The position numbers were made by a program, and so were the translations under genes. A stretch of DNA of 64,000 bases from Escherichia phage Lw1. The DNA is taken from the sequence record KC801932; one strand, 5' to 3'. This document shows, piece by piece, positions 1 through 64,000 of the stretch. The notes beneath the pieces were generated by a model. That model was not told where the DNA came from. It did not search any database and worked only from the letters and a program-made list of their open reading frames with translations. Within the stretch, counting starts at the first letter, position 1, and each line of letters starts with the position of its first letter.

Positions 1-109
1 CAGTTTCGGGGTTGCGAGTTAACGCCAGCCCCAGCGGGTGCAATATTTCTTTGTTGATTTTCCAGATCAGCCCCATATCGGACAGGGTGTTGAAATCAAC
101 AATTTTCAT
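1..109 (-). CDS. hypothetical protein, N-terminal fragment (gene runs off window start)
   Basis: ATG at 109..107 on minus strand directly after stop of upstream ORF (TAAcATG arrangement); reading frame open to window edge. Confidence 0.3.
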   Translation of the reverse strand, partial: MKIVDFNTLSDMGLIWKINKEILHPLGLALTRNPET

Positions 110-110
110 G

Positions 111-497
111 TTATGCCTTTGGGACAACACCGAATGCCAGAAGACCCATACGATGATCGTTATCTGCCTCTTCACGGAAGAAATAGTATTGTTCATCGGA
201 AATATCGATTACGGTGATACCCTCTTTCAGATACGGCAACAGATATAACGGGATCAGCATCAAATCAGATTCACTGCTCCATTTACGGAAACCCAGATTT
301 TCCATTTCTTCCCGCGTCAAATCATTAGGATCTACCGGAAAGAAATTAGGCGATTTCATCAGGCGACCAGGAAGGTCACGAATATTGCTGATTGCGAATT
401 CCGTTCCCCATGAAGTGTATTCAATAGGTTCGGCGGCACGGGTTGCGGTAGCAACGAGAATCATTTGGCACAGTTGAAAAGTATTTGGATTGCTCAT
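111..497 (-). CDS. hypothetical protein (128 aa)
   Basis: ORF track; start overlaps stop of upstream NUDIX gene (ATGA coupling). Confidence 0.5.
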   Translation of the reverse strand: MSNPNTFQLCQMILVATATRAAEPIEYTSWGTEFAISNIRDLPGRLMKSPNFFPVDPNDLTREEMENLGFRKWSSESDLMLIPLYLLPYLKEGITVIDISDEQYYFFREEADNDHRMGLLAFGVVPKA

Positions 498-907
498 GAT
501 ATAGATCCCACAAGTTTAGTCAGAAGGTGTCCCATAGTCTTACGCGCATGATCGCGGATTTCGCTATAAGGAACATATTTGAAACCATCCATTTCTGTTA
601 TAGTTCGACCATTCTTAACGAAGGTTGACGCACAGAAACATTTTTCGGCTTCGGGGTAAGTATCGCCTTTGTAGACAAACAATGCAAGTTTTTTCTTGTT
701 TGTATAGTCCAAAACACCCAGGCTGATCAGTTGGTCGGGGAACACTTCAAAGCCAGTTTCTTCGAAGCATTCACGAATAGCAGCATCAATATGGGCTTCG
801 CCTTTTTCAACATGCCCCTTTGGGATATCCCAGTGGGGCGTTTCGGTAGCGTGACCCATTAGAATGCTGCCGTTATTCAGAAAGAGAATACCAGCAGACA
901 ATTCCAT
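494..907 (-). CDS. NUDIX hydrolase
   Basis: Nudix box GHVEKGEAHIDAAIRECFEETGF; start moved to internal ATG at 907 (MELSAGILF..., GGAG-like SD upstream) because the ORF-track start at 1057 would overlap the neighbouring gene. Confidence 0.7.
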   Translation of the reverse strand: MELSAGILFLNNGSILMGHATETPHWDIPKGHVEKGEAHIDAAIRECFEETGFEVFPDQLISLGVLDYTNKKKLALFVYKGDTYPEAEKCFCASTFVKNGRTITEMDGFKYVPYSEIRDHARKTMGHLLTKLVGSIS

Positions 908-908
908 G

Positions 909-1136
909 TTATACCCCTTTAGAGGTAAACTGTGCGTCGTATGCTGCAAGTGCATTATCTGCACGTTTTTTCGCTTCGGTATGCCCACGACTATCATTGA
1001 TAGCACGACGATACATTTCGACCCAGAATACGCGACGTGTATCTTCGTTCGCTTCAAACAGTTTAATATCGCGGTATACGTTTTGCTCTTTGATCATTTG
1101 AGCAAGTTGCAGGTCATGTTCGGTTTGGAAAGTCAT
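909..1136 (-). CDS. hypothetical protein (75 aa)
   Basis: ORF track; tightly packed in minus-strand operon. Confidence 0.45.
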   Translation of the reverse strand: MTFQTEHDLQLAQMIKEQNVYRDIKLFEANEDTRRVFWVEMYRRAINDSRGHTEAKKRADNALAAYDAQFTSKGV

Positions 1137-1387
1137 AATTCACCCATTTCTTTCAGTTCAGTTTTGAGTTTTTCGAGCGTAGATTGATATTGAATGCCTT
1201 TCATGTTTGACAGACGGCTATAATACAATGTACGCGTTTCGTTAATTTCTGCCAACACTTCTTGATCTAACTTAGAAGAATCAGCACCGAATGCCATATG
1301 AAACAGCGCTTCGGCTGTAGGGGCAAACCCATGTTGAAAGGCTATACCCAGTTTTGGTTCAAATTGCATCAGGGAAACATTAGCCAT
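1133..1387 (-). CDS. hypothetical protein (84 aa)
   Basis: ORF track 1133..1507 trimmed to internal ATG 1387 (MANVSLMQ...) to avoid 128-nt out-of-frame overlap with upstream ORF. Confidence 0.4.
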   Translation of the reverse strand: MANVSLMQFEPKLGIAFQHGFAPTAEALFHMAFGADSSKLDQEVLAEINETRTLYYSRLSNMKGIQYQSTLEKLKTELKEMGEL

Positions 1388-1673
1388 AATATTCTTCGTA
1401 GTCCTCGCAATCTGGGAGATACGTTTCGCAGAACATGCACAACGTGAAGAAAGTAGGCTGGCGAATCCCTGGATTATCAGGTAGATACATCCAGAACGTG
1501 TTAGCAAACACGATGAAGGTTTTCAGGTTTTCAACGGTTACTTCGCTGATACCATCATAACCGGATTGAGCAATAGCGCGTTCCAGGGGAACATGGTATT
1601 GCTGGCAGTAGTCGGCGTAATGTTCACTCAATACCATTGAGTTAGCCGCTTTTACGAGATCGATAATTTTCAT
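1380..1673 (-). CDS. hypothetical protein (97 aa)
   Basis: ORF track; start overlaps stop of upstream gene. Confidence 0.5.
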   Translation of the reverse strand: MKIIDLVKAANSMVLSEHYADYCQQYHVPLERAIAQSGYDGISEVTVENLKTFIVFANTFWMYLPDNPGIRQPTFFTLCMFCETYLPDCEDYEEYYG

Positions 1674-2008
1674 GCTTTTACATATTCCACTTTAACAGGT
1701 TTGGCGATAAGGTGATCTTTGGTGTAACCTTGTCCGTCGCAAACATCACAAACGATTTTGAAATCTTCCATTTGGTCGACCCATCCATAATCAGGCAATC
1801 CAGAAGGGTACGTGTTGAAGGTTTTAACACTGTATCCTTTCCCATCACACTTAGGGCATTTATACGGGTATTTCGATTTGATCGCACTATACAATTGACC
1901 CAATGTGGTCGAATGATCAAAGTGTATAACAAATGCTTCAATGTCAGCAATACGCAGTTCGTTTGGCTTGATCACAGTAAACACATTTGAAGGTATGTTT
2001 GAGCGCAT
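1670..2008 (-). CDS. hypothetical zinc-ribbon protein (CPKCDGKGY / CDVCDGQGY repeats)
   Basis: ORF track 1670..2140 begins with TTG; ATG at 2008 (MRSNIPS...) preferred; two CxxCxGxG motifs at C-terminus. Confidence 0.45.
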   Translation of the reverse strand: MRSNIPSNVFTVIKPNELRIADIEAFVIHFDHSTTLGQLYSAIKSKYPYKCPKCDGKGYSVKTFNTYPSGLPDYGWVDQMEDFKIVCDVCDGQGYTKDHLIAKPVKVEYVKA

Positions 2009-2018
2009 AATATATTTC

Positions 2019-2159
2019 TCACTTAAAGAATTTTTTGATGAAAGAGAGGAACAATCCACCACCGAACATGATCCAGTATCCCGCGCCGTCACCGTGAAAC
2101 AGGACGTAAACCGCGACACCATAACAAAAGATTTCTGCAATATTCAGTAAGTTTCTCAT
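2019..2159 (-). CDS. small hydrophobic protein candidate (46 aa, MRNLLNIAEIFCYGVAVYVLF...)
   Basis: ATG at 2159 preceded by strong SD (AAGGGAGGGGA); below ORF-track length cutoff; hydrophobic composition. Confidence 0.3.
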   Translation of the reverse strand: MRNLLNIAEIFCYGVAVYVLFHGDGAGYWIMFGGGLFLSFIKKFFK

Positions 2160-2250
2160 AATCCCCTCCCTTTTCTCTACACCAGGTATTTTACCAGAAA
2201 ATAGACTACTGTCAACAACAAAGTTTTATCAACGATACGATCACCAGTCA

Positions 2251-2391
2251 TCAGTAGTCACCCATAGGTTGAGAAGAAGCAACGCTCAATACGAGGAAAG
2301 AGCACTTGTTGATCCGGCAATATTCTTTTGCACAGTGAACACTACCTTTCATCACAAACCCGTTTGAGAACACCAACCAGTAAAGTTTCAT
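2251..2391 (-). CDS. small protein candidate (46 aa, MKLYWLVFSNGFVMKG...)
   Basis: ATG at 2391 preceded by AAGGAGG SD; C-terminal part of ORF-track 2251..2493. Confidence 0.35.
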   Translation of the reverse strand: MKLYWLVFSNGFVMKGSVHCAKEYCRINKCSFLVLSVASSQPMGDY

Positions 2392-2430
2392 GATTACCTC
2401 CTTTGTTTCGACACCCCTAATATAACAAAA

Positions 2431-2458
2431 GCCCCTGCACGAATGCAAGGGCTTTTTC
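2431..2458. terminator. hairpin with T-runs on both strands (bidirectional terminator candidate)
   Basis: gcccctgcacgaatgcaagggc stem-loop followed by ttttt on plus and ttttgtt on minus. Confidence 0.5.
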
Positions 2459-2626
2459 AAATATTTTTCAACATGCGTAGTTGAGGTGGACAATCTGGAG
2501 AAGCAATCAAACGATCCAGGCGAGACATAACGCGACGGTATCCGTCATACTCAAACTTGATTTTAGGCGGTACGTAGTTCACGTTAATTGCGTTGCGCGT
2601 GTTAATGTTCGCTTCGTACTCAGGGA

Positions 2627-3148
2627 TCACGAACTCTCGCCGCGATGTTCGATGTGCTCCGTGATATCCTCAACAGTCTTATCAAGGTCCAGAGATTCAG
2701 CATCTTCCTTGATAATAGTCAAATCTACAGGCAGTGTCAACAGTCTTTTCACTCCGCTGATATCTTCGATACGAGAATCATACGCAAGGGTAACATGCGG
2801 TTTGTAGTTGTCAAAATCGTAAGTCGCTCCGGCATCCATCGCATCATTGAAACGGCTATGCAGATAATCAGACTCCAGAACACCGACGATAGTGTTACCG
2901 TATTTTGTGTCCCACTTCTCTACGTCAACCAGTCGGGCAGGTTCAGAGATACCAGAGGCAGGGAACAAATCAACCGTCTTACGGCTATACACAATCGTTG
3001 TATGAAGTTTTTCAGCAGACACCGGATTCTCTACACCCAGAAGTTTTTGCACTTGTGCAAGCGCTTCACAGGAAGCCTGATCGAACTTCGCACACATATA
3101 GATCCCCGAATCAACTACGGGTTTCGCAACTTCAATAAAACTTTTCAT
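2627..3148 (-). CDS. acb1: 2H phosphoesterase-fold protein, Acb1-like (anti-CBASS cyclic-oligonucleotide phosphodiesterase candidate; T4 gene 57B position)
   Basis: Two H-x-T motifs (HTTIV at His49, HVTLAY at His118) typical of 2H phosphoesterases; lies immediately next to 57A and gene 1 as 57B does in T4; SD GGAG before ATG 3148. Confidence 0.6.
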   Translation of the reverse strand: MKSFIEVAKPVVDSGIYMCAKFDQASCEALAQVQKLLGVENPVSAEKLHTTIVYSRKTVDLFPASGISEPARLVDVEKWDTKYGNTIVGVLESDYLHSRFNDAMDAGATYDFDNYKPHVTLAYDSRIEDISGVKRLLTLPVDLTIIKEDAESLDLDKTVEDITEHIEHRGESS

Positions 3149-3158
3149 GTGTACTCCA

Positions 3159-3181
3159 AATGAAAAAGGGGCCGAAGCCCC
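3159..3181 (-). terminator. rho-independent terminator candidate downstream of 57A
   Basis: ggggccgaagcccc hairpin followed by T-run on minus strand. Confidence 0.5.
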
Positions 3182-3202
3182 TAGTGGTTAAACGCCTAAG
3201 CG

Positions 3203-3454
3203 TTAAGCATCTTTTGTTTCTGCGTCATCGGCTTCCGGCAGAAGTGCTTTGATAGCACCCAGCAGAGCATCAGGGGTTACACCCTGGGAACCGTCGATTT
3301 CCAGCAGACCGCAAATTTGACCGACGAGTTGGCGATGGCTTTGCAGTTCCTGATCTTTACCCTGAATGATTTCGTTCAGATCGAATACACGGGCTTTCAG
3401 AAGCAGGATGTCACTTTGCAGTTGCTGGGTTTGGTTTTTGGTTTGTTCAGTCAT
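3203..3454 (-). CDS. 57A: tail fiber assembly chaperone gp57A-like
   Basis: 83-aa acidic coiled-coil protein (MTEQTKNQTQQLQSDILLLKARV...) resembling T4 gp57A N-terminus; synteny 57B-57A-1-3. Confidence 0.6.
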   Translation of the reverse strand: MTEQTKNQTQQLQSDILLLKARVFDLNEIIQGKDQELQSHRQLVGQICGLLEIDGSQGVTPDALLGAIKALLPEADDAETKDA

Positions 3455-3465
3455 TGTTTACACTC

Positions 3466-4125
3466 TTAAAAGTTAAATACATTCAGCACGTCAGTTTTCA
3501 ATTCACCAAGCGTACCATTATTTAGGATGATAATATCGTTTGGTTGGGGTTTCAATCCTTTCTCAGTTGAATGGCTATCGTCTTCCCCAGTTTCGCGTTC
3601 GATGAATACAAATTTAGTCCCGAACTTGCTCAGGTATTTATATTCATGTTTTTGTCGAACGTCTGTAATGATAAAGTGATCTTTATCGGATTTCAAGATT
3701 TTCTTCAATACAATGTCAGTCCATACAGAATCGTTCTCATTGCAAACGATGTCAGTACCGAAAACCTGCATCAAACGGCGTATTGTCCAGGGATGTTTGT
3801 TTGTTTGGCAAATTTCATACGCGATGATATCAGCATTATTAAGCCAGTACCCGCGTTTAGTCAACGATTCAATGCCATTAGCAAACAGCATACGCGCACC
3901 TTCGTTAGACATCAACAGGGGTGCTTCCCGATCCCCTGAATAGAATGGGTTTGTTTTAGAGAGTTCTCGCAGATAGCGATCCCCTGATGCAGACATTCCA
4001 TTTCTCAGGATACTCTTTATTTCATCAGCAAGCGCGATTGCTTCAACGTTCTGATAGTTATCCAAAACGAATTGAGAAACGGTGTCTTTACCTGTTCTCT
4101 TTTTTCCGCAAATACCATAAATCAT
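3466..4125 (-). CDS. 1: deoxynucleoside monophosphate kinase (gp1)
   Basis: P-loop GKKRTGKDT, RRLMQVFGTD and DVRQKHE motifs shared with T4 gp1; synteny. Confidence 0.85.
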   Translation of the reverse strand: MIYGICGKKRTGKDTVSQFVLDNYQNVEAIALADEIKSILRNGMSASGDRYLRELSKTNPFYSGDREAPLLMSNEGARMLFANGIESLTKRGYWLNNADIIAYEICQTNKHPWTIRRLMQVFGTDIVCNENDSVWTDIVLKKILKSDKDHFIITDVRQKHEYKYLSKFGTKFVFIERETGEDDSHSTEKGLKPQPNDIIILNNGTLGELKTDVLNVFNF

Positions 4126-4661
4126 GATTCTTTTTTCCGTGGAGTCGGCACGAGTACCTTTCCGTCTATCTCAATTTCCATATGTGCGAAGTTGAACATA
4201 GCCATACAGGAAACGGCTTCATCCGAGTCATTAGTGTACATAAGCTCAAGCTCTCCCAGGTTGGAGGGCCAAGCACCATAAAAGCGAAATGTCGCCACAG
4301 TTTTTGATTGCGAGTTATCCAGGATGTGTAAAGCCATTGCCTGTTGTGGTTCACTCCATCGAATTGAATCGAAGGTGTTAAAATCACAGGTTCCAAGCAT
4401 CCACAGGTAAACACCCAGATACGAACGCAATTCTTCATCAACAGCAAAACGGATAGTCAACGGATCGAACTCCATTGCAGATCCAGGGATTTTCCCACGG
4501 ATCATAGGGTTCAATGGTACGTCCGTAATTGGAATGTTGACAGAAGGTAGTGTAACACCCTGAATTTGTAGTTTCAACCCTTTCATATAATCATTATCAG
4601 GAATATCTAACATAAAGTTAGTTGGTGAAATCTGGTTCAGGATCATAGCAGTAGTGTTCAT
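4122..4661 (-). CDS. 3: tail completion / sheath stabilizer protein gp3-like
   Basis: 179 aa, position between gene 1 and gene 2 as in T4; GGAGA SD before ATG 4661. Confidence 0.6.
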   Translation of the reverse strand: MNTTAMILNQISPTNFMLDIPDNDYMKGLKLQIQGVTLPSVNIPITDVPLNPMIRGKIPGSAMEFDPLTIRFAVDEELRSYLGVYLWMLGTCDFNTFDSIRWSEPQQAMALHILDNSQSKTVATFRFYGAWPSNLGELELMYTNDSDEAVSCMAMFNFAHMEIEIDGKVLVPTPRKKES

Positions 4662-4698
4662 TAATGATCTCCATTTTGTAGATATTTATGTAGACCGT

Positions 4699-4860
4699 GA
4701 GCGAAGCGAACACACGAACGAAGTGAGTGTTTTTAACTCAACTACATAATTATATATTTATATTTTATATATAGAGAAAAATGTAGTTTTTGGTATGGTT
4801 TTTAACCAACTGTAAACTATCCGTCTTCGCTTCGCTTGACGGAACTCGCTTCGCTCGTGA
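4699..4860. repeat. ~140-bp dispersed repeat, copy 1 (AT-rich core with internal hairpin aactacat/atgtagtt, flanked by GC-rich inverted repeats gagcgaagcga / tcgcttcgctc)
   Basis: Near-identical to 39685..39849 (core aactacataattatat...agagaaaatgtagtttttggtatggtttttaaccaactgtaaactatccgtcttcgcttcgct) with a few indels. Confidence 0.85.
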
Positions 4861-4885
4861 TCTTGAAAAACTATTTGACCCTTTC

Positions 4886-4893
4886 AATAAATA
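4886..4893 (+). promoter_or_regulatory. late-promoter-like box AATAAATA (7/8 to T4 TATAAATA) followed by 8-bp palindrome ataggtat/atacctat
   Basis: Located ~40 nt upstream of internal-protein ATG 4932. Confidence 0.3.
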
Positions 4894-4931
4894 GGTATAT
4901 CATACCTATACTTTCAAAAGAGATTGAAAAC

Positions 4932-5717
4932 ATGAAATCATTCAAAGAACTACTGTCTGAATCTGTTCAGACCAAAAAATTTGCTAAAACTGTTGATCTG
5001 GTTGACCGTGGTAATGCTTCAAAAGGTCAGATCGGTTTCCTGCACTTTGCACACGGTGCTGATTACGATGTGTATGCGCCGGACTCTCACGATCTCGCCT
5101 ACTTCGGTAAAGGTGTTGTTCGCCTGAAAGGTAAAACCACTGGTAAAACTCAGGCTGCATATGTTGACTGGGCGAAAGGTACGGTTTCTTTCTATAGCGG
5201 CGATCCGGCAGATGACCTGAAATTCGACAAGCCAGCGAAATTCAAAGGCGCTTCCCTGTACAAAGAAGCCGAAGAAAATCTGGATCTGTATAATCAGTTA
5301 GCGGAAGACTTCGAAATTGATGTACCGATGGATGAAGCACTGGTGAAAGGTAAGGTGTACAAGCTCCCAAGCAACGATATGCGCTTGCTGTATACCGGAC
5401 GTACCAAAAACAAGCCTACAGGTGAATACGCTGTGTTTACGGTTGTAGATGCCTCCGGTAAGCCTCGTCTGGTATCGGGTAAACGATTTACCCAGGAATA
5501 CAAAGGCGATATGCTGTCTAAACTGGTTCTCGCTGAATCGGAAGATCTGAACGAGGCCGCTAAAGGCATTCGCGAAAAAGTTATTGCGGTGTTGGTGAAG
5601 CGCGGGTTTAACGAAAAAGATGCAGAAAAGATGGTTGATAAAAACCTAAAAGATGCGATGAAAGTTCGCCCTGGTGCAACTCCAGGAAAACTAGCGGAAA
5701 TCGTGAGCACCTTGTAA
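4932..5717 (+). CDS. internal head protein with capsid targeting sequence (IPIII-like, lysine-rich)
   Basis: N-terminus MKSFKELLSE matches T4 CTS consensus MKTYQEFIAE (gp21 protease-cleaved leader); basic K-rich body; start at ATG 4932 rather than ORF-track 4836. Confidence 0.65.
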   Translation: MKSFKELLSESVQTKKFAKTVDLVDRGNASKGQIGFLHFAHGADYDVYAPDSHDLAYFGKGVVRLKGKTTGKTQAAYVDWAKGTVSFYSGDPADDLKFDKPAKFKGASLYKEAEENLDLYNQLAEDFEIDVPMDEALVKGKVYKLPSNDMRLLYTGRTKNKPTGEYAVFTVVDASGKPRLVSGKRFTQEYKGDMLSKLVLAESEDLNEAAKGIREKVIAVLVKRGFNEKDAEKMVDKNLKDAMKVRPGATPGKLAEIVSTL

Positions 5718-5721
5718 AAAT

Positions 5722-5753
5722 AAAGCCCCTTCCTTTCGGTTGGGGCTTTTTTT
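5722..5753. terminator. rho-independent terminator between convergent genes
   Basis: aaagccccttcctttcggttggggcttt + T-run; identical 28-nt sequence recurs at 40986..41013. Confidence 0.7.
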
Positions 5754-6606
5754 AATATCGGTTCCAAACTTTTTTCGCGCTGTATGGTTTTCCTTTCGAC
5801 TGGAAAGCCTGTGTAGGCAACCAAACTGCTTTCGCCCAGTCTTTTGGGGCTATCTCTGCAAGAGGTGATCGCAGGTGCGCAGGTAAGTATGCTTTGATCA
5901 TTTGATCTGCACCGCGCATCCCTTTCACGTTGTTCCAGTTGATTTTCAATCTGGTTTTGTTTGAAAGGCGATCTGTTGAACCATAACCACGTTTCAACAG
6001 TTCTTCTAAAAACTCTTGACGGGCTTTAGGTGGCGCATAGTGCAAGTTCAAACCGTACAGAACAACGTTACCCGCTTTAGAACGTCCTGAACCCAGGAAG
6101 ATGATTAGCGGGAACCGATCCCAGTATGGTAAGGTGTCTTTATATTTCGCGTCATACACGAACGTATACAGGCGACCTGTTGCTGGTTTCGCTACCCTGT
6201 GCGTTTTGATGCTGGTTTTGATGAAGTCACCAAACCAATCGGTTGAATCCTTTTGACGTTTCGCAGCAGAAACACCAACTGTAATTTTCCGTAAACTATT
6301 TCGGAAGTCGTTGATGATGTCAACTGTATGTTTTTTGCGATAGTCATTGCGTTTTCGTCGGGCTTCGGTTTCTGCTGTACGTCGCGAGATTTCATCATCA
6401 ATCTGCTGTTTATAGCGGTGCATAGACTTTGTGAACGTTGCGTATGCAATCCCGTTTTCGTCCGCGAATTTTTTGGCTGTCATGCCTTTTAATTTTGCGC
6501 GTCTGAATTTAACACCCAGTTCAACCCATTCACCAAGTTTTCGCTTCGGTGGCGGTTTCGGCTTATCTTCTTCTGCGATGATCTCAAACTCAAATATAAA
6601 ACTCAT
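5752..6606 (-). CDS. 2: DNA end protector protein gp2-like
   Basis: 284 aa basic protein in T4 gp2 position (between gp3 and gp4); GGAGGG SD. Confidence 0.6.
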   Translation of the reverse strand: MSFIFEFEIIAEEDKPKPPPKRKLGEWVELGVKFRRAKLKGMTAKKFADENGIAYATFTKSMHRYKQQIDDEISRRTAETEARRKRNDYRKKHTVDIINDFRNSLRKITVGVSAAKRQKDSTDWFGDFIKTSIKTHRVAKPATGRLYTFVYDAKYKDTLPYWDRFPLIIFLGSGRSKAGNVVLYGLNLHYAPPKARQEFLEELLKRGYGSTDRLSNKTRLKINWNNVKGMRGADQMIKAYLPAHLRSPLAEIAPKDWAKAVWLPTQAFQSKGKPYSAKKVWNRY

Positions 6607-6627
6607 AATTCCCTCCGTTTAGGGTAT

Positions 6628-7095
6628 TTATTGCCCTTTCCATCCAAATACACGTTTCAACGTGTCTTCTGTGATGATCTTAAACTCCCAGCCCTTTTGT
6701 TTTGCTGCTGCATTAGCGGCTTTCCATTTGTCAATGTTTACTGCATAAGTATACAGCGCATCAACAAATTTCTTTTTGTTGTGAACGTTGTTATTCGCTG
6801 GTTTCGGTGGTGGCAATGTTTCTTTCATCGGTTTGACTTCCCATAGGTAGGTCACTCCGTTATCCATTTCAACATAAAAATCCATGAAGTAACGCCGTCT
6901 TTTACCGTCTGCGTTGCTGAAATAGGGGATAACAACCTCTTCACTGTTCCAGCGCTTTACATGCGGGTTTCGATCAAGCCAGTTCATAATATATTTTTCC
7001 CAGCTTGAACGATACGTTATCTTTCGGGGATCGCCTTTATATTTTGTGATGTTCTGGGGCATAAAAGACCCCTTGTACGTCTGTCTTCCAGCCAT
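6628..7095 (-). CDS. 4: head completion protein gp4
   Basis: MAGR..YKG N-terminus and size match T4 gp4; synteny next to gp53. Confidence 0.65.
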   Translation of the reverse strand: MAGRQTYKGSFMPQNITKYKGDPRKITYRSSWEKYIMNWLDRNPHVKRWNSEEVVIPYFSNADGKRRRYFMDFYVEMDNGVTYLWEVKPMKETLPPPKPANNNVHNKKKFVDALYTYAVNIDKWKAANAAAKQKGWEFKIITEDTLKRVFGWKGQ

Positions 7096-7138
7096 TTTAG
7101 ATCCTAAATATAGTAAACATTAGATAGGGGAAATTACA

Positions 7139-7693
7139 ATGTTGTTCTCATTCTTCCCGCCTGTTGATTATAAAGGCACACCAACTACTGATATCTACCG
7201 CGATTATCGTTTTTACTTCAATCGCGTAATCAGGAATTATAAGCCCCGCACATATCAACTGACAGGATCATTAAGACCTGAACAATTAGCGGAAACGCTA
7301 TACGGAAACCAACAATACTACTGGGTTATCCTGATGCTCAATGATAATTACGATCCGTTCTATGGATGGATTACAGATCAGGAAACCGCTTATCAATGCG
7401 CTGTTCAGCGTTATTCGAAAGTAGGTGGTGAGCAAGTTCTTTACCATATGGACGGACAAAGCAACCGTTATTATAACCTGGTTGAAGATCCGACTAACCC
7501 CGGTCATTGGTATGACAAGGGTGATAAAGATATGCGTTATTTGCAGTATCAGGGAACTTTAGTCCCTGTAGATATTTATGAAGATGCCGTGTTGCAAAAT
7601 GAAGCACTTCGTACCATTAAAATTATCAATCCCTCTGATATTCAATCGTTTGTAAGCGATTATATCAAGGAAATGGAAAAGGCGAACACATGA
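7139..7693 (+). CDS. 53: baseplate wedge protein gp53
   Basis: Size and position directly upstream of gp5; overlaps gp5 start. Confidence 0.75.
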   Translation: MLFSFFPPVDYKGTPTTDIYRDYRFYFNRVIRNYKPRTYQLTGSLRPEQLAETLYGNQQYYWVILMLNDNYDPFYGWITDQETAYQCAVQRYSKVGGEQVLYHMDGQSNRYYNLVEDPTNPGHWYDKGDKDMRYLQYQGTLVPVDIYEDAVLQNEALRTIKIINPSDIQSFVSDYIKEMEKANT

Positions 7694-9456
7694 GATACGG
7701 TGGAAATGCAAACTCCCCGTTTTTTGATGGGGTTGTTGAAGAAGTTGATGACCCGTTATTTCTGGGACGGGTTCGGGTTCGCGTATTTGGTGAACACCCA
7801 GCACAGAAACAGAAATCTGAAACTATCGGTATTCCTGTTGAGGAATTGCCGTGGATGGTTCCTATCCAGAACATCACCAGCGCTGCTGTATCAGGAGTTG
7901 GGTTCTCTCCGACTGGTATCGTAAGAGGTAGCTTTGTATTCGGCGTATGGCGCGATAAATGGCATCAGGACGGCGTTATACTGGGAACCTATGCAGGGCA
8001 GTATGTTGAGAAGCCCGACACTCAGAAAGGCTTCTGTGACCCGTTTGGTGAGTATCCCCGCTACGTTGGTAACGATGTCAACGTATTGGCTCGTGGTGGT
8101 GTAGAAGGTAGGACATCAAGTAGTGTTGTTATCCGTGATGCAAACAGTTCATTGGCAGTAAACCCAGACGATCGCCCACTGGACGAAATACCGGAAGATA
8201 ACCGACCGGACACTGGCGGTTTCACCATTGAAACAATGATCAAGCAGGATGAAGGTATTCGGTTGACGTGGTATTATGATGTTAAAGGTTATACAATCGG
8301 GATTGGACACTTTTTCTTAACCGCTCCACAAGGTACAGATCCGGCAGTTGTTAACGCAGCGTTATCTAAACAAATTGGTAGAACTGTTACTGGTGTTCCT
8401 GGATCAATCACAGCAGAAGAAGCGGGCGTTTTATTTCAGCAAGATTTAGCTAAAGTTCATAGAGATATTCAGAATAATAGCAAAGTTCGTGAAGTATATC
8501 ATGATCTTAACCGTCCGCGCCAGATGGCTATTGAAAACATGTGCTTTCAGATGGGTGTTGGTGGTGTAGCAAAATTTACAAATGCTCTGGCTGCTATGAA
8601 GAGTCAGGACTGGCAAACCGCCTACAACGAACTGAGAAACTCAACATGGGCTAACCAGACACCAGGACGTTCTTCACGCGTATCTAAAATCGTGCTGACC
8701 GGAAACCTTGAATCATATGGTGTTATGGTTCCAGATCCAGAAGGAAGAAGCCTAAGCGCTGCTTATAACGCTGTAGTTCTGCAAGCCAGTAACCCAGAAG
8801 ACCCTTTTGTTCCTGGTGATACCCGTGTAATGTTCGAGGAACCAAAATCTGCATACGCTGCTGAATATCCTTACAATATGGTGTTTGAATCTCGTTCGGG
8901 ACATATTCAAGAATTCGACGATACACCAGGATTTGAACGTTATAACCGCGTTCACCCGGCAGGGACATATGAAGAAATTCGTCCTGATGGAAGCCGTGTC
9001 GTAAAAATTATGGGTGATGATTATCAGATTGTTATGCAGGGCAGGAAACTGAACGTTAAAGGCAATTTGCAAGTGGTAGTCGAAGGTGATGCGTTCATTT
9101 ACAATATGGGTAACGTTCAACAGACTGTTGATGGAAACGTAACTGAGTTCGTGCGCGGTAACGTAAACCAGACTGTCGAGGGTGAATATGTGGGACGCGT
9201 AAAAGGTAACGCAGAATTAACCGTCGAAAAAGATGCTACTATAAACGTGGATCAGAATTTAATGGCTAACGTTAAACAGAATGCAACTGTTAACGTAACC
9301 GAAGATGCAACTGTTACCGCAAAAAATGCGATGATGGATATTGAACAAGACTTCGATTTAAACGCGAACAATATCACAATGGTTGCCCGACAAAATACAT
9401 TAATAGATTCCGGTTCTCTGACTAAGATAACTGGTGGAACAGTCCAGGTAGGTTAA
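7690..9456 (+). CDS. 5: baseplate hub subunit and tail lysozyme gp5
   Basis: Central T4-lysozyme-like domain (YYDVKGYTIGIGHFFLT), C-terminal VxGxxx beta-helix repeats, 588 aa. Confidence 0.9.
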   Translation: MRYGGNANSPFFDGVVEEVDDPLFLGRVRVRVFGEHPAQKQKSETIGIPVEELPWMVPIQNITSAAVSGVGFSPTGIVRGSFVFGVWRDKWHQDGVILGTYAGQYVEKPDTQKGFCDPFGEYPRYVGNDVNVLARGGVEGRTSSSVVIRDANSSLAVNPDDRPLDEIPEDNRPDTGGFTIETMIKQDEGIRLTWYYDVKGYTIGIGHFFLTAPQGTDPAVVNAALSKQIGRTVTGVPGSITAEEAGVLFQQDLAKVHRDIQNNSKVREVYHDLNRPRQMAIENMCFQMGVGGVAKFTNALAAMKSQDWQTAYNELRNSTWANQTPGRSSRVSKIVLTGNLESYGVMVPDPEGRSLSAAYNAVVLQASNPEDPFVPGDTRVMFEEPKSAYAAEYPYNMVFESRSGHIQEFDDTPGFERYNRVHPAGTYEEIRPDGSRVVKIMGDDYQIVMQGRKLNVKGNLQVVVEGDAFIYNMGNVQQTVDGNVTEFVRGNVNQTVEGEYVGRVKGNAELTVEKDATINVDQNLMANVKQNATVNVTEDATVTAKNAMMDIEQDFDLNANNITMVARQNTLIDSGSLTKITGGTVQVG

Positions 9457-9458
9457 TC

Positions 9459-11531
9459 ATGATCATGGATTATGAAACGATAATTGATGGAATTATGCAA
9501 AATTTTCAGCATCCTTGTGATGCTGAAATACCTGCTGGATCGTACAGACGTATTATCTGGCAGGGACATACAGAAGACTACCCCGCTGTTGGGGTAGAAT
9601 GGGATACTGAAATCATTCCGATCGGGACGCATCTTTACACGCAATCCCCGTTCGGACAGAAAAGCGATCCGCTTCCGGTAGTCAACTCCCCAGGAACCGA
9701 TCCAGGAACTGGGGAAGCAACCGGGATTCTGGTAGAGAAGATTGGTTATTATTTCACCACACAACAGGAAATTGACGATTATATCACTTCTATTGGTGCA
9801 ACGAAACTAACTGGTAACGATTGGTACGGCGCGGATCTGACAAAAGCAAACCTGTTTAAAAATCCGGGGGAACTCGCAATGTATAAAGTCGAGAACTCTG
9901 GTGGTTATCTGATGACTTCTGGACCTCGCTGTGATCCACGTATCAGACAGGCTTATAACGTCGATACAGGGGCGTTTACGAGCATTGATTACGATTGGAA
10001 TGGTAATCGTATTGCTTACATGAAACATGACGACACAGGGGCGCACAATTGCAAATACGTAGGGATGATGGTCAACACCAACGCAGATACGAGCATTCCT
10101 CCGGTTCCTCCGGCTATGCCGTCTGTGTATGGTGCGTTACCGAGCGAAATTTCAATGATGCGATCTGGTTTGGGTTGTGTTCCGGCGACCGTTGGGTTTG
10201 CCTACACAAACATCAGTGATGCGATGCTCGAAGCATGGAACGAAACCAGGAAATCATTCAAACTTGTATTTGACATGCTTTCTGGGATCACTAAATCGGG
10301 TTCTGGTGGTATTTCTACAATGTATGATGGTTTGTGTATCGCGATGGAAGAAATTGCAGCAGGTGCTCTTGCTTTATCCCAGCAAGCATGGCAAGCCGCA
10401 ATGAAAGTGTTTCGTGATGTTATTTCATCAGCATTGAACATTGTAGGTGGTGCGTGGGACATGATAAAAAGTTTTCTGCCTACGGTGACCATTATGGGTG
10501 TGTCGATAAACATATACGATCTGATTTTTGGTGATAACTCTGTTCAGACACTAAAAGACGCATTTCAGGCAATCATTGATTCTGGTGTACAAACATATGA
10601 AGCAATCATAAACGAAATATATGCCACTATAGGCAGTGTTTACAATTATGCGGTAGAATATGTCAAGGCTGGCGCTAGAGACCTCGTAGACGCGTGTAGT
10701 GCGTTATTTGATTGGTGTATTACTATGTTCCAGAATGGTTGTGTGGCACTGGTTGATTTATACGGAAGGATCATGCAGATCTGGTCAATGCCTCCGATGG
10801 TTCCAAACCCGTTATGGGCTGCTGTTTTGGCTATCAGAAACATCCTTATGCAGATCAAACCTCTTGATATAATTTTAAGCGGTAACTTTCCTGGTTTTAC
10901 TGCGATGGACTTGTACCAATGGGCGCAAGAAAAAGTCAAGGAATTTATTGATCAATCATACGAACAGATACGCGGATATTATGAACAGGCTAAAAATCTT
11001 TACAACATGCTAACATCGCAGACTCAGGAAAGGGATGCAATAAAACGTAAATTTGACCAGTATCTTAACTGGATGTGGGGTGCTGTTACTGATGCTGCTA
11101 CCGCTGCATATCAGGCCGCGTTGGACGCTGCAAACGAAGCAATCGAACAAACAAAGGCAATGATAGATGGTGTTAAAGCACAGATAGCCGCTCTACAGGA
11201 CGCGTTGAAAGACACGTACAGTCTCGCAATGGAAGAGTTAAAGAAACTGCCTATCATGCAGCAGATTAACGAATTCTTAGGCTACTGTGGTATTGCTTTC
11301 GATGACTTACTGAAAACGTATGATAACGCGGTTACGGGCGCAAAATCCCTGTATAAAAACTTTGTGGACAGTTCCCGATCGTTCAAGGATACCTGCAAGG
11401 TGATATACAACCAGATATGTACGCTGGCACTAAGTAAGGTGACTCAATACGTGAATAAACTGTTGTCTCTAATCGGACTGATGATCAATTTCGCATCAAT
11501 CAATATTTGCGTTCCGATGATTCAACTATAA
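9459..11531 (+). CDS. large hypothetical protein (690 aa) between gp5 and gp6; helical, hydrophobic segments, C-terminal coiled-coil
   Basis: Long uninterrupted ORF tightly coupled to gp5 stop; no recognisable catalytic motif by eye. Confidence 0.8.
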   Translation: MIMDYETIIDGIMQNFQHPCDAEIPAGSYRRIIWQGHTEDYPAVGVEWDTEIIPIGTHLYTQSPFGQKSDPLPVVNSPGTDPGTGEATGILVEKIGYYFTTQQEIDDYITSIGATKLTGNDWYGADLTKANLFKNPGELAMYKVENSGGYLMTSGPRCDPRIRQAYNVDTGAFTSIDYDWNGNRIAYMKHDDTGAHNCKYVGMMVNTNADTSIPPVPPAMPSVYGALPSEISMMRSGLGCVPATVGFAYTNISDAMLEAWNETRKSFKLVFDMLSGITKSGSGGISTMYDGLCIAMEEIAAGALALSQQAWQAAMKVFRDVISSALNIVGGAWDMIKSFLPTVTIMGVSINIYDLIFGDNSVQTLKDAFQAIIDSGVQTYEAIINEIYATIGSVYNYAVEYVKAGARDLVDACSALFDWCITMFQNGCVALVDLYGRIMQIWSMPPMVPNPLWAAVLAIRNILMQIKPLDIILSGNFPGFTAMDLYQWAQEKVKEFIDQSYEQIRGYYEQAKNLYNMLTSQTQERDAIKRKFDQYLNWMWGAVTDAATAAYQAALDAANEAIEQTKAMIDGVKAQIAALQDALKDTYSLAMEELKKLPIMQQINEFLGYCGIAFDDLLKTYDNAVTGAKSLYKNFVDSSRSFKDTCKVIYNQICTLALSKVTQYVNKLLSLIGLMINFASINICVPMIQL

Positions 11532-11534
11532 ATA
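11527..11534 (+). promoter_or_regulatory. T4-type late promoter box TATAAATA
   Basis: Exact TATAAATA ~20 nt upstream of gp6 ATG. Confidence 0.45.
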
Positions 11535-11554
11535 CCCGATAAAGAGGGGTAATA

Positions 11555-13468
11555 ATGGCTACCGTAAAGAAACAAATTAATCAGATCCCCGATATTTTCG
11601 TCGGGGCTACTTTTGATGAAATCAAATCAGATTTAATTAACTGGCTTCGTGGTCAGGAAGAATTTAAGGATTACGATTTCGCTGGCTCTCGTATGAACGT
11701 ACTGGTTGACCTGCTTTCGTATACTACACTGTACATTCAGCAAATGAGTAACACCGCACTATTCGAATCATTCATTCGAACTGCGGCGCTTCGTAGTTCT
11801 GTTGTACAAAAGGCTCAGGATCTGGGATATATGCCGGACTCTCGCACCGCTGCAAATACCTCGATTCTAATTACTGCAAAGAACCCGCTGAACCCTACGT
11901 CAATTCGTATTCCACGAGGGACGAAGTTTATCGGTACTGTAAAAGAAACAAACAGCTTCCCGTTTGTCGTATCCGATGACGTGGTGATCGTGCGTGACAA
12001 AGACAACAACTATGTTTCTATGTTAAACATTGTCCAGGGGCGTTTAGTTCGTACTGAGGTAATCTACGATGGTTCTACTATCCTGATTCGCGATCCGAAT
12101 ATAGACCGTAACCAGGTGCGTGTGTCTATCAACGGGGCGCAATGGGATGACTGGACAAACGAAAGTATCGTAAACGCAACGGGCGCAAGTACCGTGTTTT
12201 ATATGCGGGAAACCGTTGACGGACACACTGAGGTTTACTTTGGTGAAGGTGAAACCAGTCAACAGGTGGCAGGTGGTGCTCTTACCGCTGACTACATCGG
12301 GGGCTTGAAACCTGCTAACGGTTCTGTCGTTGTTATTGAATATATTTCAACCAATGGCGAAGAAGCAAACGGTGCGGAAAACTTTGTTTACGTGGATACG
12401 TTGACAAATATCAGCATTACAAGTATTGTTGAGAACCCGACCAACTCTCAGGACTACGTAGGTGCTGATGGTGGCGGTGAACCGGAAGACATTGAGCGTA
12501 TTCGTGAACTTGCTCCGATCATGCGTGAAACACAACGTCGTTGTGTTACTGCGTCGGATTATGAATCGTTCCTGTCTCACAGATTCGGTTCGGTGATCCA
12601 AGCTGTACAGTGCTTTACTGACAGTGAAAAACCTGGATATGCGTTTATCGCGGTTAAACCGAAATCAGGGTTGCGCTTAACCTCTGTGCAGAAAGAGGAT
12701 ATGCAAAACTATCTGGCGAAGTATAACCTTGCGACGATCACGCCGTCTATTCTCGACCCTAACTATCTGTATATTGTACAAAACATCAAAGTTACGTATG
12801 ATATCAGTAAATTGATTGAGTCAGAAGAATGGCTTCGTGGTCAGGTAATCAACGAAATCGACAAATACTATACTGATAACGTTGAAATTTTCAACAAATC
12901 ATTCAGTAAGTCCAAGATGTTGACCTATGTTGATAACGCGGACGTGTCGATCATCGGTTCTTCTGCAACGATTAACATGTTGCGTGAACTCGATAACTAT
13001 TACAGTGCTCCGATGTCTGGTATTCATTTCTTAAACCAGGTCGCATCACGATCCATTATATCGAACGGATTCAAGTATACAAATGCTGATGACGATTCAT
13101 ATGATGTGCGTTATGCGTCTACTGATATGGACACTACGACCGGACTTGCTAAAATCGTAATAGGGCCATTTAAAGATGGTGATATCTCAATCACTCCGTA
13201 TGCTGGGGATGATTTCGATAAATACCCTGGGGTGACGGACAGAACGAAATACTATGAGGTCGGTTATGTTGAACATTACAACGACTTCATTAGCTTCGAT
13301 CTGGGTGTTTTAAACGTCCCATCAGAACGCTTTAGCGCTGCTTATATCGAACTGACGGCTAAACCATTAGAGGAAACTATCTTTACCCGTGATGGTTCTC
13401 TGATTGTGTTTGAAAACGATCTGCGTCCTCAATATACCACGTTGACGATGAACCCGATCAGCCAATAA
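11555..13468 (+). CDS. 6: baseplate wedge protein gp6
   Basis: N-terminal ~170 aa closely parallels T4 gp6 (IPDIFVGATFDEIK...YDFAGSRMNVL...LRSSVVQKAQD). Confidence 0.9.
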   Translation: MATVKKQINQIPDIFVGATFDEIKSDLINWLRGQEEFKDYDFAGSRMNVLVDLLSYTTLYIQQMSNTALFESFIRTAALRSSVVQKAQDLGYMPDSRTAANTSILITAKNPLNPTSIRIPRGTKFIGTVKETNSFPFVVSDDVVIVRDKDNNYVSMLNIVQGRLVRTEVIYDGSTILIRDPNIDRNQVRVSINGAQWDDWTNESIVNATGASTVFYMRETVDGHTEVYFGEGETSQQVAGGALTADYIGGLKPANGSVVVIEYISTNGEEANGAENFVYVDTLTNISITSIVENPTNSQDYVGADGGGEPEDIERIRELAPIMRETQRRCVTASDYESFLSHRFGSVIQAVQCFTDSEKPGYAFIAVKPKSGLRLTSVQKEDMQNYLAKYNLATITPSILDPNYLYIVQNIKVTYDISKLIESEEWLRGQVINEIDKYYTDNVEIFNKSFSKSKMLTYVDNADVSIIGSSATINMLRELDNYYSAPMSGIHFLNQVASRSIISNGFKYTNADDDSYDVRYASTDMDTTTGLAKIVIGPFKDGDISITPYAGDDFDKYPGVTDRTKYYEVGYVEHYNDFISFDLGVLNVPSERFSAAYIELTAKPLEETIFTRDGSLIVFENDLRPQYTTLTMNPISQ

Positions 13469-13475
13469 TTTTAAA

Positions 13476-13502
13476 CCCCTGTCATCCGGCAGGGGTTTTT
13501 TG
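13476..13502 (+). terminator. rho-independent terminator after gp6
   Basis: cccctg/cagggg stem followed by tttttt. Confidence 0.65.
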
Positions 13503-13547
13503 TTTCCTAAATATGGGATATAAGTAACGCAAATTTGGAGAAACATA

Positions 13548-16500
13548 ATGATTAAAGCGCCGTCAATTACCAGTTTGCGCGTTGATAAACTGGCTGCTAA
13601 CTTCGTTTATTTGAAGTGGGATAGCGTCGGCATGGATTTTTACTATGTCGTGGAAATGGCTGAAACTCGCGGTGCGGGTGGTGCTGTGATTCCAGATGCG
13701 GATCTAACATGGTTCCAGTTGGGCTATGCGTATGTGAACGAATGGTTCTCTACTGCTGTGCAACCGGATAGCTTTTACAAATTCCGTATTAAGGTTACAC
13801 ATCAGGGATTTGAACCGTCTGATTGGGTTTACAGTGATGAACTCTGGACATTCACCCTTAACGCCTACGCATATTCAACCATGCGCGAATTTACACCAAG
13901 TGACGCATTTATAAACGAAAAATTCGCAAAGAACAATCAGAATTACGTGAATTTTAATACAGATGTGGTAATGGCAGCGTTGATGAAAGAAGACTTCGTG
14001 TTTTCTCCACTGTACACTGACGTATCCCAGATTAGTGATAAGATTCTTACACAGGAAAACTATCACGAGATCCAGGATCACATTGAACACGTTTGTAATG
14101 ACATTAACAGAACTTTTCTGGTAGCGTCAAACGGTTTGTTATATCTGTTTGAACGTTTTCAGAACATGGCTAAGGTATCCAATGACAAGGGGCAAACATG
14201 GCATTACTACAAGGCGTTTAACGACCGCGTAGGAAACCCCGTATCGCGCTCTGTAGCGTACCAAAGCACAAACACAACATATGTACTGGGTTATGACCGG
14301 ATCTTCTACGGGCGCACTTCAACGGATATTCGCTGGTCTGCGGACGATGTGCGATTCTCTGCTGATGACGTTACGTTTGCTAAACTGGGGAACCAGGCAG
14401 GGCTTGATTTCGACGTTGACTCATACAACACATTTGCAAAACTGCCTGGTGATGTATCGAAATATGCAGAAGCAATTGCATGTTCTGATGAATGGCTTTA
14501 TGTTGTAGCAAAAAACGTTATGCGTCGTATCGCTCTGAAACAGACACCGATCGACACCGATCCGAGTTCACCAACGTTCGGGGAAAAGATTTTCGACACA
14601 ACAAGCTATACTGTTGTACCAGGGAATGATAAAATTGTTGTTAAGAAAATGGATGTAATGAACGGTATATTATACGCGCTCGTTTCGGGTGAAGTAAAAA
14701 CAGCTCTACAAGATCCGACAAAACCGGAAAACGTTGTTCCGTCTGATGATTCTGGTGTGTATCAATGGCAAGAAGACACTAAAACTTTTGTTCGCCTGTA
14801 CGGTAATACAGAAGAGGAACGTTTCTTCATTGAACACGAATATACCAATATGTCAACAAACGGGAAAGAGATTTTTATCTCTGTTGCAAATTACAAGTAT
14901 CCTGGGACTTTGCCAGATCCAGAACTGTTGGTCACTAACCCTGAATTAATCAGTGCTGTGAAATATGATTTGCGTCCTGGTTACACTGCCAGCCTGTCGA
15001 TTAACTTCGCAACTATTCGCGCACATATCGACGACCCTACAGTATGGGAGTTCGGGCCGCAAGAATATTACAACGAAGCAAACTATAGCTGGTTTTTCCG
15101 TGATTCCGTTCGTACATGGATCACTAATGACAACCGTCCGTTGGTGGTATATCCGAAAATTGTATATGAACTCGTTACGGATACTGCGGGACCGTCCTCT
15201 ACGTTGCGCGTCAACAAAGAAGTATGGGATCGCGGACATGTTACGATTTACATAAACAACATCAAGTTCACAGGGTTCACAAAGTATACAAACGGCGTGT
15301 TGCTGTATAAAAGTTCCGGTGAAATTATCGGGTTCTTTGAACTGAGTTATCGTGCTCGTGATAGTCTAACGATTTTCTGGAAACCAGACAACACATTGCT
15401 GATTGCTGATTTAATCCAACAGGAACGCGAACAGCCTTACGTACCGGATCTGTCTTCTGGACTGATTGACCCAGATTTAAGCCATATGATTACTCGCTTT
15501 GCACCTCAAAGCTATCTGGATCAGGAATACTTCGAAAAGTTCGGTGAATACTATTTGCAATTCGTTTCTCTGGGTGAAAACACCTACTATAACAAGTTGC
15601 TGAACCTAATCAGGAACAAATACCCACGCGAGAAAAACAGCGTTGAATATCTGTGGTCGGAAGTAAACCGTCGCAATATCTACCTAGATAAAACGAAGCG
15701 TGATCAGGTTGTACGATTCTTTGAATCCCGTGCTAGTGATTTTTATTCTACGAAGGGGATCGAGGCAAGCTATAAATTCCTGTTTAAACTCCTGTATAAC
15801 GAAGATGTGTCTGTAGAGATTGAAAGTTCAAACACCCTCGAATATGATATTTTGGTTTCTTCAACGAATATCAGTCAGGATATTGTAGGACGGACGATCT
15901 ATACACCAACTGCACGAGCAAACGTAACGTACATCGAACGAGATTACAAAGACGGGCAACTGCGTTGGTCGATGACGTTACACAACGTGATCGGTAACTT
16001 CCTGGAAGGGCAGGTCGTTAAGTCTGAAAAGACTAATTTCACAGGTAACATACTGCGTGGTGTTCGTGGTAAGCAAATGGCGAATAACTCGATCGACTAC
16101 TTCAACCGTGGGCGCTCGTATTATGTGATGAAAATCCGTTCAAACCTTCCGGCTTCCCGTTATAAGGATGACGTGTTACGGTTTGTGCATCCGGTAGGAT
16201 TTGGCTTTATCGGTATTACCATGCTTACGGTTTTCATTAACTCCGGTTTATCGATGACGCATAGTGAAACGATAATTGATATCCTTCGAAACTATCGTTT
16301 TGATAGTGGGTATCCTAAGTTCTGGCCCGATCGTGTTGCGCGTCTGGATGGTAACGGAAACCAGACATTTGACCTTGTGACAGGCGAAGCATTGTACGAA
16401 CCTCACCCTAACGCGGGGCAACCGTTCGATGTTCCTCCAGAATACGACATTGACGAACAACCGCTGAATGGTGTATTGCCGTCCGCGCGTAGATTCGATC

Positions 16501-16631
16501 AAAGTCCGCTGTTCGATAGTTCTGCGGTTAAATACTCTCAGTTCCGTAACTTAGTGGAAAAACGATTGAAAGACGACGCGGGTAATCCTCGCGATCCGAA
16601 TCCACCGACTCAGATAAAGGTAGGAAAATAA
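13548..16631 (+). CDS. 7: baseplate wedge initiator gp7
   Basis: 1027 aa, position and size as T4 gp7. Confidence 0.85.
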   Translation: MIKAPSITSLRVDKLAANFVYLKWDSVGMDFYYVVEMAETRGAGGAVIPDADLTWFQLGYAYVNEWFSTAVQPDSFYKFRIKVTHQGFEPSDWVYSDELWTFTLNAYAYSTMREFTPSDAFINEKFAKNNQNYVNFNTDVVMAALMKEDFVFSPLYTDVSQISDKILTQENYHEIQDHIEHVCNDINRTFLVASNGLLYLFERFQNMAKVSNDKGQTWHYYKAFNDRVGNPVSRSVAYQSTNTTYVLGYDRIFYGRTSTDIRWSADDVRFSADDVTFAKLGNQAGLDFDVDSYNTFAKLPGDVSKYAEAIACSDEWLYVVAKNVMRRIALKQTPIDTDPSSPTFGEKIFDTTSYTVVPGNDKIVVKKMDVMNGILYALVSGEVKTALQDPTKPENVVPSDDSGVYQWQEDTKTFVRLYGNTEEERFFIEHEYTNMSTNGKEIFISVANYKYPGTLPDPELLVTNPELISAVKYDLRPGYTASLSINFATIRAHIDDPTVWEFGPQEYYNEANYSWFFRDSVRTWITNDNRPLVVYPKIVYELVTDTAGPSSTLRVNKEVWDRGHVTIYINNIKFTGFTKYTNGVLLYKSSGEIIGFFELSYRARDSLTIFWKPDNTLLIADLIQQEREQPYVPDLSSGLIDPDLSHMITRFAPQSYLDQEYFEKFGEYYLQFVSLGENTYYNKLLNLIRNKYPREKNSVEYLWSEVNRRNIYLDKTKRDQVVRFFESRASDFYSTKGIEASYKFLFKLLYNEDVSVEIESSNTLEYDILVSSTNISQDIVGRTIYTPTARANVTYIERDYKDGQLRWSMTLHNVIGNFLEGQVVKSEKTNFTGNILRGVRGKQMANNSIDYFNRGRSYYVMKIRSNLPASRYKDDVLRFVHPVGFGFIGITMLTVFINSGLSMTHSETIIDILRNYRFDSGYPKFWPDRVARLDGNGNQTFDLVTGEALYEPHPNAGQPFDVPPEYDIDEQPLNGVLPSARRFDQSPLFDSSAVKYSQFRNLVEKRLKDDAGNPRDPNPPTQIKVGK

Positions 16632-17623
16632 TGGCTCAACAAAACATCTACCGTGCGGTCGTAACTGGTAAGTTCCGCACGGAAAACATGATGAACTTTC
16701 GTGATATGATCGGGGATGACCCCGATCACAACTCGATTTATATGTCAATCGGGAGAACAGAACAATGGGCTGATAATGAATCAGATCCTGAGTTTGCTCC
16801 CCCGTATCCGAACGATGATACAGATGGTATTGTTGATATGTGGACGCATATGATCGGCACGACGAAAGTTCCTGGCGAAATGATTGATGCAATCGTTCCG
16901 CGTAAAGACTGGGGCGATACTCGATACCCAAACCCGAAAATATTCTATGTGAATGATATCGTGGTTGTCAACTCCGCTCCTTATAACCGTACTGACTATG
17001 GTAAAGGATGGATGGTATACCGCGTTGTAGACGTTCCTGATATCGGTTCTTGCTCTATCTCCAGTATCACGGGTAAAGTTGAATGTGTGCGCATTGGTGG
17101 CGTTTGGACGCCTACTCATGAATCTGTCGAACCCCCGCGCGGGGAAGCAAACGGGATTGATATGGGTGACGGGTATATTTGGGAATATCTCTATACTATC
17201 CCTCCTGATGTCGTGATCAACCGTTGCACAAACGAACATATTGTCGTTCCATTCCCTGATGAACTTGAAGAAGATCCGGTACGCTGGGGTTACGATAACG
17301 TGATTAAATGGTATCCAGATATGTATGATTTGGTGTTCCGTATGAAGGTACACTCAATGCGATTCCGTGCATATATGGATTCTCTGTTCTTCCCGCAAGC
17401 CTCATTACCTGGCAACCGTGGGTTCCGTCAAGTCAGCGTGATTGTTAACCCTCTGCTCAAAAAGGCGCAACCAACAGATCCAGAAGTGAAAGCAACCGGA
17501 CAATTTTATACACGGGATCAGCTTGAACTTGATTCAGGGCAAATGATCTACATGGAAAACAGACAACCGATTATTCGTTCTCCTGATCAGACCGAAGAAG
17601 TCAGTATTATTTTCGAATTCTAA
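16631..17623 (+). CDS. 8: baseplate wedge protein gp8
   Basis: 330 aa, synteny. Confidence 0.8.
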   Translation: MAQQNIYRAVVTGKFRTENMMNFRDMIGDDPDHNSIYMSIGRTEQWADNESDPEFAPPYPNDDTDGIVDMWTHMIGTTKVPGEMIDAIVPRKDWGDTRYPNPKIFYVNDIVVVNSAPYNRTDYGKGWMVYRVVDVPDIGSCSISSITGKVECVRIGGVWTPTHESVEPPRGEANGIDMGDGYIWEYLYTIPPDVVINRCTNEHIVVPFPDELEEDPVRWGYDNVIKWYPDMYDLVFRMKVHSMRFRAYMDSLFFPQASLPGNRGFRQVSVIVNPLLKKAQPTDPEVKATGQFYTRDQLELDSGQMIYMENRQPIIRSPDQTEEVSIIFEF

Positions 17624-17633
17624 GGAAAACATA

Positions 17634-18497
17634 ATGGCATATCAAACAGGCAAAAAATTAATTGACGTGGGGCAGATCGGCAACCCGTCAACTGGTGACC
17701 CGCTGTATGACGGCGGTGTAAAACTTAACGAAATCATCACCAACGTGTATAACGCGTTTGGTGATGTGCGTTTACTGACTGCAAACGATGGTGTGGGTAC
17801 AATGCTGCTCCACGCTACCGGATATTTTCAGAAGTTACCACGTACCTATTATTCAGGCAATCCGATCGAACTGGGTTCCTTGCATGATATGGATACGTCA
17901 ACAGGACCGATCACGGTTGTTCTTCCTTCTGGCAAAGCGGGTGAAGGATGTTATTTCATAAATAGTAACGGTAGTATTTCTGTTGACCGTCCTCTGGTGT
18001 TCCGTCCTCAAGTTGGCGATAATATCAAAGGTGTCCAGGATCAGCTTTACATCACCTCTCCATACACCCAGATTAAATTGTGGTGTGTTAAGAAAGAGGG
18101 TTCTGTAACCACATGGGATTATTCAGTCGAATCAATGTTCGGCTCTAAAACAATGCCAGTGGATACTACCAAACTAATTCTGAAAGCATCACCGACCGCA
18201 ATTCCTTTATTCGGTTACACTGAATTCAGCGGGGCGAAATTGCTCGTATATGCTGAAAGTATGACAGGAACAGTCAATAAAATGGCTGAAATCCTTCTCG
18301 CGGTAGACCGTATTGCTAAAGGCGTGTATTCAACAGAATATGCTGTTCTGAAAAATAGCGATGACGATATGTACACCCTTACTTTCACTGTCGGCGCTGG
18401 TGATGTGGTATATGCAAACGTACAATCCAAAGTCGAAGATCGCATTAAGTTTTCGATTAAAGCGATTGACACCATTAAATCAGGGATCGCAGCATGA
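17634..18497 (+). CDS. 9: baseplate wedge tail fiber connector gp9
   Basis: 287 aa, synteny. Confidence 0.8.
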   Translation: MAYQTGKKLIDVGQIGNPSTGDPLYDGGVKLNEIITNVYNAFGDVRLLTANDGVGTMLLHATGYFQKLPRTYYSGNPIELGSLHDMDTSTGPITVVLPSGKAGEGCYFINSNGSISVDRPLVFRPQVGDNIKGVQDQLYITSPYTQIKLWCVKKEGSVTTWDYSVESMFGSKTMPVDTTKLILKASPTAIPLFGYTEFSGAKLLVYAESMTGTVNKMAEILLAVDRIAKGVYSTEYAVLKNSDDDMYTLTFTVGAGDVVYANVQSKVEDRIKFSIKAIDTIKSGIAA

Positions 18498-20311
18498 AAC
18501 AAGAAATTATTATAGGTAACGTGGTTGATGACGGCGCTGGCGATTACTTACGCCGTGGTGGTCAAAAAACAAACGCGAACTTTACCGAATTATATGAAAA
18601 GCTGGGTGACGGGGAAATCCCTCACCCAGCGGGTGCGTGGAAAACGCATTCCGCTCCTACATTGAACCCTATTTTTGGTGATTCATGGGCGCTGAATACC
18701 AGTAACAACCGTATTACTGTAAACCTCCCTAAAGGGGGCGTAAGCGATTATAACAAGGTTATTCGTCTGCGTGATGTTTGGAGTAAATGGGCGGTTAACA
18801 ACGTGCGTATCGTTCCGGCAACGGGAGACACCATCAAAGGTTCACCAACTTACAAAGAACTGTACAAAGATTTCATGGATGTTGAACTGGTTTATTGTGC
18901 TCCTGGGCGTTGGGAATACGTCGAGAACAAACAGGTTGACAAAATAACAACTTCGGATCTGGCTACCGTAGCGAAAGAAACCTATATCGCAACTCAGGGA
19001 CAGACAGACTTCCCGAATGTGTTCGGTCCTGGCAACATGTACAACGTTCGTGCTCTCGAAGTCTACTATCGTGGTAACTTGCTGTACATCGACGATAAGA
19101 ACGGCTTTAATGAAGCAAACAGTGATTACGGTTCGCCTGGGGCAACTGCGGGGCAACTCGTAGAACTGGATGGAACCAACATACGCCTTAAACGTCCCTG
19201 TAACGCTGGTGACACGCTTCAATTTGTCACCTATATGGATGGTATAGCAACATGGCGTTCGACGTATGAAGCGCATACAATGCGCGTATACAACACTGGA
19301 GACACTGAACTTGTGAGCGTACCTGGTGAAATCTGGGTTGGCGATCTGGCTAACAAGAAAGAATTCACCACTGCTGAATTTGGTATCAGTTCCCGTGTGT
19401 TGATTAACCCGAATTCATTCGAACTGCTGCTGAACGGTCGTCAGCTTGTAAAAGCAGGTGATGCGGATCTTCCTACGTTTGTTTGTGAAGGTGCGGAAGG
19501 TTATGATGAAGATAGCTGTTTGGCTAACTCCGGTTTATGGGTTCCGTCTGGACAGGATTACAGTCTAATCTTTGTTAACTCTATTGTGACTGGGATTAAG
19601 TTTCATCAGGCACTGGAAACCCGCGATGTGGTAACAATCCGTTGGTTCAATAACGATATCGGAACCGTAATGGAATGGGACGGCGTAGGCGGTATTAAAG
19701 AGCATACGGATAAACTGTATCTGAATAACGAAGACGAATTGACTTTGGTTAATCAGATTGAATATACAGACTACAACAACCCGTCACAAAAAACAATGCG
19801 TAAGGTTGCAGATCCTTTCGTTGGTCGTCTGTTGGATTTGCAAGCGTTTTTCGATGTGATTCACCCTATTGGGACAATTTACGAAAACGCACACAACGAC
19901 GCAAACCCAGGCGATTATATGGGATTTGGTATCTGGACACGATATGCAGAAGGGATGTTTATTGCTGGTTGGACTACCGATGCAGCAGATAGCGATTTTG
20001 GGCTGAACAATAACGATCTGGATGGTTCCGGTCAACCTACACACACATCAGGTGGTACTGGTGGTGAACGCGGCTACGAAATCAAACCGATCAACGTTCC
20101 ACAAATCGAATCTACCGATAAAGTTCTGATTAAGGACGATAACGGGATCATTATCATTGGTGGTTGTCAGGTTGACCCAGATGCAACAGGACCAGGATAC
20201 ACTAAATACCGTGAGGATGTATTGAAAGTAAATCAGGGTAATACTACTCCTGATAAGCTGAAAACGCTCCCTCCGTATATTACTGCACATCGCTGGATAA
20301 GGGTAGCATAA
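18494..20311 (+). CDS. 10: baseplate wedge subunit / tail pin gp10
   Basis: 605 aa, synteny. Confidence 0.85.
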   Translation: MKQEIIIGNVVDDGAGDYLRRGGQKTNANFTELYEKLGDGEIPHPAGAWKTHSAPTLNPIFGDSWALNTSNNRITVNLPKGGVSDYNKVIRLRDVWSKWAVNNVRIVPATGDTIKGSPTYKELYKDFMDVELVYCAPGRWEYVENKQVDKITTSDLATVAKETYIATQGQTDFPNVFGPGNMYNVRALEVYYRGNLLYIDDKNGFNEANSDYGSPGATAGQLVELDGTNIRLKRPCNAGDTLQFVTYMDGIATWRSTYEAHTMRVYNTGDTELVSVPGEIWVGDLANKKEFTTAEFGISSRVLINPNSFELLLNGRQLVKAGDADLPTFVCEGAEGYDEDSCLANSGLWVPSGQDYSLIFVNSIVTGIKFHQALETRDVVTIRWFNNDIGTVMEWDGVGGIKEHTDKLYLNNEDELTLVNQIEYTDYNNPSQKTMRKVADPFVGRLLDLQAFFDVIHPIGTIYENAHNDANPGDYMGFGIWTRYAEGMFIAGWTTDAADSDFGLNNNDLDGSGQPTHTSGGTGGERGYEIKPINVPQIESTDKVLIKDDNGIIIIGGCQVDPDATGPGYTKYREDVLKVNQGNTTPDKLKTLPPYITAHRWIRVA

Positions 20312-20973
20312 TGACACAATTTATTTCAAAGACAAGGGAGGGGGCGAAAGTCCCTTCTCGTGAAGCAGACTTTTTGCAATATGAAATGGGTACGAAAGAA
20401 CCCCTTATTGGTGGTAAACGTACCATCGGCGGTGCAAACGTTGATCAGCTTCGCAAAGGGATAGACTATCCCAACGTACAATCAGCAATCGATGACCTGT
20501 ATTCTCTGACTCAACAGATCCCGATTAACGGGGTTATCATGATGACAGAAGACAGTCCACCGACCGCTGTTCAGCAGGTAGAAACAATCACGTTTGATGG
20601 AACTGTACAAAATCCAGATCCAGACCAAACGAAAGCAACCGTTCATGTTTATGGCTTTCCGTTTGTATTCGATAACACAACGAACGCCTCTACGGTATGC
20701 GAAACAGTATTCAACAAGTTTACTGAATTTGTCAACGACGAAAAATATTTCGATCTGGTTACGCGTAAAGGATTGAACGGGGAAATTCTGGAAGTTCGTT
20801 TTATTGATGCGGTTCCACATCCGGTAACTAACGCAACAGAAAACGGGATCTCTATGGTTGGTGTAATCGACGTACAGGCGCGTTCTGGTTACGGTACGTG
20901 GTCGAAACTGGGTGAGATTGATCTTGCTGTAACTCCACCTGTTCCGATTTATTATTTCAAACGTATTGCGTAA
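20311..20973 (+). CDS. 11: baseplate wedge subunit / tail pin gp11
   Basis: 220 aa, synteny. Confidence 0.8.
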   Translation: MTQFISKTREGAKVPSREADFLQYEMGTKEPLIGGKRTIGGANVDQLRKGIDYPNVQSAIDDLYSLTQQIPINGVIMMTEDSPPTAVQQVETITFDGTVQNPDPDQTKATVHVYGFPFVFDNTTNASTVCETVFNKFTEFVNDEKYFDLVTRKGLNGEILEVRFIDAVPHPVTNATENGISMVGVIDVQARSGYGTWSKLGEIDLAVTPPVPIYYFKRIA

Positions 20974-20982
20974 GGATAACCA

Positions 20983-22374
20983 ATGAGTAACAACACAATT
21001 AACCACGTAAGCGATGCGTCAGTTTACGTGACTTTCGATCCGGCTGGTACGCAATGGCCTTCGACGTTTACCAACGTACAGCAAGCCCTAGCCTCTATAG
21101 GCTCATGGGCGCGTGAAGATGTGGGTTTGCCTAACGCTGCCCCTGGTGTGCGTGGTATCGCTGCTATTGCTACCGAGGCGATGATTGACGCAGGTACTGA
21201 CACCGAAACGATCGTTACTCCAGCGCTGTTGGCATATCGTTTACAGAATCCTCATGCGTCACAAACTGTATGGGGTTATACCCGTTATGCGACCGATGCA
21301 GAAGCAACCACAATCACTAACGATTTGGTTTCTGTAACTCCGCGTTCTGTTGATGTTATTTTCAACACCAGACAAGCAACAGAAACTGTATGGGGTTCTG
21401 CGAAACTGTCAACTACAGCACAAGCAACATCAGGTACTGATGACACAACCGCAATGACTCCATTGAAGGTTAAACAAGCGATCTCCGCTCTGGTTCCGGT
21501 TCAATCTAACGCAACGGAAAGTTCGTTCGGTTTGGTTCAGTTGGCTACGGTTGCAGAAGTCCGCGCAGGTACTATCCGCGATGGATTTGCAATTTCACCA
21601 TATACGTTTATTCGTCTGAATGCAACAGAATCCGATCTAGGTATTATTCGAATAGCTTCACAGGGTGAAGTCAACACAGGCGCTGATGATACAAAAGCTG
21701 TTACCCCGCTGAAACTGGCTAACTTGAAAGGTTCTGGTAGCGCGTTTGGTTTGGTTAAATTATCAACAGATGTAAACACAGGGCTGGCGAACACAGCGCT
21801 TTCTGCTGGTGCTAACGTGGTTCCGAGCAACCGTGATAGTGCAATTACTGGTGGTGCTCTGTATCAGGGTTCAGTTACTGGTGCTAATAAATACCAAACA
21901 CATAGCGACGTTGAAGCAAATATTCCTATTGGGTGTATGATGCTCGCGGCATTCAACTCAGATTACGGAAACCTGTTTATCGCAAACGGTCGCGCGATGA
22001 ATAGAAACGCAAACCCAGAACTATTTGCACGTATTGGCTACGCATATGGCGGTAGTGGTGATATTTTCAACCTCCCAGATATGCGCGGGGTTGCTGCTCG
22101 TGGTTTCGATGCGGGACGTGGGTTAGATCCTGGTCGCGGGTTTGGTACATATCAGGCCGATGCGTTTGCGTATCACGAACATAACCTACAGATGATTTTG
22201 CTGAACGGCGGTAATATTCCATCAAGTCAGGCTGTTTATGAACTGAAATGGGCCAAGAAAAATGACCAACGAATCTATGATTTAGATCCGAACTATAGCA
22301 AAGCTAAGGGTGTTGGTGCTAACGAAACGCGAATGAAAAACGTTGCGGTCAACTATGTAATTCGAGTACGATAA
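20983..22374 (+). CDS. 12: short tail fiber protein gp12
   Basis: MSNNT..HVS N-terminus, repeated TxxxGxxKLxT motifs, C-terminal NLPDMRG...ELIGNETR..YIIRV-like region shared with T4 gp12. Confidence 0.9.
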   Translation: MSNNTINHVSDASVYVTFDPAGTQWPSTFTNVQQALASIGSWAREDVGLPNAAPGVRGIAAIATEAMIDAGTDTETIVTPALLAYRLQNPHASQTVWGYTRYATDAEATTITNDLVSVTPRSVDVIFNTRQATETVWGSAKLSTTAQATSGTDDTTAMTPLKVKQAISALVPVQSNATESSFGLVQLATVAEVRAGTIRDGFAISPYTFIRLNATESDLGIIRIASQGEVNTGADDTKAVTPLKLANLKGSGSAFGLVKLSTDVNTGLANTALSAGANVVPSNRDSAITGGALYQGSVTGANKYQTHSDVEANIPIGCMMLAAFNSDYGNLFIANGRAMNRNANPELFARIGYAYGGSGDIFNLPDMRGVAARGFDAGRGLDPGRGFGTYQADAFAYHEHNLQMILLNGGNIPSSQAVYELKWAKKNDQRIYDLDPNYSKAKGVGANETRMKNVAVNYVIRVR

Positions 22375-22386
22375 AGGGGTTAATCC

Positions 22387-24675
22387 ATGATTTCAAAACT
22401 TAACCCGTTACCAAAGATCCCGTTTGTTGATGGTGTCCCTTCGGACACCACACAAACCCCGATCAGTTGGATTCTTAACGGTGAGACTCTCGACGGGGCC
22501 AAAACAAAGGTCACTAGCGAGGGTTCTTTAAACAGATGCGGCGTTCTGGTTCAAAAGAACGCGGTGCAATTGGAAACAAACACCATTACGCAAACGGCAA
22601 AAATCAACGAAGTTATCGATCAAGTTAACCTCATTAGTGAAAACCTCGCGGCTATTTCTGATGAAAGCGTGATCGAAAAACTGGATCAGGTCGTTGCTGA
22701 TGTGGAAGTGTTAAAAGTCGATATGACTGCGGTTCAAGGTTCTACCGCAAGCAATACCCTGAAAATTCAGGATCTCGATAAAGATATCGGGACATGGGAT
22801 GCTACAACAGATCCAAAACACCGAACCATTCGCAAAGATATTATTTTTCTGAAAGGGGAAATGGGCGCATATCCTGGATTTAATCAGGACGGTGACGTAG
22901 ATCCTACTTCAACTGGCTCTGGAATGAAATACAAAATCATGACGAACGCGCAAGCGATTTCGATTCATGAAGGGCGTATTACCAGACTGGAAGACGATTG
23001 GGCCAACTCAGATGTAGGCCATTTAACTGATGAAGTTACCGACTTGCGTAATGAAATGGGGCCGAAACATTTAGCAACGTTTGAATCGGTGTACGTTCGT
23101 CTGAATAAAATTGGTACGGATATCACTGGGATTAATACCGAACTGACAGAAATCAACCAATATATCGGTCGTACTGGTACAGGTGGTTCTGGAAGTATTT
23201 CTGCTCGAATGACTACGGCAGAAACGAATATTGTTACTCTGCAAACGCAGATGAATGATTCTTCCGTTGGTGTTCTTCCTCGCGTAATTTCTCTTGAAAA
23301 CCAAGTTGGGAATTCGCAGGTTCCGGGTAGTATTCGTTATGATATCAGTAATATCAAACGTGACATTAGCGACCTGAATATGGTTGTTGGTGAATCAAGC
23401 GATGAAGGGCTACGGGGCGAAATGGCTCAGGTTATGTCCGATATCGGTACAGATTCACAACCTACAAGCATTAAAGGCCGTCTGCTTAACGTAGAGAATA
23501 CGCAGCGCGACGATCACCAGCGTTTGATTGATGTCGAATCTATTGTTGGTAACACCTCAAGCGGACTTGTTGCGGCTAACATCGCAATGGGTAAAGCGGT
23601 TTATGGTGATGCAACCAGTTCAGATCCGTTCCTCAAAGACGGTATTCAGAAAACGACTCGCGATAGCAAAACTGCAATTGGTGTCAACACTACAGGTTCT
23701 GAAACTGGAATCTATAAGTTGATTTCCGATCTGACTGCTCGTGTTGCTGCTCTGGAAAGTGGTTCTGGTAGTGATCTCGAACAGCGTGTTTCCGATCTTG
23801 AAGTCAATAAAGCATCGCATCAGGACGTTACAAACGCACTGGTTCCGTATATTACTGAAACTGAGGCCGATATCAAGTACGAACCGAAGAAGATTCCGCT
23901 TGCGTTCACTCAAAACCTCGTTGGTCGAAATGATTATATCGAAGGTGATGACATTTCTCTGATGGTTACTGTATCTGGTGGTAAAGTCCCTTATGCGTAC
24001 CAGTGGAAGAAAGACAACGCGAACGTAGGTACGAACGCATCAAGTTTGATGATCCAGACCATCACATCGGCTAACGCTGGCGTGTATAAGGTTGAAGTAA
24101 CTGACGCAGATAACACGGTTATCACTTCTAACGAATTGACAATTGCTGTTTATCCGGTTCCTCAGTTCGATACTAACCTGGCTGATAAATCAGTGGTTGA
24201 CGGTGATCCTCTGACTCTGGAAGTTGTGTATAGCGGCGGTAAACCTTCGTACACTTACGAGTGGTTCAAAGATAACTCTGTTATCTCTGGGGCAACATCA
24301 GCAACATTTACCAAATCTGCGGTTACAAGTGCCGATGCTGGTGAATACTATGTTTCTGTGACTGACTCGATGAACAACCAAAATGATTCAGTGAAAGCAA
24401 ATGTGACGGTAACACCACGTCCTGCACTGGCATTCACTACGGATCTGAGTTCTACTAAATCATATAGCACAGGTGCTGATATGGACCTTGCTGTTGTCGT
24501 AACTGGTGGTAAAACACCATATACGTACAAATGGTTTAAAGACACTGCGGAAATTTCCGGTCAGACAGGCGCAAGCCTTACCACTGTAGCAGAAGATGGA
24601 GTGTATAAAGTCGAAGTGACTGATGCACTAACGACTAAAATCACATCAACTGAATGCACGGTAACTGTTGCATAA
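22387..24675 (+). CDS. wac: fibritin (wac) with three C-terminal Ig-like repeats
   Basis: N-terminus (LPKIPFVDGVPSD..ISWILNGETLDG) like T4 fibritin; long coiled-coil; C-terminal ~230 aa made of three repeats (GGKxPYxYxWxKD...GxYxVxVTD). Confidence 0.8.
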   Translation: MISKLNPLPKIPFVDGVPSDTTQTPISWILNGETLDGAKTKVTSEGSLNRCGVLVQKNAVQLETNTITQTAKINEVIDQVNLISENLAAISDESVIEKLDQVVADVEVLKVDMTAVQGSTASNTLKIQDLDKDIGTWDATTDPKHRTIRKDIIFLKGEMGAYPGFNQDGDVDPTSTGSGMKYKIMTNAQAISIHEGRITRLEDDWANSDVGHLTDEVTDLRNEMGPKHLATFESVYVRLNKIGTDITGINTELTEINQYIGRTGTGGSGSISARMTTAETNIVTLQTQMNDSSVGVLPRVISLENQVGNSQVPGSIRYDISNIKRDISDLNMVVGESSDEGLRGEMAQVMSDIGTDSQPTSIKGRLLNVENTQRDDHQRLIDVESIVGNTSSGLVAANIAMGKAVYGDATSSDPFLKDGIQKTTRDSKTAIGVNTTGSETGIYKLISDLTARVAALESGSGSDLEQRVSDLEVNKASHQDVTNALVPYITETEADIKYEPKKIPLAFTQNLVGRNDYIEGDDISLMVTVSGGKVPYAYQWKKDNANVGTNASSLMIQTITSANAGVYKVEVTDADNTVITSNELTIAVYPVPQFDTNLADKSVVDGDPLTLEVVYSGGKPSYTYEWFKDNSVISGATSATFTKSAVTSADAGEYYVSVTDSMNNQNDSVKANVTVTPRPALAFTTDLSSTKSYSTGADMDLAVVVTGGKTPYTYKWFKDTAEISGQTGASLTTVAEDGVYKVEVTDALTTKITSTECTVTVA

Positions 24676-24681
24676 TTTAAC

Positions 24682-24702
24682 AAGGGGCGCAAGCCCCTTT
24701 TG
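24682..24702 (+). terminator. rho-independent terminator after wac
   Basis: aaggggc gcaa gcccctt hairpin + tttt. Confidence 0.6.
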
Positions 24703-24710
24703 AGGATCAT

Positions 24711-25634
24711 ATGATTACGAACAACCCTGAACAATTGAAGGATGAAATTCTTCGTCGTCTGGGCGCACCAATCATCAAAATCGAAATCACACAAGACCAG
24801 ATTTACGATTGCATTCAACGCGCACTGGATCTGTATGCGGAATATCATTACAACGGAACAAACAAAAGCTATATTATTCTGACACTGGGCGAAGATAACC
24901 CACGCAACGTATTTGATTTGAGCAAAGAACACATTTTCGCGATCACAAAAGTATTGCGTACAAATATCGGTTCCCTGGTTTCTATGGATGGTACAGCGGT
25001 TTATCCGTGGTTTACCGATTTCCTGATGGGGCTTACTGGTGGTTCATTGGGCGGTCGCTGTTCATCCAGTGTATACGGTATGAACGCATACGGTGCGGAT
25101 CTGGGGTATTTTACACAGATGATGTCCTATCAGCGCTCGATGCAAGATTTGCTGGCTCCGTTGCCTGATTACTGGTACAACGATGACACTGGTCAATTTT
25201 GCGCATGGGGTAAAGTCAACTACGGTGATATCATTGTTATTGAAGCGATGGTCCGTTCTTTCGTTGACGTTCCTAGTGCCGTAGGAAGCGTTGCAGGATA
25301 CGCTACAGCGGGTTCTAACGCAGTAGAAGACCAATCTATAGCCGACATCTACGATAACCCTTATAACGCGGTTGTGGGCGGTGTACGTGCGGGGCAGGGA
25401 ACAACTGTTACTGGTGGAACCTCTGCATATAACAACCGTTGGGTAAAAGACTACTCGACCGCGCTGGTAAAAGAAATCAACGGACAAATTCTGGCTAAGT
25501 TCCAGGGTATGCAATTGCCTGGTGGTGTTGCTCCTGATGGAACGCGACTGATCCAGGAAGCAGAAACCAAATTACAAGGATTGCGCGACGAACTGATTTC
25601 TATGTCTGACGCAGTTCCTATTATTATGGTGTAG
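24711..25634 (+). CDS. 13: neck protein gp13
   Basis: N-terminal region (PEQLKDEILRRLGAPIIKIEITQDQIYDCIQRALDLY) nearly identical in pattern to T4 gp13. Confidence 0.9.
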   Translation: MITNNPEQLKDEILRRLGAPIIKIEITQDQIYDCIQRALDLYAEYHYNGTNKSYIILTLGEDNPRNVFDLSKEHIFAITKVLRTNIGSLVSMDGTAVYPWFTDFLMGLTGGSLGGRCSSSVYGMNAYGADLGYFTQMMSYQRSMQDLLAPLPDYWYNDDTGQFCAWGKVNYGDIIVIEAMVRSFVDVPSAVGSVAGYATAGSNAVEDQSIADIYDNPYNAVVGGVRAGQGTTVTGGTSAYNNRWVKDYSTALVKEINGQILAKFQGMQLPGGVAPDGTRLIQEAETKLQGLRDELISMSDAVPIIMV

Positions 25635-25642
25635 GGGGAATA

Positions 25643-26389
25643 ATGCAAAACTGGGATGAAAGTTTATTCGCTCAGTTGTCAACGGGAGAGGGAGTTGATC
25701 GCAACTTAAAGGATCAAGTTACTAACCCGTATGTAAACTGGTACAAATATAACCCGACACAACAGCTACACGATTCACTGACAGCAGAATCCATACAGAT
25801 GAAATCACCTGATATGTATTATGTCAGACGTGAATTTGTGAATATAGATAAAATACTGGGTGAAGACCGAGAATCTAAATTTACGAAATCGTGGAAGATT
25901 GCGGCATATATTGAATCATACGCCAACTACGAAGGACAGCGGGACTTCTTTAGCAAATTTGGGTTGAGTTCTAACGACGAAATGACGCTGGTACTGAATC
26001 CGCGTTTATTTGCACATCAAACTGATGGTGGTATTCCTGTGTTGGGGGATTTGATTTATTTCCCTATGGACAACAGCCTGTTTGAAATTACATGGGTGGA
26101 AGCAGATCCGTTCTATCAGTTCGGTGATCGTCCTCAACGTAAAATCAACCTGGCTAAATTCATCTACACGGGCGAAGAATTGGCTCCTGAATTGCAGCGA
26201 AACGAGGGAATCCATATTGAACCTGATGCAGAACTGGATCTTGAACCTATTCGAAATCTCGACGGGCTGGCAGATATCAACATTGAACAGTACGAAGAAG
26301 ACAAAGAATTTGAAAAAGAAAGTGACGAGTTCATCGATTCTTTTGATGTTGTCAACGGACGCGGATCTCCATTCGCAACGTTGCCCTAA
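25643..26389 (+). CDS. 14: neck protein gp14
   Basis: 248 aa, synteny. Confidence 0.8.
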   Translation: MQNWDESLFAQLSTGEGVDRNLKDQVTNPYVNWYKYNPTQQLHDSLTAESIQMKSPDMYYVRREFVNIDKILGEDRESKFTKSWKIAAYIESYANYEGQRDFFSKFGLSSNDEMTLVLNPRLFAHQTDGGIPVLGDLIYFPMDNSLFEITWVEADPFYQFGDRPQRKINLAKFIYTGEELAPELQRNEGIHIEPDAELDLEPIRNLDGLADINIEQYEEDKEFEKESDEFIDSFDVVNGRGSPFATLP

Positions 26390-26446
26390 ATAGTTTATAT
26401 GGGTATAGGCGAAAGTCTGTACCCTCTTCGAAGAGGATTTTATGAT

Positions 26447-27172
26447 ATGGTTGCAAAAATCTCTATAGAACAAAGAGAACATCAATTAAAAGAACGTTGT
26501 GCGGAATTAGAACTATCTTTTGATGGATGGGTAGACCAATCAGCGATCACAAAATATTCAAAGTTTTATGTTGTTTGCAGTAAAGGACATAGAACAGAAA
26601 AACAGATCAAACCATTTGTCAACAAAAGTCGTCCAAACGGATGTTATTTGTGTTCCCCTAAGATGAAAATATCAAAGGAAAACAGAATCGAGGAAATCAA
26701 AACTCTTGCAGATTCAATTGGATATACATTCGTAGATTTCGTTGGGGTGTATAAAGATGCACACACAAAAATATCAATGGTTTGCGATAAAGGCCATAAT
26801 TGGGATGTAAGTATAGTTGCTTTTCTCAATCAAGGTCATCGCTGTAAAAAATGCGCAACGTCTGGGTTCAATCCGAACAAACCAGCATACGTATACGTAC
26901 AATCACTATCTGGAAAATTTCTGAAATTTGGGATAACCAACAGAACACCAAAGAAAAGAATGTGTGCGCAATCAAATAAATCCGTTTATAAACACGAACT
27001 GGTTTATCAAAAATTATTCGATAAAGGTATTGATGCAATGAGTATTGAACAGAAGATCAAACAATCTCTTGTTTGTGGCGTAGTCGATAAATCAGATATG
27101 ATGGATGGATATACAGAAACAACAGATATATCCAATTACGATAAACTGTTGAATATTATAGAAGGAGTATAA
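26447..27172 (+). CDS. tandem zinc-ribbon protein with C-terminal GIY-YIG-like (T5orf172-type) motif; putative freestanding homing-endonuclease-like insertion between gp14 and gp15
   Basis: Two C-x-KGH...C-xx-C modules; motif YVYVQSLSGKFLKFGITNR; absent from this position in T4; start set at ATG 26447 with SD, palindrome cctcttcgaagagg just upstream. Confidence 0.5.
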   Translation: MVAKISIEQREHQLKERCAELELSFDGWVDQSAITKYSKFYVVCSKGHRTEKQIKPFVNKSRPNGCYLCSPKMKISKENRIEEIKTLADSIGYTFVDFVGVYKDAHTKISMVCDKGHNWDVSIVAFLNQGHRCKKCATSGFNPNKPAYVYVQSLSGKFLKFGITNRTPKKRMCAQSNKSVYKHELVYQKLFDKGIDAMSIEQKIKQSLVCGVVDKSDMMDGYTETTDISNYDKLLNIIEGV

Positions 27173-27174
27173 AA

Positions 27175-27992
27175 TTGTTTGGCTACTGGTATAATAGCTC
27201 ACTGCGTAACTACATTGTTCTTATGGGACAATTGTTTAACCATGTTCAGGTTAAAAGAGTTCGCGGCGACCAAGAAAAATTTATTAAGGTTCCAATTACC
27301 TACGCATCGAAAGAGAAATTTCTTGCTTCCATGAATAAACTCAACTATGCGTATAGTCAGGAAAACGTAGCAAAGACGGAAACCATTTTACCGCGAATGA
27401 ACTTATCACTGGTCGATCTGCAATATAACGCAATTCGTAAAACCAGCATCGCGGTCAACCAAAAAATGACGCAATTGCAATCACCCCGCAAGACGATCAC
27501 GCAGTTTAACCCTGTGCCTTATCGTTTAATTTTTGAACTGGGTGTGTATACGCGATATGAAGACGACATGTTTCAGATTGCAGAACAGATTTTACCGTAT
27601 TTTCAACCACATTTCAACTGCAAGATTACCGAACTGCATAAGAACGAAATCACAGTTGACCGAGACATCAAAATCAGTCTCCAGTCGGTTGCACCAGATA
27701 CAACGTTTGAGGGCGAAGCATCACAGCGCCGACATGTTGAATGGTCTTTCATGTTCGAATTGCAGGGTTATCTGTACCCGCCTGTTACTGACGTTAAGGG
27801 CGAAATCAGAACAGTATACACGGATTTCTTTGCCAATATGAACCCATTGGATAAAGATAACTTTGAATCCGTTGATAGTCAAGCCGATCCGGTAGATCTG
27901 CCTTTGCAGGATTACACGGGCGAAGAATATATTCAGACGTATTCGCACGATAAGCCGATCCCGTCTGGTGATGAACCTCCTAAGCCGAGGGA

Positions 27993-27996
<4 letters not shown>
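27175..27996 (+). CDS. 15: tail sheath stabilizer / completion protein gp15
   Basis: 273 aa, synteny; apparent TTG start at 27175 preceded by GAAGGAG SD. Confidence 0.85.
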
Positions 27997-30336
<2,340 letters not shown>

Positions 30337-30354
30337 ATTAGAGGAAATTCTATA

Positions 30355-32346
30355 ATGGCTTTACAATCTCCAGGTATTGAAACCAAAGAAACATCGGTAC
30401 AATCTACCGTTGTTCGAAATTCAACTGGTCGCGCTGCCATTGTTGGTAAATTTTCATGGGGGCCAGCTTATCAGATCCGTCAGATTTCTAACGAAGTCGA
30501 ACTGGTAAACTATTTTGGTTCCCCAGACAACCTAACCGCTGATTATTTCATGAGTGCTGTTAACTTCTTGCAGTACGGTAATGATCTCCGTGTGGTTCGT
30601 GTTGTCGATAAAGATGCCGCAAAAAACGCAAGCGCAATTTTTAACCAGATCAAAACAACCATTGCTTCGCAGGGTTCCAACTACACCGTTGGCGACGTAA
30701 TTAAGGTAAAATATAGCAACAACGTAGTTGAAGAAAATGGTAAAGTGTCAAAAGTTGACAGTAACGGCAAAATCCTTGCGGTAGTCATCCCAAGCGAAAA
30801 AATCGTTGCTCGTGCAAAACAGATCGGGACTTATCCAGATATTTCTACTGGCTGGACTACTGAAATCGTTTCTCAGTCTTCTGGTGTGTCTGCGTCAATC
30901 ACGATCGATGGTATCGAAAGCGATTCTGGTATCACTCTGCTGAACCTGGATATTGCTAAAGAAACCATTCAAGGAACTGCGTTCCAGACACTGACCCAGA
31001 AATACCAGATCCCATCTGTTGTGGCTCTGTATCCTGGCGAACTGGGTTCTACTGTAGAGGTGGAGATTATCTCCAAAGCTGCTTACGATTCTGGCGCTAT
31101 GATTTCCGGTTTCCCTTCTGGGATCTCCGTTAAAAACAGCGGTCGCTCTGTGATGACTTATGGTCCACAGACCGAAAACCAGTACGCTTTTGTTGTGCGT
31201 CGTGGTGGTATTGTACAAGAATCTTTCATCGTGTCAACAGAAAAAACCGACAAAGATATCTACGGCGTAAACATCTATATGGATGACTTTTTCGCTAACG
31301 GTGGTTCACAGTACGTATTCGGTACTTCTATGAACTGGCCTAAAGGCTTCTCCGGTATTCTAGAATTTGGTGGTGGTTTGTCCTCAAACGACACCGTAGG
31401 CGCTGATGAACTGATGACTGGTTGGGATATGTTCGCTGATCGCGAAGCCCTTCACGTCCCGCTGCTGATTGCTGGTGCTTGTGCTGGTGAAACCGTAGAA
31501 GTAATGTCTACTGTTCAGAAGCATGTTATCTCGATCGGTGACGAACGTCAGGATTGTACTGTGTTTGTATCGCCTCCGCGTTCTCTTCTGGTGAACATTC
31601 CTCTTGCTCAGGCAGTGGATAACATCGTTGAATGGCGTATGGGATATACAATCAGTGGTAACACTCCGGTAGACAACAACCTGAACGTAAGTTCAAGCTA
31701 TGGCTTCCTGGATGGTAACTATAAATATCAGTATGATAAATACAATGACGTGAACCGCTGGGTTCCGCTGGCAGGTGATATCGCTGGCCTGTGTGTTTAC
31801 ACTGATAGCGTTGCGCAACCGTGGATGTCTCCGGCTGGTTACAACCGTGGTCAGATCCGTAACTGCATTAAACTGGCTATTGAACCGCGTACTGCACACC
31901 GTGACGCGATGTATCAAGTTCAGATTAACCCGGTAACAGGTTTTGCAGGTGGCTCTGGTTTCGTTCTGTTCGGTGATAAAACACTGACTAATGTTCCGAG
32001 TCCGTTCGATCGTATCAACGTTCGTCGCTTGTTCAACATGATCAAGAAAGACATCGGGGATAACGCGAAATACAAACTGTTTGAAAACAACGACGATTTC
32101 ACCCGTGCTTCGTTCCGTATGGATACTGGTCAGTACATGACGAATATTCGTGCGCTGGGTGGTTGCTATGATTACCGTGTAATCTGCGATACCACGAACA
32201 ACACGCCGGATGTAATTGATCGTAACGAGTTTGTAGCGACCATTTACGTGAAACCGCCACGTTCTATCAACTACATCACTCTGAACTTCGTAGCAACGTC
32301 TACAGGCGCAGATTTCGATGAATTGGTAGGGCCACAAGCCGTATAA
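30355..32346 (+). CDS. 18: tail sheath protein gp18
   Basis: 663 aa, strong similarity pattern to T4 gp18. Confidence 0.95.
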   Translation: MALQSPGIETKETSVQSTVVRNSTGRAAIVGKFSWGPAYQIRQISNEVELVNYFGSPDNLTADYFMSAVNFLQYGNDLRVVRVVDKDAAKNASAIFNQIKTTIASQGSNYTVGDVIKVKYSNNVVEENGKVSKVDSNGKILAVVIPSEKIVARAKQIGTYPDISTGWTTEIVSQSSGVSASITIDGIESDSGITLLNLDIAKETIQGTAFQTLTQKYQIPSVVALYPGELGSTVEVEIISKAAYDSGAMISGFPSGISVKNSGRSVMTYGPQTENQYAFVVRRGGIVQESFIVSTEKTDKDIYGVNIYMDDFFANGGSQYVFGTSMNWPKGFSGILEFGGGLSSNDTVGADELMTGWDMFADREALHVPLLIAGACAGETVEVMSTVQKHVISIGDERQDCTVFVSPPRSLLVNIPLAQAVDNIVEWRMGYTISGNTPVDNNLNVSSSYGFLDGNYKYQYDKYNDVNRWVPLAGDIAGLCVYTDSVAQPWMSPAGYNRGQIRNCIKLAIEPRTAHRDAMYQVQINPVTGFAGGSGFVLFGDKTLTNVPSPFDRINVRRLFNMIKKDIGDNAKYKLFENNDDFTRASFRMDTGQYMTNIRALGGCYDYRVICDTTNNTPDVIDRNEFVATIYVKPPRSINYITLNFVATSTGADFDELVGPQAV

Positions 32347-32368
32347 GTCAAAGGGGCTTTTCAGCCCC

Positions 32369-32376
32369 TATAAATA
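32369..32376 (+). promoter_or_regulatory. T4-type late promoter TATAAATA upstream of gp19
   Basis: Exact TATAAATA preceded by aggggc/gcccct hairpin. Confidence 0.5.
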
Positions 32377-32390
32377 ATCCGAGGTTAAAA

Positions 32391-32876
32391 ATGCTTACTG
32401 ACATTTTACGCGCCTTTGAATCCGGTGATTTCGCACGTCCGAACTTGTTCGAAGTAGAGATCCCGTATCTGGGCAAAAACTTTAAATTCAAATGTAAAGC
32501 GGCAACAATGCCAGCGGCTACAGTTGAAAAAGTCCCTGTAGGCTACCAGAACCGCAAAATTAACGTTGCTGGCGACCGTACCTATGATGACTGGACAATC
32601 ACAATCTATAACGATGACGCGCACAATACGAGAAACGCACTGGTAGCATGGTCAAATATGCTGCACGGTATGGGTGATCAAATTAGCGGTGATATTCCAG
32701 CGAACTACAAAAAAACTGCTACGGTGAAACAGAAAAACCGTAACGAAGAGATAACCGCTGAACACACCATTCATGGTTTATTCCCGACTAACGTTGGTGA
32801 GGTTACTTTGGACTGGGATTCGAATAATGAAGTATCAACTTTCGAGTGTACCTTTGCGCTGGACTGGTGGGAATAA
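32391..32876 (+). CDS. 19: tail tube protein gp19
   Basis: AFESGDFARPNLF..KINVAGDRT..DDWT..LDWDSNNE motifs shared with T4 gp19. Confidence 0.95.
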   Translation: MLTDILRAFESGDFARPNLFEVEIPYLGKNFKFKCKAATMPAATVEKVPVGYQNRKINVAGDRTYDDWTITIYNDDAHNTRNALVAWSNMLHGMGDQISGDIPANYKKTATVKQKNRNEEITAEHTIHGLFPTNVGEVTLDWDSNNEVSTFECTFALDWWE

Positions 32877-32881
32877 AGAGT

Positions 32882-32889
32882 TATAAATA
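32882..32889 (+). promoter_or_regulatory. T4-type late promoter TATAAATA upstream of gp20, followed by 7-bp stem hairpin aggggta-gcaa-tacccct
   Basis: Exact TATAAATA ~40 nt upstream of ATG 32931. Confidence 0.5.
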
Positions 32890-32930
32890 CAGGGGTAGCA
32901 ATACCCCTATCATTATTTTTCGGAGTTACT

Positions 32931-34505
32931 ATGAACTTTTTGGGCTTTGGCAATGTACTTAGCTTTTTCAAGAATTTCGCCCGTGAGGATGAAATTGAAC
33001 TTGAACAGCAATTAAAAAATGATACAGGTTCGGTCGCGCCTCCTAAAAATAATGATGGTGCTTACGAGATCGAAACCGATCTGAATAACCAGAAATATGC
33101 TGGCGTATTCCAACAATTTTATTCTGGACAAGATCCAGCGATCCAAAACAAAGAACAATTAATTAATACGTATCGCGGTATTATGTCTTATCCAGAAGTT
33201 GAAAACGCAGTGTCGGAAATTATCGACGATGCGATCGTTAACGAACAGGGTAAAGATATCATCACCCTGGATCTGGCTAAAACGAATTTTAGTAAGGCTA
33301 TTCAAGATAAGATCGTTGAAGAGTTCGACAACGTTCTAAATATCTATGACTTTGATAACATGGGCGCACGTCTGTTCCGTGATTGGTATGTGGATTCCCG
33401 TATATACTTCCATAAAATCATGCACAAAGACGAAACCAAAGGTATCCGCGAACTGCGTCAACTTGACCCGCGTTGCATGGAACTGATCCGAGAATCTATC
33501 ACAGAAACCCTTGATGGTGGCGTGAAAGTATTCCGGGGTTATCGCGAATTTTTCGTGTATAGCGCTCCTAAAGCTGGCTATACATACAACGGACAGATCT
33601 ACCAGGCAAACCAGAAGATTAAGATCCCGCGCTCCGCTATCGTGTACGCTCATTCCGGTCTGGAAGATTGCAGCAACAATATTATCGGATATCTTCACCG
33701 CGCTGTCAAGCCTGCAAACCAATTGCGTTTGCTTGAAGATGCGATGGTGATCTACCGTATTACCCGTGCTCCTGAACGCCGTGTGTTCTATATCGACGTT
33801 GGACAGATGGGCGGTAACAAAGCGACTCAGTACGTGAATAACATTGCACAGGGCTTAAAAAACCGTGTTGTGTATGATGCCCGTACAGGTACTGTTAAAA
33901 ACCAGCAGAACAACCTGTCAATGACAGAAGATTACTGGTTGATGCGTCGTGACGGTAAAGCGATTACAGAGGTTTCTACGCTTCCAGGCGGTCAGAACTT
34001 CTCTGATATGGATGATATCAAATGGTTTAACCGTAAGCTCTATGAAGCCCTGCGTGTGCCATTAAGCCGTATGCCTCGCGATGACGGGGGTATGCAAATT
34101 GGTGGTGGTGGTGAAATCACCCGTGATGAACTCAAATTTAACAAGTTCATACGCACACTGCAAATTCAGTTCAGTCCTGTTCTGTCAGATCCGTTAAAAA
34201 CGAACCTGATTGCGAAAAAAGTCATCACCGAAGATGAATGGGACGAGAACGTTAGCAAAATTTCGTTTATCTTCCAGCAGGATTCATATTATGCGGAAGT
34301 AAAAGACATCGAGATCATGGAACGCCGTCTAACGTTGATGTCTCAGGTCGAGGGTGTAGTTGGGAAATATGTCTCCCATAAATACATCATGAAAGAGATT
34401 CTTCGAATGTCCGACGAGGATATTGACGAACAAGCGAAATTGATCGAAGAAGAATCTAAAGAAGAACGTTTTAAAAATCCAGAAGCGGAAGAGGAAAACT
34501 TTTGA
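32931..34505 (+). CDS. 20: portal vertex protein gp20
   Basis: 524 aa (same as T4 gp20), synteny. Confidence 0.95.
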   Translation: MNFLGFGNVLSFFKNFAREDEIELEQQLKNDTGSVAPPKNNDGAYEIETDLNNQKYAGVFQQFYSGQDPAIQNKEQLINTYRGIMSYPEVENAVSEIIDDAIVNEQGKDIITLDLAKTNFSKAIQDKIVEEFDNVLNIYDFDNMGARLFRDWYVDSRIYFHKIMHKDETKGIRELRQLDPRCMELIRESITETLDGGVKVFRGYREFFVYSAPKAGYTYNGQIYQANQKIKIPRSAIVYAHSGLEDCSNNIIGYLHRAVKPANQLRLLEDAMVIYRITRAPERRVFYIDVGQMGGNKATQYVNNIAQGLKNRVVYDARTGTVKNQQNNLSMTEDYWLMRRDGKAITEVSTLPGGQNFSDMDDIKWFNRKLYEALRVPLSRMPRDDGGMQIGGGGEITRDELKFNKFIRTLQIQFSPVLSDPLKTNLIAKKVITEDEWDENVSKISFIFQQDSYYAEVKDIEIMERRLTLMSQVEGVVGKYVSHKYIMKEILRMSDEDIDEQAKLIEEESKEERFKNPEAEEENF

Positions 34506-34750
34506 TGAAAGAATTTATCGAAGCAATCAAAAGCGGCGATCTGGTGGAGGCTAAGAAGCAATTCTACTCCATCATGGAAGACCGTACCGAAGCCCTTCGC
34601 CAAGAAATGCGCGTTGAAATTGCAGAAGCAGTCCGAATCGAAGGTGAAACCGACGAAGACGACAGCGACGATGATAAAGACGACAAAGACGGCGAAAAAG
34701 GCGAAAAAGACAAAAAGCCGTCTGAAAAAGACGACAAAGCCGACGAATAA
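34502..34750 (+). CDS. 67: prohead core protein gp67
   Basis: 82 aa with acidic D/E/K-rich tail; synteny. Confidence 0.8.
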   Translation: MMKEFIEAIKSGDLVEAKKQFYSIMEDRTEALRQEMRVEIAEAVRIEGETDEDDSDDDKDDKDGEKGEKDKKPSEKDDKADE

Positions 34751-34762
34751 GAGGTGTAAATA

Positions 34763-35170
34763 ATGCAACTCGAACTCGAAGATATTAGTACCGAACTTAT
34801 CGAACCCCATTTAACCGAAGCGAAAGCCCGTGTTGATATTCTGGGGATTGATGAAGGTACAATTAAAATTATCGAAAATTTGGCGGTCGATGAACCTCAT
34901 TTGGCCCTGGCGATGATGTCCATTGTTGAGGGTTTGAGTTTAGATGAAGTCATTGTTAAACACGTCGATTCTCGCGGTAATGTGGAACGTAAAAAGGACC
35001 GCAAAACCCGTGAACGTAACGCGTATCAAACAACTGGTCTTACTAAATCTCAACGTCGCCAGATCGCGCGTCGTGCGATGAAAACAAAACGTGCGAATCC
35101 TTCTATTACAACCCGCGCACAACGTAAGCGCAAAAAAGCGCTCCGTAAACGCGCCGCATTAGGGCTATAA
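34763..35170 (+). CDS. 68: prohead core protein gp68
   Basis: 135 aa, basic C-terminus; synteny. Confidence 0.8.
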   Translation: MQLELEDISTELIEPHLTEAKARVDILGIDEGTIKIIENLAVDEPHLALAMMSIVEGLSLDEVIVKHVDSRGNVERKKDRKTRERNAYQTTGLTKSQRRQIARRAMKTKRANPSITTRAQRKRKKALRKRAALGL

Positions 35171-35172
35171 AT

Positions 35173-35820
35173 ATGAATGAATCCCAACTCAATGAAAACG
35201 GCGATATGCTGCTAATCGAGGAATGGGGTTTACCTTGTGCGGATATTTCCGATTCGATTTTAGAATCGGTCGGTGCGTCTAAAGACGGTAAACTTCGGAT
35301 TGAAGGTATTTTCCTACAGGCTGAAAAAGTAAACCGTAATAAACGACTGTACCCGAAAAAAGTATTAGAAGAAGCAGTAAATGATTATATCAGAACTCAA
35401 GTTAATACCCGTCAAGCACTGGGTGAAATGAATCACCCTCCGCGCCCGAATGTGGACCCGCGAAATGCTTGCATCCTCATTGAAAAAATGTGGTGGAAAG
35501 GTAATGACGTTTGGGGCCGTGCGGTTGTTGTCGAAGGTGACAACGCGGATGGTGATAAACTTGCGGCGTTAATTCGTGCTGGTTGGGTTCCTGGTGTTTC
35601 TTCTCGCGGACTAGGTAAACTTGCCGATTCCGGTAAAGGTTACGGTATCGTACAAGAAGGGTTTAAATTGGCTGTAGGTGTTGATGTAGTTTGGGGGCCA
35701 AGCGCTCCAGATGCTTACGTTAAACCAATAACCGAATCTCAGCAGACGAAACCGCTTGTTGAGAATATTAGTGCTGATGACGCTTTCAGAAAATTATCTG
35801 AACGTTTGAAAGGTCTATAA
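35173..35820 (+). CDS. 21: prohead core scaffold protease gp21
   Basis: 215 aa, synteny directly before gp22. Confidence 0.9.
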   Translation: MNESQLNENGDMLLIEEWGLPCADISDSILESVGASKDGKLRIEGIFLQAEKVNRNKRLYPKKVLEEAVNDYIRTQVNTRQALGEMNHPPRPNVDPRNACILIEKMWWKGNDVWGRAVVVEGDNADGDKLAALIRAGWVPGVSSRGLGKLADSGKGYGIVQEGFKLAVGVDVVWGPSAPDAYVKPITESQQTKPLVENISADDAFRKLSERLKGL

Positions 35821-35850
35821 ATAATATCATATCAAACAGGAAACTTAGAA

Positions 35851-36642
35851 ATGCTAAAAGAACAACTGTTGGCAGAAGCCCAGAACCTGGATACTCCAGT
35901 TGAGTTAGACAGCATTTTCGAATCAGTTGAACTTTCTGATGAAGTGAAAGCGAATTTCACCACTGTATTCGAACAAGCTGTAAAAGCTAACGCTGTAAAA
36001 CTCGCAGAATCCCATATCAATCAGATCGCGGAACGTTCCGATGAACTGGTTGAAGCCCAGGTTGCCGAAAAAGCTGGCGCAATCGAAACACAACTGTACG
36101 AAGATGCAAATAAATACTTCGACCACATCGCACAAGAATGGCTCTCAGAAAACAAAGAAGCCGTATCCCGCGATATTAAGGCCGACTTATTCGAATCTCT
36201 GGTTGCTGGTATGAAAGAATTGTTCGTTGATCACAACGTAATTATTCCAGAAGCCCAGGTTGATGTTGTTGCAGAACTCGAAGATGAACTGACCGAAAAT
36301 CAGCAGGAAGTTAAGCGCCTGTTTGAAGCGAATCAGGCTCAGGCTAAAGAGATCGCCAACATGAAACGCGATACAATCGTTTCAGAAAAAACCAAAGATT
36401 TAACCGAATCCCAGGTTGAGAAAGTTCAGAACCTGATCGAAGGTTTGGAATATTCCGACAAGTTCGAATCCAAACTGACCGCAATTGTCGAAATGGTAGC
36501 GACTAAAGCGGAAAAACAGGTTGACGAGAGTACAAATACTCAGACAACCACTAAAGACGATTTTGTTCCGGTAAATGAAAATGCTCCGGCAGAGAAATCG
36601 AAGATCAATAAATATGTTGAAGCGGCTAAACGCCTTTCCTAA
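35851..36642 (+). CDS. 22: prohead core scaffold protein gp22
   Basis: 263 aa acidic helical protein, synteny. Confidence 0.85.
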   Translation: MLKEQLLAEAQNLDTPVELDSIFESVELSDEVKANFTTVFEQAVKANAVKLAESHINQIAERSDELVEAQVAEKAGAIETQLYEDANKYFDHIAQEWLSENKEAVSRDIKADLFESLVAGMKELFVDHNVIIPEAQVDVVAELEDELTENQQEVKRLFEANQAQAKEIANMKRDTIVSEKTKDLTESQVEKVQNLIEGLEYSDKFESKLTAIVEMVATKAEKQVDESTNTQTTTKDDFVPVNENAPAEKSKINKYVEAAKRLS

Positions 36643-36663
36643 TCTTTTATAAGGTAAGAAACA

Positions 36664-38244
36664 ATGTCTAAGAAAAACGAATTGATGGAAAAATGGAACG
36701 ATCTTCTGGAATCTCAGGAAGGTTTACCGGATATCGCTACCAAATCCAAAAAACAACTGGTCGCTGCCATTCTGGAAGCACAGGAAAAAGACGCTGAAAC
36801 CGATCCGGTTTATCGCGACGAAAAAATTGTGGAATCCTTCGGTGGTTTCCTGGCAGAAGCAGAAATTGCTGGCGATCATAACTATGACCCGACCAACATC
36901 GCTTCTGGTAAATCCAGCGGTGCTATCACCAACATCGGTCCTGCTGTAATCGGTATGGTTCGCCGTGCGATCCCTAACCTGATTGCGTTCGACATTTGCG
37001 GTGTTCAGCCTATGACTGGTCCTACTGGTCAGGTGTTCGCTCTCCGTGCTGTCTACGGTAAAGATCCTCTGGCTGGCGGTACTCCGGCAGATGTTCGTGA
37101 AGCATTCCATCCGATGTTTGCCCCGGATACCATGTATTCTGGTCAGGGTGCTGCACCAAGCAACGGTTTCGCGAAAATCACTACTGGTACTGCAATTGCA
37201 ACTGGCGCTATCGTTTACCACTTCTTCGAAGAAACTGGTATTGCGTACTTCCAGAACGTAACTTCTGGTAACGTAACCGTAACTGGTGCTACTCCGGCAG
37301 AACTGGACCTGGCTGTTACCGCAGAGAACGAAAAAGGTACTCTGGCTGAAATTTCTCAGGCTATGGCTACCAGTGTAGCAGAACTCCAGGAAAACTTCAA
37401 CGGTTCCAGTTCTAACCCGTGGAACGAAATGGCTTTCCGTATCGACAAACAGGTTATCGAAGCCCGTAGCCGTCAACTGAAAGCACAGTATTCCGTTGAA
37501 CTGGCACAGGATCTCCGCGCTGTTCACGGTATGGACGCTGACGCAGAACTGTCTGCAATCCTGGCAACTGAAATCATGCTGGAAATCAACCGCGAAATCG
37601 TTGATCTGATCAACTTTACCGCGCAGATTGGTAAAACTGGTTTCACCAAGACTGTAGGCTCTAAAGCTGGTGCGTTTGACTTCCAAGATCCGGTAGATAT
37701 TCGCGGCGCTCGTTGGGCTGGTGAAAGCTACAAAGCTCTGTTGATTCAGATCGACAAAGAAGCGAACGAAATCGCACGTCAAACAGGCCGTGGTGCTGGT
37801 AACTTCATCATCGCTTCCCGTAACGTGGTTTCCGCTCTGGCTCGTATCGACAGCGGTATTACTCCGGCAGGTCAGGGCTTGCAGAAGTCTCTGAACGTTG
37901 ACACTACCAAAGCGGTATTCGCTGGTGTTCTGGGTGGCACTTACAAAGTGTACATCGACCAGTACGCTCGTAGCGATTACTTCACCGTTGGCTTCAAGGG
38001 TGATAACGAAATGGATGCTGGTATCTACTACGCTCCATACGTTGCGCTTACCCCGCTGCGTGGTTCTGATCCGAAGAACTTCCAGCCAGTAATGGGCTTC
38101 AAAACTCGTTACGGTATCGGTATCAACCCGTTTGCGAACTCTCGCACTCAGGCTCCGGCAGATCGTATCACCTCCGGTATGATCACTAAAGACATGGTCG
38201 GCAAAAACGCATACTTCCGTAAAGTATACGTTAAAGGTCTGTAA
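36664..38244 (+). CDS. 23: major capsid protein gp23
   Basis: Long stretches matching T4 gp23 (GPAVIGMVRRAIPNLIAFDICGVQPM, NPWNEMAFRIDKQVIEA, GIYYAPYVALTPLRGSDPKNFQPVMGFKTRYGIGINPFA). Confidence 0.97.
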   Translation: MSKKNELMEKWNDLLESQEGLPDIATKSKKQLVAAILEAQEKDAETDPVYRDEKIVESFGGFLAEAEIAGDHNYDPTNIASGKSSGAITNIGPAVIGMVRRAIPNLIAFDICGVQPMTGPTGQVFALRAVYGKDPLAGGTPADVREAFHPMFAPDTMYSGQGAAPSNGFAKITTGTAIATGAIVYHFFEETGIAYFQNVTSGNVTVTGATPAELDLAVTAENEKGTLAEISQAMATSVAELQENFNGSSSNPWNEMAFRIDKQVIEARSRQLKAQYSVELAQDLRAVHGMDADAELSAILATEIMLEINREIVDLINFTAQIGKTGFTKTVGSKAGAFDFQDPVDIRGARWAGESYKALLIQIDKEANEIARQTGRGAGNFIIASRNVVSALARIDSGITPAGQGLQKSLNVDTTKAVFAGVLGGTYKVYIDQYARSDYFTVGFKGDNEMDAGIYYAPYVALTPLRGSDPKNFQPVMGFKTRYGIGINPFANSRTQAPADRITSGMITKDMVGKNAYFRKVYVKGL

Positions 38245-38259
38245 GACTTTACACAAGAA

Positions 38260-38286
38260 AGGCAACCTACGGGTTGCCTTTTTTTA
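38260..38286 (+). terminator. rho-independent terminator after gp23
   Basis: aggcaacc tacg ggttgcct hairpin + ttttttt. Confidence 0.8.
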
Positions 38287-38336
38287 TGGTGTAAATAGAT
38301 ACAGGATAAAAGCCCTCTAATTCAGGAACCAAAGAA

Positions 38337-39635
38337 ATGAGTGAAAAACATTACACAATTCACAAGTTGATGCGTCAGTCTACGCTTCCCCCTGGTAAAC
38401 GCGAAAAGGTTATCAACGAAGCAACTGGAACGACCGACATCAACGTACAGAACACGCGCCCAGAACTGGTTTCTTTGACTCGCGCTGTTAACAACCTGAT
38501 CTATCATGAACTGGTTGCTGTACAAGAAACAAATTTACCCGTAGCAACTCTGTTTGGTGTTCGCTATCGTAACCCTAACGGCGACATGACTTTCTCCAGC
38601 GCTGCAACCTATTCAGGCCGCATATCTGGACGTACAGACATCGACGATATCGATCTGGCTAAGGCATACGTCAAAGGCGATTTATTCAAGCACGATGTCA
38701 CTGACGTTGTGTATGAGGTCATCGAACCTGTAACGCTAAACGCGCTGGATACTGATAAAGACACCGCAATCATGAAAGCTGTGTTCCAAAGTAAAATTCG
38801 TTTGGTTAGCGAAGCCGCAGACACTTCAAAATATGAAACCAGTGAAGATATCGCATCAACCTCTTTCCAGATGGATCGCTGGAACATTCCGGTTCGTTCA
38901 CGTAAGTTTAAAACTGAAATGACCGTGGAATTGATGCAGGATCTGGAAGCAAACCAGTTTGAAGCCGATGGGGTAATTGAAGATATCCTGGGTACGGTTG
39001 CAAGCGAAGAAGTCAACAAAGATATTATTCAGACGCTGATCACCGTTTCCAAACGATATAACGTTGATGGTGTAGTTGTCGATGGTATTTTTGACGGTAC
39101 AACCGCATACACTGCGAAGGATGCTCCAGCATTGGGCCGCATACTCTATCAATTAGCGTGTGAAATGGGTCAAGAAATGAATAGAACGACTTCATTTGAT
39201 GCAACCTACGTCCTCGCTAGTGCTCGCGTTGTAGGCGTTCTGGCTGCGTCTGGTTGGATGACCGAAACCGACGAACAACACCCGCTGGCAACTGGTAAAC
39301 TTCAAAACGGTTATTATGTCTATACCGACACGAATACACCGTTTGATTATCTGCTTACCGGATGCAAATACGATCTGGGTGATATGGATCACGTAGGTTC
39401 TCTGTTCTTCACTCCGTACACCGAAGCGGATGAAGCAGGTTCAATCAAGGTATCCGTAGATCCTGCATCACTGCAACCGAAAGTTGCTATTCTGATGCGT
39501 TACGGTTTATCTGTGAACCCATACACAACGGAATCCGACTCTGAACGGTTGACCAAAGGCGATGACTGGTCGAATCTGGCTGGTAAATCCAAACTCAGTC
39601 AAATCGTAGGTATTAAATTACCTAAGCTGGGTTAA
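38337..39635 (+). CDS. 24: capsid vertex protein gp24
   Basis: 432 aa; motifs LVSLTRA, SRKFKTEMTVELMQDLEAN, TLITVSKRY, LQP..A.L.RYGLS.NPYT shared with T4 gp24. Confidence 0.95.
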   Translation: MSEKHYTIHKLMRQSTLPPGKREKVINEATGTTDINVQNTRPELVSLTRAVNNLIYHELVAVQETNLPVATLFGVRYRNPNGDMTFSSAATYSGRISGRTDIDDIDLAKAYVKGDLFKHDVTDVVYEVIEPVTLNALDTDKDTAIMKAVFQSKIRLVSEAADTSKYETSEDIASTSFQMDRWNIPVRSRKFKTEMTVELMQDLEANQFEADGVIEDILGTVASEEVNKDIIQTLITVSKRYNVDGVVVDGIFDGTTAYTAKDAPALGRILYQLACEMGQEMNRTTSFDATYVLASARVVGVLAASGWMTETDEQHPLATGKLQNGYYVYTDTNTPFDYLLTGCKYDLGDMDHVGSLFFTPYTEADEAGSIKVSVDPASLQPKVAILMRYGLSVNPYTTESDSERLTKGDDWSNLAGKSKLSQIVGIKLPKLG

Positions 39636-39684
39636 TCAAGTTTTGAGAAGACCATTATAATAACAAAGATCAAGAAGGTCAAAC

Positions 39685-39849
39685 GAGCGAAGCGAGTTTT
39701 CACGAACGAAGTGAGTGATGGGTACTACTAACTACATAATTATATTTTTATATTTTATATATAGAGAAAATGTAGTTTTTGGTATGGTTTTTAACCAACT
39801 GTAAACTATCCGTCTTCGCTTCGCTCATTCATGTACTCACTTCGTTCGT
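39685..39849. repeat. ~140-bp dispersed repeat, copy 2 (same core and GC-rich inverted flanks as 4699..4860)
   Basis: Direct comparison with copy 1; flanking inverted repeats acgaacgaagtgagt / actcacttcgttcgt. Confidence 0.85.
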
Positions 39850-39853
39850 AGAT

Positions 39854-39881
39854 TTGACTTCTTGATCATGATGGTTATAAT
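39854..39881 (+). promoter_or_regulatory. sigma70-type promoter for uvsY (TTGACT - 16 nt - TATAAT)
   Basis: Consensus-like -35 and exact -10 ~25 nt upstream of uvsY ATG. Confidence 0.5.
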
Positions 39882-39904
39882 ACTACTTTGTTTTGAGGTG
39901 ATTC

Positions 39905-40327
39905 ATGGCTGAACTAAAACTTGAAGATTTACAGGCTGAACTCGAAAAGGATATGTTGATCGACCCTCTGAAACTACAGAGTGAATCAGCAGACATTCCT
40001 AAGATTTGGTCTAAGTGGCTTCGATATCATTCGAATGCTAAGAAAAAACTGATCCAGCTACAGGCCAGGAAAGAAGCAGAAGTGAAAGAACGGCTTCTGT
40101 ACTATACTGGAAGACACGAAACCGAAATGACTGATGTCATTTACACGGGTTCAGGTGAAATCAAGATCGCGATCAACGGTGATCCGAAAATTGTTGAGGT
40201 TAACAAACTGATTCAGTATTTCGAACTGATTGCGGAATTCACCAGTAAAGCCCTGGACATTGTTAAGAACAAAGGATATTCTATCAAAAATATGTTGGAA
40301 ATCCGAAAACTTGAAAGTGGTGCATAA
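39905..40327 (+). CDS. uvsY: recombination mediator UvsY
   Basis: 140 aa; LEDLQ.EL.KD..ID..KLQ...A...K..SKWL..HS pattern like T4 UvsY. Confidence 0.85.
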   Translation: MAELKLEDLQAELEKDMLIDPLKLQSESADIPKIWSKWLRYHSNAKKKLIQLQARKEAEVKERLLYYTGRHETEMTDVIYTGSGEIKIAINGDPKIVEVNKLIQYFELIAEFTSKALDIVKNKGYSIKNMLEIRKLESGA

Positions 40328-40328
40328 A

Positions 40329-40511
40329 ATGGCAGAATTACAAGAAGACTGTAAATGTGTGGTTTGCAAAAGACCGATGGTGACTGCTACTGGTTTTGTT
40401 ACTGAATCTGGTCCCGTGTGTGGCCCTATCTGTGCGCAGTATTTGATTGATCGCAACAAATCCGGTCTGAATGAAGCTGACGATCTGAACGAAGTTCAGA
40501 TGTTGCTATAG
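40329..40511 (+). CDS. small Cys-rich protein (60 aa; CKCVVCKRP...CGPIC)
   Basis: ATG immediately after uvsY stop; C-terminal part of ORF-track 40230..40511. Confidence 0.5.
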   Translation: MAELQEDCKCVVCKRPMVTATGFVTESGPVCGPICAQYLIDRNKSGLNEADDLNEVQMLL

Positions 40512-40519
40512 GTGGAAAT

Positions 40520-40657
40520 ATGAACGACTATTCGAAAATCGACTTTAACGAAGTATTTCGTTTGCTGGGATTGATGGAAGAATGTGTGAACCATGTTCAT
40601 TCACTTCGAATTAAATTTGAAAGTGGTTGCAATGAAGATGAACATCCATATTTTTAG
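40520..40657 (+). CDS. small protein candidate (45 aa)
   Basis: AGGTGG SD before ATG 40520; below ORF-track cutoff. Confidence 0.35.
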   Translation: MNDYSKIDFNEVFRLLGLMEECVNHVHSLRIKFESGCNEDEHPYF

Positions 40658-40659
40658 GG

Positions 40660-40980
40660 TAGGTAAAAAGTTGCCATAGGCAAGACAAATCAAACTATAG
40701 GACAAACTTACGGATAGCCTAACGCCGAGGTGAGAACGTTAACTTTTGTCCGAGGCGGGTTTGAGTTCGAAACGCAAGGATCGGACGCTCTAAATACTGG
40801 TGTACCCCTTGTGGGGCTTGGGCTTGCCGTGTGGCGTACCCTTTTGCGCCGTCCGATAGAGTTTACTTTCGGCGGGGTGATTGGTAAGATACCTTCGAGT
40901 AAAGGCCAGTTAATTGTAATTCAGAATAGTACAGCACTGAAATAAAATAAATGTATGTGTCGGAACAAACGGTTTCCGAA
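40660..40980. other. GC-rich non-coding region with multiple short inverted repeats; candidate structured RNA
   Basis: No convincing ORF (71-aa ORF 40730..40945 has atypical composition); local GC-rich segments such as ccccttgtggggcttgggcttgccgtgtggcgtaccc unlike surrounding AT-rich phage DNA. Confidence 0.3.
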
Positions 40981-40985
40981 ATTAA

Positions 40986-41017
40986 AAAGCCCCTTCCTTT
41001 CGGTTGGGGCTTTCTTT
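40986..41017. terminator. rho-independent terminator between convergent genes (same sequence as 5722..5749)
   Basis: aaagccccttcctttcggttggggcttt + T-rich tract. Confidence 0.7.
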
Positions 41018-41248
41018 TTAAAACTTCTCTTCTTCTCCGGTTTCGAGTTCGGCTTTCAGTTCTTCTCGCCGTCCCTTGATCGCGTCACGCATTGAAATAT
41101 CATCGGATGCTGCGACCTCGACTTCTTTCACGCGTGTGTTGTAATACTTTTCAAGTTCTTTCAAACCGTCCAGTGTCCGGCACGAAGCAACCTTATTCAT
41201 GAAATCATCAATCGCGGCTTCGTTTACAAATTTGGTAAAACTTTTCAT
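41018..41248 (-). CDS. uvsW.1: UvsW.1 small helicase-associated protein
   Basis: 76 aa directly downstream of uvsW on the same strand. Confidence 0.75.
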   Translation of the reverse strand: MKSFTKFVNEAAIDDFMNKVASCRTLDGLKELEKYYNTRVKEVEVAASDDISMRDAIKGRREELKAELETGEEEKF

Positions 41249-41257
41249 TGTAACCTC

Positions 41258-42757
41258 TTAAATGTCTACTTGTTTGATCACGTAGTCGAATCGTTCTTCG
41301 TTGTAGATCCGCACACGTTCGATCGCATGTTTCATGCCGTAGTTCGTCGCACTGTATTTATTTTTAGCTGTTTTTGACTTCGACAGCGTAGCCAGGTTAT
41401 CGACGATATCCCATACAGTTGCAAGCAGTTTCGAACCATGCTTACGAAGAACACGTCCGATTGACTGTTTCACAACAACAGCGGATTTGCAAGGATGTGC
41501 AAAAATGATGTGATGCAGGTTCTTGATTGAAATACCTGTACTCAGTACCCCGATCGAACCGATGACGATTAAACCTTTCGTCGATTCTGCAATCTTCTTC
41601 ATTTCGTTACGATCGTCAATCCCTGTATCACCGTTAATCAGTACAACGTTATCGTAAACCTTGCTCAACTGCTCGTATAGCCATTTTCCGTGTTCTTTGT
41701 ACCGGAACATCACGAATGTGTTTTCGTTCTTCTCACGGGACAGTTTAAGGGCTAATTTAAGAATCCATGAGTTGCGCCTTGTATGGCTCGTAACGTATTT
41801 GATTTCGGTCTGGTAGTCCGCACCTTTTAACTTCTTAACCTCTTCTTCTTTGTATCGAAGAAAGATTGTGTTAATTTTCAGGTTGGTGACTTGTCCATCA
41901 TCCATCAGACGACGCGTATCAACTGGTTTAAAGACTTTACCGAACGCACCGATGTATTGCATCATGTTTGTTTTCCCTTCTTTCAGGGAACCGGATAAGC
42001 CCAGTTTGAAGATACATTGATCCATCGTGTCGATAATCTTTTTGATGCTCATACCTGTTGAGAGGTGGCATTCATCAACCATCAAGCACATGAACTGTTG
42101 GAACCATTCGGCAGGCATTTTAACCGCTGATTGCCAGGTTGAAACGTAAATCAACGCGTTACTGTTTTTTGCTGTGCCGGAACGGATACCAAGCATTGCC
42201 GATTTCGGGAACAGTCGATAGTTTGCGATGTCTTCGATCATTTGGTCAACAAGTGCGGTAGTCGGAACGATAATCAACACCTTTCCGCTGTAATGTTCCA
42301 GACACCAACGAGAGATAAGCCCCTGAATCAGAGATTTACCTGCTGATGTTGGCAGGTTCAGGACACCGCGACGGTTTTTGATACCGTGGAATACCGATTC
42401 TCTTTGATACCAGTACGGATCTATTTGTTTGTCACCGTCATAAACTGGATGGTCTTGAATCCACTTGTCAAAACTTTCCTGCGTGATATCCTCAGTTTCA
42501 TGGATTTTTGGATCAACCCAGATTGAATACCCGCGAGACTCTGCAAATTTTGATACCAGATAGGCTAACCCATACGGAAGTTTACCGTTGTAGTCCATCA
42601 GGTAGATATACCCGTTCCATCCACCATATTTGTATTTGGCTTGATACTGATAGCCTGGGGGCTGGAATGAAAAATAGTCACGCAGTTCATAGACTATGTT
42701 AGCGTCTGCCTGAATCTGTACGTGGCTTGTGTTTAAATATTTGACTTCAATATCCAC
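41258..42757 (-). CDS. uvsW: UvsW RNA-DNA and DNA-DNA helicase
   Basis: 499 aa; LNLPTSAGKS (Walker A), MVDECH (DExH box), IGRVLRKHGSK, ATVWD motifs as in T4 UvsW. Confidence 0.95.
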   Translation of the reverse strand: MDIEVKYLNTSHVQIQADANIVYELRDYFSFQPPGYQYQAKYKYGGWNGYIYLMDYNGKLPYGLAYLVSKFAESRGYSIWVDPKIHETEDITQESFDKWIQDHPVYDGDKQIDPYWYQRESVFHGIKNRRGVLNLPTSAGKSLIQGLISRWCLEHYSGKVLIIVPTTALVDQMIEDIANYRLFPKSAMLGIRSGTAKNSNALIYVSTWQSAVKMPAEWFQQFMCLMVDECHLSTGMSIKKIIDTMDQCIFKLGLSGSLKEGKTNMMQYIGAFGKVFKPVDTRRLMDDGQVTNLKINTIFLRYKEEEVKKLKGADYQTEIKYVTSHTRRNSWILKLALKLSREKNENTFVMFRYKEHGKWLYEQLSKVYDNVVLINGDTGIDDRNEMKKIAESTKGLIVIGSIGVLSTGISIKNLHHIIFAHPCKSAVVVKQSIGRVLRKHGSKLLATVWDIVDNLATLSKSKTAKNKYSATNYGMKHAIERVRIYNEERFDYVIKQVDI

Positions 42758-42829
42758 TATGATTACCCTATGTACATTGTATATAGGTATTTATGCAATA
42801 AATATTGGATAAACCCACTGGAGATACCA

Positions 42830-43483
42830 ATGAAAATTGATTACGAATTAGTAGAAGGGTTCCGTGCTCTGTCTACAAAAGAACAAAAAGGCGCACTGGC
42901 TGACTATGCGCAAAGCACCTTCGATGTAAAACTGAACAAACAGAAATCATTCGATAACATGCTGGCTGATCTGGAAGCTGCTGTACCAGCGGAAGAAGAT
43001 AAACCAGAACTGTTGATTGATTCGCCTGAACCGGAAATTCTGATTAAAGTTGGTGATATAACAGTCACTTCTGACGCAATGAAAGTTGAGATTGATTCGC
43101 CTGTTGATCTATCTGGTGACTTCATGCAATACGTTAAAGACGTTGCTCCTTGTGTCGCTGATCAGATCACGCTAGTTACCGATGATGTAGAACCTCCTGT
43201 AAGCGATTCTAACGAGTCCAAACCCGATATGGCATGGTTGGATTGTTTTAGCCCTACAATCGTTCTGATGGGGCGTAGCGCTCGTTCTAATGGGTATTAC
43301 ACATGCCCCTGGTGGATCTACGATTGGATTAAGAAAAATCCAGATTGGCACAAAGATCCTGACCAGTGTCCGCACTACAGCGCACGGGATACTCTCAAAT
43401 CGCTGGTGTACTACATCAAGCGTGATGGACAAGTTACGGTGCGTGAAACCCGCAACAGTAGTTTCGACACCTTCAAATTTTAG
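42830..43483 (+). CDS. hypothetical protein (217 aa)
   Basis: ORF track trimmed to ATG 42830 with GGAG SD; shares a YxxPWWI(Y/F)D motif with ORF 44534..45037. Confidence 0.55.
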   Translation: MKIDYELVEGFRALSTKEQKGALADYAQSTFDVKLNKQKSFDNMLADLEAAVPAEEDKPELLIDSPEPEILIKVGDITVTSDAMKVEIDSPVDLSGDFMQYVKDVAPCVADQITLVTDDVEPPVSDSNESKPDMAWLDCFSPTIVLMGRSARSNGYYTCPWWIYDWIKKNPDWHKDPDQCPHYSARDTLKSLVYYIKRDGQVTVRETRNSSFDTFKF

Positions 43484-43583
43484 CACTTTTTGCTAATAAA
43501 ACTTGTTGACCGTTACCCTGCTTTCGCGTATATTTGTATTCGAAGGCGGGGGAAAGGCTCTCGCAGTGAAGAAGGAAAGCAAA

Positions 43584-43901
43584 ATGAAAAACGAAATGAT
43601 GAAAAACGCTTACTATCCAGTTCTGTTTGTTTGGGGTGATGGGAAAGTTAAGAAAGTCGTCAATTCAAAAGCTCCTTATTACACTGTTGGAGAAGCTCTC
43701 CGTCATGCTGCTGAGGCTAATTATCCGGTAGCTTTCGAACCTGGTTATGCTCGTTGGAACGGTTCTAAATGGGTTGCTGATAGTTGGGATAATTACGAAG
43801 AAGAAAGAATGGAATGTGATCCTGATTACGTTTCTCGTCAGATGGAAGCACATATGATTGCAGATCGCCGTCTTGATAACGAAGCTCGCGGTTTCTACTA
43901 A
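43584..43901 (+). CDS. hypothetical protein (105 aa)
   Basis: ATG 43584 with GAAGGAAA SD; followed by terminator. Confidence 0.5.
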   Translation: MKNEMMKNAYYPVLFVWGDGKVKKVVNSKAPYYTVGEALRHAAEANYPVAFEPGYARWNGSKWVADSWDNYEEERMECDPDYVSRQMEAHMIADRRLDNEARGFY

Positions 43902-43909
43902 AATTTGAA

Positions 43910-43931
43910 AGGGGCTACGGCCCCTTTTTTC
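43910..43931 (+). terminator. rho-independent terminator
   Basis: aggggc tacg gcccct + ttttttt. Confidence 0.75.
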
Positions 43932-43942
43932 ATAGGTGAATT

Positions 43943-44506
43943 ATGTTGAACCATGAATGTTTGAAAGATTTAAGTGACGGTAAAGAGATCGGGAACGTTA
44001 TATTTCTCGATATTGATGGAGTTCTAAATAATATGCGGTCTATGAAATTCGGTGAACATATGGACATCGAATGTGCGCGACACTTGCGCCGGATCGTGAA
44101 CCATGCAGATTGTGATATCGTTGTTTCTTCAACATGGCGTATAGGAAACACGACACACAACCTACGTGAAATTCTGTACCCCTGGGGGCTTTATCGCGTT
44201 ATCGGTCGAACTTGTAGTAATATGCAGGGTGCTTACCAACGTGGGGATGAAATCAAGGCATGGATCGACGCTTTCGGATGTAAGAATTATCTTATTCTGG
44301 ATGATGATCGCGACATGTTACAGGAACAGAATGAACACTTCATTCGAACCGATCCTTACATTGGGTTGACAGAAGAACAATCAACCTTTGCGATCCGTAA
44401 TATATTTGGAATAACGACCCCGTTTTGTCCTGAATGCAATGGCTACGGGCGCGTGAATGAATATGATAAATGCGGTAGCTGCAACGGTAAAATTTTACGT
44501 CTATAA
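43943..44506 (+). CDS. HAD-superfamily hydrolase with C-terminal zinc ribbon
   Basis: Motif I FLDIDGVL, motif ILDDD; C-terminal CPECNGYG...CGSCNGK. Confidence 0.6.
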   Translation: MLNHECLKDLSDGKEIGNVIFLDIDGVLNNMRSMKFGEHMDIECARHLRRIVNHADCDIVVSSTWRIGNTTHNLREILYPWGLYRVIGRTCSNMQGAYQRGDEIKAWIDAFGCKNYLILDDDRDMLQEQNEHFIRTDPYIGLTEEQSTFAIRNIFGITTPFCPECNGYGRVNEYDKCGSCNGKILRL

Positions 44507-44533
44507 ATATAGAAAAATTAAGAGGTTTCAACA

Positions 44534-45037
44534 ATGGCTACTGAAAAATGGACTACGGTTCACCCTATCCCGTGGCGTAATACCAGTTTTACCTATCTCC
44601 CGTGGTGGATCTTCGATATTATCGTTGCTGCTAATACGGCTGGTGATGACTGGCGAGGTTACGCCGAAGAAAAATATGCGAAAGAATTCGACACTCTGAA
44701 ACAGGCATACATCGATTATACCGATGTTGATTTCATCGAATCTCGCAACGGTTATCTGTATAAACTGAGTGATTTTACTCCTGCTGATCCTGTCGTAACA
44801 ATTACACCAAAAACCGCTCCTGCTGATTTCAAAGTAGGTGATGCTGACCTAGCTGCAACTGATCTGTTTACCATCGATCCTTCTGGTACAGCAATGACTC
44901 TGAGTGTTGACTCTTCCGGTCATGGTTCTATCGTTGGTGGTAAACTCCATGCGGTTAGTGAAGGTGATGTTGTCGTAACAGCAACCTCTGGATCTGTTAC
45001 TGCAACTCTGACGGTAAACGTTAAACCTGCACTATAA
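44534..45037 (+). CDS. hypothetical protein with C-terminal Ig-like (Big_2-type) region
   Basis: C-terminal beta-rich segment (VVTITPKTA...SVTATLTVNV); N-terminal YLPWWIFDII motif. Confidence 0.55.
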   Translation: MATEKWTTVHPIPWRNTSFTYLPWWIFDIIVAANTAGDDWRGYAEEKYAKEFDTLKQAYIDYTDVDFIESRNGYLYKLSDFTPADPVVTITPKTAPADFKVGDADLAATDLFTIDPSGTAMTLSVDSSGHGSIVGGKLHAVSEGDVVVTATSGSVTATLTVNVKPAL

Positions 45038-45054
45038 CAACTAAGAAGGTAAAA

Positions 45055-45555
45055 ATGCTGCTATTTGAATTCAATGATGTATTCGCAAAATTCAGCGATG
45101 CAATCGAAGCTAAATTTGGCAAACGTCCACAAAACATGACAGAAACAGAATATAACGATGCTGTTTCGTCCCTGGTTCGTACAGATTTCTATGAAAAGCT
45201 GGCGATCGAGGTTTTGGGCTGGGATATGATGAAATGGGGTATGACTTATCGCGATCGCGAAGTCGGTTTTATTCTCGTCAACGAAGTCAAAAGCCCGTCC
45301 TGGGTGAATAACCAGAAAATAGCATATATGGATAAAGTATGTGCGGAAATGGGGATTGTTCGACTGGACTTCTGGACTTGCCGTGATCTGAACGAACTGA
45401 AAGGTCACGCGTACCGTTGCCCGTTGATTTCTCGCAATGAGAAACACCGTCAAGCATGGGATAGCGCTGGGAAATATCGTAGCGTGTTCCTGAACGACGA
45501 CATTAACATCACTATTCAGGACGTGAATCGAGCGTTCACTGAATACCATCCATAA
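45055..45555 (+). CDS. NT5C/HAD-like protein with degenerate motif I
   Basis: Parallels the convergent neighbour 45588..46055 (shared TDFYE.L and LNDD/LIDD) but motif I reads FEFNDV instead of FDMDGV. Confidence 0.5.
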   Translation: MLLFEFNDVFAKFSDAIEAKFGKRPQNMTETEYNDAVSSLVRTDFYEKLAIEVLGWDMMKWGMTYRDREVGFILVNEVKSPSWVNNQKIAYMDKVCAEMGIVRLDFWTCRDLNELKGHAYRCPLISRNEKHRQAWDSAGKYRSVFLNDDINITIQDVNRAFTEYHP

Positions 45556-45560
45556 TAAAA

Positions 45561-45586
45561 AAGGGAACCGCAATGGTTCCCTTTCT
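45561..45586. terminator. hairpin terminator between convergent genes
   Basis: aagggaacc gcaat ggttccctt; T-run on minus strand side. Confidence 0.6.
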
Positions 45587-45587
45587 T

Positions 45588-46055
45588 CTAGGCTATTTTT
45601 CTTATTTCTTTCAAGGCTTCTTCTTTGCTTCCAACGAAGAGGATCGCTTTACCTCCGGCTTTTCTGAATGGCAACACGGCTTTTGCTCTGTCGTCTATCA
45701 GTATGCCCTGGCTCGCGTAGGCTGCTTTGTCTTTGCTGCTTTTGGTGTAGTGGAATTCAGGTAAGTATCCCAATTCTCTCAACAGCGCTTTTTTCTTCTG
45801 TTCTGCTACTTCTTCTGAATCATACTTCCCAACACTGGTCAAGATCGCAACCTGTCCCAATGTTTTCAGGTGGTGGAACAATTCAAACCCTTCTTTTAAA
45901 GGTTTCAGGTTTTCGTAGAAGTCGGTTTTTGCGATTGCTTGTTTAGCCTTTTTCAGTTCTTCTTCTGGCATTCTCGCCGGATCACCATACATCGGTATGA
46001 AAGAACCTTCCCAATCAAACAGTACACCATCCATATCAAAGAAAAACTTATTCAT
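45588..46055 (-). CDS. HAD-superfamily 5'(3')-deoxyribonucleotidase-like hydrolase
   Basis: Motif I FFDMDGVLFDW, motif ILIDD; start at ATG 46055 (MNKFFF...) with GAGGAA SD. Confidence 0.6.
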   Translation of the reverse strand: MNKFFFDMDGVLFDWEGSFIPMYGDPARMPEEELKKAKQAIAKTDFYENLKPLKEGFELFHHLKTLGQVAILTSVGKYDSEEVAEQKKKALLRELGYLPEFHYTKSSKDKAAYASQGILIDDRAKAVLPFRKAGGKAILFVGSKEEALKEIRKIA

Positions 46056-46104
46056 ATCAATTCCTCGCCTTGTGTGTGCATAATATTCATATATGTTCTC
46101 ATTG

Positions 46105-46938
46105 TCAACCCCATGTATCGGTTTTAGGTGCGTATGCTGCAACTTTAGCCACTAATTCCTTATCAAGCTGATCAATGGATTTCTGCGGTTTGCCTTTTGC
46201 CTTAACTTTGATGTAATTAGACTTGACAACGAACATACCGCCTTTGTCGGATTTCTTAACTTCGCTATCAATACCAACTTTGTTAAAGCTGATCCAGATG
46301 TCACCATCCATGTACTGTTTCAGAGAATCGCCCATGTTAAGGATCTTAGCCATAGTAAGCGCGGCCCCTTCGTGGGTATCCATGAGGATCTCTTTTGGAA
46401 CAACACGGTCGCGTTTCAGGTTCTGCTGCATGGCAATATGAACATCGTTCATTACCCAAACGATATGGATGTTTTCTTTCTTGTACCCCAGCGCTTCAAC
46501 ATCACGGGCGATACTTGCCAGTTTGCTCATGCTTTTCAGGGTTACGTCAAAAATCAGGTTTGGTTTGCGATCTTCCGGTGCTGCTGCGATACCAGCATAA
46601 ACACGCGCCTGGTTTTTGTTTGATACGTTGAAAACGTCTGCGATCACATGGTGAAGTGTTGCAACGTTATCAGGGTTTTTCAGGTTCATTGTTTTAACGT
46701 CATGACCTGTTTTTGCTTTAATTTCTGCTGCTAGTTTGGTGCTACCCATTACCAGCTTTTTCAATGCGTCAACGTCCAGTGTGATCCCTTCGATGCCTAA
46801 CAGCTTTTCGAGAGTGAAGCCTTTACCGGAACCCGCACCGCCAGCCAGGATCACGACCTGACCGAATTTCTGATAAGCCTTACCGCCGAAGGTAATCAGC
46901 GCTTCATCAAGGCTCACAAAGTCTTTGAATGATTTCAT
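46105..46938 (-). CDS. protein with CTS-like N-terminus and glycine-rich nucleotide-binding loop (candidate packaged P-loop enzyme)
   Basis: N-terminus MKSFKDFVSLDEA resembles capsid targeting sequence; VVILAGGAGSGKGFT loop; GGAG SD. Confidence 0.6.
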   Translation of the reverse strand: MKSFKDFVSLDEALITFGGKAYQKFGQVVILAGGAGSGKGFTLEKLLGIEGITLDVDALKKLVMGSTKLAAEIKAKTGHDVKTMNLKNPDNVATLHHVIADVFNVSNKNQARVYAGIAAAPEDRKPNLIFDVTLKSMSKLASIARDVEALGYKKENIHIVWVMNDVHIAMQQNLKRDRVVPKEILMDTHEGAALTMAKILNMGDSLKQYMDGDIWISFNKVGIDSEVKKSDKGGMFVVKSNYIKVKAKGKPQKSIDQLDKELVAKVAAYAPKTDTWG

Positions 46939-46970
46939 TTTAGAACTCCAGGGTTATTTTAATATATTTA

Positions 46971-47000
46971 TTGACATCGTTTTGCTGATGGATTTATAGT
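46971..47000 (+). promoter_or_regulatory. sigma70-type promoter (TTGACA - 18 nt - TATAGT)
   Basis: In divergent intergenic region upstream of ORF 47051. Confidence 0.45.
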
Positions 47001-47050
47001 GAAGATGTTCGACGGATAGGCCGGAAGAACTTTAACCATAAGGTGACATT

Positions 47051-47944
47051 ATGAAACTTGAATTAAACCGCTTCATCAAAGCCGCTGCTGCTGGCGACCA
47101 GTCAAAATATACATCACGCCGCAACCACACATTGTCAAACGATTTCGCTGACCTGCTTGGGTTCAAGCGCTGGCATACTCCGGTTATGCGTCCCGACTGC
47201 GATCCTAAATGGGATTACTTTCGTTGGAGTATTCCCAAACATGCCATTGTGAAAAAGATCCGTGTGATGTCTTTCCGTTTTCTGTATCCTAACTGTATCA
47301 TCGAAATCGCAAAAGAACGAGATATCACCCTCCCTAATGGTTGGAAACTTGCTGACCTGATGGAAACACTGATCCAGATGCGTAGAGAATACAAAGCTGG
47401 ATACATCCGTTCCTTTGATAAGTTGGGTGATTACTCAGACAGCGATAATTACAAAGAATGGCAAATGATCGCAAAGTACCTGTTAAACAGCATATGGATT
47501 ATTATTTGCGGCAAAGGTTCTGCGATCAACCTGGGAGGTCATGAAATTATTGCCCGTGCTCGCGAAAAGGTTTGTGATGCGGTAAACAAAATCATTTCTT
47601 CAGGTGGCGTTGTTCTGCATGTAAACGTTGACGAAATCGTGTATTACGGCGAACAGGTGGAAGTTGATAATGTCCATCATGAAAAACACTGGAAAGCTAT
47701 TTTTACTGGTGGCGGTGCTGCATGGGGTGATAATATGATAACAAGTGGCCCCATTCCAACGATTAAATTTGACCTTGATGACTGGGAACCGCAAAACAAC
47801 GGTATTCGTTCGGTCGAGGAACAACGCGCAATGGCTGAACGTATGGCTGCAACGCGAATCAAACGTTTCACCAATGAAATCATAGAGTATATGAACCGCA
47901 CAAAAGAAGACGTGTTGAAAGATGTTGACTTGTCCGGTGAATAA
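47051..47944 (+). CDS. hypothetical protein (297 aa)
   Basis: ORF track; promoter upstream. Confidence 0.6.
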   Translation: MKLELNRFIKAAAAGDQSKYTSRRNHTLSNDFADLLGFKRWHTPVMRPDCDPKWDYFRWSIPKHAIVKKIRVMSFRFLYPNCIIEIAKERDITLPNGWKLADLMETLIQMRREYKAGYIRSFDKLGDYSDSDNYKEWQMIAKYLLNSIWIIICGKGSAINLGGHEIIARAREKVCDAVNKIISSGGVVLHVNVDEIVYYGEQVEVDNVHHEKHWKAIFTGGGAAWGDNMITSGPIPTIKFDLDDWEPQNNGIRSVEEQRAMAERMAATRIKRFTNEIIEYMNRTKEDVLKDVDLSGE

Positions 47945-47980
47945 CTGTAAGCTGTAATCACTGAAAACAAGGAGATAACC

Positions 47981-48298
47981 ATGAAAACGATTCACTGCCG
48001 CGAAGAACACGTTGTTTATTACCACGGATCTTGTACTGCTGCTGGGATTGAGAGCATGTTGTTGCCTCCTTGTGCTTCTGAAACTCTGTCTGAAAAAGGC
48101 AGAAAGAAAAATCTGGATCGTGTTTTCTTCACTGCTGACATCGGACTTGCTCGGATCTATGCTGGAAGGGCTGCACGTTCTATAGGTGGTGATCCGGTAC
48201 TGTATCGGGTTGTGTGTCCGGTTGATGCTGTATGTATGAACGACGACAAAGGCGCGAGCGTTTACCATGCTGCATGGGCTTTCTGTGAGGAAGTATGA
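47981..48298 (+). CDS. small Arr-like ADP-ribosyltransferase-fold candidate (105 aa)
   Basis: VYYHGS ... RVFFTADIGLARIYAG ... LYRVVCPVD resembles H-G-S/T, Y-F-S/T and hydrophobic beta-strand elements of rifampin ADP-ribosyltransferase (from memory, not searched). Confidence 0.45.
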   Translation: MKTIHCREEHVVYYHGSCTAAGIESMLLPPCASETLSEKGRKKNLDRVFFTADIGLARIYAGRAARSIGGDPVLYRVVCPVDAVCMNDDKGASVYHAAWAFCEEV

Positions 48299-48462
48299 AT
48301 GACCGTGTTTTAGCAGTTCTCGTTTTCCTTCTGGGTTATCGAGTTGAAGTAATGGGTGGTATCATGGCGATGGACGGTGACCTGACCGCAATTTGGGTTA
48401 CTGCTTTAGGTGTGATGTTCACGTTTCTTTCTTTTGCGATTGTTAACGAGGCAAACAAATGA
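48295..48462 (+). CDS. small membrane protein candidate (55 aa)
   Basis: ATGA overlaps with both neighbours; hydrophobic segments LAVLVFLLGY and IWVTALGVMFTFLSFAIV. Confidence 0.35.
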   Translation: MNDRVLAVLVFLLGYRVEVMGGIMAMDGDLTAIWVTALGVMFTFLSFAIVNEANK

Positions 48463-48785
48463 AACTATTTCATGTAGTGTATGGCGGTATACGTAATCTT
48501 GATGTACCATTGCTTGCTGCGGGAACAGTTGATACACTTGAAGGTAAGATCGGGAAGCGTTTTAAAACTACCGTATCCGAAATCAAAACGGTGTTTGTTG
48601 ACCATCCGTCAGATATGGAAAATTTAATCAATACTCTGGATGACTTGATGATTCCGTTTGCGGAAGAATTTCATTATCAATCAGGACTGTATTTGATTGT
48701 GACATTTGTTCTAAAAAATGTTGACAATCGAAATCCAGAAGTGTTAGATTTTGTAAGAAAAATCGATTCAATTAAAGGAAAGTGA
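48459..48785 (+). CDS. hypothetical protein (108 aa)
   Basis: ORF track, translational coupling. Confidence 0.5.
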   Translation: MKLFHVVYGGIRNLDVPLLAAGTVDTLEGKIGKRFKTTVSEIKTVFVDHPSDMENLINTLDDLMIPFAEEFHYQSGLYLIVTFVLKNVDNRNPEVLDFVRKIDSIKGK

Positions 48786-49126
48786 TTATGAAAATCGTTC
48801 AGCGTAATATCAGCGAAGTTAGCCAGGAAGAAAAAGTTCAGATTCATTTCAAATTTAATGATCTGAAACGTGGTTATGCAGAAATTGCCCGTGTTCATGG
48901 GCTGGACAATGGGGATATTTATATGATTGTCCAAGAAATTGAGCGAATTCGTGCTTTCCGTGCGGAGAACCCGAAAGTAAAACGCGTTCTGCGTCGTGTA
49001 TATGTCAACAAACACCGCAAAGCGGCGAAACAAGTTAAAACCAAACGCGAACCGCGTCCAGATAACAAACGTAAAGCAATCAACGGTGCTATGGCGCTGG
49101 CTTTCCAGGAAGCGGGTTTAGTGTAA
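48782..49126 (+). CDS. hypothetical basic protein (114 aa)
   Basis: ORF track; K/R-rich C-terminus. Confidence 0.5.
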   Translation: MIMKIVQRNISEVSQEEKVQIHFKFNDLKRGYAEIARVHGLDNGDIYMIVQEIERIRAFRAENPKVKRVLRRVYVNKHRKAAKQVKTKREPRPDNKRKAINGAMALAFQEAGLV

Positions 49127-49135
49127 GGGGCTGAC

Positions 49136-49666
49136 ATGAGTCGTAGACAAAATATGGAACGTTGGACTGGTGTTGTAACCAGCAGTGTTAAACCAGTTAC
49201 CGCTGTAGTGAAAGAAGTTGTTGAAGAAACTCCGGTTAAAACTCAGATGGTTATTTCTCTGAGTGATGAAGAGTTAGAGCATCGTCGCCGTGCGAATCAA
49301 ATTGAATTCGATCTGCGTATCGCTCGTTCATACAACAGCAAAAATGATGATGCTCGTAGCCGGAATCTGCAATTTGCTCTTACGTTGAGTGATTGGACCT
49401 CTTTAATGAGTCAACCAACTTGCTTGTATTCTGGGAAGGTGTTTAGTTCTCGTGGAGATAGCCCGAATTCTCGAACGATGGAACGAATTAACCCGATGCT
49501 GGGTTACACTCCAGAAAATACGATCGCAGTGACAAAAGCCGCTAACAGTGAAAAATCATCACTTGATGCGTTTATGAAGGGTTCGGTAATCCTTCCAGAA
49601 GTAAAACTGAAACTGTTACGCAAAGCCGCGTATCAAATTGAAAAACAATTGAAAATCAAAGGTTAA
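49136..49666 (+). CDS. hypothetical protein with degenerate HNH-like C-terminal motif
   Basis: ERINPMLGYTPENTIAVTKAANSEKS resembles HNH_3-type motif lacking the canonical His pair. Confidence 0.4.
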   Translation: MSRRQNMERWTGVVTSSVKPVTAVVKEVVEETPVKTQMVISLSDEELEHRRRANQIEFDLRIARSYNSKNDDARSRNLQFALTLSDWTSLMSQPTCLYSGKVFSSRGDSPNSRTMERINPMLGYTPENTIAVTKAANSEKSSLDAFMKGSVILPEVKLKLLRKAAYQIEKQLKIKG

Positions 49667-49670
49667 TATT

Positions 49671-50717
49671 ATGTTTGTGAAATATTCTTCTCTTACTAAC
49701 CATTACGAAGGTAAGTTCATTAATGGCGTGATCATGAATGGCCTTACTGGTGGTGTGTGGTGTGCTCGTGAAAAGATACACGGTACAAACTTTAGTCTGA
49801 TTACTTCGGACGGTGAAAAAGTCATTCCAGCAAAACGTAGCGGTGAAATCCTTCCTACTGAACAGTTTTACGGTTGTGAACCTGTCGTTGCAAAATATTC
49901 TAATGCTGTGCGCGAGTTGTGGGAAACCCTCGCAAATACCTGTGAATATAAGGAATACGCTGATATCGGTTCTCTGGTTGTACAGGTATACGGCGAATTT
50001 GCGGGGCGTGGTGTTCAAAAAGATGTTGATTACGGAGAAAAAGATTTCTATGTATTCGATATCCGTGTGAATGATAAATTTTTACCAGATAACATTGTTG
50101 CATCGGCTGCTGTTTGTGTTGGTTTGAAAATGGCTCCATTGCTGGCATATGGTACGTTTGAAGAGATCCGCGAACTGCCTATCACGTTTGATTCTGTTGT
50201 CAACCTGGCTAATTCCGGCGCAATTGTTGCGCAAAATGGCGTTGAACCTGCGTTCAAAAACTTCATGACTCTGAAAGATGGTGAAGGTGAAAACATCGCG
50301 GAAGGTTTCGTGATGAAGCCCGTCGAACCTGCTTTCATGCCGAACGGTGAACGCGTTGCGATCAAATGCAAAACGACGAAGTTCACAGAGAAGAAGAACA
50401 AGCAAGCGAACCGCTTCAATGCTCCTGTTGAACTGTCTGAAAATGATAAAGTTAAACTGGATGTGTTTACCTGTTACCTGAACGAAAACCGCGTGAAAAA
50501 TGTTTTGTCTAAAATTGACAGCGCAAATCTCACTGCAAAAGATTTCGGTCGCGTAATGGGCCTGACGGTACAGGATGCGCTGGAAGAAATCGAACGTAAT
50601 TATGGCCCGTTCCTGGAACAGTTCGAGAATCCAACGCTGGCGAAGAAAACCTTCACTAACGAAGCGTCAAATCTGGTTCGTGAGAACTGGGGCGCAATCC
50701 TGAACAATGAATTTTAA
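49671..50717 (+). CDS. rnlB: RNA ligase 2 (RnlB)
   Basis: MFVKYSSLTNHY..., REKIHGTNFSL (ligase KxHG-type motif I), GEFAG.GVQK, RVAIKCK, GRVMGLTVQD closely parallel T4 Rnl2. Confidence 0.9.
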   Translation: MFVKYSSLTNHYEGKFINGVIMNGLTGGVWCAREKIHGTNFSLITSDGEKVIPAKRSGEILPTEQFYGCEPVVAKYSNAVRELWETLANTCEYKEYADIGSLVVQVYGEFAGRGVQKDVDYGEKDFYVFDIRVNDKFLPDNIVASAAVCVGLKMAPLLAYGTFEEIRELPITFDSVVNLANSGAIVAQNGVEPAFKNFMTLKDGEGENIAEGFVMKPVEPAFMPNGERVAIKCKTTKFTEKKNKQANRFNAPVELSENDKVKLDVFTCYLNENRVKNVLSKIDSANLTAKDFGRVMGLTVQDALEEIERNYGPFLEQFENPTLAKKTFTNEASNLVRENWGAILNNEF

Positions 50718-51291
50718 AACGGTTCTGGACAACGCGAAGACGGCTACCCTGATCGGTAGCCGTGAACCCCCCGAACGTATCGCAAACCTCGCAATCAAGA
50801 TCGGACGCGCTTTAAGTGATCGGGAAATATTCGCTTACTCTGGTGGTGCTCCAGGAATGGATAGTCATTTTTTATTTGATTACTCACCAGAAAGACGGCG
50901 TATAATTCTTCCTGAGAACGGTTTTAACGGGTTGTACTCAAATGGTAAGGATATCATCGACTATACAGAATACGACACGTACAAAGCCGCTGACGAAGCG
51001 AGAAAGGTAGCTGGACACTTCGACAACCAAAACGAATGGACACAGCGCCGATATGCTCGAAATTCCATGCAGGTGCTAACCGAACATCTGGATACGCCTA
51101 CGGATTTTGTGTTATTCTGGGCTGTTGAAAAAGAGTTTTGTGTGAAAGGCGGTACTGCGATCGCAGTAAGATTGGCCCGACTGTATGGCATACCCTGTTT
51201 CAATCTCTGGAATGAACGGGTATTAAATGAAGTTTGCGACACTTTGGGGATTAATACTAAACCTCCAACTTTGGATTTTCTCTGGTGCTAA
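50707..51291 (+). CDS. SLOG/DprA-like Rossmann-fold protein
   Basis: YSGGAPGMDSHF motif reminiscent of DprA/LOG-type nucleotide-binding fold. Confidence 0.45.
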   Translation: MNFKTVLDNAKTATLIGSREPPERIANLAIKIGRALSDREIFAYSGGAPGMDSHFLFDYSPERRRIILPENGFNGLYSNGKDIIDYTEYDTYKAADEARKVAGHFDNQNEWTQRRYARNSMQVLTEHLDTPTDFVLFWAVEKEFCVKGGTAIAVRLARLYGIPCFNLWNERVLNEVCDTLGINTKPPTLDFLWC

Positions 51292-51357
51292 CTCCTGAAC
51301 AATCACGTAATTACGAACGCCTCGCAGTTGAAGAGGCATTAAAAAAGGCGGAATATA

Positions 51358-51786
51358 ATGGTAGAAATCAATGGGATCGGGGTAGTCGGTGTAACCCCCG
51401 CAAATCGCAGTCAAAAGGATGATCCGCGCTGTGGGCGTAGTCCAACACTGGCAGAACGTGCGCGTAAGCTGGTAGACGACATGAACGCGAAGATGGTCGA
51501 AGAGTCGCGGAACGATATCACGGCGTATGTTCTGAAATATGCGACAAAACAATCATATACATTTGATATGAAACGTTTTGTTGGTGCTAATTTAGGTCAA
51601 GAATGCACACAAAAAGCATACGATGATCTGGGTGAATGGCTGAAATCAGAAGGGTTGACTTTTGATACTATGGCGAACCGTCTGAATGCGTATTCGAATT
51701 ATCCGAGTGGAATCCGTTCTCGTCGTATTCAGACGAGTAATGATCGCGACGTGTACAGCGAATTCACTTACTTCATCACTTGGTAA
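51358..51786 (+). CDS. hypothetical protein (142 aa)
   Basis: ORF track. Confidence 0.5.
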   Translation: MVEINGIGVVGVTPANRSQKDDPRCGRSPTLAERARKLVDDMNAKMVEESRNDITAYVLKYATKQSYTFDMKRFVGANLGQECTQKAYDDLGEWLKSEGLTFDTMANRLNAYSNYPSGIRSRRIQTSNDRDVYSEFTYFITW

Positions 51787-51805
51787 AAATAATTCGAAAT
51801 AGTTG

Positions 51806-51833
51806 TTGACGGGAGTTGTGAGTGTGGTAATAT
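51806..51833 (+). promoter_or_regulatory. sigma70-type promoter (TTGACG - 16 nt - TAATAT, TG at -14) embedded in inverted repeat acgggag/ctcccgt
   Basis: Upstream of ORF 51874; stem arms at 51809-51815 and 51837-51843. Confidence 0.45.
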
Positions 51834-51873
51834 AGCTCCCGTAGATAAGACACTAACCCAAAAGGAAAACATC

Positions 51874-52143
51874 ATGGAAATCAGATTAATCCCTACTTGC
51901 GCTGGTTACTGCTTGGCCCTGAACGGCGTAGCAAACAACGGCAAAGGCTTACGGGCTAACGTTGAAGCAATGCTGAACGAATTAGCGTTGCGGAGTGAAC
52001 CAGGGATGCAGTATGAGTATGATGACGTTGCAACCAGCGTTAAAATCTCTAATTTGGTTTTGGACGGTGTTGACTGTGCGGGTTGGTGGGACTGTTACAT
52101 CGACTACACTGACAACCGGGTTTTCTTATTGACCAGCAATTAA
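51874..52143 (+). CDS. hypothetical protein (89 aa)
   Basis: ORF track. Confidence 0.5.
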   Translation: MEIRLIPTCAGYCLALNGVANNGKGLRANVEAMLNELALRSEPGMQYEYDDVATSVKISNLVLDGVDCAGWWDCYIDYTDNRVFLLTSN

Positions 52144-52151
52144 GGAATATC

Positions 52152-52565
52152 ATGAAAGATTATATTTCAGAAGCTGAGGCTCTTGAACAAAGCGGTTATT
52201 GTGTCAACGTCGAAGATGAAGACGAAGATGACGGCTATGATGGTGGTGTTATGTGGGGGCTTAAACGTCCTCAACGCAAAACCCCAGTTCAGTATTCCGA
52301 TGGTTCGGTAAGATACGAAACGGTTGTCAAAGAAGTAAACGGGCGTGTCATTACGTCCGAGCGACAGAAGGACATCAAACAGTTGTATGATGTTGCGAAA
52401 GCCGCTAAAGTGGGAACCATGATTGTTTGCCCTACGTGCAAAGAGTTGCACAATAAGACGACTTATCACAAGGTGTTCTGCTCTAATGGCAAAAAATCCA
52501 GGAAAGACTGTAAGAGTAAATACTGGAACACGATCCATCCAGAACGGTTAGATCGTATCTTTTAA
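52152..52565 (+). CDS. hypothetical protein with C-terminal Cys cluster (137 aa)
   Basis: ORF track; CPTCKELH...C..G. Confidence 0.5.
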   Translation: MKDYISEAEALEQSGYCVNVEDEDEDDGYDGGVMWGLKRPQRKTPVQYSDGSVRYETVVKEVNGRVITSERQKDIKQLYDVAKAAKVGTMIVCPTCKELHNKTTYHKVFCSNGKKSRKDCKSKYWNTIHPERLDRIF

Positions 52566-52588
52566 ATCAAAACGTGGAGTACGTTTAA

Positions 52589-54022
52589 ATGCAAAAATTT
52601 ACTGAACTGAATAGCCTGATCACCTCAACTGATTCCTACAAAGTGTCTCACTGGATGCAGTATCCACAAGGCACTGATGCAACGATGTTCTATATCGAAT
52701 CTCGTGGTGGTAAATTTGATGAAGTCGTAACTGCTGGCGTTAACTACGTTGCGCGGGTACTGGCTGAACCTGTTACCATGAAACAAGTTGAGTTGGCGCG
52801 GGTGCTTTACCGTAAGCACTTCGGGAAAGAAATTTTCAACTATGAAGGATGGAAAGAGATCGCAGAACTGGGTTACACCCCTGTGATTTTCCGTTCTATT
52901 CCAGAAGGTACAGTTGTTCCGGTTAAAAACGCCGTTGCGACCGTGTTCTCTGAGAATCAATTCTCCTGGTTGGCTGGTTGGTTGGAAACAATGACGATTC
53001 GCGGTATCTGGTATCCGTCATCTGTTGCGACTCTATCCCGTGAGTGTAAAAAGGTTCTGGCTCAGTACCTGAATATGACTTCTGACCTGACTGGCGAAGC
53101 ATATAATGTTACACTGGGTACACGTCTGCATGACTTTGGGGCGCGGGGCGCGACCTCTGCTGAGTCTGCGGGTATTGGTGGGCTGGCGCACCTTTACAAC
53201 TTCGTTGGAACTGATACCGTCGAAGGGATGATTATGGCAATCAGCCTGTTTGCGGATCATCAGACTCTGTTTGATGAACTGGAAAATGTCGAAGCCGCTG
53301 GCATTTCGATTCCTGCTCGCGAACACTCAACGACGATTTCCTACGGTAAAGAAAACGAAGAAGACGCATACAAAAACAGCATCAAAATGTTCGGTACTGG
53401 GTTCTACGCTTGTGTGTATGACTCATGGGACTATAAAGCCGCTGTTGATCGCATTGCTGAGTATAAAGAGAAAATCATTGCTGCGGGTGGTACTCTGGTA
53501 GTTCGTCCAGATTCAGGGGATATGATCGATAACATCATGTATACCCTTCGTAAATTGGCGCAAATTTTCGGATACACCGTAAACAGCAAAGGTTATAAAG
53601 TTCTGCATAACGCAGTTCGTATCATCCAGGGCGACGAGATCCACGGGCCTGAGACAATCAACCGTGTGTTAAGCTGGATGGAAGCGAACAAGTGGTCAAG
53701 CGAGAATATCGCGTTTGGTATGGGTGGAGGTTTGCTGCAAGAAGTTACCCGCGATACTCAAAAGTATGCCGAAAAGCTGTGCGCTATCCGTGTGAATGGT
53801 AAGTGGACAGGCGTTTACAAATGTCCGAAAGGTTCTGAGTGGAAAAAGAGTAAAAAAGGTTTGCTGATGACCATCACTAACGGTATGGAATTCAAGACCA
53901 TTGATATTCTGGAAGACTCAATTCCTGACGGTTGGTTCGATGCGATGGTGACTTATTACGATAATGGTTACTTGAACACCGACGACACTTTAGGGGAAAT
54001 TCGTGAGCGTAGCCGGATTTAA
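52589..54022 (+). CDS. nadV: nicotinamide phosphoribosyltransferase (NAMPT/NadV family)
   Basis: 477 aa; N-terminal TDSYKVSHW motif and overall length typical of NAMPT; GGAG SD. Confidence 0.8.
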   Translation: MQKFTELNSLITSTDSYKVSHWMQYPQGTDATMFYIESRGGKFDEVVTAGVNYVARVLAEPVTMKQVELARVLYRKHFGKEIFNYEGWKEIAELGYTPVIFRSIPEGTVVPVKNAVATVFSENQFSWLAGWLETMTIRGIWYPSSVATLSRECKKVLAQYLNMTSDLTGEAYNVTLGTRLHDFGARGATSAESAGIGGLAHLYNFVGTDTVEGMIMAISLFADHQTLFDELENVEAAGISIPAREHSTTISYGKENEEDAYKNSIKMFGTGFYACVYDSWDYKAAVDRIAEYKEKIIAAGGTLVVRPDSGDMIDNIMYTLRKLAQIFGYTVNSKGYKVLHNAVRIIQGDEIHGPETINRVLSWMEANKWSSENIAFGMGGGLLQEVTRDTQKYAEKLCAIRVNGKWTGVYKCPKGSEWKKSKKGLLMTITNGMEFKTIDILEDSIPDGWFDAMVTYYDNGYLNTDDTLGEIRERSRI

Positions 54023-54311
54023 TATCCGCGCCAACGATAACGGATCTGTAATCTTCTATAACAATCAGCCCCTTGTTGCTCGCAAGGGGTTTTTTTGTAA
54101 GCTGGTTGGTTACGGGTTCAAGTTGGAGGAAGTGGATAATTCAACTCTGAAAGAGATAGTGCGAATAGCCTATCTCCTGAAAGACAAAAAAGATGAACAT
54201 AAAGCGGTTGCAATGTTGGAGAAATTAGGCGAAACTCATTGCTTCATTATCAATCGTGGGTACAAATATGACACGATCGCTTTATTCGAAAAGGGGCTTT
54301 GTGAATTATGA
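54003..54311 (+). CDS. hypothetical ORF, start uncertain
   Basis: ORF track; 5' part contains the terminator hairpin so real start, if any, is probably further downstream. Confidence 0.25.
   Translation: MSVAGFNIRANDNGSVIFYNNQPLVARKGFFCKLVGYGFKLEEVDNSTLKEIVRIAYLLKDKKDEHKAVAMLEKLGETHCFIINRGYKYDTIALFEKGLCEL
54067..54097 (+). terminator. rho-independent terminator after NAMPT
   Basis: agcccctt...aaggggt hairpin + ttttttt. Confidence 0.65.
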
Positions 54312-55159
54312 ATTATTTGGGTGTGATTCCCTATACGGGCAACAAGCAGAATTTATTGCCTAAGTTGTTTGAACTCTTTCCAGATCGCAGACATTATCAT
54401 CGATTCGTTGATTGTTTTTGTGGTGGATTGAGTGTGTCGCTAAACGTCCCCAAACCCGTTCTAAGCAACGATTACGATAAGACACTGATTGATGTGTATA
54501 AGATGCTTAAACGCGCTCCTGATCTCTCTGAGGTGCGAGAATTGATTGCTAAGAAGGGACTGAACAAAGAAAACAAGGAAGCGTATCTGGCTTTTCGTGA
54601 AGAATACAACCAGCATCGTGATCCGTTGTGGCTATACGTTCTGATCCTTCATTCGTTCAGCAATGTCAACCGCACCAATGAGAAAGGGGAGTTTAACGCG
54701 CATTTCGGATACCGGACGATAAACACATCGACCGTGAAGAGGTTCGAACACTTCAAAAATAACGTGGCTGGAATTGAGTTTCGTTCTGGTTCATACTCTG
54801 ATATTGAAATCAACGATAACGATTTTGTTTATTGCGATCCTCCGTACCTGATAACCGATGCGGTGTATAATAAATTCTGGAACGCAGATCGCGAACGCGA
54901 GTTATATGCTTTCCTTGACTCCCTGCATGAGCGGGGCATTTGGTTTGGTTTGTCTAACGTGACGCACCATGCCGGAAAACAAAACGATATCCTGATTGAA
55001 TGGATGAAGAAATACACCGTTCATAACCTGGATAAAAAGTATCTGTTAGGGCAACACACAGAATCCTATGAGCAAAACAAAACACAGGAGGTGTACGTGT
55101 GCAACTACCAGAAACGAGAAGTAAATACATTCCCACAAACACTAGATGATTTAATGTAG
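54308..55159 (+). CDS. dam: DNA adenine methyltransferase (Dam)
   Basis: DPPY motif (CDPPYL), N-terminal SAM-binding region, size as phage Dam. Confidence 0.85.
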   Translation: MNYLGVIPYTGNKQNLLPKLFELFPDRRHYHRFVDCFCGGLSVSLNVPKPVLSNDYDKTLIDVYKMLKRAPDLSEVRELIAKKGLNKENKEAYLAFREEYNQHRDPLWLYVLILHSFSNVNRTNEKGEFNAHFGYRTINTSTVKRFEHFKNNVAGIEFRSGSYSDIEINDNDFVYCDPPYLITDAVYNKFWNADRERELYAFLDSLHERGIWFGLSNVTHHAGKQNDILIEWMKKYTVHNLDKKYLLGQHTESYEQNKTQEVYVCNYQKREVNTFPQTLDDLM

Positions 55160-55165
55160 GTTAAC

Positions 55166-55438
55166 ATGTTTAAAATTTATGGCTATATCCCTTCCGTATA
55201 CAATTGCGCTCCGTGCCTGAACTCGAAACGACTGCTGGACGCAAAGAAACATGAATATGAATTCGTATCTGTTGCTGATTCCAAAGGCGAAGACGGCAAA
55301 CCGATCCTGAATGAAAAAGTGATTGACGAACTCGAAGGTCTTTTGGGTACTCGCAAAATGACCATGCCTCAGATTTTCCACGATGGGAAACACATTGGCG
55401 GGTTCGACCAACTTCGTGAGTATGTCCGCACCCTGTGA
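55166..55438 (+). CDS. nrdC: glutaredoxin/thioredoxin NrdC
   Basis: MFKIYGY...CAPC...TMPQIF..G.HIGGFDQLREY pattern as T4 NrdC. Confidence 0.85.
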   Translation: MFKIYGYIPSVYNCAPCLNSKRLLDAKKHEYEFVSVADSKGEDGKPILNEKVIDELEGLLGTRKMTMPQIFHDGKHIGGFDQLREYVRTL

Positions 55439-55470
55439 TAAATAATGACACCTTACTGAATGGTGTTATT

Positions 55471-55953
55471 ATGCTGACGAAACGAATTACCAAAAAAGAT
55501 TACCCAACAATCAAGCAAGCTCTCTTTGACAAACAAGGGGGCTGCTGTGCTCTCTGTAAACGTCCTCTTGAGGGTGATATAGAGAAACATCACCTTGACC
55601 ATGACCATGCTTTAGACGGCGAAAACGCCGGACGTGTGCGCGGGCTTCTGTGTAACCTATGCAACGGTACAGAAGGTATTGTAAAGCACAAATTCAATCG
55701 ATCCGGTCTGGTTTCCCGTGATGTTTATTACATCGCCTGGTTAGAGAATCTGCTTGCATATCTCAAGCAAGACTATTCCGAAAACCGTATTCATGACAAA
55801 TTCATACCAGATAAGGTAAAATGGTTTTCAAGACTTACCAAACCTGATATGATTGCCGAAATGGTTTCTATGGGCTTCGAGTACGCCGACAAAGACGAAC
55901 GCAAAGCCTTAACCGCAAAATATAGAAAGCAATTAATGAAGGCAACCAAATGA
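55471..55953 (+). CDS. 49: recombination endonuclease VII (gp49)
   Basis: CCALCKR...HLDHDH..G..AG.VRGLLCNLCN..EG..KHKFNRSGL...Y..WLENLL.YLK.DY pattern as T4 endo VII; start set to ATG 55471. Confidence 0.9.
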   Translation: MLTKRITKKDYPTIKQALFDKQGGCCALCKRPLEGDIEKHHLDHDHALDGENAGRVRGLLCNLCNGTEGIVKHKFNRSGLVSRDVYYIAWLENLLAYLKQDYSENRIHDKFIPDKVKWFSRLTKPDMIAEMVSMGFEYADKDERKALTAKYRKQLMKATK

Positions 55954-58079
55954 AAGTAGAAAAGCGCGACAATACAATTGTCGATTTCGACAAAGAAAAA
56001 ATCCGTAATGCAGTGTATAAAGCTGGAGGAACATCAGACGATGCTGATGCGGCTGTAGAATCTGCTATCGGTTCGTATCACCTGGATGGTAAACCAAACA
56101 CAATTGCACGTATTCAAAGTGCTGTTGAAGAATCCTTGATGAAAACGAACCCAGCGGTCGCCCGTTCATACATTGAGTATCGCCACGATCGCGACATTGC
56201 CCGTGAACAGAAAAGCAAGCTGTTCTCTGATATCTCCGGCATGGTGAACCTGTCCAACAAAGAGATCACCAACGAGAACGCGAACAAAGATGCAAGGGTA
56301 TTCCCGACACAGCGCGATTTGCTGGCGGGTATCGTAGCGAAGCATTTCGCCCGTAATCATATCCTCCCGAAACATATCGTAGAAGCGCATGATTCCGGTG
56401 ACATCCACTATCACGATCTGGACTATAGCCCGTTCACCCCTTACACTAACTGCTGTCTGGTTGACCTGAAAGGTATGCTGGAGAACGGTTTTAAAATGGG
56501 TAACGCGGACATTGAACCGCCTAAATCGATCGGTGTTGCTACCGCTCTCATGGCGCAGATCACCGCACAGATTGCCTCTCACCAGTACGGCGGGACAACC
56601 TTTGCGAACGTGGATAAAGTGCTGGCTCCATACGTCGAAATGACATTCTTCAAACATCTGCACGATGCTGAACATTACGGTATCGAACACTATAATGATT
56701 ATGTGTATGCGATTGAAAAGACTGAAAAAGATGTGTATGATGCGTTCCAGTCCTATGAGTATGAAGTAAACACCCTACATACTGCCAACGGACAAACCCC
56801 GTTTGTTACCATCACTTTCGGTACTGGTACGAGCGATTATGAACGCATGATCCAGAAAGCGATCCTGAAAAACCGTATTCGCGGCCTTGGTAAAGAGGGT
56901 ATTACTCCGGTATTCCCGAAACTGGTTATGTTCATGGAAAAAGGAATTAACCTTGATCCAGAGGATCAAAACTATGACATCAAACAACTTGCCCTGGAAT
57001 GTGCTTCGAAACGCATGTACCCAGATATCATTAGCGCATCTAATAACCGCCGTATCACTGGTTCTAGCGTTCCTGTATCTCCTATGGGTTGTCGCAGTTT
57101 CCTTAGCGTGTGGCATGATGATAACGGTAATGAAATTCTGGATGGACGTAATAACCTTGGTGTGGTGACAATCAACCTCCCGCGCATTGCGATCGAAGCT
57201 GAAGCACAGGAAGATGAAGACGCACACGACGCATTCTGGCGCATCCTTGATGAACGTCTGGATCTGTGCTTTGAAGCCCTGATGACTCGTATCGAAAGCC
57301 TACGCGGTGTTAAAGCCAGTGTTGCGCCGATCCTGTACACAGAAGGTGCTTTTGGTGTCCGACTGAAACCGGATGATGAAATTCTGGAACTGTTCAAAAA
57401 TGGGCGTAGCTCTATCAGCCTTGGTTATATCGGACTACATGAAACACTGTTGATGTTCGGATCTGGACAACACCCATTCGATCGGGTTGGCTCCCAGAAT
57501 TTCGGTAAACATGTTCTGGAACACCTGAAAAACAAAACCGAACGTTGGAAAGCCCAAACAGGCTTTGGATTCAGCCTGTATTCAACCCCTGCTGAATCTC
57601 TCTGTCACCGTTTCTGCAAACTTGATTATCAGAAGTTCGGAAGCATCAAAGGGATCACTGATAAGGGTTGGTATACAAACAGTTTCCATCTTGACGTTGA
57701 CCGCAAGGTAACACCGTTCGAGAAAATCGACTATGAAGCCGATTATCATTACATTGCGACTGCTGGACATATCAGCTATGTAGAATTTCCTGATATGAAA
57801 AACAACCTGGAAGCACTTGAAAAAGTCTGGGATTACGCGATGGAAAAACTGGACTACTTCGGAACTAACCTTCCGGTCGATAAGTGCTTTGTATGTGGCT
57901 CTGATGACGAGTTCACGCCTACAGAAGACGGTTTCCACTGTAAGCACTGCGGTAATCACGATCCGGCTAAAATGAGCGTCACGCGCCGTACATGCGGTTA
58001 TTTGGGTGCTCCTGCTGTTCGTGGATTCAACGAAGGTAAGAACAAAGAAATGATGCACCGAACTAAGCATCAAAATTAA
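55950..58079 (+). CDS. nrdD: anaerobic ribonucleoside-triphosphate reductase NrdD (no intron evident)
   Basis: 709 aa; C-terminal CxxC...CxxC zinc site and glycyl-radical-type C-terminus (RTCGYLG). Confidence 0.95.
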   Translation: MKVEKRDNTIVDFDKEKIRNAVYKAGGTSDDADAAVESAIGSYHLDGKPNTIARIQSAVEESLMKTNPAVARSYIEYRHDRDIAREQKSKLFSDISGMVNLSNKEITNENANKDARVFPTQRDLLAGIVAKHFARNHILPKHIVEAHDSGDIHYHDLDYSPFTPYTNCCLVDLKGMLENGFKMGNADIEPPKSIGVATALMAQITAQIASHQYGGTTFANVDKVLAPYVEMTFFKHLHDAEHYGIEHYNDYVYAIEKTEKDVYDAFQSYEYEVNTLHTANGQTPFVTITFGTGTSDYERMIQKAILKNRIRGLGKEGITPVFPKLVMFMEKGINLDPEDQNYDIKQLALECASKRMYPDIISASNNRRITGSSVPVSPMGCRSFLSVWHDDNGNEILDGRNNLGVVTINLPRIAIEAEAQEDEDAHDAFWRILDERLDLCFEALMTRIESLRGVKASVAPILYTEGAFGVRLKPDDEILELFKNGRSSISLGYIGLHETLLMFGSGQHPFDRVGSQNFGKHVLEHLKNKTERWKAQTGFGFSLYSTPAESLCHRFCKLDYQKFGSIKGITDKGWYTNSFHLDVDRKVTPFEKIDYEADYHYIATAGHISYVEFPDMKNNLEALEKVWDYAMEKLDYFGTNLPVDKCFVCGSDDEFTPTEDGFHCKHCGNHDPAKMSVTRRTCGYLGAPAVRGFNEGKNKEMMHRTKHQN

Positions 58080-58085
58080 TCAAAA

Positions 58086-58115
58086 AGCCCCTTGCGAAAG
58101 TGAGGGGCTTTTGTT
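58086..58115 (+). terminator. rho-independent terminator after nrdD
   Basis: gcccct...aggggc hairpin + ttttgtt. Confidence 0.7.
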
Positions 58116-58150
58116 ATATTGCACATACCTAAACTATGAGGTATTGAAAA

Positions 58151-58633
58151 ATGATGTACTGGACAAAAGATTATTTTGAATTTCGTGATGAAGAAAGTTT
58201 TGGGACGGTGTACCGCAACTTAGCTTTGCGTGGTAGTCCTCTGTCGCCTAATCAACTATCATCTGTCGTGTTTCCAATCAAGGTAACGCACTGTGATCGG
58301 AAAGGTGTCAATGGGATCGTTGATGCCAATGGCACAACCTGGTATTCCGAAGATTCATATCTGTTTGACAACGAGGATCGCGGATTCTTTAAAAAGTTTG
58401 TCGCGCTTAAACCTGCTGTTGAAAAAGCAGACGCACAACAACTGCTGGACTGTTCGCATCTTCTGGGACGAATCTACGTAGATGGTAAACTGGTGACGAA
58501 ACCTGGTGATCTGGAAAAATTCTTGCGTAAGGCGCGGGAAACTACCCTGAAAGACACCGAAAAACGACACGTCACAGCAACCGCCGATCTACAGCGTTTA
58601 TCTGGTGAACTGAAAGTTCTGTGGGGTGAATGA
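58151..58633 (+). CDS. hypothetical protein (160 aa)
   Basis: ORF track. Confidence 0.5.
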   Translation: MMYWTKDYFEFRDEESFGTVYRNLALRGSPLSPNQLSSVVFPIKVTHCDRKGVNGIVDANGTTWYSEDSYLFDNEDRGFFKKFVALKPAVEKADAQQLLDCSHLLGRIYVDGKLVTKPGDLEKFLRKARETTLKDTEKRHVTATADLQRLSGELKVLWGE

Positions 58634-59133
58634 TGTTCGAGAAAATCCTTGATACTCTGTTTCCCTCCCGTGTACGCGCACGGGTAGAGCGAGAAAACCG
58701 ACTCGAAGAAATCCGTTTTAACAAGTTCCTTGAGGACAAGAAGAAGCGCGAAGACGAGAAACACCCAAACGCGGTAATGGCTGAGGGTGTATCGAAATGT
58801 TCTGTCGGGCGGTTCTGGGTTGAAAAGGATTATCTTGATCTGATAGGTGCAATTGCACCTGGTGTTACGCTGGAGGACTTATCCCGTGCAACAGGACGTT
58901 CGTATACAGGATGTATAAATCGTCTCCGTATGTTGTCTATAGTGGTGCGTGGTGCGCATTTTGGCTATCGTGACGTTATCCTTCCGGTGATCCCAGTAAG
59001 CAGATTAAAAATTCACCTTGCAAACGGAAAAAGAATTGACTTAACCGAAGAACTATGTAGAATAGGCTATATCAGAGAGGGGAAATTCGTGAAAGCCCCT
59101 GAATGGTTCATCAAACAATTTGAAATCAAATAA
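58630..59133 (+). CDS. hypothetical protein (167 aa)
   Basis: ORF track, ATGA coupling. Confidence 0.5.
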   Translation: MMFEKILDTLFPSRVRARVERENRLEEIRFNKFLEDKKKREDEKHPNAVMAEGVSKCSVGRFWVEKDYLDLIGAIAPGVTLEDLSRATGRSYTGCINRLRMLSIVVRGAHFGYRDVILPVIPVSRLKIHLANGKRIDLTEELCRIGYIREGKFVKAPEWFIKQFEIK

Positions 59134-59142
59134 GGTAATATT

Positions 59143-59739
59143 ATGTTTAAGAAACTGATGTCTTTCATTAACAATAAAGCAGAAACCGCCATCGAAAAGA
59201 ACACTTCCCCAGAAGACGCATGGCGTAGTGCTGGACGTATTCTGATCAAAGAGATCGACCGTCTGCGACATACTCGCATTACCGCTGCACACGAAATCAA
59301 GAAGCTGGAGAAGAAGGTCGCGGAACATAAAGCGCACCATGAGAACAAAGAAGCAGAAATCAAAAAACTGCTGGCGGCTAATCAGGAAGTTTCGAACAGC
59401 CATTACATCCTGGCGCTGCAACATCGCAATATCTGGCAAGGGTTGCAGGACAAGATTGAAGATCTTCGCAGCATGAATGTTCAGATCGACCTTTCGGTTG
59501 TCGAACTGGATAAGAAAATGGCTGAGGTTAAAATCAACCTTGACATTATCGAACTGAACAAAGAAACCGAAAACATGGGCCTGACAATACCGGAAGATGT
59601 GATCGCCAGCGTGGGACATACCACTGTGAACGTCGATACAATCGTAACGAAAATTGATGTGTTGCTGGGTGGCAAGAACGCCGCTTCCGTAACCTCTGCC
59701 GATGTCAGCGCGTATATCGATGCCCTAAAAGCAAACTAA
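59143..59739 (+). CDS. PspA/IM30-like coiled-coil protein
   Basis: N-terminal amphipathic helix (MFKKLMSFINNKAETAIEKNTSPED) and long heptad-rich coiled-coil like PspA family. Confidence 0.5.
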   Translation: MFKKLMSFINNKAETAIEKNTSPEDAWRSAGRILIKEIDRLRHTRITAAHEIKKLEKKVAEHKAHHENKEAEIKKLLAANQEVSNSHYILALQHRNIWQGLQDKIEDLRSMNVQIDLSVVELDKKMAEVKINLDIIELNKETENMGLTIPEDVIASVGHTTVNVDTIVTKIDVLLGGKNAASVTSADVSAYIDALKAN

Positions 59740-59744
59740 GAGGA

Positions 59745-59766
59745 AGGGGCGAAAGCCCCTTTTTTC
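59745..59766 (+). terminator. rho-independent terminator
   Basis: aggggc gaaa gcccct + tttttt. Confidence 0.75.
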
Positions 59767-59769
59767 ATT

Positions 59770-60657
59770 ATGTATAGTATTGAGAAAGATTATGGCGGTG
59801 GTTGCTGGGTAGTAGATCATGTTACTCTTGTAAAAGAAAAACTTCCTGATAACTGGGAATTTTTATCTACATCCACGAAAAATCGTATTGCTGATACTGT
59901 TTACCGTACAGCAATGGAACGACATAAAAATGATATTCATCGACGAAAAGCACAGATGTTGAAATCTCGTAATATCGATGTTAGTCATTTGGATATAATA
60001 GGAACTCAACCGATGACGCTTTCAAGCATCACCAACGCTTACGTGAATGGCGAAACCCGCGAGGAAGAAAAAATGATGTGGGAACCTGGATTATCAGAAC
60101 CGGATAATGGATATAAAAAGCAAATGCAATCTCTTGATTTTAATGAGAAAATCAATAATTTGCTTAATTATTGCGCATCGAGCGTTTCGTCGTGGGAATA
60201 TCATGGCCCGATTGATATAGCAGGTTTTACTGCTCGTGGTGTTGAGGTTTTTAACTTCGAAAAACTGATGAATGGTATCATGTCTTCTGACTATATCGTT
60301 TCTGTGAATGTCCCTGTTGTTGCGACATCCCGTTTTTCATCTCCTTGTAACGTTGTTACGGATAAACTTAATATTGTTGCTGTCGATAATAGCGATGTTA
60401 ATATTAGCGATGGTGATAGAATCGGAAGCATCCTGGTTGCCCTAGAACTGACTTGCGAAGACGGCTATACTTGTAGTATGTTTGTTGTTTCTTGTGTTGA
60501 TGATGCCGTGAACTCAGTGTTTACTAATTTCAGCAAGAAATTAAATGCTCTGCATATTGAAAAATTTATACACAAATGTAAAAAGAACGTGATGGGGAAT
60601 TATGATCCGTCATTAACATACACGAAAATTGATGAAAACATGGTGGACTTATGCTGA
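59770..60657 (+). CDS. hypothetical protein (295 aa)
   Basis: ORF track. Confidence 0.5.
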   Translation: MYSIEKDYGGGCWVVDHVTLVKEKLPDNWEFLSTSTKNRIADTVYRTAMERHKNDIHRRKAQMLKSRNIDVSHLDIIGTQPMTLSSITNAYVNGETREEEKMMWEPGLSEPDNGYKKQMQSLDFNEKINNLLNYCASSVSSWEYHGPIDIAGFTARGVEVFNFEKLMNGIMSSDYIVSVNVPVVATSRFSSPCNVVTDKLNIVAVDNSDVNISDGDRIGSILVALELTCEDGYTCSMFVVSCVDDAVNSVFTNFSKKLNALHIEKFIHKCKKNVMGNYDPSLTYTKIDENMVDLC

Positions 60658-60941
60658 TTAATACGGCGCAATGTAAAGCCCTGAACTTTCTGATTCATGA
60701 ACTGGTTGAATACGATATTCCTTTTGAGTTCGTCGATCCGATAAACTCAGAATACAACTATACGTTTTTCTGGTCGTCTGGTGATGACAGTATCGACGCG
60801 GTGGATAAAATCGTTAGAAGTGCTCTACGTAATAATAGCATGGTGATGATCGGAAGCGTAAACGCTAACACCTGGAACGGTGCTGATGCGTATTTCATCG
60901 GCTATCGGACTATGTTTGATACGGTAGTAGAAATATGTTGA
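60651..60941 (+). CDS. hypothetical protein (96 aa)
   Basis: ORF track. Confidence 0.45.
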   Translation: MLINTAQCKALNFLIHELVEYDIPFEFVDPINSEYNYTFFWSSGDDSIDAVDKIVRSALRNNSMVMIGSVNANTWNGADAYFIGYRTMFDTVVEIC

Positions 60942-60966
60942 CAGCGGATTCATGAACGCGTACTAT
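60938..60966 (+). promoter_or_regulatory. sigma70-type promoter (TTGACA - 17 nt - TACTAT) followed by hairpin gcccctgtag...ctataggggc
   Basis: Upstream of ORF 61001. Confidence 0.4.
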
Positions 60967-61000
60967 GCCCCTGTAGACAACAAACTATAGGGGCTAAATC

Positions 61001-61237
61001 ATGAAAATCAAAAATACTGCTACTGAAAATCTTTGCAACGAAATCGCGGTGACTTACTGGAAAGAAGGTCACGCAAAAGCAATGAAGGATTTTCAACACT
61101 GGAAAGAAGGTCACGCAAAAGCAATGAAGGATTTTCAACCGTGGTGTGATACCCAGAAGTTAGCCAAATGGGAATACATCGTAATCGTGGAACGGATCAA
61201 AGAACTGATCCTTGAGAAGAAAGGCACTATAAAATGA
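61001..61237 (+). CDS. hypothetical protein (78 aa) containing in-frame 14-aa duplication
   Basis: ORF track; WKEGHAKAMKDFQ repeated. Confidence 0.45.
   Translation: MKIKNTATENLCNEIAVTYWKEGHAKAMKDFQHWKEGHAKAMKDFQPWCDTQKLAKWEYIVIVERIKELILEKKGTIK
61057..61140 (+). repeat. perfect-to-near-perfect tandem duplication, 2 x 42 bp
   Basis: ctggaaagaaggtcacgcaaaagcaatgaaggattttcaac repeated head-to-tail, one mismatch at unit end. Confidence 0.9.
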
Positions 61238-61295
61238 TTCAACTGAAATTAGACACCTATACGCTGAACAATCTGTTCCCAGAGGCAAAAGGCTG

Positions 61296-61787
61296 ATGAA
61301 CTTTGACCGCATCTACAACATGGATGTGGTCAACGGTAAAGGAATCCGTGTAGTGTTGTTTGTCACTGGCTGCAATCATAAATGCGAAGGTTGCTACAAC
61401 AAATCAACATGGAATCCCCGCAACGGTACACCATACACCGAAGAGACTGAAAACGAGTTGATTAAACTCCTTTCAAATCCTTATGTGGACGGATTGACGC
61501 TTACAGGTGGCGATCCGTTTTACCGCACCAATCATCCAACACTGTTAAACCTGCTCCAGCGCGTTCGTGCTGAGTTGCCGGATAAGAACGTATGGGTTTG
61601 GACAGGCTACACACTGGACGCCTTACAAAGCGATACAGAACGTTCTAAGCTACTTCCGTTTATTGATGTTCTTATCGACGGGAAGTATGAAAAAGATTTG
61701 CCGACTAAGAAACCGTTTCGCGGTTCTGATAATCAGCGATTGATTGAGTTTCAGAAAGATTCAATAGAAATTAAAAATATCGCTTGA
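61296..61787 (+). CDS. nrdG: anaerobic ribonucleotide reductase activating protein NrdG (radical SAM)
   Basis: CNHKCEGC cluster (CxxxCxxC), GGDPF motif. Confidence 0.9.
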   Translation: MNFDRIYNMDVVNGKGIRVVLFVTGCNHKCEGCYNKSTWNPRNGTPYTEETENELIKLLSNPYVDGLTLTGGDPFYRTNHPTLLNLLQRVRAELPDKNVWVWTGYTLDALQSDTERSKLLPFIDVLIDGKYEKDLPTKKPFRGSDNQRLIEFQKDSIEIKNIA

Positions 61788-61853
61788 CCTGGTTGGTGAT
61801 TCTGATAAGATGTAGCACGTAACGAAACATAAACTTTAATTGAGAGAAACATT

Positions 61854-62801
61854 ATGATCCTGAATTTCAAAACCCGTAATGAAGCCCGTAAGTATTGCTG
61901 GAAGTGGAACATTCCGCCGAAAAACATCAAAAAGCATAACGATGGTTCAAACCATCCGTGGCGCGTAACAACCGAAGAAACCATGTTCAAAGTAGGACGT
62001 GATTATAAACTGGTTGATGTTGAAGGTTTTACCGAAGGTGGTAAAAATCGCGCAAATAAAGTACAGGCAGAACAAATCAATGCTCATTTGAATGGCGTGA
62101 TCTCCCTGGTAAGCAAAGACGGCGACAAGTTCCGTTTTAAATCTCCGGCTAACGTAGCAATGGACGTTGTGCGTCCGTGGGAAGCGCGTTTCTTCAAAGA
62201 AGTTGCATCAGTTGTCAACGCAAAGCCGAAGAAAGCCGCTGCTGCTAAAAGACCAACGAAAGTAACACCAGTGAAGCCTGAAATCAAACCTGCTCCGGTT
62301 GAAGATCTGGACGCGGTGCTTGATGGTGGTGTTAACCTCGCTCCGGTTGAAGAAAAAACGTTTAGCGAAGCATGGCCTGGTATTTTTGTAACCAATACAC
62401 CTTACGTTCTGGTTGACGAAGATGGTTTCATTGCTGCACATCACGGCGATGCAAATAAAATCATTGTCGATTACATGAAATCGAACAATAATGTTCTCGT
62501 GTTCGACTTTTTTGACCAAGACGGTGACGCTATTATAAAAACCAACGGGCAACGTCTACCGTATGTTATGAAACGTGAGCGTAAATTCTTCCGCGAACTG
62601 GGTACTGGTAAAGCTCCAGAAACTCCAGCAGTACAGGCGGTTGATATCGAAGCTCAGAAACGTGATCAAGAAATCATCGCTGCTGCTCAGAAAGTAGAAG
62701 ACGCACTGGCAGAACACCAGAAAGCAATCGAAATCGTACAGAAAGCCGCTCGCGCTGTTCGCGAAGCTGCACAAGAACTTGCGCTCCTGGCACGTAAGTA
62801 A
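61854..62801 (+). CDS. hypothetical protein (315 aa) with Ala/Lys/Pro-rich linker
   Basis: ORF track; terminator follows. Confidence 0.55.
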   Translation: MILNFKTRNEARKYCWKWNIPPKNIKKHNDGSNHPWRVTTEETMFKVGRDYKLVDVEGFTEGGKNRANKVQAEQINAHLNGVISLVSKDGDKFRFKSPANVAMDVVRPWEARFFKEVASVVNAKPKKAAAAKRPTKVTPVKPEIKPAPVEDLDAVLDGGVNLAPVEEKTFSEAWPGIFVTNTPYVLVDEDGFIAAHHGDANKIIVDYMKSNNNVLVFDFFDQDGDAIIKTNGQRLPYVMKRERKFFRELGTGKAPETPAVQAVDIEAQKRDQEIIAAAQKVEDALAEHQKAIEIVQKAARAVREAAQELALLARK

Positions 62802-62809
62802 TACAATTT

Positions 62810-62837
62810 GGGGATGCTGAAAAGCATCCCCTTTTTA
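62810..62837 (+). terminator. rho-independent terminator
   Basis: ggggatgc tgaaaa gcatcccc + ttttt. Confidence 0.75.
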
Positions 62838-62850
62838 TTTGAGGTATATT

Positions 62851-63567
62851 ATGGAATTGTTAGCTGGAAAAACTTACGGGTTGACCGTATCCCCAGAAGT
62901 GTTTGCTGAAAAGACCTGGAAAACTGGTATCGCTGGAATCCTTCGTGATAAAGGTTATATTACTGTTGACAGAACTTCTATTGGTGAATTTGAAGACCGC
63001 GCATTTATTGTCGATGGTGGATATGAATACGAAATTCCATCTTCTGAATGGAAATGGTTTAAAGAAGTAACCCCGCAAGATGGTGAATTCGTGGAACCTA
63101 CACAGGAAGTTCAGTCTGATACGCGAGAAATGGATGGTTTCGTTGCTCAGAATATAGAAAAACTGGACATCCCTTCTTTTACGTTTCAGGATTCAGACGG
63201 TTTTAAAACGATGCCACTCGCACCGTACAACCCGATTAAAAATCTGGACATCCACACCACTTTCGGAAAAGAACTGGAAGAGATCCGCATCGTTCCTGAT
63301 CCCTGCAACAAATCTGGACTGCATTTGCGTTTCGCGTTGCAACATCTTTTCAATGGTGGTAGCATCTATCAAATCGATATGGAAAGCTCGCTGAAAACTC
63401 AGGAAGAAGAGATCGAAAAACTTTTCAATCTTCATGCCCGATTAGAAGCAGTTGAACACATCGAAAAACTGTTAGGCAAAGAGAAAGCGCGAATTGTGCA
63501 AGAACTCGCGCCATACGGAAAGAAAGATGAAAGTAGAAATTTACGGAATTCCCGAAAACGTTCATAA
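62851..63567 (+). CDS. hypothetical protein (238 aa)
   Basis: ATG 62851 with GAGG SD; 3' end overlaps next gene by ~40 nt. Confidence 0.5.
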   Translation: MELLAGKTYGLTVSPEVFAEKTWKTGIAGILRDKGYITVDRTSIGEFEDRAFIVDGGYEYEIPSSEWKWFKEVTPQDGEFVEPTQEVQSDTREMDGFVAQNIEKLDIPSFTFQDSDGFKTMPLAPYNPIKNLDIHTTFGKELEEIRIVPDPCNKSGLHLRFALQHLFNGGSIYQIDMESSLKTQEEEIEKLFNLHARLEAVEHIEKLLGKEKARIVQELAPYGKKDESRNLRNSRKRS

Positions 63568-63805
63568 GTGTTATGGATGTATAGAGGCGCAAAAGTTACT
63601 TAAAGAAAAGGGAATTGAATACGTATTCTACCCTGTTCTGAAAGAAGCAAAGAATGACCTGGGCTTTGAGTACGATCGTCCACGAATTCAGGAATTAGCA
63701 AAGAGGGCGCGACAACGTAGTTTAGCGTTCCAGTACCCTCGAATTTTTGTCGATGAAAAACTCATTGGCGGTTATCTGCAATTGAAACAACTTATTGGTG
63801 ATTAA
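63527..63805 (+). CDS. glutaredoxin-like protein (NrdH-like)
   Basis: MKVEIYGIP...CYGC active-site-like motif ... IFVDEKLIGGY; start set at ATG 63527. Confidence 0.65.
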   Translation: MKVEIYGIPENVHKCYGCIEAQKLLKEKGIEYVFYPVLKEAKNDLGFEYDRPRIQELAKRARQRSLAFQYPRIFVDEKLIGGYLQLKQLIGD

Positions 63806-64000
63806 ATGAGCCGTGAAATTTTACTCCCTGCTGCAAACGCGATCCACGCTGAAACGATGGAATACATGGAAAATTTTGTTGAACGTGATAACACCGCGAT
63901 CATCACTCCTATTCACTTGGACGCGCTTGAAGATAGTCTTCATAAGCAGATTAAAAATCAATTCCCTGAAAAAGTTAGTCGCAATTTTGTTCGTCAGGAA
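63806..64000 (+). CDS. hypothetical protein, N-terminal fragment (runs off window end)
   Basis: ATG directly after upstream stop; open to window edge. Confidence 0.4.
   Translation, partial: MSREILLPAANAIHAETMEYMENFVERDNTAIITPIHLDALEDSLHKQIKNQFPEKVSRNFVRQE

Follow-up and report, generated by a model that had tools for sequence, protein, structure and literature searches.

Fibritin of Escherichia phage Lw1 ends in three predicted Ig-like modules, the standard architecture of the RB43 group

The wac locus of phage Lw1

The 64,000-nucleotide stretch of Escherichia phage Lw1 analysed here (from sequence record KC801932; hereafter the window) contains a cluster of tail and neck genes identified by Pfam and PHROG searches, in which wac, the gene for fibritin (neck whisker), lies between gp12 and gp13 in the order gp10-gp11-gp12-wac-gp13-gp14:

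18494-20311, gp10 (Pfam and PHROG)
20311-20973, gp11 (Pfam and PHROG)
20983-22374, gp12, short tail fibre (Pfam and PHROG)
22387-24675, + strand, wac, fibritin (neck whisker), 762 aa (ORF listing, PHROG, phmmer and nucleotide matches)
24711-25634, gp13, neck (Pfam and PHROG)
25643-26389, gp14, neck (Pfam and PHROG)

The annotated gene order around wac is identical in RB43. The 762-aa product matches phrog_1056 'fibritin neck whisker' (E = 1.2e-180) and the Pfam Fibritin_C model (78.3 bits, cut-off 21, E = 5.1e-22); among solved structures, phmmer returns T4 fibritin (2bsg/3j2o) with E = 1.5e-47, residues 9-457 of the Lw1 protein aligning in one unbroken piece to residues 7-455 of the T4 protein. 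The single-piece alignment with T4 fibritin and the matches to phrog_1056 and Fibritin_C therefore identify this ORF as wac, which is 87% identical at the nucleotide level, over its full length, to the wac genes of IME-CF2, Miller and RB43. The product is an ordinary fibritin (gpwac) of the Pseudotevenvirus RB43/RB16/Miller group. A programmed frameshift or a separate ORF for the C-terminal Ig-like part described below was ruled out, the modules lying in frame within one uninterrupted ORF.

Downstream of this cluster, a 257-aa ORF between gp14 and gp15 (26399-27172, + strand) encodes a CapR homology domain (Pfam E = 9.3e-18) and matches phrog_681 'endonuclease'. The same slot in RB43 is occupied by an unrelated mobE homing endonuclease with no detectable similarity to the 257-aa ORF of Lw1, which suggests that mobile endonucleases replace one another at a single insertion site. 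Elsewhere in the window, a 513-aa ORF with a TTG start (36724-38265, - strand) overlaps nearly all of a 526-aa ORF (36664-38244, + strand); by its position relative to RB43, the + strand ORF probably encodes the major capsid protein (gene 23), and its minus-strand counterpart is most likely a non-coding shadow ORF.

Domain layout of Lw1 fibritin

The Lw1 protein is divided as follows:

22387-22584, + strand, N-terminal neck-attachment domain, aa 1-66 (aa 9-66 align to 1ox3 and 2ibl, fragments of the T4 fibritin N-terminus; phmmer)
22585-23757, + strand, fibrous shaft, aa 67-457, collinear with T4 fibritin (phmmer, Pfam Fibritin_C)
23758-23898, + strand, linker in the place of the foldon, aa 458-504, 47 residues (end of the T4 alignment, AlphaFold)
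23899-24159, + strand, predicted Ig-like module 1, aa 505-591 (HMM of the three repeats, AlphaFold beta-sandwich, SprB-repeat motif)
24160-24423, + strand, predicted Ig-like module 2, aa 592-679 (HMM, Pfam, AlphaFold)
24424-24672, + strand, predicted Ig-like module 3, aa 680-762, ending at the protein C-terminus (HMM over aa 681-762, phrog_3945, AlphaFold)

The N-terminal domain and segmented fibrous shaft are homologous to and collinear with those of T4 fibritin (2bsg, 3j2o, and foldon constructs of the 1aa0 type), which is encoded at the same gp12-gp13 locus; residues 9-66 also align by phmmer to the full-length T4 protein (2bsg). The C-termini differ: T4 fibritin, of the foldon-terminated T4/JS98 type, ends in a 27-residue foldon, whereas Lw1 fibritin ends in 305 residues comprising the linker and three Ig modules. 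The phmmer alignment with T4 fibritin stops at Lw1 residue 457, exactly where the foldon would start, and local alignment of the literature foldon sequence to the full Lw1 protein gives a score of 19, below the shuffle mean of 24.6 (shuffle maximum 40). Because the T4 alignment stops there and the foldon scores below the shuffle mean, the foldon is replaced: Lw1 fibritin has no foldon-like sequence and carries instead a 47-residue linker and three Ig-like modules. AlphaFold models the linker at low confidence, with block-mean pLDDT of 54-59 over most of residues 458-504 and three short helices.

Three tandem repeats with a predicted Ig fold

The repeat region occupies 23899-24672 (258 aa), with module boundaries at residues 505-591, 592-679 and 681-762 set by an HMM built from the three repeats. 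Three motifs recur once per module: GGK at residues 531, 617 and 707, W-x-K-D at 540, 626 and 716, and VTD at 571, 658 and 744. Their spacing gives a repeat period of 86-90 aa; the modules are about 84-88 aa long. The modules are 38-51% identical in pairwise comparison, and because their alignments score 21-28 standard deviations higher than 500 shuffles, the repeats are real and far from chance. They are seen at the protein level only, because the copies are too diverged at the DNA level, where Tandem Repeats Finder returns zero rows for wac; self-BLASTP of the whole protein returns the identity match only, and the repeats were then excised and aligned pairwise with shuffles.

Three families of Ig domains in Pfam match the modules above their cut-offs: Ig_3 (73.2 bits, cut-off 30; best stretch aa 593-659), Ig_2 (50.7 bits, cut-off 27; best stretch aa 603-671) and I-set (47.4 bits, cut-off 23.7; best stretch aa 592-670). 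The GGKxPYxYxW motif of module 1 (aa 524-541) triggers the Pfam SprB-repeat model, and module 3 matches a stretch of the Hoc-like phrog_3945 (aa 697-760); PHROG matches to Hoc-like proteins cover aa 482-760 only, corresponding to the Ig modules. Each module has a conserved core tryptophan of strand C (W540, W626, W716) and a 'tyrosine corner' motif of the form (A/D)-G-x-Y-x-V (AGVYKV, AGEYYV, DGVYKV), both read from the sequence. The canonical disulphide cysteines are absent from all three, as they are from the Ig modules of titin and Hoc.

An AlphaFold model of residues 458-762, built as a monomer on 23 aligned sequences, has a mean pLDDT of 90.3, with block means of 93-98 across residues 505-762, and consists over that span of three all-beta modules, each a beta-sandwich. 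The top Foldseek match of this model in the PDB is titin I67-I69 (E = 2.7e-17, probability 1.00), and other strings of three Ig domains are also returned, with RB49 Hoc (3shs) in eighth place (E = 2.1e-15, probability 1.00). RB49 Hoc is in addition a sequence match to the modules (phmmer, E = 2e-7), as are other phage decoration and tail proteins. By homology and by structure prediction, the repeats are I-set-type Ig-like modules.

These results bear out much of an earlier note on this DNA, made from the sequence alone, which had described three tandem Ig-like modules at the wac C-terminus, marked by GGK, W-KD and VTD motifs, in place of a T4-style foldon. The modules are confirmed by repeat analysis, Pfam, AlphaFold and Foldseek; each motif is found three times; and the domain search and structure prediction that the note had proposed yield, respectively, Ig_3, Ig_2 and I-set matches above cut-off and three confidently modelled beta-sandwiches with titin and Hoc fold matches. 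Its dimensions need correction: the modules are about 84-88 aa long rather than ~70 aa, and the first begins at nucleotide 23899 (aa 505), 25 residues or 75 nt upstream of the start at 23974 that the note had given.

Architecture and variation among relatives

Megablast matches wac to 55 phage records, all of Pseudotevenvirus type and with a best identity of 87%; 34 of these align over all 2289 nt. The matches include RB43, RB16, Miller, IME-CF2, CfP1 and Margaery as well as phages of Cronobacter, Enterobacter and Klebsiella, and over a 20-kb piece the window shares 92-94% identity with RB16, Miller and CfP1. RB43 fibritin (AAP04365 / YP_239189), the 'RB43-type' fibritin of Letarov et al. 2005 and Letarov & Krisch 2013, equals the Lw1 protein in length (762 aa; 2289 nt), gene position and layout of linker and three modules, with about 87% nucleotide identity over wac and 91% amino acid identity over the last 233 residues; the closest full-length homologue is IME-CF2 fibritin (92% amino acid identity). 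RB43 fibritin differs from that of Lw1 in sequence divergence only, which, as measured against IME-CF2, is concentrated in the linker (85% identity) and Ig1 (80%), identity elsewhere being 93-98%. The HMM finds the same three-module plan in the RB43-group homologue P0001.

This plan is already in the literature: RB43 fibritin is reported to carry three Ig-like domains and KP15 fibritin one, and an adhesin role has been proposed for these domains (Letarov & Krisch 2013, PMC3797505, citing Letarov 2005). The linker and Ig-module C-terminus is the standard, published architecture of RB43-group fibritins, so that the feature in Lw1 is real but ordinary. The earlier note had contrasted the Ig tip with the T4 foldon and had itself held that a standard group architecture would speak against its observation; because the architecture is the group norm and in print for RB43 (PMC3797505), that part of the note does not hold. 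Both the three-module observation and adhesion, the main functional idea of the note, are likewise already published. The three domains of RB43, the single domain of KP15 and the adhesin hypothesis were published in 2005 and 2013, and the locus has little discovery value. What is new here amounts to modest additions: the range of module counts from 1 to 5, the positional orthology of the modules, the Ig part as the fastest-evolving region, and the sharing of the module type with Hoc-like proteins.

Among the best 120 homologues, one module is found in 77 fibritins, two in 8, three in 25, four in 8 and five in 1; two short entries among the protein homologues have no module. One-module fibritins (KP15, KP27 and Miro type) are 571-587 aa long, two-module fibritins 663-679 aa, four-module fibritins 851-853 aa and the five-module protein 941 aa. 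The fibritins of KP15, KP27 and Miro (Slopekvirus) resemble that of Lw1 in N-terminus, shaft, linker and type of Ig module, at 51% identity over 77% of the Lw1 query, but have one module rather than three.

Among relatives, the N-terminal domain is the most conserved part (82-95% identity), followed by the shaft (83-93%), and the linker, Ig1 and Ig2 are the most variable (42-95%); in near relatives Ig3 is intermediate (76-98%) and exceeds Ig2 (44-95%) in most cases. The modules correspond by position as orthologues, and whole units are gained or lost, either terminally or internally: four-module fibritins have an unrelated distal module appended or one inserted between Ig2 and Ig3, two-module fibritins lack Ig3, and one-module types keep differing modules, that of P0038, for example, being Ig3-like. 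Tail and decoration proteins in 1587 phage records carry this module type as well.

These patterns bear on the possibility that the Ig modules are only a folding and trimerisation nucleus and a structural cap in the foldon's place, with no ligand. RB43 fibritin is reported to form trimers, and its folding and trimerisation, unlike those of T4 and JS98, need sequences in the expanded C-terminal domain (PMC3797505), which, together with the missing foldon of Lw1 fibritin, favours such a cap. Against it, one module is enough in KP15-type fibritins within a range of 1 to 5, the modules have diverged faster than the shaft, as a mere folding nucleus would not be expected to do, and the linker at residues 458-504 could hold the trimerisation signal instead. 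An exclusively structural role of this kind appears improbable.

A Hoc-like gene elsewhere in the window

The earlier note had also suggested that the whisker modules substitute for Hoc, which it had not found at its T4 location between gene 24 and uvsY. The relevant features are:

38337-39635, gene 24
39905-40327, uvsY
42770-43483, + strand, inh (prohead protease inhibitor), ~1 kb upstream of the Hoc-like gene
44534-45037, + strand, Hoc-like head-decoration gene, 167 aa, separate from wac (PHROG, ESRNG motif, AlphaFold, Foldseek)

Hoc is indeed absent from its T4 position, the interval between gene 24 and uvsY containing no + strand ORF of at least 50 aa; this absence only reflects local rearrangement relative to T4. 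The 167-aa ORF at 44534-45037 matches phrog_11091 'Hoc-like head decoration' (E = 1.9e-113) and has, at residues 68-72, the ESRNG motif, described as the conserved core of the domain by which Hoc binds the capsid (PMC10385173). AlphaFold (mean pLDDT 85.8) models the protein as an alpha/beta domain at the N-terminus with a beta-sandwich behind it at the C-terminus; in Foldseek the sandwich is matched by Big_2 domains, and the C-terminal capsid-binding domain of T4 Hoc (8t1x_X, 33% identity) is returned too, a match that presumably falls on the N-terminal half. Because of the phrog_11091 match, the ESRNG motif and the fold match to 8t1x_X, the ORF at 44534-45037 is taken as a Hoc orthologue.

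That the whisker modules make up for a missing Hoc could draw on the empty gene 24-uvsY interval, on the shortness of the Lw1 Hoc-like protein, with one Big_2-like domain as compared with three Ig-like domains in T4 Hoc (PMC10385173), and on an amber stop in the RB43 reference copy of the Hoc-like ORF. The intact Lw1 gene with its ESRNG motif largely refutes the idea; relatives with Ig-bearing fibritins, such as Yersinia phage JC221, keep Hoc-like genes; and in Wac a capsid-binding domain is missing, the Hoc-like PHROG families matching its Ig modules only and the ESRNG motif being absent from its sequence. Substitution for Hoc is thus not supported and is extremely improbable.

Hoc of T4 and RB49 (3shs, 8t1x) presents, like the Wac tip, three I-set-like Ig modules in tandem that face the medium, but it is a monomer on the capsid, bound by its C-terminal ESRNG domain, whereas Wac is attached at its N-terminal end to the neck, from which a presumably trimeric shaft extends. 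Three relatives of the Lw1 Hoc-like protein (P0165, P0166 and P0168) keep the capsid-binding N-terminal half, but where the Lw1 protein has its Big_2-like domain they carry a Wac-type Ig_3 module (GGxxPYTYxW ... YKCVVTD; 38% identity to Wac Ig1, E = 5e-15), which suggests, from sequence similarity, that modules have been shuffled between capsid decoration and whisker.

The Hoc-like genes themselves vary in several ways. In the Lw1 protein the capsid-binding domain is N-terminal and is followed by one Big_2-like sandwich, the reverse of the order in T4 Hoc, and other Hoc-like relatives of 245-247 aa carry two Big_2-like domains. At codon 62 the RB43 copy of the ORF (NC_007023.1, L002 2353-2856) reads TAG (amber) in place of the TAT that is intact in Lw1, and because of this change RB43 is annotated with two small 'Hoc-like' fragments (62 and 47 aa). 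Residues 171-229 of the Lw1 Inh homologue (42770-43483, + strand) weakly match the C-terminal, capsid-binding end of the Hoc-like phrog_1149 (E = 2.9e-6), which hints that Inh and Hoc may share a capsid-binding module.

Proposed role of the Ig-like tip

The distal part of T4 fibritin contacts the knee of the long tail fibres, helping fibre attachment and holding the fibres retracted under bad conditions. The Ig block could accordingly be, in the main, an RB43-group docking surface for the knee of the long tail fibre (the gp36 region) that serves fibre attachment and retraction. Such a surface would continue an established function of T4 fibritin, and Letarov et al. are reported to have noted in 2005 that novel gpwac C-termini accompany novel gp36 C-termini, a pairing that would favour docking. 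The gp36 of RB43 is unusually long (742 aa), and Ig3 is more conserved than Ig2 in most near relatives, as a conserved protein partner, for example the tail-fibre knee, could explain. Docking is the main rival to the adhesion model set out below. Docking as the main role is at odds, however, with a distal tip that is not constant across one-, two- and four-module fibritins, and with the occurrence of this module type on Hoc-like proteins of the capsid, which make no tail-fibre contact. Nor is simple covariation visible: gp36 of RB43 and that of Margaery are 54% identical, while both phages have three-module fibritins about 82% identical to that of Lw1. On this evidence docking is rather unlikely to be the main role of the block. 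Within the genus, gp36 is itself highly mosaic, the 742-aa RB43 protein (L003 7275-9503) being only 54% identical to that of Margaery despite the shared three-module plan of their fibritins, so that the gp36 comparison does not separate docking from adhesion; the tail-fibre genes of Lw1 lie outside the window.

An RB43-type fibritin whose Ig tip serves both folding and reversible adhesion is probably the best overall explanation. If Lw1 fibritin is trimeric, as other fibritins are, each whisker tip would display nine Ig-like modules. The C-terminal block would stand in for the foldon in folding and registration, as is reported from biochemical work on RB43 (PMC3797505), and the exposed modules would most likely act as weak, reversible adhesins for carbohydrates of the host-cell or mucus surface. 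The adhesion model follows what has been proposed for Hoc and further phage Ig-like domains, and the pattern of variability supports it: the divergence of the Ig part, the gain and loss of its units and its sharing with Hoc-like proteins would fit exposed, exchangeable modules that face the environment. Ig-like domains can, alternatively, be structural spacers or folding aids. As adhesins, the modules would keep the virion close to a surface until its long tail fibres locate their receptor, and a contact between whisker and tail fibre in the manner of T4 may persist beside adhesion.

A more specific proposal, possible but on balance doubtful, is that the whisker modules come from a pool of cassettes shuffled between Wac and Hoc-like proteins, and that their number, from 1 to 5, tunes reach and avidity; fibritin would then bear an accessory adhesin array that shapes host range or persistence in mucus, beyond its part as chaperone and sensor of the tail fibres. 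If the adhesin function of the Ig-like tip is true, fibritin would gain a role in primary, reversible adsorption, and the whisker of RB43-group phages would offer a natural scaffold on which to display binding modules on T4-like therapeutic phages.

Follow-up and report, generated by a model that had tools for sequence, protein, structure and literature searches.

Introduction

Homing endonuclease genes (HEGs) of the T5orf172 class have been described in ICP1, where gp53, gp121, gp130, gp165, and gp174 combine repeated N-terminal zinc fingers (CapR/DUF723/DUF4379) with a C-terminal T5orf172-type domain (Barth, Dunham & Seed 2023, PMC10448857). These genes are freestanding, lie beside essential structural or terminase genes, vary between close isolates, and sit at a boundary of genetic exchange. 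The same study described the "HEG island," in which HEGs flank a highly similar stretch exceeding 10 kb (PMC10448857). Homing by T5orf172 proteins has not been verified experimentally, and the class was inferred from genomic signatures alone; T4 itself carries no T5orf172 HEGs, and RB16 and Cronuts are absent from the supplementary tables of that work (PMC10448857).

The zinc-finger ends of these putative endonucleases are related to CapR, a 15.5-kDa DNA-binding transcriptional repressor of the Vibrio cholerae PLE satellite, whose DNA binding requires paired Cys ligands (Netter et al. 2021, PMC8096241). Proteins related to CapR supply the DNA-binding ends in putative homing endonucleases of the T5orf172 type (PMC8096241; PMC10448857), and T5 Orf141 has been cited among the relatives of the CapR-domain HEGs of ICP1 (PMC8096241). 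For RB16, Petrov et al. 2010 counted one unnamed "other GIY-YIG" HEG, and our literature search found no published analysis of the HEG locus between gp14 and gp15.

We analyzed this locus in a 64,000-nt stretch of Escherichia phage Lw1 DNA (KC801932), referred to here as the window. A first-pass annotation, made from the sequence alone, had proposed that a gene with zinc ribbons and a GIY-YIG-like C-terminus was inserted between gp14 and gp15, as either a homing-endonuclease-like mobile gene or a DNA-binding regulator. Our analysis indicates that it is very probably a freestanding putative HEG of the T5orf172 class in a Pseudotevenvirus that resembles RB16.

The gene resembles the ICP1 HEGs in each of the respects listed above: repeated N-terminal zinc fingers, a C-terminal T5orf172-type domain, freestanding placement beside essential structural genes, variation between close isolates, and position at an exchange boundary. 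Its product matched the ICP1 "tcgB putative homing endonuclease" over its full length (24.5% identity over 95% of the query). It differs from the ICP1 class in its T4-like Pseudotevenvirus host lineage and in scoring below the Pfam thresholds for T5orf172 and MUG113. In a search of phage records, the best match outside Pseudotevenvirus was T5 Orf141 (T5.141, YP_006969), with 36.8% identity over 98% of the length. Like the window HEG, the T5 gene is wedged between structural genes, in its case those for a tail assembly chaperone and the tape measure, but it occupies another insertion site in another phage family (Demerecviridae).

Results

A 241-aa gene occupies the gp14-gp15 junction

The phage belongs to Pseudotevenvirus, and its gp14-gp15 stretch was 97.3% identical to that of Escherichia phage RB16. 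The open reading frame at 26447-27172 (+ strand) was confirmed by translation to encode 241 aa. Its start at 26447 lies 9 nt downstream of a GAGGA Shine-Dalgarno (SD) sequence and is the start annotated in RB16. A longer, 257-aa reading from an in-frame ATG at 26399 (16 additional codons) was rejected; that ATG has no SD sequence and lies at the 5' edge of a native hairpin at 26401-26424. The whole protein matched phrog_681, "endonuclease," in PHROGs (E 8.8e-63), and the GC content of the gene was 34.2%, compared to 42-46% in the flanking genes. In public records, the gene is variously named "conserved hypothetical," "endonuclease," or "putative GIY-YIG nuclease." No paralogs of the gene were found elsewhere in the window, and PADLOC returned no defense-system match for it. 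The late-promoter motif TATAAATA was not found near the HEG, the nearest + strand occurrences being at 11527 and 31720, and no sigma-70-like promoter for the gene was found on the + strand.

Upstream lies gp14 (25643-26389, + strand), encoding the neck protein involved in head closure (PF11649, E 3.9e-87; phrog_679), and downstream lies gp15 (27175-27996, + strand), encoding the tail sheath stabilizer (PF16724, E 1.7e-97), followed by gp16 and the terminase gene gp17. A census of this junction in the phage collection identified approximately 145 related records in which it is uninterrupted, nine with the window-type HEG, and 17 with a different HEG plus two with remnants. Because the junction is uninterrupted in those approximately 145 related records, the description of the gene as inserted between gp14 and gp15 was correct.

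Junction alignments placed the inserted cassette at 26425-27174 (+ strand), comprising a leader, the HEG, and a new ribosome-binding site for gp15. The final base common to the window and empty-site alleles was 26424, and the cassette replaces approximately 20 nt of native spacer, for a net gain of 727 nt (record spans of 2354 and 1627 nt). Immediately upstream, 3' of gp14, is a native stem-loop (26401-26424, + strand; GGGTATAGGC-GAAA-GTCTGTACCC) with a 10-bp stem and a GNRA loop, which was retained in all relatives, including those with empty sites, and formed in the minimum free energy folds of the window, empty, and mobE-type leaders. We looked for target-site duplications, terminal repeats, and transposon-like ends of the cassette, and found none.

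The gene is also preceded, as first noted, by a perfect 14-nt palindrome, CCTCTTCGAAGAGG (26423-26436), which overlaps the SD sequence of the HEG (GAGGA, 26433-26437). The significance first attached to it did not hold up. Three perfect 14-nt palindromes occurred in the window, compared to 4.0 expected from shuffled sequences. The palindrome is imperfect in the RB16 and mobE-type alleles, retains only 4 bp per arm in RB43, and is absent from a distant homologous locus; the part conserved within it is the SD sequence. Its first two bases are the last two of the conserved native hairpin, so the palindrome does not mark an insertion. Folded as RNA, it gave a weak hairpin (-6 kcal/mol, z -0.6) that did not form in the context fold. 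A simple terminator scan listed it, but that scan found three sites where 2.1 were expected. With a weak hairpin, chance-level frequency, and poor conservation, roles as a terminator, an RBS-sequestering hairpin, or a mark of insertion were all rejected.

The N-terminal half consists of two CapR-type zinc-finger modules

The two N-terminal modules, initially described as zinc ribbons, carry the motifs C44-SKG-H48...C66-YL-C69 and C113-DKG-H117...C133-KK-C136. Both motifs are present, although the modules are more specifically CapR homology domains (PF21817). Module 1 spans approximately aa 5-72 (26459-26662, + strand; ligands C44, H48, C66, and C69) and module 2 approximately aa 75-140 (26669-26866, + strand; ligands C113, H117, C133, and C136), with the best PF21817 stretch, in the latter, at aa 84-137. 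In both modules, the ligand pairs are spaced within the range of approximately 17-26 residues used to recognize this domain. PF21817 matched the protein in two stretches at 64.9 bits, relative to a gathering score of 24.2, and matched the N-terminal half alone at 67.4 bits; a weak match to the treble-clef DUF4379 overlapped PF21817 in module 2. The modules are homologous to each other and form an internal repeat (BLASTP E 1e-6). Across homologs, C44 and C69 were invariant and C66, C113, C133, and C136 nearly so. In the AlphaFold model of the whole protein (pLDDT 88.1), each module comprised a helix, three strands, and a short helix.

CapR shares this homologous PF21817 module with the window HEG, with two differences. 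The first ligand pair is C-x3-H in the window HEG, compared to CxxC in CapR; and CapR is a repressor consisting of a DNA-binding domain only, whereas the window HEG is predicted to join two modules to an intact nuclease-type domain.

The C-terminal domain is predicted to adopt a GIY-YIG-like fold

The C-terminal part of the HEG (26882-27169, + strand) was initially described as GIY-YIG-like, of the T5orf172 type. Direct searches identified no nuclease family in it. Neither PF10544 nor PF13455 matched at E<=1 with the whole protein or at E<=10 with aa 143-241; the C-terminal 99 aa had no Pfam match of any kind at E<=10, no match in NCBIfam, and nothing relevant among PDB sequences, with either a protein query or a 30-sequence family profile; and when that profile was compared with the catalytic domain of I-TevI in hhalign, the probability was 0.35%. 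Because these direct and profile searches were empty, the GIY-YIG assignment rests on fold and transitive homology. The motif YVYVQSLSGKFLKFGITNR, noted at first, is present at aa 148-166.

An exhaustive search recovered 524 library homologs of the C-terminal domain, and among the best 120 of these (each E<=2.2e-8), 55 matched MUG113 and 25 matched T5orf172, both members of the GIY-YIG clan. The predicted model of the nuclease domain alone (pLDDT 96.6) showed the beta-beta-alpha-beta-alpha core of the GIY-YIG fold, and a search of BFVD recovered more than 200 viral structural relatives with CapR-homology, T5 Orf172, GIY-YIG, or homing endonuclease names. One relative is annotated as "Hef-like," and Hef, an endonuclease with experimentally demonstrated activity, may be a member of this family.

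Residues Y150, K160, G162, R171, E201, G221, and E224 were invariant in at least one family alignment and at least 90% conserved in the widest. Y150 falls in strand 1, K160-F-G162 in strand 2, R171 in helix 1, and E201 in the helix after strand 3, followed by D-G221-Y-T-E224-T. In the model, Y150, R171, and E201 follow the Tyr-Arg-Glu order of GIY-YIG nucleases, and by topology they may be equivalent to Y6, R27, and E75 of I-TevI. Phe161 (KFG) takes the place of the second Tyr in the canonical GIY-YIG motif, and K-[FI]-G is typical of T5orf172 proteins generally. The T4 Seg proteins and I-TevI differ from the window HEG in having an N-terminal rather than a C-terminal nuclease, in binding DNA through NUMOD/helix-turn-helix elements rather than CapR zinc fingers, and in carrying YIG rather than KFG; the two groups have no detectable sequence similarity in the hhalign comparison above.

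This architecture bears on the suggestion that the gene encodes a domesticated DNA-binding regulator, one that binds DNA, for example to tune late structural genes, and has lost the ability to cut. In favor of this reading, the family of the N-terminal modules was founded on CapR, a transcriptional repressor, and the canonical YIG tyrosine is absent. However, CapR is a DNA-binding domain alone, while here the C-terminal domain has been retained with all of its family-invariant residues and a dN of 0.235, with dS saturated, relative to a 73%-identical homolog described below. Because the nuclease domain keeps all of these residues, we disfavor the regulator and regard it as very improbable.

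The gene is sporadically distributed and has spread laterally

The nine HEG-positive records represent seven phages: RB16, Cronuts, JC03, leE, phi1_146010, phi1_146015, and UPEC03. Their HEG proteins were 98.3-99.6% identical, and HEG nucleotide identity was 99.2-99.6% in RB16, Cronuts, JC03, leE, and phi1_146010. Compared to Cronuts, JC03, leE, and phi1_146010, the window HEG was 99.4-99.6% identical (3-4 differences in 723 nt), while the flanks were far more diverged, with identities of 89.6-89.8% for gp14, 89.5-89.7% for gp15, 80-81% for gp16, and 87-88% for gp13. The tract of high identity with these Cronobacter and Klebsiella phages spanned 26420-27280 (~0.85 kb); mismatches ended at 26419 and became dense again at 27281.

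Presence or absence of the gene also distinguished close relatives. In the HEG-positive/HEG-negative pairs JC03/GAP161, leE/leB, and Cronuts/SemperBestia, the flanks were 99-100% identical. JC03 and GAP161 belong to the same species, and leE and leB came from the same Irish sludge sample. Conversion leftward of the cassette in these sister pairs extended at most 11-28 nt.

The polymorphism anticipated at the gp14-gp15 junction is therefore real, with nine records carrying the HEG and approximately 145 uninterrupted. Rather than being universal at this site, the gene is sporadic, with the signature of horizontal transfer (99.4% identity in the gene versus 89.6% in the flanks). Such behavior is that of a selfish element, not a fixed regulator, and supports the first-pass proposal of a homing-endonuclease-like mobile gene. 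Of the two outcomes that would have counted against that proposal, lack of a GIY-YIG-like fold and universal presence of the gene at this site with no insertion signature, neither was obtained. The cassette polymorphism, identity tract, recoding of gp15 (described below), low GC content, and lack of repeats together are the classic signature of intronless homing, the same kind of signature that has been described under that name for the T4 seg genes (PMC2988022). All four Cronobacter/Klebsiella HEG-positive lineages had the same tract ends, and so a single homing event followed by ordinary recombination could also have produced the pattern.

The lineage of the gene is older than its recent spread. 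In a much more distant T4-like metagenomic contig (L015), the same site holds a homolog with 73% identity; the flanking proteins there are 62-80% identical to those of the window, and the leader (…GATTTAAGGAGAATTTTTGTG) is homologous to the window leader. The alignment of the two HEGs was ungapped, with a dN of 0.19 and saturated dS. Because this homolog lies at the same site with low dN and saturated dS, sequence comparison indicates that the HEG lineage is old, tied to the gp14/gp15 site, and under long-term purifying selection.

The distant copy, whose flanks have diverged to a similar degree, is also what would be expected of an old resident gene that was inherited vertically, lost in most lineages, and is no longer mobile. 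Within Pseudotevenvirus, however, the HEG copies differ by only 3-6 nt in 723 despite approximately 10% divergence of the flanks, and there are same-species or sister pairs in which one phage has the gene and the other does not, although their flanks are 99-100% identical. Moreover, if the gene had been lost precisely and independently, a different 69-nt gp15 haplotype would not have been restored as well. Long-standing vertical residence is thus extremely improbable.

The cassette rebuilds the gp15 start and is linked to a recoded gp15 5' end

The cassette rebuilds the translation start of gp15 (27162-27177, + strand). A strong SD sequence, AAGGAG (27162-27167), sits within the last codons of the HEG, followed by the HEG stop TAA (27170-27172) and a TTG start for gp15 at 27175. 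The start codon is TTG in all window-type HEG-positive alleles and ATG in empty alleles; the alleles end in …CAGGAAAATAAAATG-TTT (empty), …AAGGAGTATAAAATTG-TTT (window type), and …GGGGGATTAGAAAATT-TTT (mobE type, described below), and in the last of these, gp15 starts at an ATT in frame with the mobE stop. In the distant L015 locus, gp15 retains its ATG. The N-terminus of gp15, MFGYWYNSS, is conserved among the window, empty-site relatives, and L015, and is shared with T4 gp15. Given this conservation, the TTG and ATT start codons must be used.

Comparison of sister pairs showed that the first 23 codons of gp15 (27175-27243, 69 nt, + strand) form a recoded haplotype that is strictly linked to the window-type HEG. 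It differs from HEG-less sisters at 16 nt, mostly synonymously, with one amino acid change (A19Q), and includes a cluster of changes at 27228-27234 (GGGGGCGCTT to GGGACAATTG). We infer that this stretch is the most likely recognition or cleavage region, and that it would be resistant in carriers.

An unrelated nuclease gene occupies the same site

Seventeen records carried an unrelated 204-aa gene annotated as mobE, with an HNH-like motif and NUMOD3. In the records that we inspected (RB43 and HMGUkp1), it occupies exactly the same gp14/gp15 site, and remnants of it were found there in two further phages; it never co-occurred with the window-type HEG. The mobE-type cassette, found in RB43, Miller, HMGUkp1, and others, resembles the window cassette in its site, in a 24-nt leader, TCTTCRAAGAGGATTTTATGATAT, that is common to both types in Pseudotevenvirus, and in the loss of the gp15 ATG. 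It differs in that the encoded protein is unrelated, and in that its HMGUkp1-type copies go together with a gp15 haplotype of the "empty type." An out-of-frame, 8-codon mini-ORF in the window (26442-26468, + strand) begins at the ATG that serves as the start codon of the mobE-type HEG elsewhere, and is therefore a vestige of the shared leader. These comparisons suggest that one nuclease gene has displaced the other by recombination within the leader that they share; the exchange may have run in either direction.

A shared site and leader could also mean that the window gene is a catalytically dead passenger that owes its spread to general recombination or to a nuclease encoded by some other element (a mobE-type HEG, for example), and the identical tract ends across HEG-positive lineages would fit one event followed by recombination. 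Against this, the conserved motif residues are all intact in seven independent phages and in the 73%-identical homologs, a mobE-type gene is never found alongside the HEG, and the linked recoded tract of gp15 is what selection by a self-protecting nuclease would be expected to leave. We consider a dead passenger to be improbable.

Both HEG types have removed the gp15 ATG. It is conceivable, although doubtful, that this arrangement is addiction-like: gp15 translation would depend on the ribosome-binding site of the resident cassette and on termination-reinitiation, and the junction would be a landing pad contested through the shared 24-nt leader. Such an arrangement would explain why the mobE remnant in Fraggle keeps an in-frame mini-ORF that ends at the original stop.

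A block shared with RB16 begins at the HEG

The window shares with RB16 a block of ~10.7 kb (26439-37143) at 99.4% identity, which includes the HEG, gp15-gp22, and the 5' part of gp23. Identity was 88% over 20000-26440, 99.4% over 26475-36900, and 92.5% from 37144 onward, corresponding to 762 mismatches in 6441 nt on the left, 59 in 10426 nt inside the block, and 97 in 1291 nt on the right. The left edge of the block lies at the start codon of the HEG, between 26438 and 26474; divergence is 11.8% to the left of the block, compared to 7.5% to its right. RB16 carries a second HEG, RB16p215, between gp23 and gp24, 1.1 kb past the right edge; the window lacks it. In this single pairwise case, the block resembles the "HEG islands" and "boundaries of genetic exchange" described for ICP1 (PMC10448857).

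A block of this kind raises the question of whether the main role of the gene is phage competition through large-scale allele exchange (marker exclusion or a "HEG island"), with kilobases of a rival genome replaced. The left edge at the HEG start, the RB16 HEG near the right edge, and the agreement with the published pattern (PMC10448857) favor such a role. Nevertheless, the window lacks the right-hand HEG, which does not lie exactly at the edge, the block is one pairwise observation, and the converted tract is only ~0.85 kb in the Cronobacter and Klebsiella phages. We regard large-scale exchange as the main role as rather unlikely; it would in any case be compatible with homing, our main explanation.

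Discussion

The window HEG is a new, sharply bounded instance of the T5orf172/CapR mobile-gene class that has already been described. On the homing explanation, the HEG would be part of the late structural transcript and would be translated from its own SD sequence. During co-infection with a HEG-less relative, the nuclease domain would cut where the zinc-finger modules recognize the DNA, either at the gp14/gp15 junction or in the 5' end of gp15. T4-type recombinational repair would then copy the cassette from the HEG-positive genome, along with 69 nt or more of the 5' end of gp15. Substitutions in codons 1-23 of gp15, most of them synonymous, would shield the HEG-positive allele itself, and the cassette would provide a stronger SD sequence for gp15, the start codon of which is now TTG. 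If the addiction-like arrangement is true, it would make clean loss of the selfish gene costly.

In annotation, the gene should be described as a putative T5orf172/CapR-type homing endonuclease instead of a "hypothetical protein." The locus provides unusually clean material for testing T5orf172 homing, with natural, culturable HEG-positive and HEG-negative sisters (JC03/GAP161 and leE/leB), a sharply defined insertion point, and a candidate target of only 69 nt. It also shows two nuclease families turning over at a single site, and a boundary of recombination that coincides exactly with the gene. These observations bear on the mosaicism of T4-like phage genomes.

A second putative endonuclease gene at the gp14/gp15 site

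The site filled in the window by the cassette at 26425-27174 is occupied in other phages by an unrelated gene. This mobE-type gene (204 aa, HNH-like/NUMOD3) lies at 2320-2934 of locus L002 and 2300-2914 of locus L003 (RB43 and HMGUkp1). It bears no relation to the putative homing endonuclease gene (HEG) of the window; the two cassettes share a 24-nt leader. The mobE-type gene was found in 17 records, and the identical insertion site was confirmed for RB43 and HMGUkp1. Because it is 98.5-100% identical among 8 Klebsiella, Enterobacter and Cronobacter phages, the mobE-type gene is, by sequence comparison, a second putative HEG that has recently been spreading at one site.

Decayed copies of the mobE-type cassette were detected in Fraggle_ER53 (locus L004, 2300-2473) and phi1_146002 (locus L005, 2300-2538). 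The Fraggle_ER53 remnant is a 57-codon ORF produced by an in-frame 441-nt deletion, with the original stop codon retained 3 nt upstream of the ATT start of gp15, while the phi1_146002 remnant consists of 239 nt and is frameshifted. The gp15 start codon varied with the occupant of the site: TTG in all alleles with a window-type HEG (position 27175 in the window), ATT where a mobE-type gene or its remnants are present (near 2918 in L003, and in L002, L004 and L005), and ATG in relatives with an uninterrupted junction, as well as in L015, a distant T4-like contig with a homologous HEG. As a consequence of the non-ATG starts, several public annotations shorten gp15, beginning it at an internal ATG 16 codons downstream.

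Transcript signals around the site

A stem-loop with a 10-bp stem and a GAAA/GGAA loop (26401-26424) directly follows gp14 and is kept in all Pseudotevenvirus relatives regardless of the site occupant. In the late transcript it may serve in RNA processing or stability, or act as a terminator-like element. In most relatives the gp14 stop codon is overlapped by CATAAATA, which differs from the T4 late-promoter motif at a single base; the window, unlike these, lacks it there. In the whole window, 10 copies of the T4 late-promoter octamer TATAAATA were counted compared to 2.8 expected, a number reached in 0 of 100 shuffles. Seven of the 10 are on the + strand, upstream of structural genes, and the scan of the whole window placed none within 4.5 kb of the HEG.

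The fibritin-like gene wac (22387-24675, 762 aa) carries three tandem repeats of ~90 aa, Ig-like in appearance (…GGKxPYxYxWxKDN…GVYKVEVTD…), in its C-terminal third. It is 2289 nt long in the window, RB16, Cronuts and leE and 2040 nt in JC03, GAP161 and Fraggle; at 86.7% identity to RB16, it is among the most diverged genes.

Differences from RB16

Window positions 26439-37143 form a 10.7-kb block that matches RB16 at 99.4% identity, with 59 mismatches in 10426 nt, compared to 11.8% divergence to the left and 7.5% to the right. The block spans the HEG, gp15-gp22 and the 5' portion of gp23. Its left edge falls at the start codon of the HEG, and its right edge (37144) lies within gp23, 1.1 kb ahead of the position of a further HEG in RB16. 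RB16 has annotated homing endonuclease genes between gp2 and gp4 (RB16p187), ahead of gp6 (RB16p192) and between gp23 and gp24 (RB16p215), where the window has short intergenic spacers alone (6607-6627, 11532-11554 and 38245-38336). HEG content therefore differs between these two close relatives at four or more sites.

Follow-up and report, generated by a model that had tools for sequence, protein, structure and literature searches.

The window analysed here is a 64,000-nucleotide stretch of Escherichia phage Lw1 (record KC801932) containing two loci at which one or more genes are preceded by a copy of an approximately 165-bp repeat and followed by the same 28-nt hairpin (Table 1). Locus A, between gene 3 and gene 2, encodes a 261-aa protein, and locus B, between gene 24 and the uvsW genes, carries the uvsY operon. 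The two repeat copies (4697-4858 aligned with 39681-39850) are the only ones in the window. Over a center of about 100 bp they differ by one substitution and one indel, and their arms diverge more. The 28-mer AAAGCCCCTTCCTTTCGGTTGGGGCTTT was found only at the two loci, with no other window site at three or fewer mismatches, and its chance expectation in the window was zero (100 shuffles). The sharing of both borders, reported in a preliminary description of this DNA, was therefore borne out.

That description had also given locus B a sigma70-like promoter, uvsY and two small open reading frames, and all of these were found: the promoter is near consensus, uvsY matches PF11056, and the small frames are a DUF2685 gene and a 45-aa frame of phrog_12503. 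The GC-rich non-coding stretch placed after them is present as 328 bp of non-coding sequence, but its GC content is 45%, compared with 43.7% for the window. The promoter-like box of locus A is also present, but it overlaps the conserved sequence AATAAATA and is probably a late promoter, whereas locus B has an early one. The protein encoded at locus A had been called an internal protein; it has an N-terminus, MKSFKELLSE, which we take to resemble the T4 capsid-targeting sequence, and this is the one feature pointing to such a role, but its family, phrog_7322, is of unknown function. The internal anatomy of the repeat, a leftward promoter at locus B, and third copies beyond the window did not form part of the preliminary description.

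Table 1. Features of loci A and B (window positions; a point marks features given for neither strand)
Feature	Position	Strand	Basis or remark
Gene 3 (head-proximal tail tube tip), left neighbor of copy A	4122-4661	-	RB16 annotation mapped, 99.6% identity
Copy A left arm, two GA/GNA hairpins	4697-4730	+	4697-4711 gtGAGCGAAGCGAac; 4712-4730 acacGAACGAAGTGAgtgt; hairpin scans, covariation
Copy A AT-rich core, 19% GC	4731-4820	.	Two inverted repeats
Copy A inner inverted repeat	AACTACAT 4740-4747 / ATGTAGTT 4781-4788		Around 6%-GC loop
TATAAATA in copy A core, probable late promoter of gene 3	4755-4762	-	
Copy A second small inverted repeat	GGTT 4797-4800 / AACC 4804-4807		
Copy A right arm, two GA hairpins	4821-4842, 4844-4858	-	Hairpin scans
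Promoter region of locus A gene	4875-4903	+	Sigma70-like TTGACC-17-TATCAT overlapping conserved late-type AATAAATA (4886-4893)
Cargo A, 261-aa phrog_7322 protein	4932-5717	+	CTS-like N-terminus
Predicted bidirectional intrinsic terminator	5722-5749	.	Convergent junction of cargo A and gene 2; invariant 22-nt core 5725-5746
Gene 2 (DNA end protector), convergent with cargo A	5752-6606	-	Mapped from RB16
Gene 24 (capsid vertex), left neighbor of copy B	38337-39635	+	
Orphan leftward sigma70 promoter, TTGACC-17-TATAAT	39654-39682	-	Antisense into gene 24, no ORF downstream
Copy B left arm, two GA hairpins	39681-39699, 39700-39718	+	Hairpin scans
Copy B AT-rich core, 24% GC	39719-39813	.	Inner inverted repeat 39730-39737 / 39770-39777
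Copy B right arm, GA hairpins	39814-39828 (degenerate), 39834-39850	-	Hairpin scans
Early sigma70 promoter of uvsY, TTGACT-16-TATAAT	39854-39881	+	
uvsY (PF11056)	39905-40327	+	
DUF2685/uvsY.-2	40329-40511	+	
45-aa ORF, phrog_12503	40520-40657	+	
Mosaic non-coding module	40658-40787	+	In window, RB16, JC221; missing from Margaery, GuL6
Candidate structured small RNA	40789-40941	+	Late-promoter-like TCTAAATA at 40789-40796
Hairpins of small RNA candidate	40805-40816, 40821-40907 (long), 40920-40941	+	
Predicted bidirectional terminator, second copy	40986-41013	.	Convergent junction with uvsW.1
uvsW.1 (PF11637)	41018-41248	-	Convergent with cargo B
uvsW helicase	41258-42757	-	Convergent with cargo B

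Each repeat copy is a mirror-symmetric element made up of two top-strand hairpins, an AT-rich core, and two bottom-strand hairpins. Every arm hairpin is composed of a variable Watson-Crick stem, tandem G·A/A·G pairs, two further pairs, and a C-GNA-G triloop, with the conserved 11-mer GA-RC-GNA-GY-GA. Some relatives have perfect stems (TTCGC-GAA-GCGAA, ATGACC-GAA-GGTCAT, AACGC-GAA-GCGTT), and most have the tandem G·A interruption. The hairpins were on the plus strand at the left and on the minus strand at the right in 24 of 24 elements from nine genomes. A strict hairpin scan of the RB16 genome (176.8 kb) returned nine hairpins, all within its three elements, compared with about 0.15 in shuffles.

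Nearest-neighbor DNA folding found the arms to be no more stable than shuffles (z about +0.7), so the structure is argued from covariation. Among 59 hairpin instances picked by the 11-nt core alone, 76% of the cells were paired, compared with 57% in shuffles, and the covariation score was 0.561 versus 0.233, a level reached in none of 500 shuffles, with slid controls at or below 0.167. Compensatory stem changes were found between orthologous hairpins (AAAC/GTTT to AAAT/ATTT, AACGC/GCGTT to AGCGC/GCGCT, and an inner G-C to A-T). This indicates that the arm hairpins are under selection. They appear to act as DNA rather than RNA, because the flanking promoters point away and leave the arms outside their transcripts, and because non-Watson-Crick cells were G·T about as often as A·C (22 and 19), with no G·U excess, unlike the nearby G·U-rich RNA candidate.

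At every copy the element lies between outward-facing promoters, and none of those detected is directed into the core. Copy B and the copy between rnh and gene 55 (c1) have divergent near-consensus sigma70 promoters to either side in all of the genomes, and copy A has probable late promoters. These promoters are 5-40 bp from the arms; at copy B the arms abut the -35 hexamers, and the element ends 4 bp before that of uvsY. The orphan leftward promoter was kept in every B copy examined except that of RB43, for which the extract was short on that side.

Copy c1 is a third copy, located outside the window at the head of a long operon that is without the 28-nt terminator. The three elements are at about 31.9, 100.8 and 135.8 kb of the genome. 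RB16 has three copies as well, at rnh|55, gp3|orf and gp24|uvsY (31.2, 100.9 and 137.9 kb), and these same three loci were occupied in all nine genomes examined in full. Two or three copies each were detectable in 62 phage records, and an IMG/VR contig (2595698971), identical to the window at 100% over the 2.4 kb compared, carries all three. All three copies are in conserved blocks, none in hyperplastic regions. These comparisons indicate that the repeat is a cis-element of about 165 bp whose three loci are fixed across about 60 Pseudotevenvirus-like genomes. Copy A no longer has its AT core in Margaery-type phages, and the sister genus Slopekvirus is missing the element despite having the same replication genes and gene order. 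The T4 region upstream of uvsY had no GA hairpins, only a MotA-box promoter, and the arm sequence had no match in 5,426 E. coli genomes. Rfam searches returned nothing past terminator-like noise, either for the whole window at the gathering threshold or for 39600-41100 at E ≤ 10. Full-text literature searches with the motif sequences and for RB43/RB16 intergenic hairpins returned only primers and unrelated matches, and a genome review of the T4 relatives was silent; the element is undescribed in the literature.

The arms are locus-specific and orthologously conserved, but the cores are genome-specific, with three core types across the genomes in which the two inner inverted repeats covary. This combination points to concerted evolution, in which the likeness of the cores within a genome is kept by gene conversion. 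In the window, the 3' part of the copy B core (about 39795-39825) has A-type sequence, which in RB16, RB43, GuL6 and CfP1 is found at copy A only. The window thus shows a recent A-to-B gene conversion for which 39795-39825 marks the tract. Whatever its function, the element is a clean natural case of concerted evolution in a phage genome, its non-coding copies being separated by 37-105 kb.

The 28-nt hairpin has a predicted G+C-rich stem with an A-tract upstream and a T-tract downstream (AAAAAGCCCC...GGGGCTTTTTTT). It is present at three sites in this genome, all of them convergent gene junctions, the third being after gene 25 where there is no repeat. Its 22-nt core, including two mismatches and the loop, was invariant at 856 places in 568 phage records from several families, with carriers among Straboviridae of several genera, phiEco32-like phages, and Pseudomonas and Aeromonas phages. 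In JC221 the terminator is inverted at one locus. The distribution indicates that the hairpin is a widely used, generic, predicted bidirectional terminator, and loci A and B end at two of its several copies. It is like other bidirectional intrinsic terminators in its A- and T-tracts, in its restriction to convergent junctions, and in being annotated on both strands in the Margaery record, and it differs in the invariance of its core across phage families.

The reading of the element that we favor, tentatively and at somewhat less than an even chance, is that the three copies are bidirectional replication origins or helicase entry sites with predicted DNA-unwinding cores. The structure would act at the DNA level. 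Negative supercoiling behind two divergent RNA polymerases would melt the AT core and would also extrude unusually stable purine-strand hairpins at the arms, leaving the pyrimidine strand single-stranded on each side in an orientation that would let a 5'-to-3' helicase (gp59/gp41) load and move outward, and the outward transcripts could prime leading strands. The arm 11-mer is composed of the motifs of the d(GCGAAGC) mini-hairpin or GNA triloop and of sheared tandem G·A in the context 5'-Y-GA-R-3' (Hirao, Chou, Reid and co-workers). Such hairpins, triloops and sheared pairs are unusually stable in published work, and the stability claimed for the arms is based on that behavior, which the folding tool misses; they are motifs of physical chemistry rather than a biological system.

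The T4 record locates oriF at the uvsY 5' end and gives the uvsY transcript as its primer, and copy B, at the uvsY promoter, has the equivalent position. By analogy, T4 oriF, or ori(uvsY), would have its functional counterpart in copy B. T4 oriF and oriG each combine a promoter with an AT-rich unwinding element, an early promoter serves oriE, and active T4 origins are located at points of transcriptional divergence (PMC3016281). The element resembles oriF and oriG in having an unwinding-type AT-rich core (19-24% GC, with a 6%-GC loop) adjoining a strong promoter, in occurring several times per genome at points of transcriptional divergence, and in the uvsY site. However, a MotA middle promoter fires into the downstream unwinding element in the T4 origins, which have no hairpin arms (PMC3016281), whereas here sigma70 or late promoters fire outward from a conserved mirror-symmetric structure, and no detected promoter would send a transcript through the core. 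Other points counted against origins were the want of a common motif in T4, the genomes of Slopekvirus without the element and of Margaery-type phages without the copy A core, the position of the B hairpins against the -35 hexamers, as would be expected of a site for a transcriptional regulator, and the sense-strand hairpin pairs upstream of distant gp55 and uvsY genes, which look more like gene regulation or an RNA element. The leftward promoter at locus B, which has no gene to express, was counted in favor. A placement of T4 oriC near gene 55 was dropped, as the T4 review puts oriC near rI.-1 (PMC3016281).

T4 is the textbook multi-origin phage, yet no motif is common to its origins and they have no known initiator protein; the use of R-loops at origins beyond oriF and oriG, and what governs the choice of origin, are listed as open in the same review (PMC3016281). 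A three-copy, genus-wide, structurally defined element with one copy at the site equivalent to oriF would make these questions testable in a close relative.

A purely transcriptional role, though rather unlikely when judged by itself, is nearly as likely as the origin role. The arms and core would then be a supercoil sink or insulator, or a platform for a regulator, setting the strength or the timing of the outward promoters (those of gene 55, uvsY, rnh, and the gene 3/internal-protein pair) with no part in replication. The constant position between outward promoters, with the B arms touching the -35 hexamers, fits such a role, and the arrangement of four similar sites, paired in mirror image on the two sides of a bendable AT core, is reminiscent of looping operators. 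Neither MotA nor AsiA is annotated in RB16, whose middle genes would therefore need another kind of control, and genome-specific cores would fit co-evolution with a trans factor. The same hairpin pair was also found on the sense strand just upstream of gp55 and uvsY homologs in two very distant T4-like contigs, L029 and L045 (25 nt from the ATG in one of them), and upstream of gp55 in L217. However, the pair is not general in distant T4-like phages: it was found at one of 67 uvsY loci, being missing from the other 66, and at a single gene 55 locus out of about 70, which makes L029 and L045 sporadic cases. In addition, the outer stems, variable yet complementary, favor a folded strand over a duplex binding site, the orphan promoter at locus B expresses no gene, and Slopekvirus manages without the element.

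The arm hairpins also recall the virion-RNA-polymerase promoters of phage N4, which have a short stem of 5-7 bp and a purine GNA triloop closed by C-G; the hairpin of the N4 P1 promoter, GTTGC-GAA-GCAAC, is extruded by supercoiling (PMC13434306). C-GNA-G triloops and short stems were present in all of the hairpins, and in 24 of 24 elements the purine hairpin was on what would be the template strand for outward transcription, a likeness of orientation only. Unlike N4 promoters, the hairpins of the element contain tandem G·A pairs, are arranged as mirrored pairs about an AT core, and have no conserved 5' flank like CCATAAG. Identity with N4-type promoters was rejected, since no virion or single-subunit RNA polymerase was found among the 272 RB16 features or by Pfam scans of six large unannotated ORFs. 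The 19-mer acacGAACGAAGTGAgtgt recurs without change in N4-like metagenomic contigs encoding RNAPII, on the strand opposite to the early genes, where the hairpin is a probable virion-RNA-polymerase promoter. A more specific form of the origin reading would have three bidirectional origins marked by supercoil-extruded GNA-triloop hairpins, serving as strand signals that hold the AT core open and direct outward loading of helicase or primer. This form is doubtful. If true, it would give T4-type phages their first repeated origin motif defined by sequence, and the N4-type DNA hairpin a second biological use, one independent of the polymerase. The recurrence of the tandem-G·A/GNA hairpin in unrelated phages suggests that phages can reuse a small and very stable DNA hairpin as a signal.

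It is improbable that the hairpins work at the RNA level, as terminators, 3'-end protectors or processing sites in read-in transcripts such as the gene 24 late mRNA, where they would insulate neighboring transcription units. The left arm of copy B does stand where a terminator is annotated after gene 24 in Slopekvirus, the second hairpin of copy A is followed by TTTTT, and several unrelated contigs have the hairpins on the sense strand between co-directional genes. However, the arms of c1 and copy A would be read only in antisense transcripts, copies B and c1 have no U-tract, and in one phage family the hairpin is antisense to both of its neighbors; the base-pair counts and Rfam results given above also argue against RNA.

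The preliminary description had interpreted the shared borders as homologous flanks of a cassette framework whose cargos are exchanged by recombination. This is, in concept, a promoter early stem-loop (PeSL) model. PeSLs are repeated intergenic promoter and stem-loop motifs that recombine with one another, and they have been shown to mediate shuffling in RB49/phi1 and other T4-like phages (Arbiol 2010, PMC2839356; Comeau 2014, PMC4122927). The borders proved to be conserved in relatives, and the repeats do recombine ectopically, homogenizing the cores within a genome, but no exchange of cargo accompanied this. Cargo A was orthologous in all relatives examined (74-94% amino acid identity) and cargo B was unchanged in all genomes examined, including the sister genus; cargo identity was examined in about ten genomes, and DNA-level matches to the loci were found in roughly 200 phage records. 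Variation by indels was confined to the C-terminal 59 aa of cargo A, there or missing according to genome, and the 3' non-coding part of cargo B, which is mosaic between genomes. Nor do the borders form a pair, as the repeat occurs without the terminator at rnh|55 and the terminator without the repeat after gene 25. The hairpin, moreover, is generic and ancient, a commonness that the preliminary description itself regarded as making the pairing coincidental. The loci are in conserved late-gene blocks and their promoter classes differ. PeSLs are short, have a single simple G/C stem-loop terminator beside a promoter, and occur in tens of copies in hyperplastic regions next to variable ORFs, whereas the element is present as three 165-bp composites, each combining an AT core with four special hairpins, at fixed conserved sites and with constant cargo. 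Near-consensus sigma70 promoters adjoin the arms of c1 and copy B, but these arms are paired GA/GNA hairpins that have no U-tracts, and copy A uses probable late promoters. The names RB43 and RB16 are absent from the text of the 2014 PeSL paper (PMC4122927). The comparative data largely refute the cassette model, which we regard as very unlikely, and indicate that loci A and B are two of three fixed sites of the element plus a common terminator, rather than a cassette that was duplicated or can be exchanged. For annotation purposes, cassette mobility should not be read from identical short terminators or from promoter-proximal repeats by themselves.

A selfish or neutral palindromic repeat of the MITE or REPIN type, or a functionless recombination hot spot, would account for the inverted arms at the ends, the small size, the several copies and their concerted evolution, but was rejected as highly improbable, because the loci are fixed, with no insertion polymorphism seen in the genomes examined in full and no target-site duplications or direct repeats at the ends, and the orthologous arms, covariation constraint and lack of E. 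coli matches also stand against it.

Apart from the element, the non-coding part of cargo B contains a candidate structured small RNA, rich in G·U pairs, in a region conserved into Slopekvirus. A 71-aa ORF in this region (40730-40945) was rejected as coding, as it had no family match and the region showed RNA-type covariation instead; a tRNA/tmRNA scan found none. The candidate has 33 pairs, of which 9 are compensatory, and pairing of 98.5%, a result matched by none of 500 shuffles.

The window belongs to a T4-type myovirus, a Pseudotevenvirus of the RB16/RB43 group, and is 99.6% identical to RB16 at locus A and 94% at locus B. An IMG/VR contig, UViG_2595698971_000001 (176,227 bp), was 100% identical to the window across the 2.4-kb stretch compared, and the window is segment 96,001-160,000 in its coordinates. 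Several points of the preliminary description were confirmed. The 28-nt hairpin occurs at exactly two places in the window, where none is expected by chance, the repeats upstream of loci A and B can be aligned over about 165 bp with a nearly identical central 100 bp or so, and the gene content of both loci was as described. Locus A runs from gene 3 (minus strand) through the repeat, a promoter region, a 261-aa ORF and the terminator to the convergent gene 2. Locus B consists of gene 24, the repeat, a near-consensus sigma70 promoter, uvsY, a DUF2685 ORF, a 45-aa ORF, 328 bp of non-coding sequence, the terminator, and the convergent uvsW.1 and uvsW.

There are three copies of the repeat, which evolve in concert, and each is an AT-rich element flanked by hairpins in mirror symmetry. 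Two 15-21-nt units of one kind make up each arm; the top strand carries them on the left, the bottom strand on the right. Folding of the unit (consensus stem-GA-RC-GNA-GY-GA-stem) gives an outer Watson-Crick stem, 2-5 bp long here and as long as 9 bp in other phages, then tandem G·A and A·G pairs, a single R-Y and a single C-G pair, and a GNA triloop. The RB16 whole genome was pieced together from four database segments for repeat and hairpin scans, and a strict scan found nine such hairpins, all nine inside the three elements (shuffles, about 0.15). The orientation rule (+ left, - right) had zero exceptions in 24 elements from nine genomes. An unbiased covariation test used 59 distinct instances picked by their 11-nt core alone, with the 17-mer of the database search left out: 76% of the stem cells were paired versus 57% in shuffles, and the covariation score was 0.561 versus 0.233 when shuffled, a value reached by none of 500 shuffles, with slid controls at or below 0.167. 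Compensatory changes were present between orthologous hairpins, and wobble was not preferred among the non-Watson-Crick cells (22 G·T, 19 A·C). The standard DNA energy model did not single out the arms; the idea that they are unusually stable draws on published work on the d(GCGAAGC) hairpin, on GNA triloops and on sheared tandem G·A pairs.

The core between the arms is 90-95 bp long with 19-24% GC, and contains an 8-bp inverted repeat around a 32-nt loop of 6% GC, followed by a second small inverted repeat. There are three core types, and covariation preserves both inverted repeats: AACTACAT/ATGTAGTT in RB16, RB43, GuL6, CfP1 and the window, ATGTACTG/CAGTACAT in Margaery and one metagenomic genome, and ATGTCYAT/GTGGACAT in JC221. 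The core type is uniform across all copies of any one genome, while the arms, unlike the cores, are locus-specific and orthologous between genomes, a pattern of concerted evolution, or of co-evolution with a trans factor. In the window, the 3' core and start of the right arm of copy B (the element at gene 24/uvsY) carry sequence that is confined to copy A (the element at gene 3) in RB16, RB43, GuL6 and CfP1, and form a recent gene-conversion tract between sites 35 kb apart. In Margaery-type phages copy A has lost its AT core and kept its arms.

Coordinates of features in the window and in other viral contigs and loci (L-numbers)
Feature	Location	Remark
28-nt hairpin	window 5722-5749, 40986-41013
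22-nt terminator core	window 5725-5746, 40989-41010; L073 9877-9898
Locus A protein gene	window 4932-5717	phrog_7322
Gene-conversion tract in copy B	window ~39795-39825
Leftward promoter at B	window 39682..39654	TTGACC-17-TATAAT
Non-coding stretch of locus B	window 40658-40985	downstream of uvsY operon
Second non-coding module	window 40658-40787	several hairpins
Candidate small RNA	window 40789-40941	long hairpin 40821-40907; second hairpin 40920-40941
uvsW.1	window 41248 downward	start MKSFTKFVNE
Short-period repeat	window 34640-34751	imperfect
42-bp tandem duplication	window 61056-61139	perfect
N4-like gut-metagenome hairpins	L030 11367-13962; also L008, L011, L023, L024, L046, L050
Hairpins around repeat-rich centre	L060 754-936	two top-strand and at least one bottom-strand GA hairpin; centre 110 bp
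GA hairpins	L034 941-1205	five in 260 bp
GA hairpins	L037 13229-13697	mixed with other triloop hairpins
GA hairpin pair	L029 4741-4778	56 nt upstream of gp55 homologue
GA hairpin pair	L045 1102-1143	25 nt upstream of UvsY homologue
Klebsiella phage KP15 (Slopekvirus)	L191 1130-1500; L109 1180-1500	intergenic equivalents of c1, the element copy at rnh/gene 55, and of B

The preliminary description had also taken identical borders around different contents as the signature of modular exchange. Comparison across relatives upheld the conservation of the borders but not the variation of the cargo, and exchange of different cargo was not borne out, as relatives have the same genes at A and at B. Margaery, GuL6 and JC221 carry one and the same gene at locus A (74-94% protein identity), which differs only in whether a 59-aa C-terminal module is there. 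The uvsY operon is constant throughout the genus and also in Slopekvirus, and the variable part of locus B is its 3' non-coding portion, a mosaic of modules. Promoter class differs between the loci, with an early sigma70 promoter at B and a conserved late-type motif, AATAAATA, at the locus A gene (a perfect TATAAATA in JC221). For gene 3, a minus-strand TATAAATA lies within or adjoining every A copy except Margaery's, where the AT core is lost. What the comparison shows is conserved regulatory punctuation at the borders and a fixed cargo between them. The C-terminal 59 aa of the locus A protein constitute a module of their own, phrog_9411, which Margaery and GuL6 lack and which is almost identical in the window and JC221. 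The protein begins MKSFKELLSE, which we take to resemble the capsid-targeting sequence of T4 internal proteins, and uvsW.1 begins similarly.

Nor did the repeat and terminator hold as a pair. The third of the three repeats in the RB16 genome lies between rnh and gene 55, and the long operon that it heads (55, a-gt.5, a-gt.4, 47, 46 onward) has no terminator of the 28-nt type; a third terminator in the window's own genome, 3' of gene 25 at another convergent junction, has no repeat near it. The search for further copies (31-nt query) matched 856 places in 568 phage records, including several Straboviridae genera, phiEco32-like podoviruses, and Pseudomonas and Aeromonas phages; because the terminator is so widespread, at many loci and in several families, the pairing is refuted. 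The hairpin appears to be a generic bidirectional terminator. Its 22-nt core, GCCCCTTCCTTTCGGTTGGGGC, does not vary at loci A and B in any relative checked, nor at the uvsY/uvsW.1 junction in Slopekvirus, the sister genus; Yersinia phage JC221 has the locus A copy in inverted orientation. Two U·U (A·A) mismatches and the loop (UUUC/GAAA) are also invariant across unrelated phage families in the 568 records. Conservation of the core exceeds what a generic terminator should need.

An exact IMG/VR search for CACGAACGAAGTGAGTG found 58 loci, about 10 of which have only a 3-bp stem inside an ORF and look like chance; the remaining matches are intergenic with longer stems. One gut-metagenome contig family encodes a two-subunit N4-like RNA polymerase II (phrog_2051, 2e-109; phrog_2166, 3e-59) and has three to four tandem-G·A/GNA-loop hairpins on the strand opposite to the RNAPII/early genes, each preceded by CCATAnATAAA. 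The N4 P1 promoter, CCATAAG-GTTGC-GAA-GCAAC, is a hairpin that supercoiling extrudes and that serves the virion RNA polymerase (PMC13434306), and because of this likeness the contig hairpins are very probably hairpin promoters, and probably a variant class of those used by virion RNA polymerases. One of them is a 19-mer identical to that in copy A. The element shares its hairpin with the N4 promoters but not the polymerase: no N4-type RNA polymerase was found in this T4-like phage, which is therefore not a member of that system. The N4 precedent does show that a hairpin of this kind can work as extruded DNA.

The layout of two hairpins, a repeat-rich centre and two inverted hairpins recurs in L060, a 71-kb contig, where an extra bottom-strand GTA-loop hairpin was read by eye. 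Two very distant T4-like contigs have a GA hairpin pair directly upstream of a gene, which encodes a gp55 homologue in one (29% aa identity to RB16) and a UvsY homologue in the other (25% identity); in this phage, too, the element is followed by gene 55 and by uvsY. Only one further case was found among the distant loci surveyed (67 uvsY, about 70 gene 55), most of which had no such hairpins. In Slopekvirus, whose gene order is the same, the equivalent sites are instead occupied by AT-rich, GATC-dense regions with multiple promoters, which suggests Dam/SeqA-type control or origin-like character. About 11 GATC were counted by eye in some 370 bp upstream of gene 55 in Slopekvirus.

At c1 and B, outward-pointing near-consensus sigma70 promoters were found on the flanks in every genome; copy A has probable late promoters on its two sides, for gene 3 and for the locus A gene. 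The leftward promoter at B, antisense into late gene 24 and with no ORF after it, is conserved as far as JC221. Transcription from these promoters runs away from the element and leaves the arms out of the transcripts, which, together with the lack of wobble preference, argues for a structure at the DNA level. Divergent transcription would produce negative supercoiling between the outward promoters, under which the AT core should melt and the hairpins of the purine strand should extrude. On each side this would leave the complementary strand single-stranded, with the polarity for outward 5' to 3' helicase movement, and the outward transcripts would have the polarity of leading-strand primers. 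This would fit a bidirectional origin or helicase-entry site, which we put forward as the likeliest reading, though with less than even confidence. The T4 record puts oriF at the uvsY promoter and gives the uvsY transcript as its primer, and T4 origins, which lie where transcription diverges, pair a promoter with an AT-rich unwinding element (PMC3016281). The element is like oriF and oriG in composition and position, but unlike them in promoter orientation. Against an origin, the promoters fire away from the core, T4 origins have no known motif or initiator (PMC3016281), Slopekvirus lacks the element, and the sporadic association of hairpins with uvsY and gene 55 elsewhere looks regulatory. 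A purely transcriptional role, with which that association would agree, is nearly as likely as an origin. RNA-level insulation, cassette exchange and a selfish repeat are each improbable. The nearest described concept is the PeSL (PMC2839356, PMC4122927), from which the element departs in two of three criteria, being not abundant in hyperplastic regions and having cargo that is not variable; no description of the element was found in the literature searched.

The non-coding stretch of locus B includes a candidate structured small RNA; JC221 and over 100 Slopekvirus genomes have it at about 82% conservation, and RB16 and GuL6 lack it. Its 33 pairs are 98.5% paired, nine with compensatory changes (0 of 500 shuffles). 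A late-promoter-like TCTAAATA (TATAAATA in phage P52_1) lies 5' of it and the bidirectional terminator 3'. The window, RB16, JC221 and Cronobacter phage Invicta have the second non-coding module and Margaery and GuL6 do not, so the 3' end of the uvsY locus is mosaic. Elsewhere in the window, the short-period repeat has many GAC, GAA and AAG codons, indicating an acidic/lysine-rich low-complexity coding stretch, and the 42-bp tandem duplication has an in-frame length of 14 codons.

Follow-up and report, generated by a model that had tools for sequence, protein, structure and literature searches.

Two putative structured RNA modules, inherited independently, in the gap between uvsY and uvsW of a Pseudotevenvirus

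A gene-free gap between uvsY and uvsW

The window analysed here is a stretch of 64,000 nucleotides (64 kb) from Escherichia phage Lw1 (sequence record KC801932), a T4-type phage of the Pseudotevenvirus (RB16/RB43/Margaery) group. Between the repair genes uvsY and uvsW it holds a gene-free stretch (40658-40985) that lies in the convergent gap between uvsY.-2, at the side of the uvsY operon, and uvsW.1 (Table 1), and whose T4 counterpart measures only 55 bp. A preliminary description of this DNA, made from the letters alone, had reported locally GC-rich segments with inverted repeats, no convincing coding frame between the end of the upstream small ORF (40657) and a terminator, and a single ORF of 71 aa. 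Indeed, GC content reaches 53.5% at 40700-40899 versus roughly 35-47% in the windows on either side, inverted repeats are dense, an intrinsic terminator is seen downstream, and the sole ORF in the region is a 71-aa frame with a GTG start that belongs to no PHROG or Pfam family. By comparison, all three flanking small ORFs (45, 60 and 76 aa) match a PHROG and two of the three match Pfam. A conserved protein-coding frame was looked for among the relatives and none was found, nor was a conserved start or C-terminus. Many genome records of relatives carry spurious "hypothetical proteins" across this locus, on either strand; Roth22, Lemur, JC221, Cronuts and KLB21 are examples.

Table 1. Positions of the features in and around the gap (window coordinates; "with" joins the two strands of a helix)
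Feature	Position	Strand	Details
Small ORF, 45 aa	40520-40657		phrog_12503; upstream border
Module A, about 130 nt, subtype A1	40661-40788	+	structured RNA, by comparative structure
Module A 5' end	40661-40683	+	purine-rich, Shine-Dalgarno-like leader AGGUAAAAAG, then hairpin P1
Hairpin P1	40671-40683	+	UUGCC-AUA-GGCAA; codon reading UUG-CCA-UAG
Helix P2	40690-40696 with 40758-40764	+	module A; encloses P3 and the inner domain
Helix P3	40700-40706 with 40745-40751	+	module A
71-aa ORF	40730-40945		GTG start; only ORF in the region
Hairpin P4	40765-40786	+	module A; GUUCGA, loop AACGCAAGGA, UCGGAC
Candidate late promoter TCTAAATA	40789-40796	+	7/8 match to T4-type TATAAATA
Module B, about 155 nt	40800-40956	+	structured RNA, by alignment and covariance model
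5' hairpin hp1	40802-40820; stem 40805-40808 with 40813-40816	+	CCCC-UUGU-GGGG, then CUUG
Module B central domain	40821-40907	+	terminal loop ARUUUA
Module B outer helices	40821-40824 with 40904-40907; 40826-40829 with 40896-40900	+
Module B long bulged hairpin	40833-40837 with 40889-40893; 40840-40859 with 40866-40884	+
Module B 3' domain	40920-40956	+	hairpin and candidate pseudoknot
3' domain hairpin	40920-40924 with 40937-40941	+	UUCAG/CUGAA; 12-nt loop AAUAGUACAGCA
Candidate H-type pseudoknot	40929-40932 with 40953-40956	+	loop GUAC with tail GUAU; A-rich linker
Hairpin E	40960-40979	+	UCGGAA, loop CAAACGGU, UUCCGA
Bidirectional intrinsic terminator	40989-41019		stem and T-tract; shared with convergent uvsW.1
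uvsW.1	41018-41248	-	convergent gene

No single phage record matches the region over 80% or more of its length. Instead, positions 40655-40821 are 100% identical in RB16 and Miller, and positions 40791-40990 are 96% identical in phages of the Margaery/Cronuts type. This comparison indicates that the region is not one element: it reads as two unrelated, independently inherited RNA modules (A and B), followed by a hairpin and a terminator. Since the folding energy of all 366 nt taken alone is unremarkable (z = -1.7) and that of module A alone is not exceptional (z = -1.6), the case for structure stands on comparative evidence.

Comparative structure of the two modules

RB16 and Miller match module A without a difference over 161 nt (100% identity), CfP1 and Invicta match it at 98.8-99.4%, and Yersinia phage JC221, which has diverged, at 88%. 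RNAalifold on four sequences gave 36 pairs, six of them with compensatory changes, a covariation signal that comes essentially from one divergent sequence (JC221) and a by-eye comparison of subtypes. P2 and P4 together hold five compensatory pairs: from the window to JC221, P2 changes at two pairs (UCAAAC/GUUUGA to ACGAAC/GUUCGU) and P4 at three (to GUUUCC...GGAAAC). Each one-sided change in these helices produces a G.U pair, including all of those in P2 of CfP1, Invicta and JC221. The 5' hairpin P1 is kept as (A/U)UGCC-AYA-GGCA(U/A) in all five A subtypes (those of the window, JC221, Roth22, Phynn and L075), and its closing pair covaries between U-A and A-U. A minigene at this hairpin (Shine-Dalgarno plus Met-Pro-stop) was considered and is weakened by L075, in which the loop ACA loses the stop and the hairpin stays; as Met-Pro-stop is lost there, the hairpin and not the mini-ORF is the conserved feature. 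The same scaffold was found in the five subtypes: it opens with the 5' hairpin, continues through a GACAAA joiner that is conserved, and has a closing helix whose inner domain varies (wholly different between subtypes A1 and A4). The closing helix stacks directly on a hairpin equivalent to P4 (GCGAU...AUCGC in Roth22 and Phynn, GAACC...GGUUC in L075), which follows P2 immediately on its 3' side in all subtypes and whose loop carries a conserved ..GCAA.. motif.

Module B is 96% identical to its counterpart in Margaery and is also present in RB43, JC221, Slopekvirus phages (KP15, Miro) and Pantoea phage Phynn. In an alignment of 12 distinct sequences from five lineages, RNAalifold predicted 32 pairs, half of them (16/32) with compensatory changes, and 98.7% of the alignment cells concerned are paired, versus 40-45% in controls in which the partners were slid. 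On four of five measures the observed values lay beyond all 500 shuffles, a statistic that is inflated by relatedness in this phylogenetically narrow family. A covariance model of module B (R1) scored 182.7 bits at its own position and detected no second copy in the window. In helix 4, 10 of 15 pairs have changes on both sides; in Phynn, CCG-U-CCGA/UCGG-CGG is replaced by CUG-U-CUAAUGA/UCAUUAG-CAG with the bulged U retained. The hairpin of the 3' domain shows compensatory changes in three of its five pairs. Its loop probably pairs, judging from the alignment, with the downstream AAAUGUAY as a pseudoknot, by which the conserved "junction" motif AAAUGUAC would be accounted for. The four candidate pseudoknot pairs are kept in all nine sequences compared (the window has a G.U pair) and two of them change in a compensatory manner in Phynn alone (loop GACACA, tail UGUGUC); a fifth candidate pair (40933 with 40952) fails in four of the nine. 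At the front of module B, hp1 was found in every phage compared, with or without module A or the module B core, and in distant T4-like phages a small hairpin (CCAC-TTGT-GTGG or CCAAC-TTG-TTGG) is the sole element between uvsY.-2 and the terminator.

The candidate structured non-coding RNA proposed in the preliminary description is thus strongly backed by compensatory and G.U-compatible changes in both halves of the region, and the RNAalifold analysis with homologous regions that it had named as a check revealed structure conserved across relatives. The inverted repeats that it had listed all exist, and cccc-ttgt-gggg and gcgccg...cggcgg do pair, the former as hp1 and the latter as the main helix of module B (40840-40884). 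However, gtccga and tcggac are not mutual partners: gtccga (40748-40753) is part of helix P3, and tcggac (40781-40786) pairs with GTTCGA (40765-40770) as P4. On the + strand, canonical pairing amounts to 98.7% for module B and 100% for module A (with hairpin P1 substituted by hand), whereas the mirrored minus strand reaches 83.6% and 88.6%, respectively, because of the G.U cells (59 in module B and 15 in module A). The fold is hence specific to the + strand RNA.

Downstream of module B, hairpin E is common to the Margaery type and has an equivalent in KP15 (UUGGG...CCCAA) with two compensatory positions by inspection. The terminator that follows (GCCCCTTCC-TTTC-GGTTGGGGC and a T-tract in DNA; GCCCCUUCC-UUUC-GGUUGGGGC and a U-tract in RNA) has an identical copy behind an unrelated CDS at 5725-5746. 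With two copies in the window and two to three per relative genome, it is generic and not locus-specific, since it is repeated within genomes.

Modular inheritance and promoter context

At least eight structured RNA modules, all unannotated, occur at this site across the relatives, two of them in the window, and at least 12 combinations were counted among related phages (modules A1-A4, B, C, D, F, G and H, plus a tRNA-like gene). The modules are swapped as cassettes between genomes that are otherwise about 91% identical. Module A itself is 100% identical to RB16 and Miller versus about 91.5% for the surrounding 10 kb, which suggests, from identity values, selection or recent exchange. A repeated or mobile element was rejected, as modules A and B are single-copy in the window and in each relative genome, always at this locus. 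An origin in, or mimicry of, the host was likewise rejected, as blastn gave no match in 5,426 E. coli genomes. Scans of IMG/VR and of one metagenome recovered only the same known lineages, plus chance matches within coding regions, and a GTDB scan gave at least 120 matches in unrelated bacteria, judged to be chance from the expected count, the matches themselves being uninspected. In the literature we found nothing on an RNA at the uvsY/uvsW locus.

The candidate late promoter TCTAAATA lies 5 nt upstream of the GTACCCC hairpin at the front of module B, and the position of hp1 is that expected for the start of a late transcript. A perfect TATAAATA occupies the same position with the same spacing in KP15, KLB21 and the metagenome and IMG/VR copies L063 and L026, and Miro has CATAAATA; in Phynn and L075 a perfect TATAAATA precedes the A-type module. 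In each of these six sequences the perfect motif immediately precedes the first RNA module. In Miro, promoter, module B and terminator follow each other with nothing further, the self-contained layout of an sRNA-type gene. The window itself has no separate promoter for module A, and its candidate promoter for module B is imperfect (TCTAAATA). Further upstream, a near-consensus sigma-70-type promoter lies at 39854-39881, and no convincing terminator was found between it and 40989. We infer that the RNAs would be made as the 3' portion of a uvsY-operon transcript from this promoter and that module B would probably also be transcribed from the gp55-type late promoter just upstream of hp1, the 5' hairpin and the terminator then stabilising the products.

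Candidate functions and comparison with known systems

We regard it as very unlikely that the region serves to encode a small protein, with RNA structure being secondary. The candidates would be the 71-aa ORF or a +2-frame peptide of about 33-44 aa with the core RTLLRRPIEFTFGGVIGKIPSS. In favour of the latter, the +2 frame is open over the module B core in 12 of 12 sequences, some genome annotations call a 39-42-aa protein in module B, and by our own count about half of the +2-frame substitutions among closer relatives are synonymous. Against this, no start codon or Shine-Dalgarno sequence is shared among the relatives (RB43 and Phynn are without a start upstream of the core), the C-termini of the module B frame differ by frameshifts owing to 1-nt indels and changes in the length of A-runs, variable columns fall on the three codon positions as 12/11/9 without 3-periodicity, and no PHROG or Pfam family is matched. 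In Phynn the peptide is largely rewritten (RCCLMKFIISSIV), yet 10 base pairs are kept by double substitutions. The 71-aa ORF, for its part, straddles the junction of the two modules and cannot be conserved as a unit because they are inherited independently. Even less probable, and in our estimation extremely unlikely, is an element acting as DNA (a replication origin, a protein-binding site or a cruciform), the protein-binding site being the second option offered in the preliminary description. The inverted repeats and the locally higher GC would fit such an element, and the T4 annotation places oriF at uvsY, but T4 oriF corresponds to the uvsY promoter and start on the opposite side of the gene and not downstream, so that we rejected a replication origin. 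Binding-site-like direct repeats are absent, and a DNA site is disfavoured because in a cruciform, or on the opposite strand, the many invariant G.U pairs would become A.C mismatches.

Two further explanations were weighed. According to one, the modules are non-functional passengers in a tolerant gap, that is relics of recombination cassettes or decayed tRNA-like or mobile remnants, and the conserved flanks (TAAATA with its hairpin, AAATGTAC and the repeated terminator) are mere recombination joints of the PeSL kind. The 12 or more module combinations at one locus, the conserved junction motifs with a multi-copy terminator and the tRNA-like gene at the same locus in Phynn all speak for this idea, and motifs of the PeSL type are documented as agents of modular shuffling in T4-type phages (PMC2839356, PMC4122927). 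We nevertheless consider it improbable, for it accounts for the movement of the modules and not for their conservation: neutral relics would not retain pairing through many compensatory substitutions across genera, nor would a relic be expected to stay identical, as module A does, in a genome that is around 91% identical; moreover, the modules are single-copy, confined to this locus and without resemblance to tRNAs or known elements. According to the other, which we judge unlikely, the modules act in cis only, stabilising or insulating the uvsY operon mRNA from within its 3' UTR, without a separate RNA product or a function in trans, the hairpins blocking 3' exonucleases or buffering the collision of convergent uvsY and uvsW transcription. 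The modules lie at the 3' side of the operon, ahead of the bidirectional terminator that both transcription units share, which agrees with such a role, as do the lack of a module A promoter in the window and the single small hairpin plus terminator that T4 and distant T4-like phages already have here. Conversely, about 300 nt of multi-helix folds, with loops conserved in sequence, a long-range closing helix and perhaps a pseudoknot, exceed the needs of a generic stabiliser when 55 bp suffices in T4, the perfect late promoter that several relatives have after the last ORF and before the RNA array points to an RNA-only transcription unit, and the entirely different modules carried here by close relatives argue for module-specific functions.

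We think it fairly probable that the region specifies two unrelated small structured non-coding RNAs from the + strand, accessory in nature, that act by shape to bind or decoy a protein; our best guess, from the pattern of conservation, would be stable RNAs of this accessory kind with a protein as partner. The modules would exert their effect through their folded shape during infection and not as antisense regulators, since loops and joiners are conserved in sequence and stems covary, no target complementarity was found among 52 start regions of the window and the cassettes are swapped. Two specific versions of such binding were rejected by inspection: a CsrA-type GGA-loop sponge, as the GGA motifs are unconserved across subtypes, and an anticodon-loop decoy, as loop sizes and sequences do not fit. 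A broader and quite unlikely proposal is that the uvsY.-2/uvsW.1 gap of Pseudotevenvirus, Slopekvirus and related phages is a hypervariable "RNA island" driven by late promoters, whose cassettes are shape-specific decoys or inhibitors of a host factor or defence system. If so, it would be an RNA counterpart of the "accessory islands" of anti-defence proteins in phages, and module A would combine a constant scaffold with a variable inner domain as the part that carries specificity.

To our knowledge, very few non-coding RNAs besides tRNAs are recognised in T4-type phages. The modules described here are unannotated structured RNAs with clear covariation, set in a defined unit with a 5' hairpin, a terminator and, in several phages, a late promoter. 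They are short, look non-essential and vary naturally in presence among therapeutic-type phages of Klebsiella, Enterobacter, Cronobacter and Citrobacter, which would make them a tractable system for asking what structured RNAs give a virulent phage.

Among known RNAs, T4 rnaC and rnaD (species 1 and 2 RNA) come closest in kind: they are non-coding, structured RNAs of 119-139 nt in a T4-type phage and sit head-to-tail in a cluster with stable RNA genes, as the Phynn locus has a tRNA-like gene beside its modules. However, theirs is a tRNA cluster, whereas the modules here lie between uvsY.-2 and uvsW.1 with no tRNA in the window. rnaC has a tRNA-like 3' end, and we know of no function found for rnaC and rnaD in decades. 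Homology to them was rejected: the module B model R1 had no match in the T4 rnaC/rnaD/tRNA region at E up to 10, and module A was compared with them by eye. As to tRNAs and tmRNA, the likeness resides in the GTTCGAA motif of the window, described previously as T-loop-like, and in a 69-nt gene at the Phynn locus that resembles a tRNA or the tRNA-like domain of tmRNA. Consistent with the earlier failure to build a full cloverleaf, ARAGORN, a check suggested at that time, predicted no gene in the window, and at the locus in 11 relatives it found none in 10, the Phynn gene falling outside modules A and B; no tRNA-like end exists on the modules. The motif does not match a T-loop (GTTCRANYC with a 5-bp T-stem), as GTTCGA is the 5' strand of the 6-bp P4 helix with TCGGAC and covaries to GTTTCC/GGAAAC in JC221, and we rejected both tRNA and tmRNA.

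The Rfam search, also proposed beforehand, gave no match at gathering score in the window. With Rfam 15 at E up to 10, only sub-threshold matches from the terminator and hairpin E appeared, with none over module A, and the modules of nine relatives had no match either. One of the sub-threshold matches in the window, to Yfr10 (29 bits versus a gathering score of 43), simply mirrors the shape of a hairpin plus terminator. The enterobacterial sRNAs CpxQ and SroC, which derive from 3' UTRs or share a terminator and act by short seed pairing with Hfq, resemble the modules in their place at the 3' end of an operon, the shared intrinsic terminator with its U-tract and the A/U-rich stretch before it. 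The structures described here are far more elaborate, and they lack target complementarity above background: RNAduplex with six conserved segments against the 52 start regions of this window gave no energy that beat shuffled controls.

The arrangement of the locus, finally, recalls PeSLs, conserved motifs of a promoter and a stem-loop on either side of variable modules, through which close relatives are believed to shuffle these modules; they consist of a sigma-70 early (or middle) promoter and a stem-loop and flank ORFs in hyperplastic regions (PMC2839356, PMC4122927). In PeSL cassettes the motif, a stem-loop or terminator with its promoter, recurs many times per genome. At this locus the modules are likewise bounded by a TAAATA late-promoter-like box with hp1 (once in the window), by AAATGTAC and by the multi-copy terminator, at which joints recombination may take place. 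By contrast, a late-type promoter element and a cargo of structured RNA are found here, which would extend the idea of PeSL-mediated modular shuffling from ORFs to RNA.

Two separately inherited modules downstream of uvsY

The window phage is of the T4 type (genus Pseudotevenvirus), and the 10 kb around the region of interest (40660-40980) are ~91.5% identical to the Citrobacter phages Xman, CfP1 and Miller and to coliphage RB16. The preliminary description of this region held up on inspection of the single sequence: the sole ORF is a 71-aa GTG ORF (40730-40945), the GC content is 53.5% at 40700-40899 versus ~35-47% in the flanks, the inverted repeats it cites occur, as does the terminator, ARAGORN calls no tRNA in the entire window, and no family of Rfam 15 reaches its gathering threshold (only sub-threshold matches, caused by the terminal hairpin and the terminator, appear at E up to 10). 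The folding energy is ordinary (z = -1.7, + strand), and therefore one sequence alone cannot decide on structure.

BLAST against 50,697 phage genomes returned no record covering at least 80% of the region. For the left part (40655-40821), identity reaches 100% in RB16 and Miller and 98-99% in CfP1, Invicta and Xman, and falls to ~88% in Yersinia phage JC221. For the right part (40791-40990), it is 95-96% in the Margaery, Cronuts and leB type and 91.5% in RB43, and some 90 Slopekvirus phages, KP15, Miro and Matisse among them, carry the core of this part (40833-40955) at ~82% identity. Both parts share just ~30 nt (TAAATAC....GTACCCCTTGTGGGGCTTG), and alignment with phages lacking the left part reveals its clean 130-nt presence/absence. 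Two independent modules, A (40661-40788) and B (40800-40956), together form a mosaic here, and the window's pairing of B with an A module of subtype A1 was absent from every phage record searched. Module A is 100% identical to that of RB16/Miller though the genomes are ~8.5% different, and the identity breaks exactly at the preceding stop codon, which indicates that this cassette was probably exchanged recently and/or is strongly constrained.

Features of the locus in the window and in related phages
Feature	Position	Strand	Remark
gp24	38337-39635	+	
Sigma-70-type promoter	39854-39881	+	near-consensus, TTGACT-16-TATAAT; upstream of uvsY
uvsY	39905-40327	+	
uvsY.-2	40329-40511	+	DUF2685
45-aa ORF	40520-40657	+	phrog_12503; tiny acidic last ORF
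hp1, 5' hairpin of module B	40805-40808 with 40813-40816	+	
Module B outer helices (two)	40821-40824 with 40904-40907; 40826-40829 with 40896-40900	+	
Module B long bulged hairpin	40833-40837 with 40889-40893; 40840-40859 with 40866-40884	+	inside outer helices
Module B 3' hairpin	40920-40924 with 40937-40941	+	conserved 12-nt loop AAUAGUACNGCA
Bidirectional terminator	40989-41019		between the region and uvsW.1
uvsW.1	41018-41248	minus	convergent
uvsW	41258-42757	minus	convergent
Tiny acidic last ORFs, relatives	L003 ~1452-1502; L005 1410-1496; L006 ~1066-1146; L004 (JC221) ~1357-1500		
Annotated "hypothetical protein" over modules	Roth22 L008 955-1318; Lemur L053 442-768; JC221 L004 1551-1727	minus	
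Annotated "hypothetical protein" over modules	Cronuts L002 1741-1857; KLB21 L009 1188-1313	+	
Further modules C, D, F, G, H	L004 1640-1836, 1990-2150; L009 1325-1470; L071, L075, L077		related contigs L071, L075, L077: reverse strand, downstream of uvsW.1

Conserved folds of modules A and B

RNAalifold, applied to 12 distinct module B sequences (metagenome copies included) from five lineages (window/Margaery/RB43; JC221; Slopekvirus; the KLB21 recombinant; the distant Pantoea phage Phynn), yielded 32 pairs, 16 of which carry two-sided changes that preserve pairing. Paired cells make up 98.7% of this structure, and sliding the 3' partners over 1-3 columns lowers this to 40-45%; compensatory pairs number 16 versus 0-5 in the slid controls, and 0/500 shuffles reach the observed values on four of five measures. 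In Phynn alone, the main helix reads CUG-U-CUAAUGA/UCAUUAG-CAG in place of CCG-U-CCGA/UCGG-CGG, with the bulged U and the ARUUUA loop retained. On such comparative evidence, module B is predicted to be a structured RNA. Its loop GUAC (40929-40932) is complementary to a downstream GUAU/GUAC (40953-40956); these four loop-tail pairs are retained in 9/9 sequences, a fifth, flanking pair is not, and in Phynn, that single sequence, loop (GACACA) and tail (UGUGUC) have co-changed to give two compensatory pairs. We regard the 3' end of module B as a candidate pseudoknot of the H type whose linker is A-rich; such a pseudoknot would account for the likeness of AAATGTAC to a conserved junction motif.

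For subtype A1 (window/RB16, CfP1, Invicta and JC221), RNAalifold gave 36 pairs, six of them compensatory: helix P2 changes from UCAAAC/GUUUGA to ACGAAC/GUUCGU and hairpin P4 from GUUCGA/UCGGAC to GUUUCC/GGAAAC, and all one-sided changes yield G.U pairs. The GTTCGAA previously described as T-loop-like turns out to be the 5' strand of P4. The scaffold of A1 is common to four further subtypes (Roth22 and Lemur, of a kind found in 43 Slopekvirus records; Phynn; IMG/VR contig L075) and comprises, 5' to 3', a purine-rich leader, a hairpin (A/U)UGCC-AYA-GGCA(U/A), a joiner GAC(A/G)AA, the closing helix P2 and, directly after it, a hairpin with a ..GCAA.. loop; by inspection, the inner domains are unrelated between subtypes. 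Module A is likewise predicted to be a structured RNA, with a constant scaffold. The proposal of a structured RNA in this region was essentially right, and the folds conserved among relatives support it as a real finding.

At the 5' end of module A (40661-40683), a Shine-Dalgarno-like AGGUAAAAAG precedes UUG-CCA-UAG (Met-Pro-stop) within the P1 hairpin. Roth22 and Phynn have the equivalent AUG-CCA-UAG, and L075 carries CAG where the others have UAG; the reading could be a ribosome-binding 5' stabiliser or coincidence.

Strand, coding capacity and transcription signals

The other side of the original proposal, a protein-binding DNA element, fits the helices poorly, as does transcription of the opposite strand. 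The supported helices contain 59 G.U cells in module B and 15 in module A, and canonical cells amount to 98.7% (B) and 100% (A) on the + strand, dropping to 83.6% (B) and 88.6% (A) on the mirrored minus strand; the selected fold is therefore that of the + strand RNA. A DNA cruciform and a minus-strand transcript are both at odds with these figures. We consider it very probable that A and B are selected + strand RNA structures.

In the module B core the +2 and -0 frames are open in all sequences, as is expected of a long near-palindromic helix. A conserved coding frame was looked for and none was found among relatives, in which starts and C-termini differ: no start codon or Shine-Dalgarno is common to the aligned module B sequences (in RB43 and Phynn, no start codon precedes the core), and the C-termini diverge via indels of 1 nt and A-runs that are 6, 7 or 8 long. 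Variable columns in the core distribute 12/11/9 over the codon positions. The 71-aa ORF cannot be a conserved gene because it spans the junction of the separately inherited A and B; it has no PHROG or Pfam family, and 3/3 neighbouring small ORFs have a PHROG family. The GenBank "hypothetical proteins" over the modules of several genomes are mutually inconsistent in strand and frame and are probably gene-caller artefacts.

Transcription signals were read from sequence only. Between the last small ORF stop and hp1, the phages KP15 and KLB21 and the metagenome/IMG/VR copies L063 and L026 carry a perfect T4-type late promoter TATAAATA (the stretch reads GGTATAAATACTAGCGTACCC), at whose position Miro has CATAAATA, Margaery and RB43 have AGTAAATA and the window has TCTAAATA (40789-40796; spacing unchanged), a 7/8 match and candidate late promoter. 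A perfect TATAAATA also precedes the A-type module in Phynn and L075. The Miro unit consists of promoter, module B and terminator, nothing more, and reads as a self-contained RNA gene of ~200 nt, 5' hairpin first. The window's module A has no recognisable promoter of its own and, in the simplest view, would form the 3' portion of the transcript of the uvsY operon.

RNA cassettes in related phages and their possible role

In T4, the gap from uvsW to uvsY.-2 is 55 bp (L088 2942-2996), and in ten more distant T4-like contigs (L078-L087) it holds just a small CCAC-TTGT-GTGG-type hairpin and a terminator. Most of these distant T4-like phages keep the hairpin (e.g. GCCAC-TTGT-GTGGT), placed after the stop of uvsY.-2 and ahead of the terminator; it resembles the window's hp1 in position and loop sequence. 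Because most of them keep a similar hairpin at the equivalent place, we suggest that hp1 is ancestral and that the RNA cassettes were inserted around it.

The locus is a cassette hot spot in the group of Pseudotevenvirus, Slopekvirus, JC221 and Phynn, which displays at least 12 architectures assembled from A1-A4, B and the additional modules C, D, F, G and H: A1 + G (RB16, CfP1, Invicta), B (Margaery, KP15, Miro), B + H (RB43), A2 + B (Roth22), B + D (KLB21), A1 + C + B + D (JC221), a tRNA-like gene and then A3 + F + B + H (Phynn), C + G (L071), A4 + F + G (L075) and F + G (L077). Several extra modules show compensatory changes by inspection, such as D (AGGUGG...CACCU in JC221 versus AGGCGG...CGCCU in KLB21) and G (RB16/CfP1/L075; AGAAUAG then CGGUG...CACCG in RB16 versus UGUG...CACA in L075), and C, D, F, G and H are apparently structured RNAs. 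The terminator is a generic repeated element (2-3 copies per relative genome) whose 22-nt core GCCCCTTCCTTTCGGTTGGGGC has two identical window copies, 5725-5746, after an unrelated CDS (4932-5717), and 40989-41010; the core also occurs in two phage contigs of ~77 kb, and at the uvsW.1 locus the terminator is inverted in L075 and L077. It could act as a recombination joint.

The 69-nt tRNA-like gene at the uvsY.-2/uvsW.1 locus of Phynn (L052 1209-1277) is called tRNA-Ser(gct) by ARAGORN, matches Rfam tmRNA (RF00023, model positions 1-374) with 40 bits (gathering score 47) and has a G3.U pair in its acceptor stem (GGGGAUA/UAUCUCC) and an ACCA end encoded in the gene; it resembles the tRNA-like domain of a tmRNA that lacks the mRNA portion, or else an unusual tRNA of alanine identity. 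The last ORF(s) ahead of the RNA array are tiny and acidic (16-47 aa, length highly variable), share a repeated C-terminal D-E-(H/R)-P-D-(F/L) motif (...GCFEDEHPDF*, ...DERPDL...; DEHPYF in the window's 45-aa ORF) and have a stop codon directly adjoining the late promoter or the start of the RNA. UvsY.-2 is a zinc-ribbon-like protein of 60 aa (CxxC...C...C) to which the KLB21 annotation gives an HHpred likeness to ribosomal protein L24e, an RNA-binding fold; a link to the RNA modules is doubtful since UvsY.-2 is conserved in T4, where the modules are absent.

In 5,426 E. coli genomes blastn found nothing similar to the modules, T4 rnaC/rnaD gave no match (covariance model for module B, comparison by eye for module A), no Rfam family fits, and complementarity to the 52 translation start regions in the window does not exceed shuffled controls; the modules lie outside all catalogued RNA families and are unannotated in the records examined. 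Stems covary, loops and joiners keep their sequence, a pseudoknot may be present, one scaffold carries a variable insert, and cassettes turn over between close relatives; this combination points, with modest confidence, to stable accessory RNAs recognised by shape, which would bind or decoy a host or phage protein during infection and be expressed mainly late. We lean towards discrete functional RNAs over purely cis-acting 3'-UTR structures, and think the more specific reading of the locus as an RNA anti-defence or decoy island unlikely. Known here from sequence alone and within a narrow host and phage range, these elements are of moderate to high relevance for phage RNA biology. Their turnover is akin to the PeSL-mediated modular shuffling described in T4-type phages (PMC2839356, PMC4122927), from which the present locus differs by its late-type signals and RNA cargo. 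As a kind, the modules are kin to phage-encoded small stable RNAs, their unusual feature being the arrangement as interchangeable cassettes at one conserved locus.
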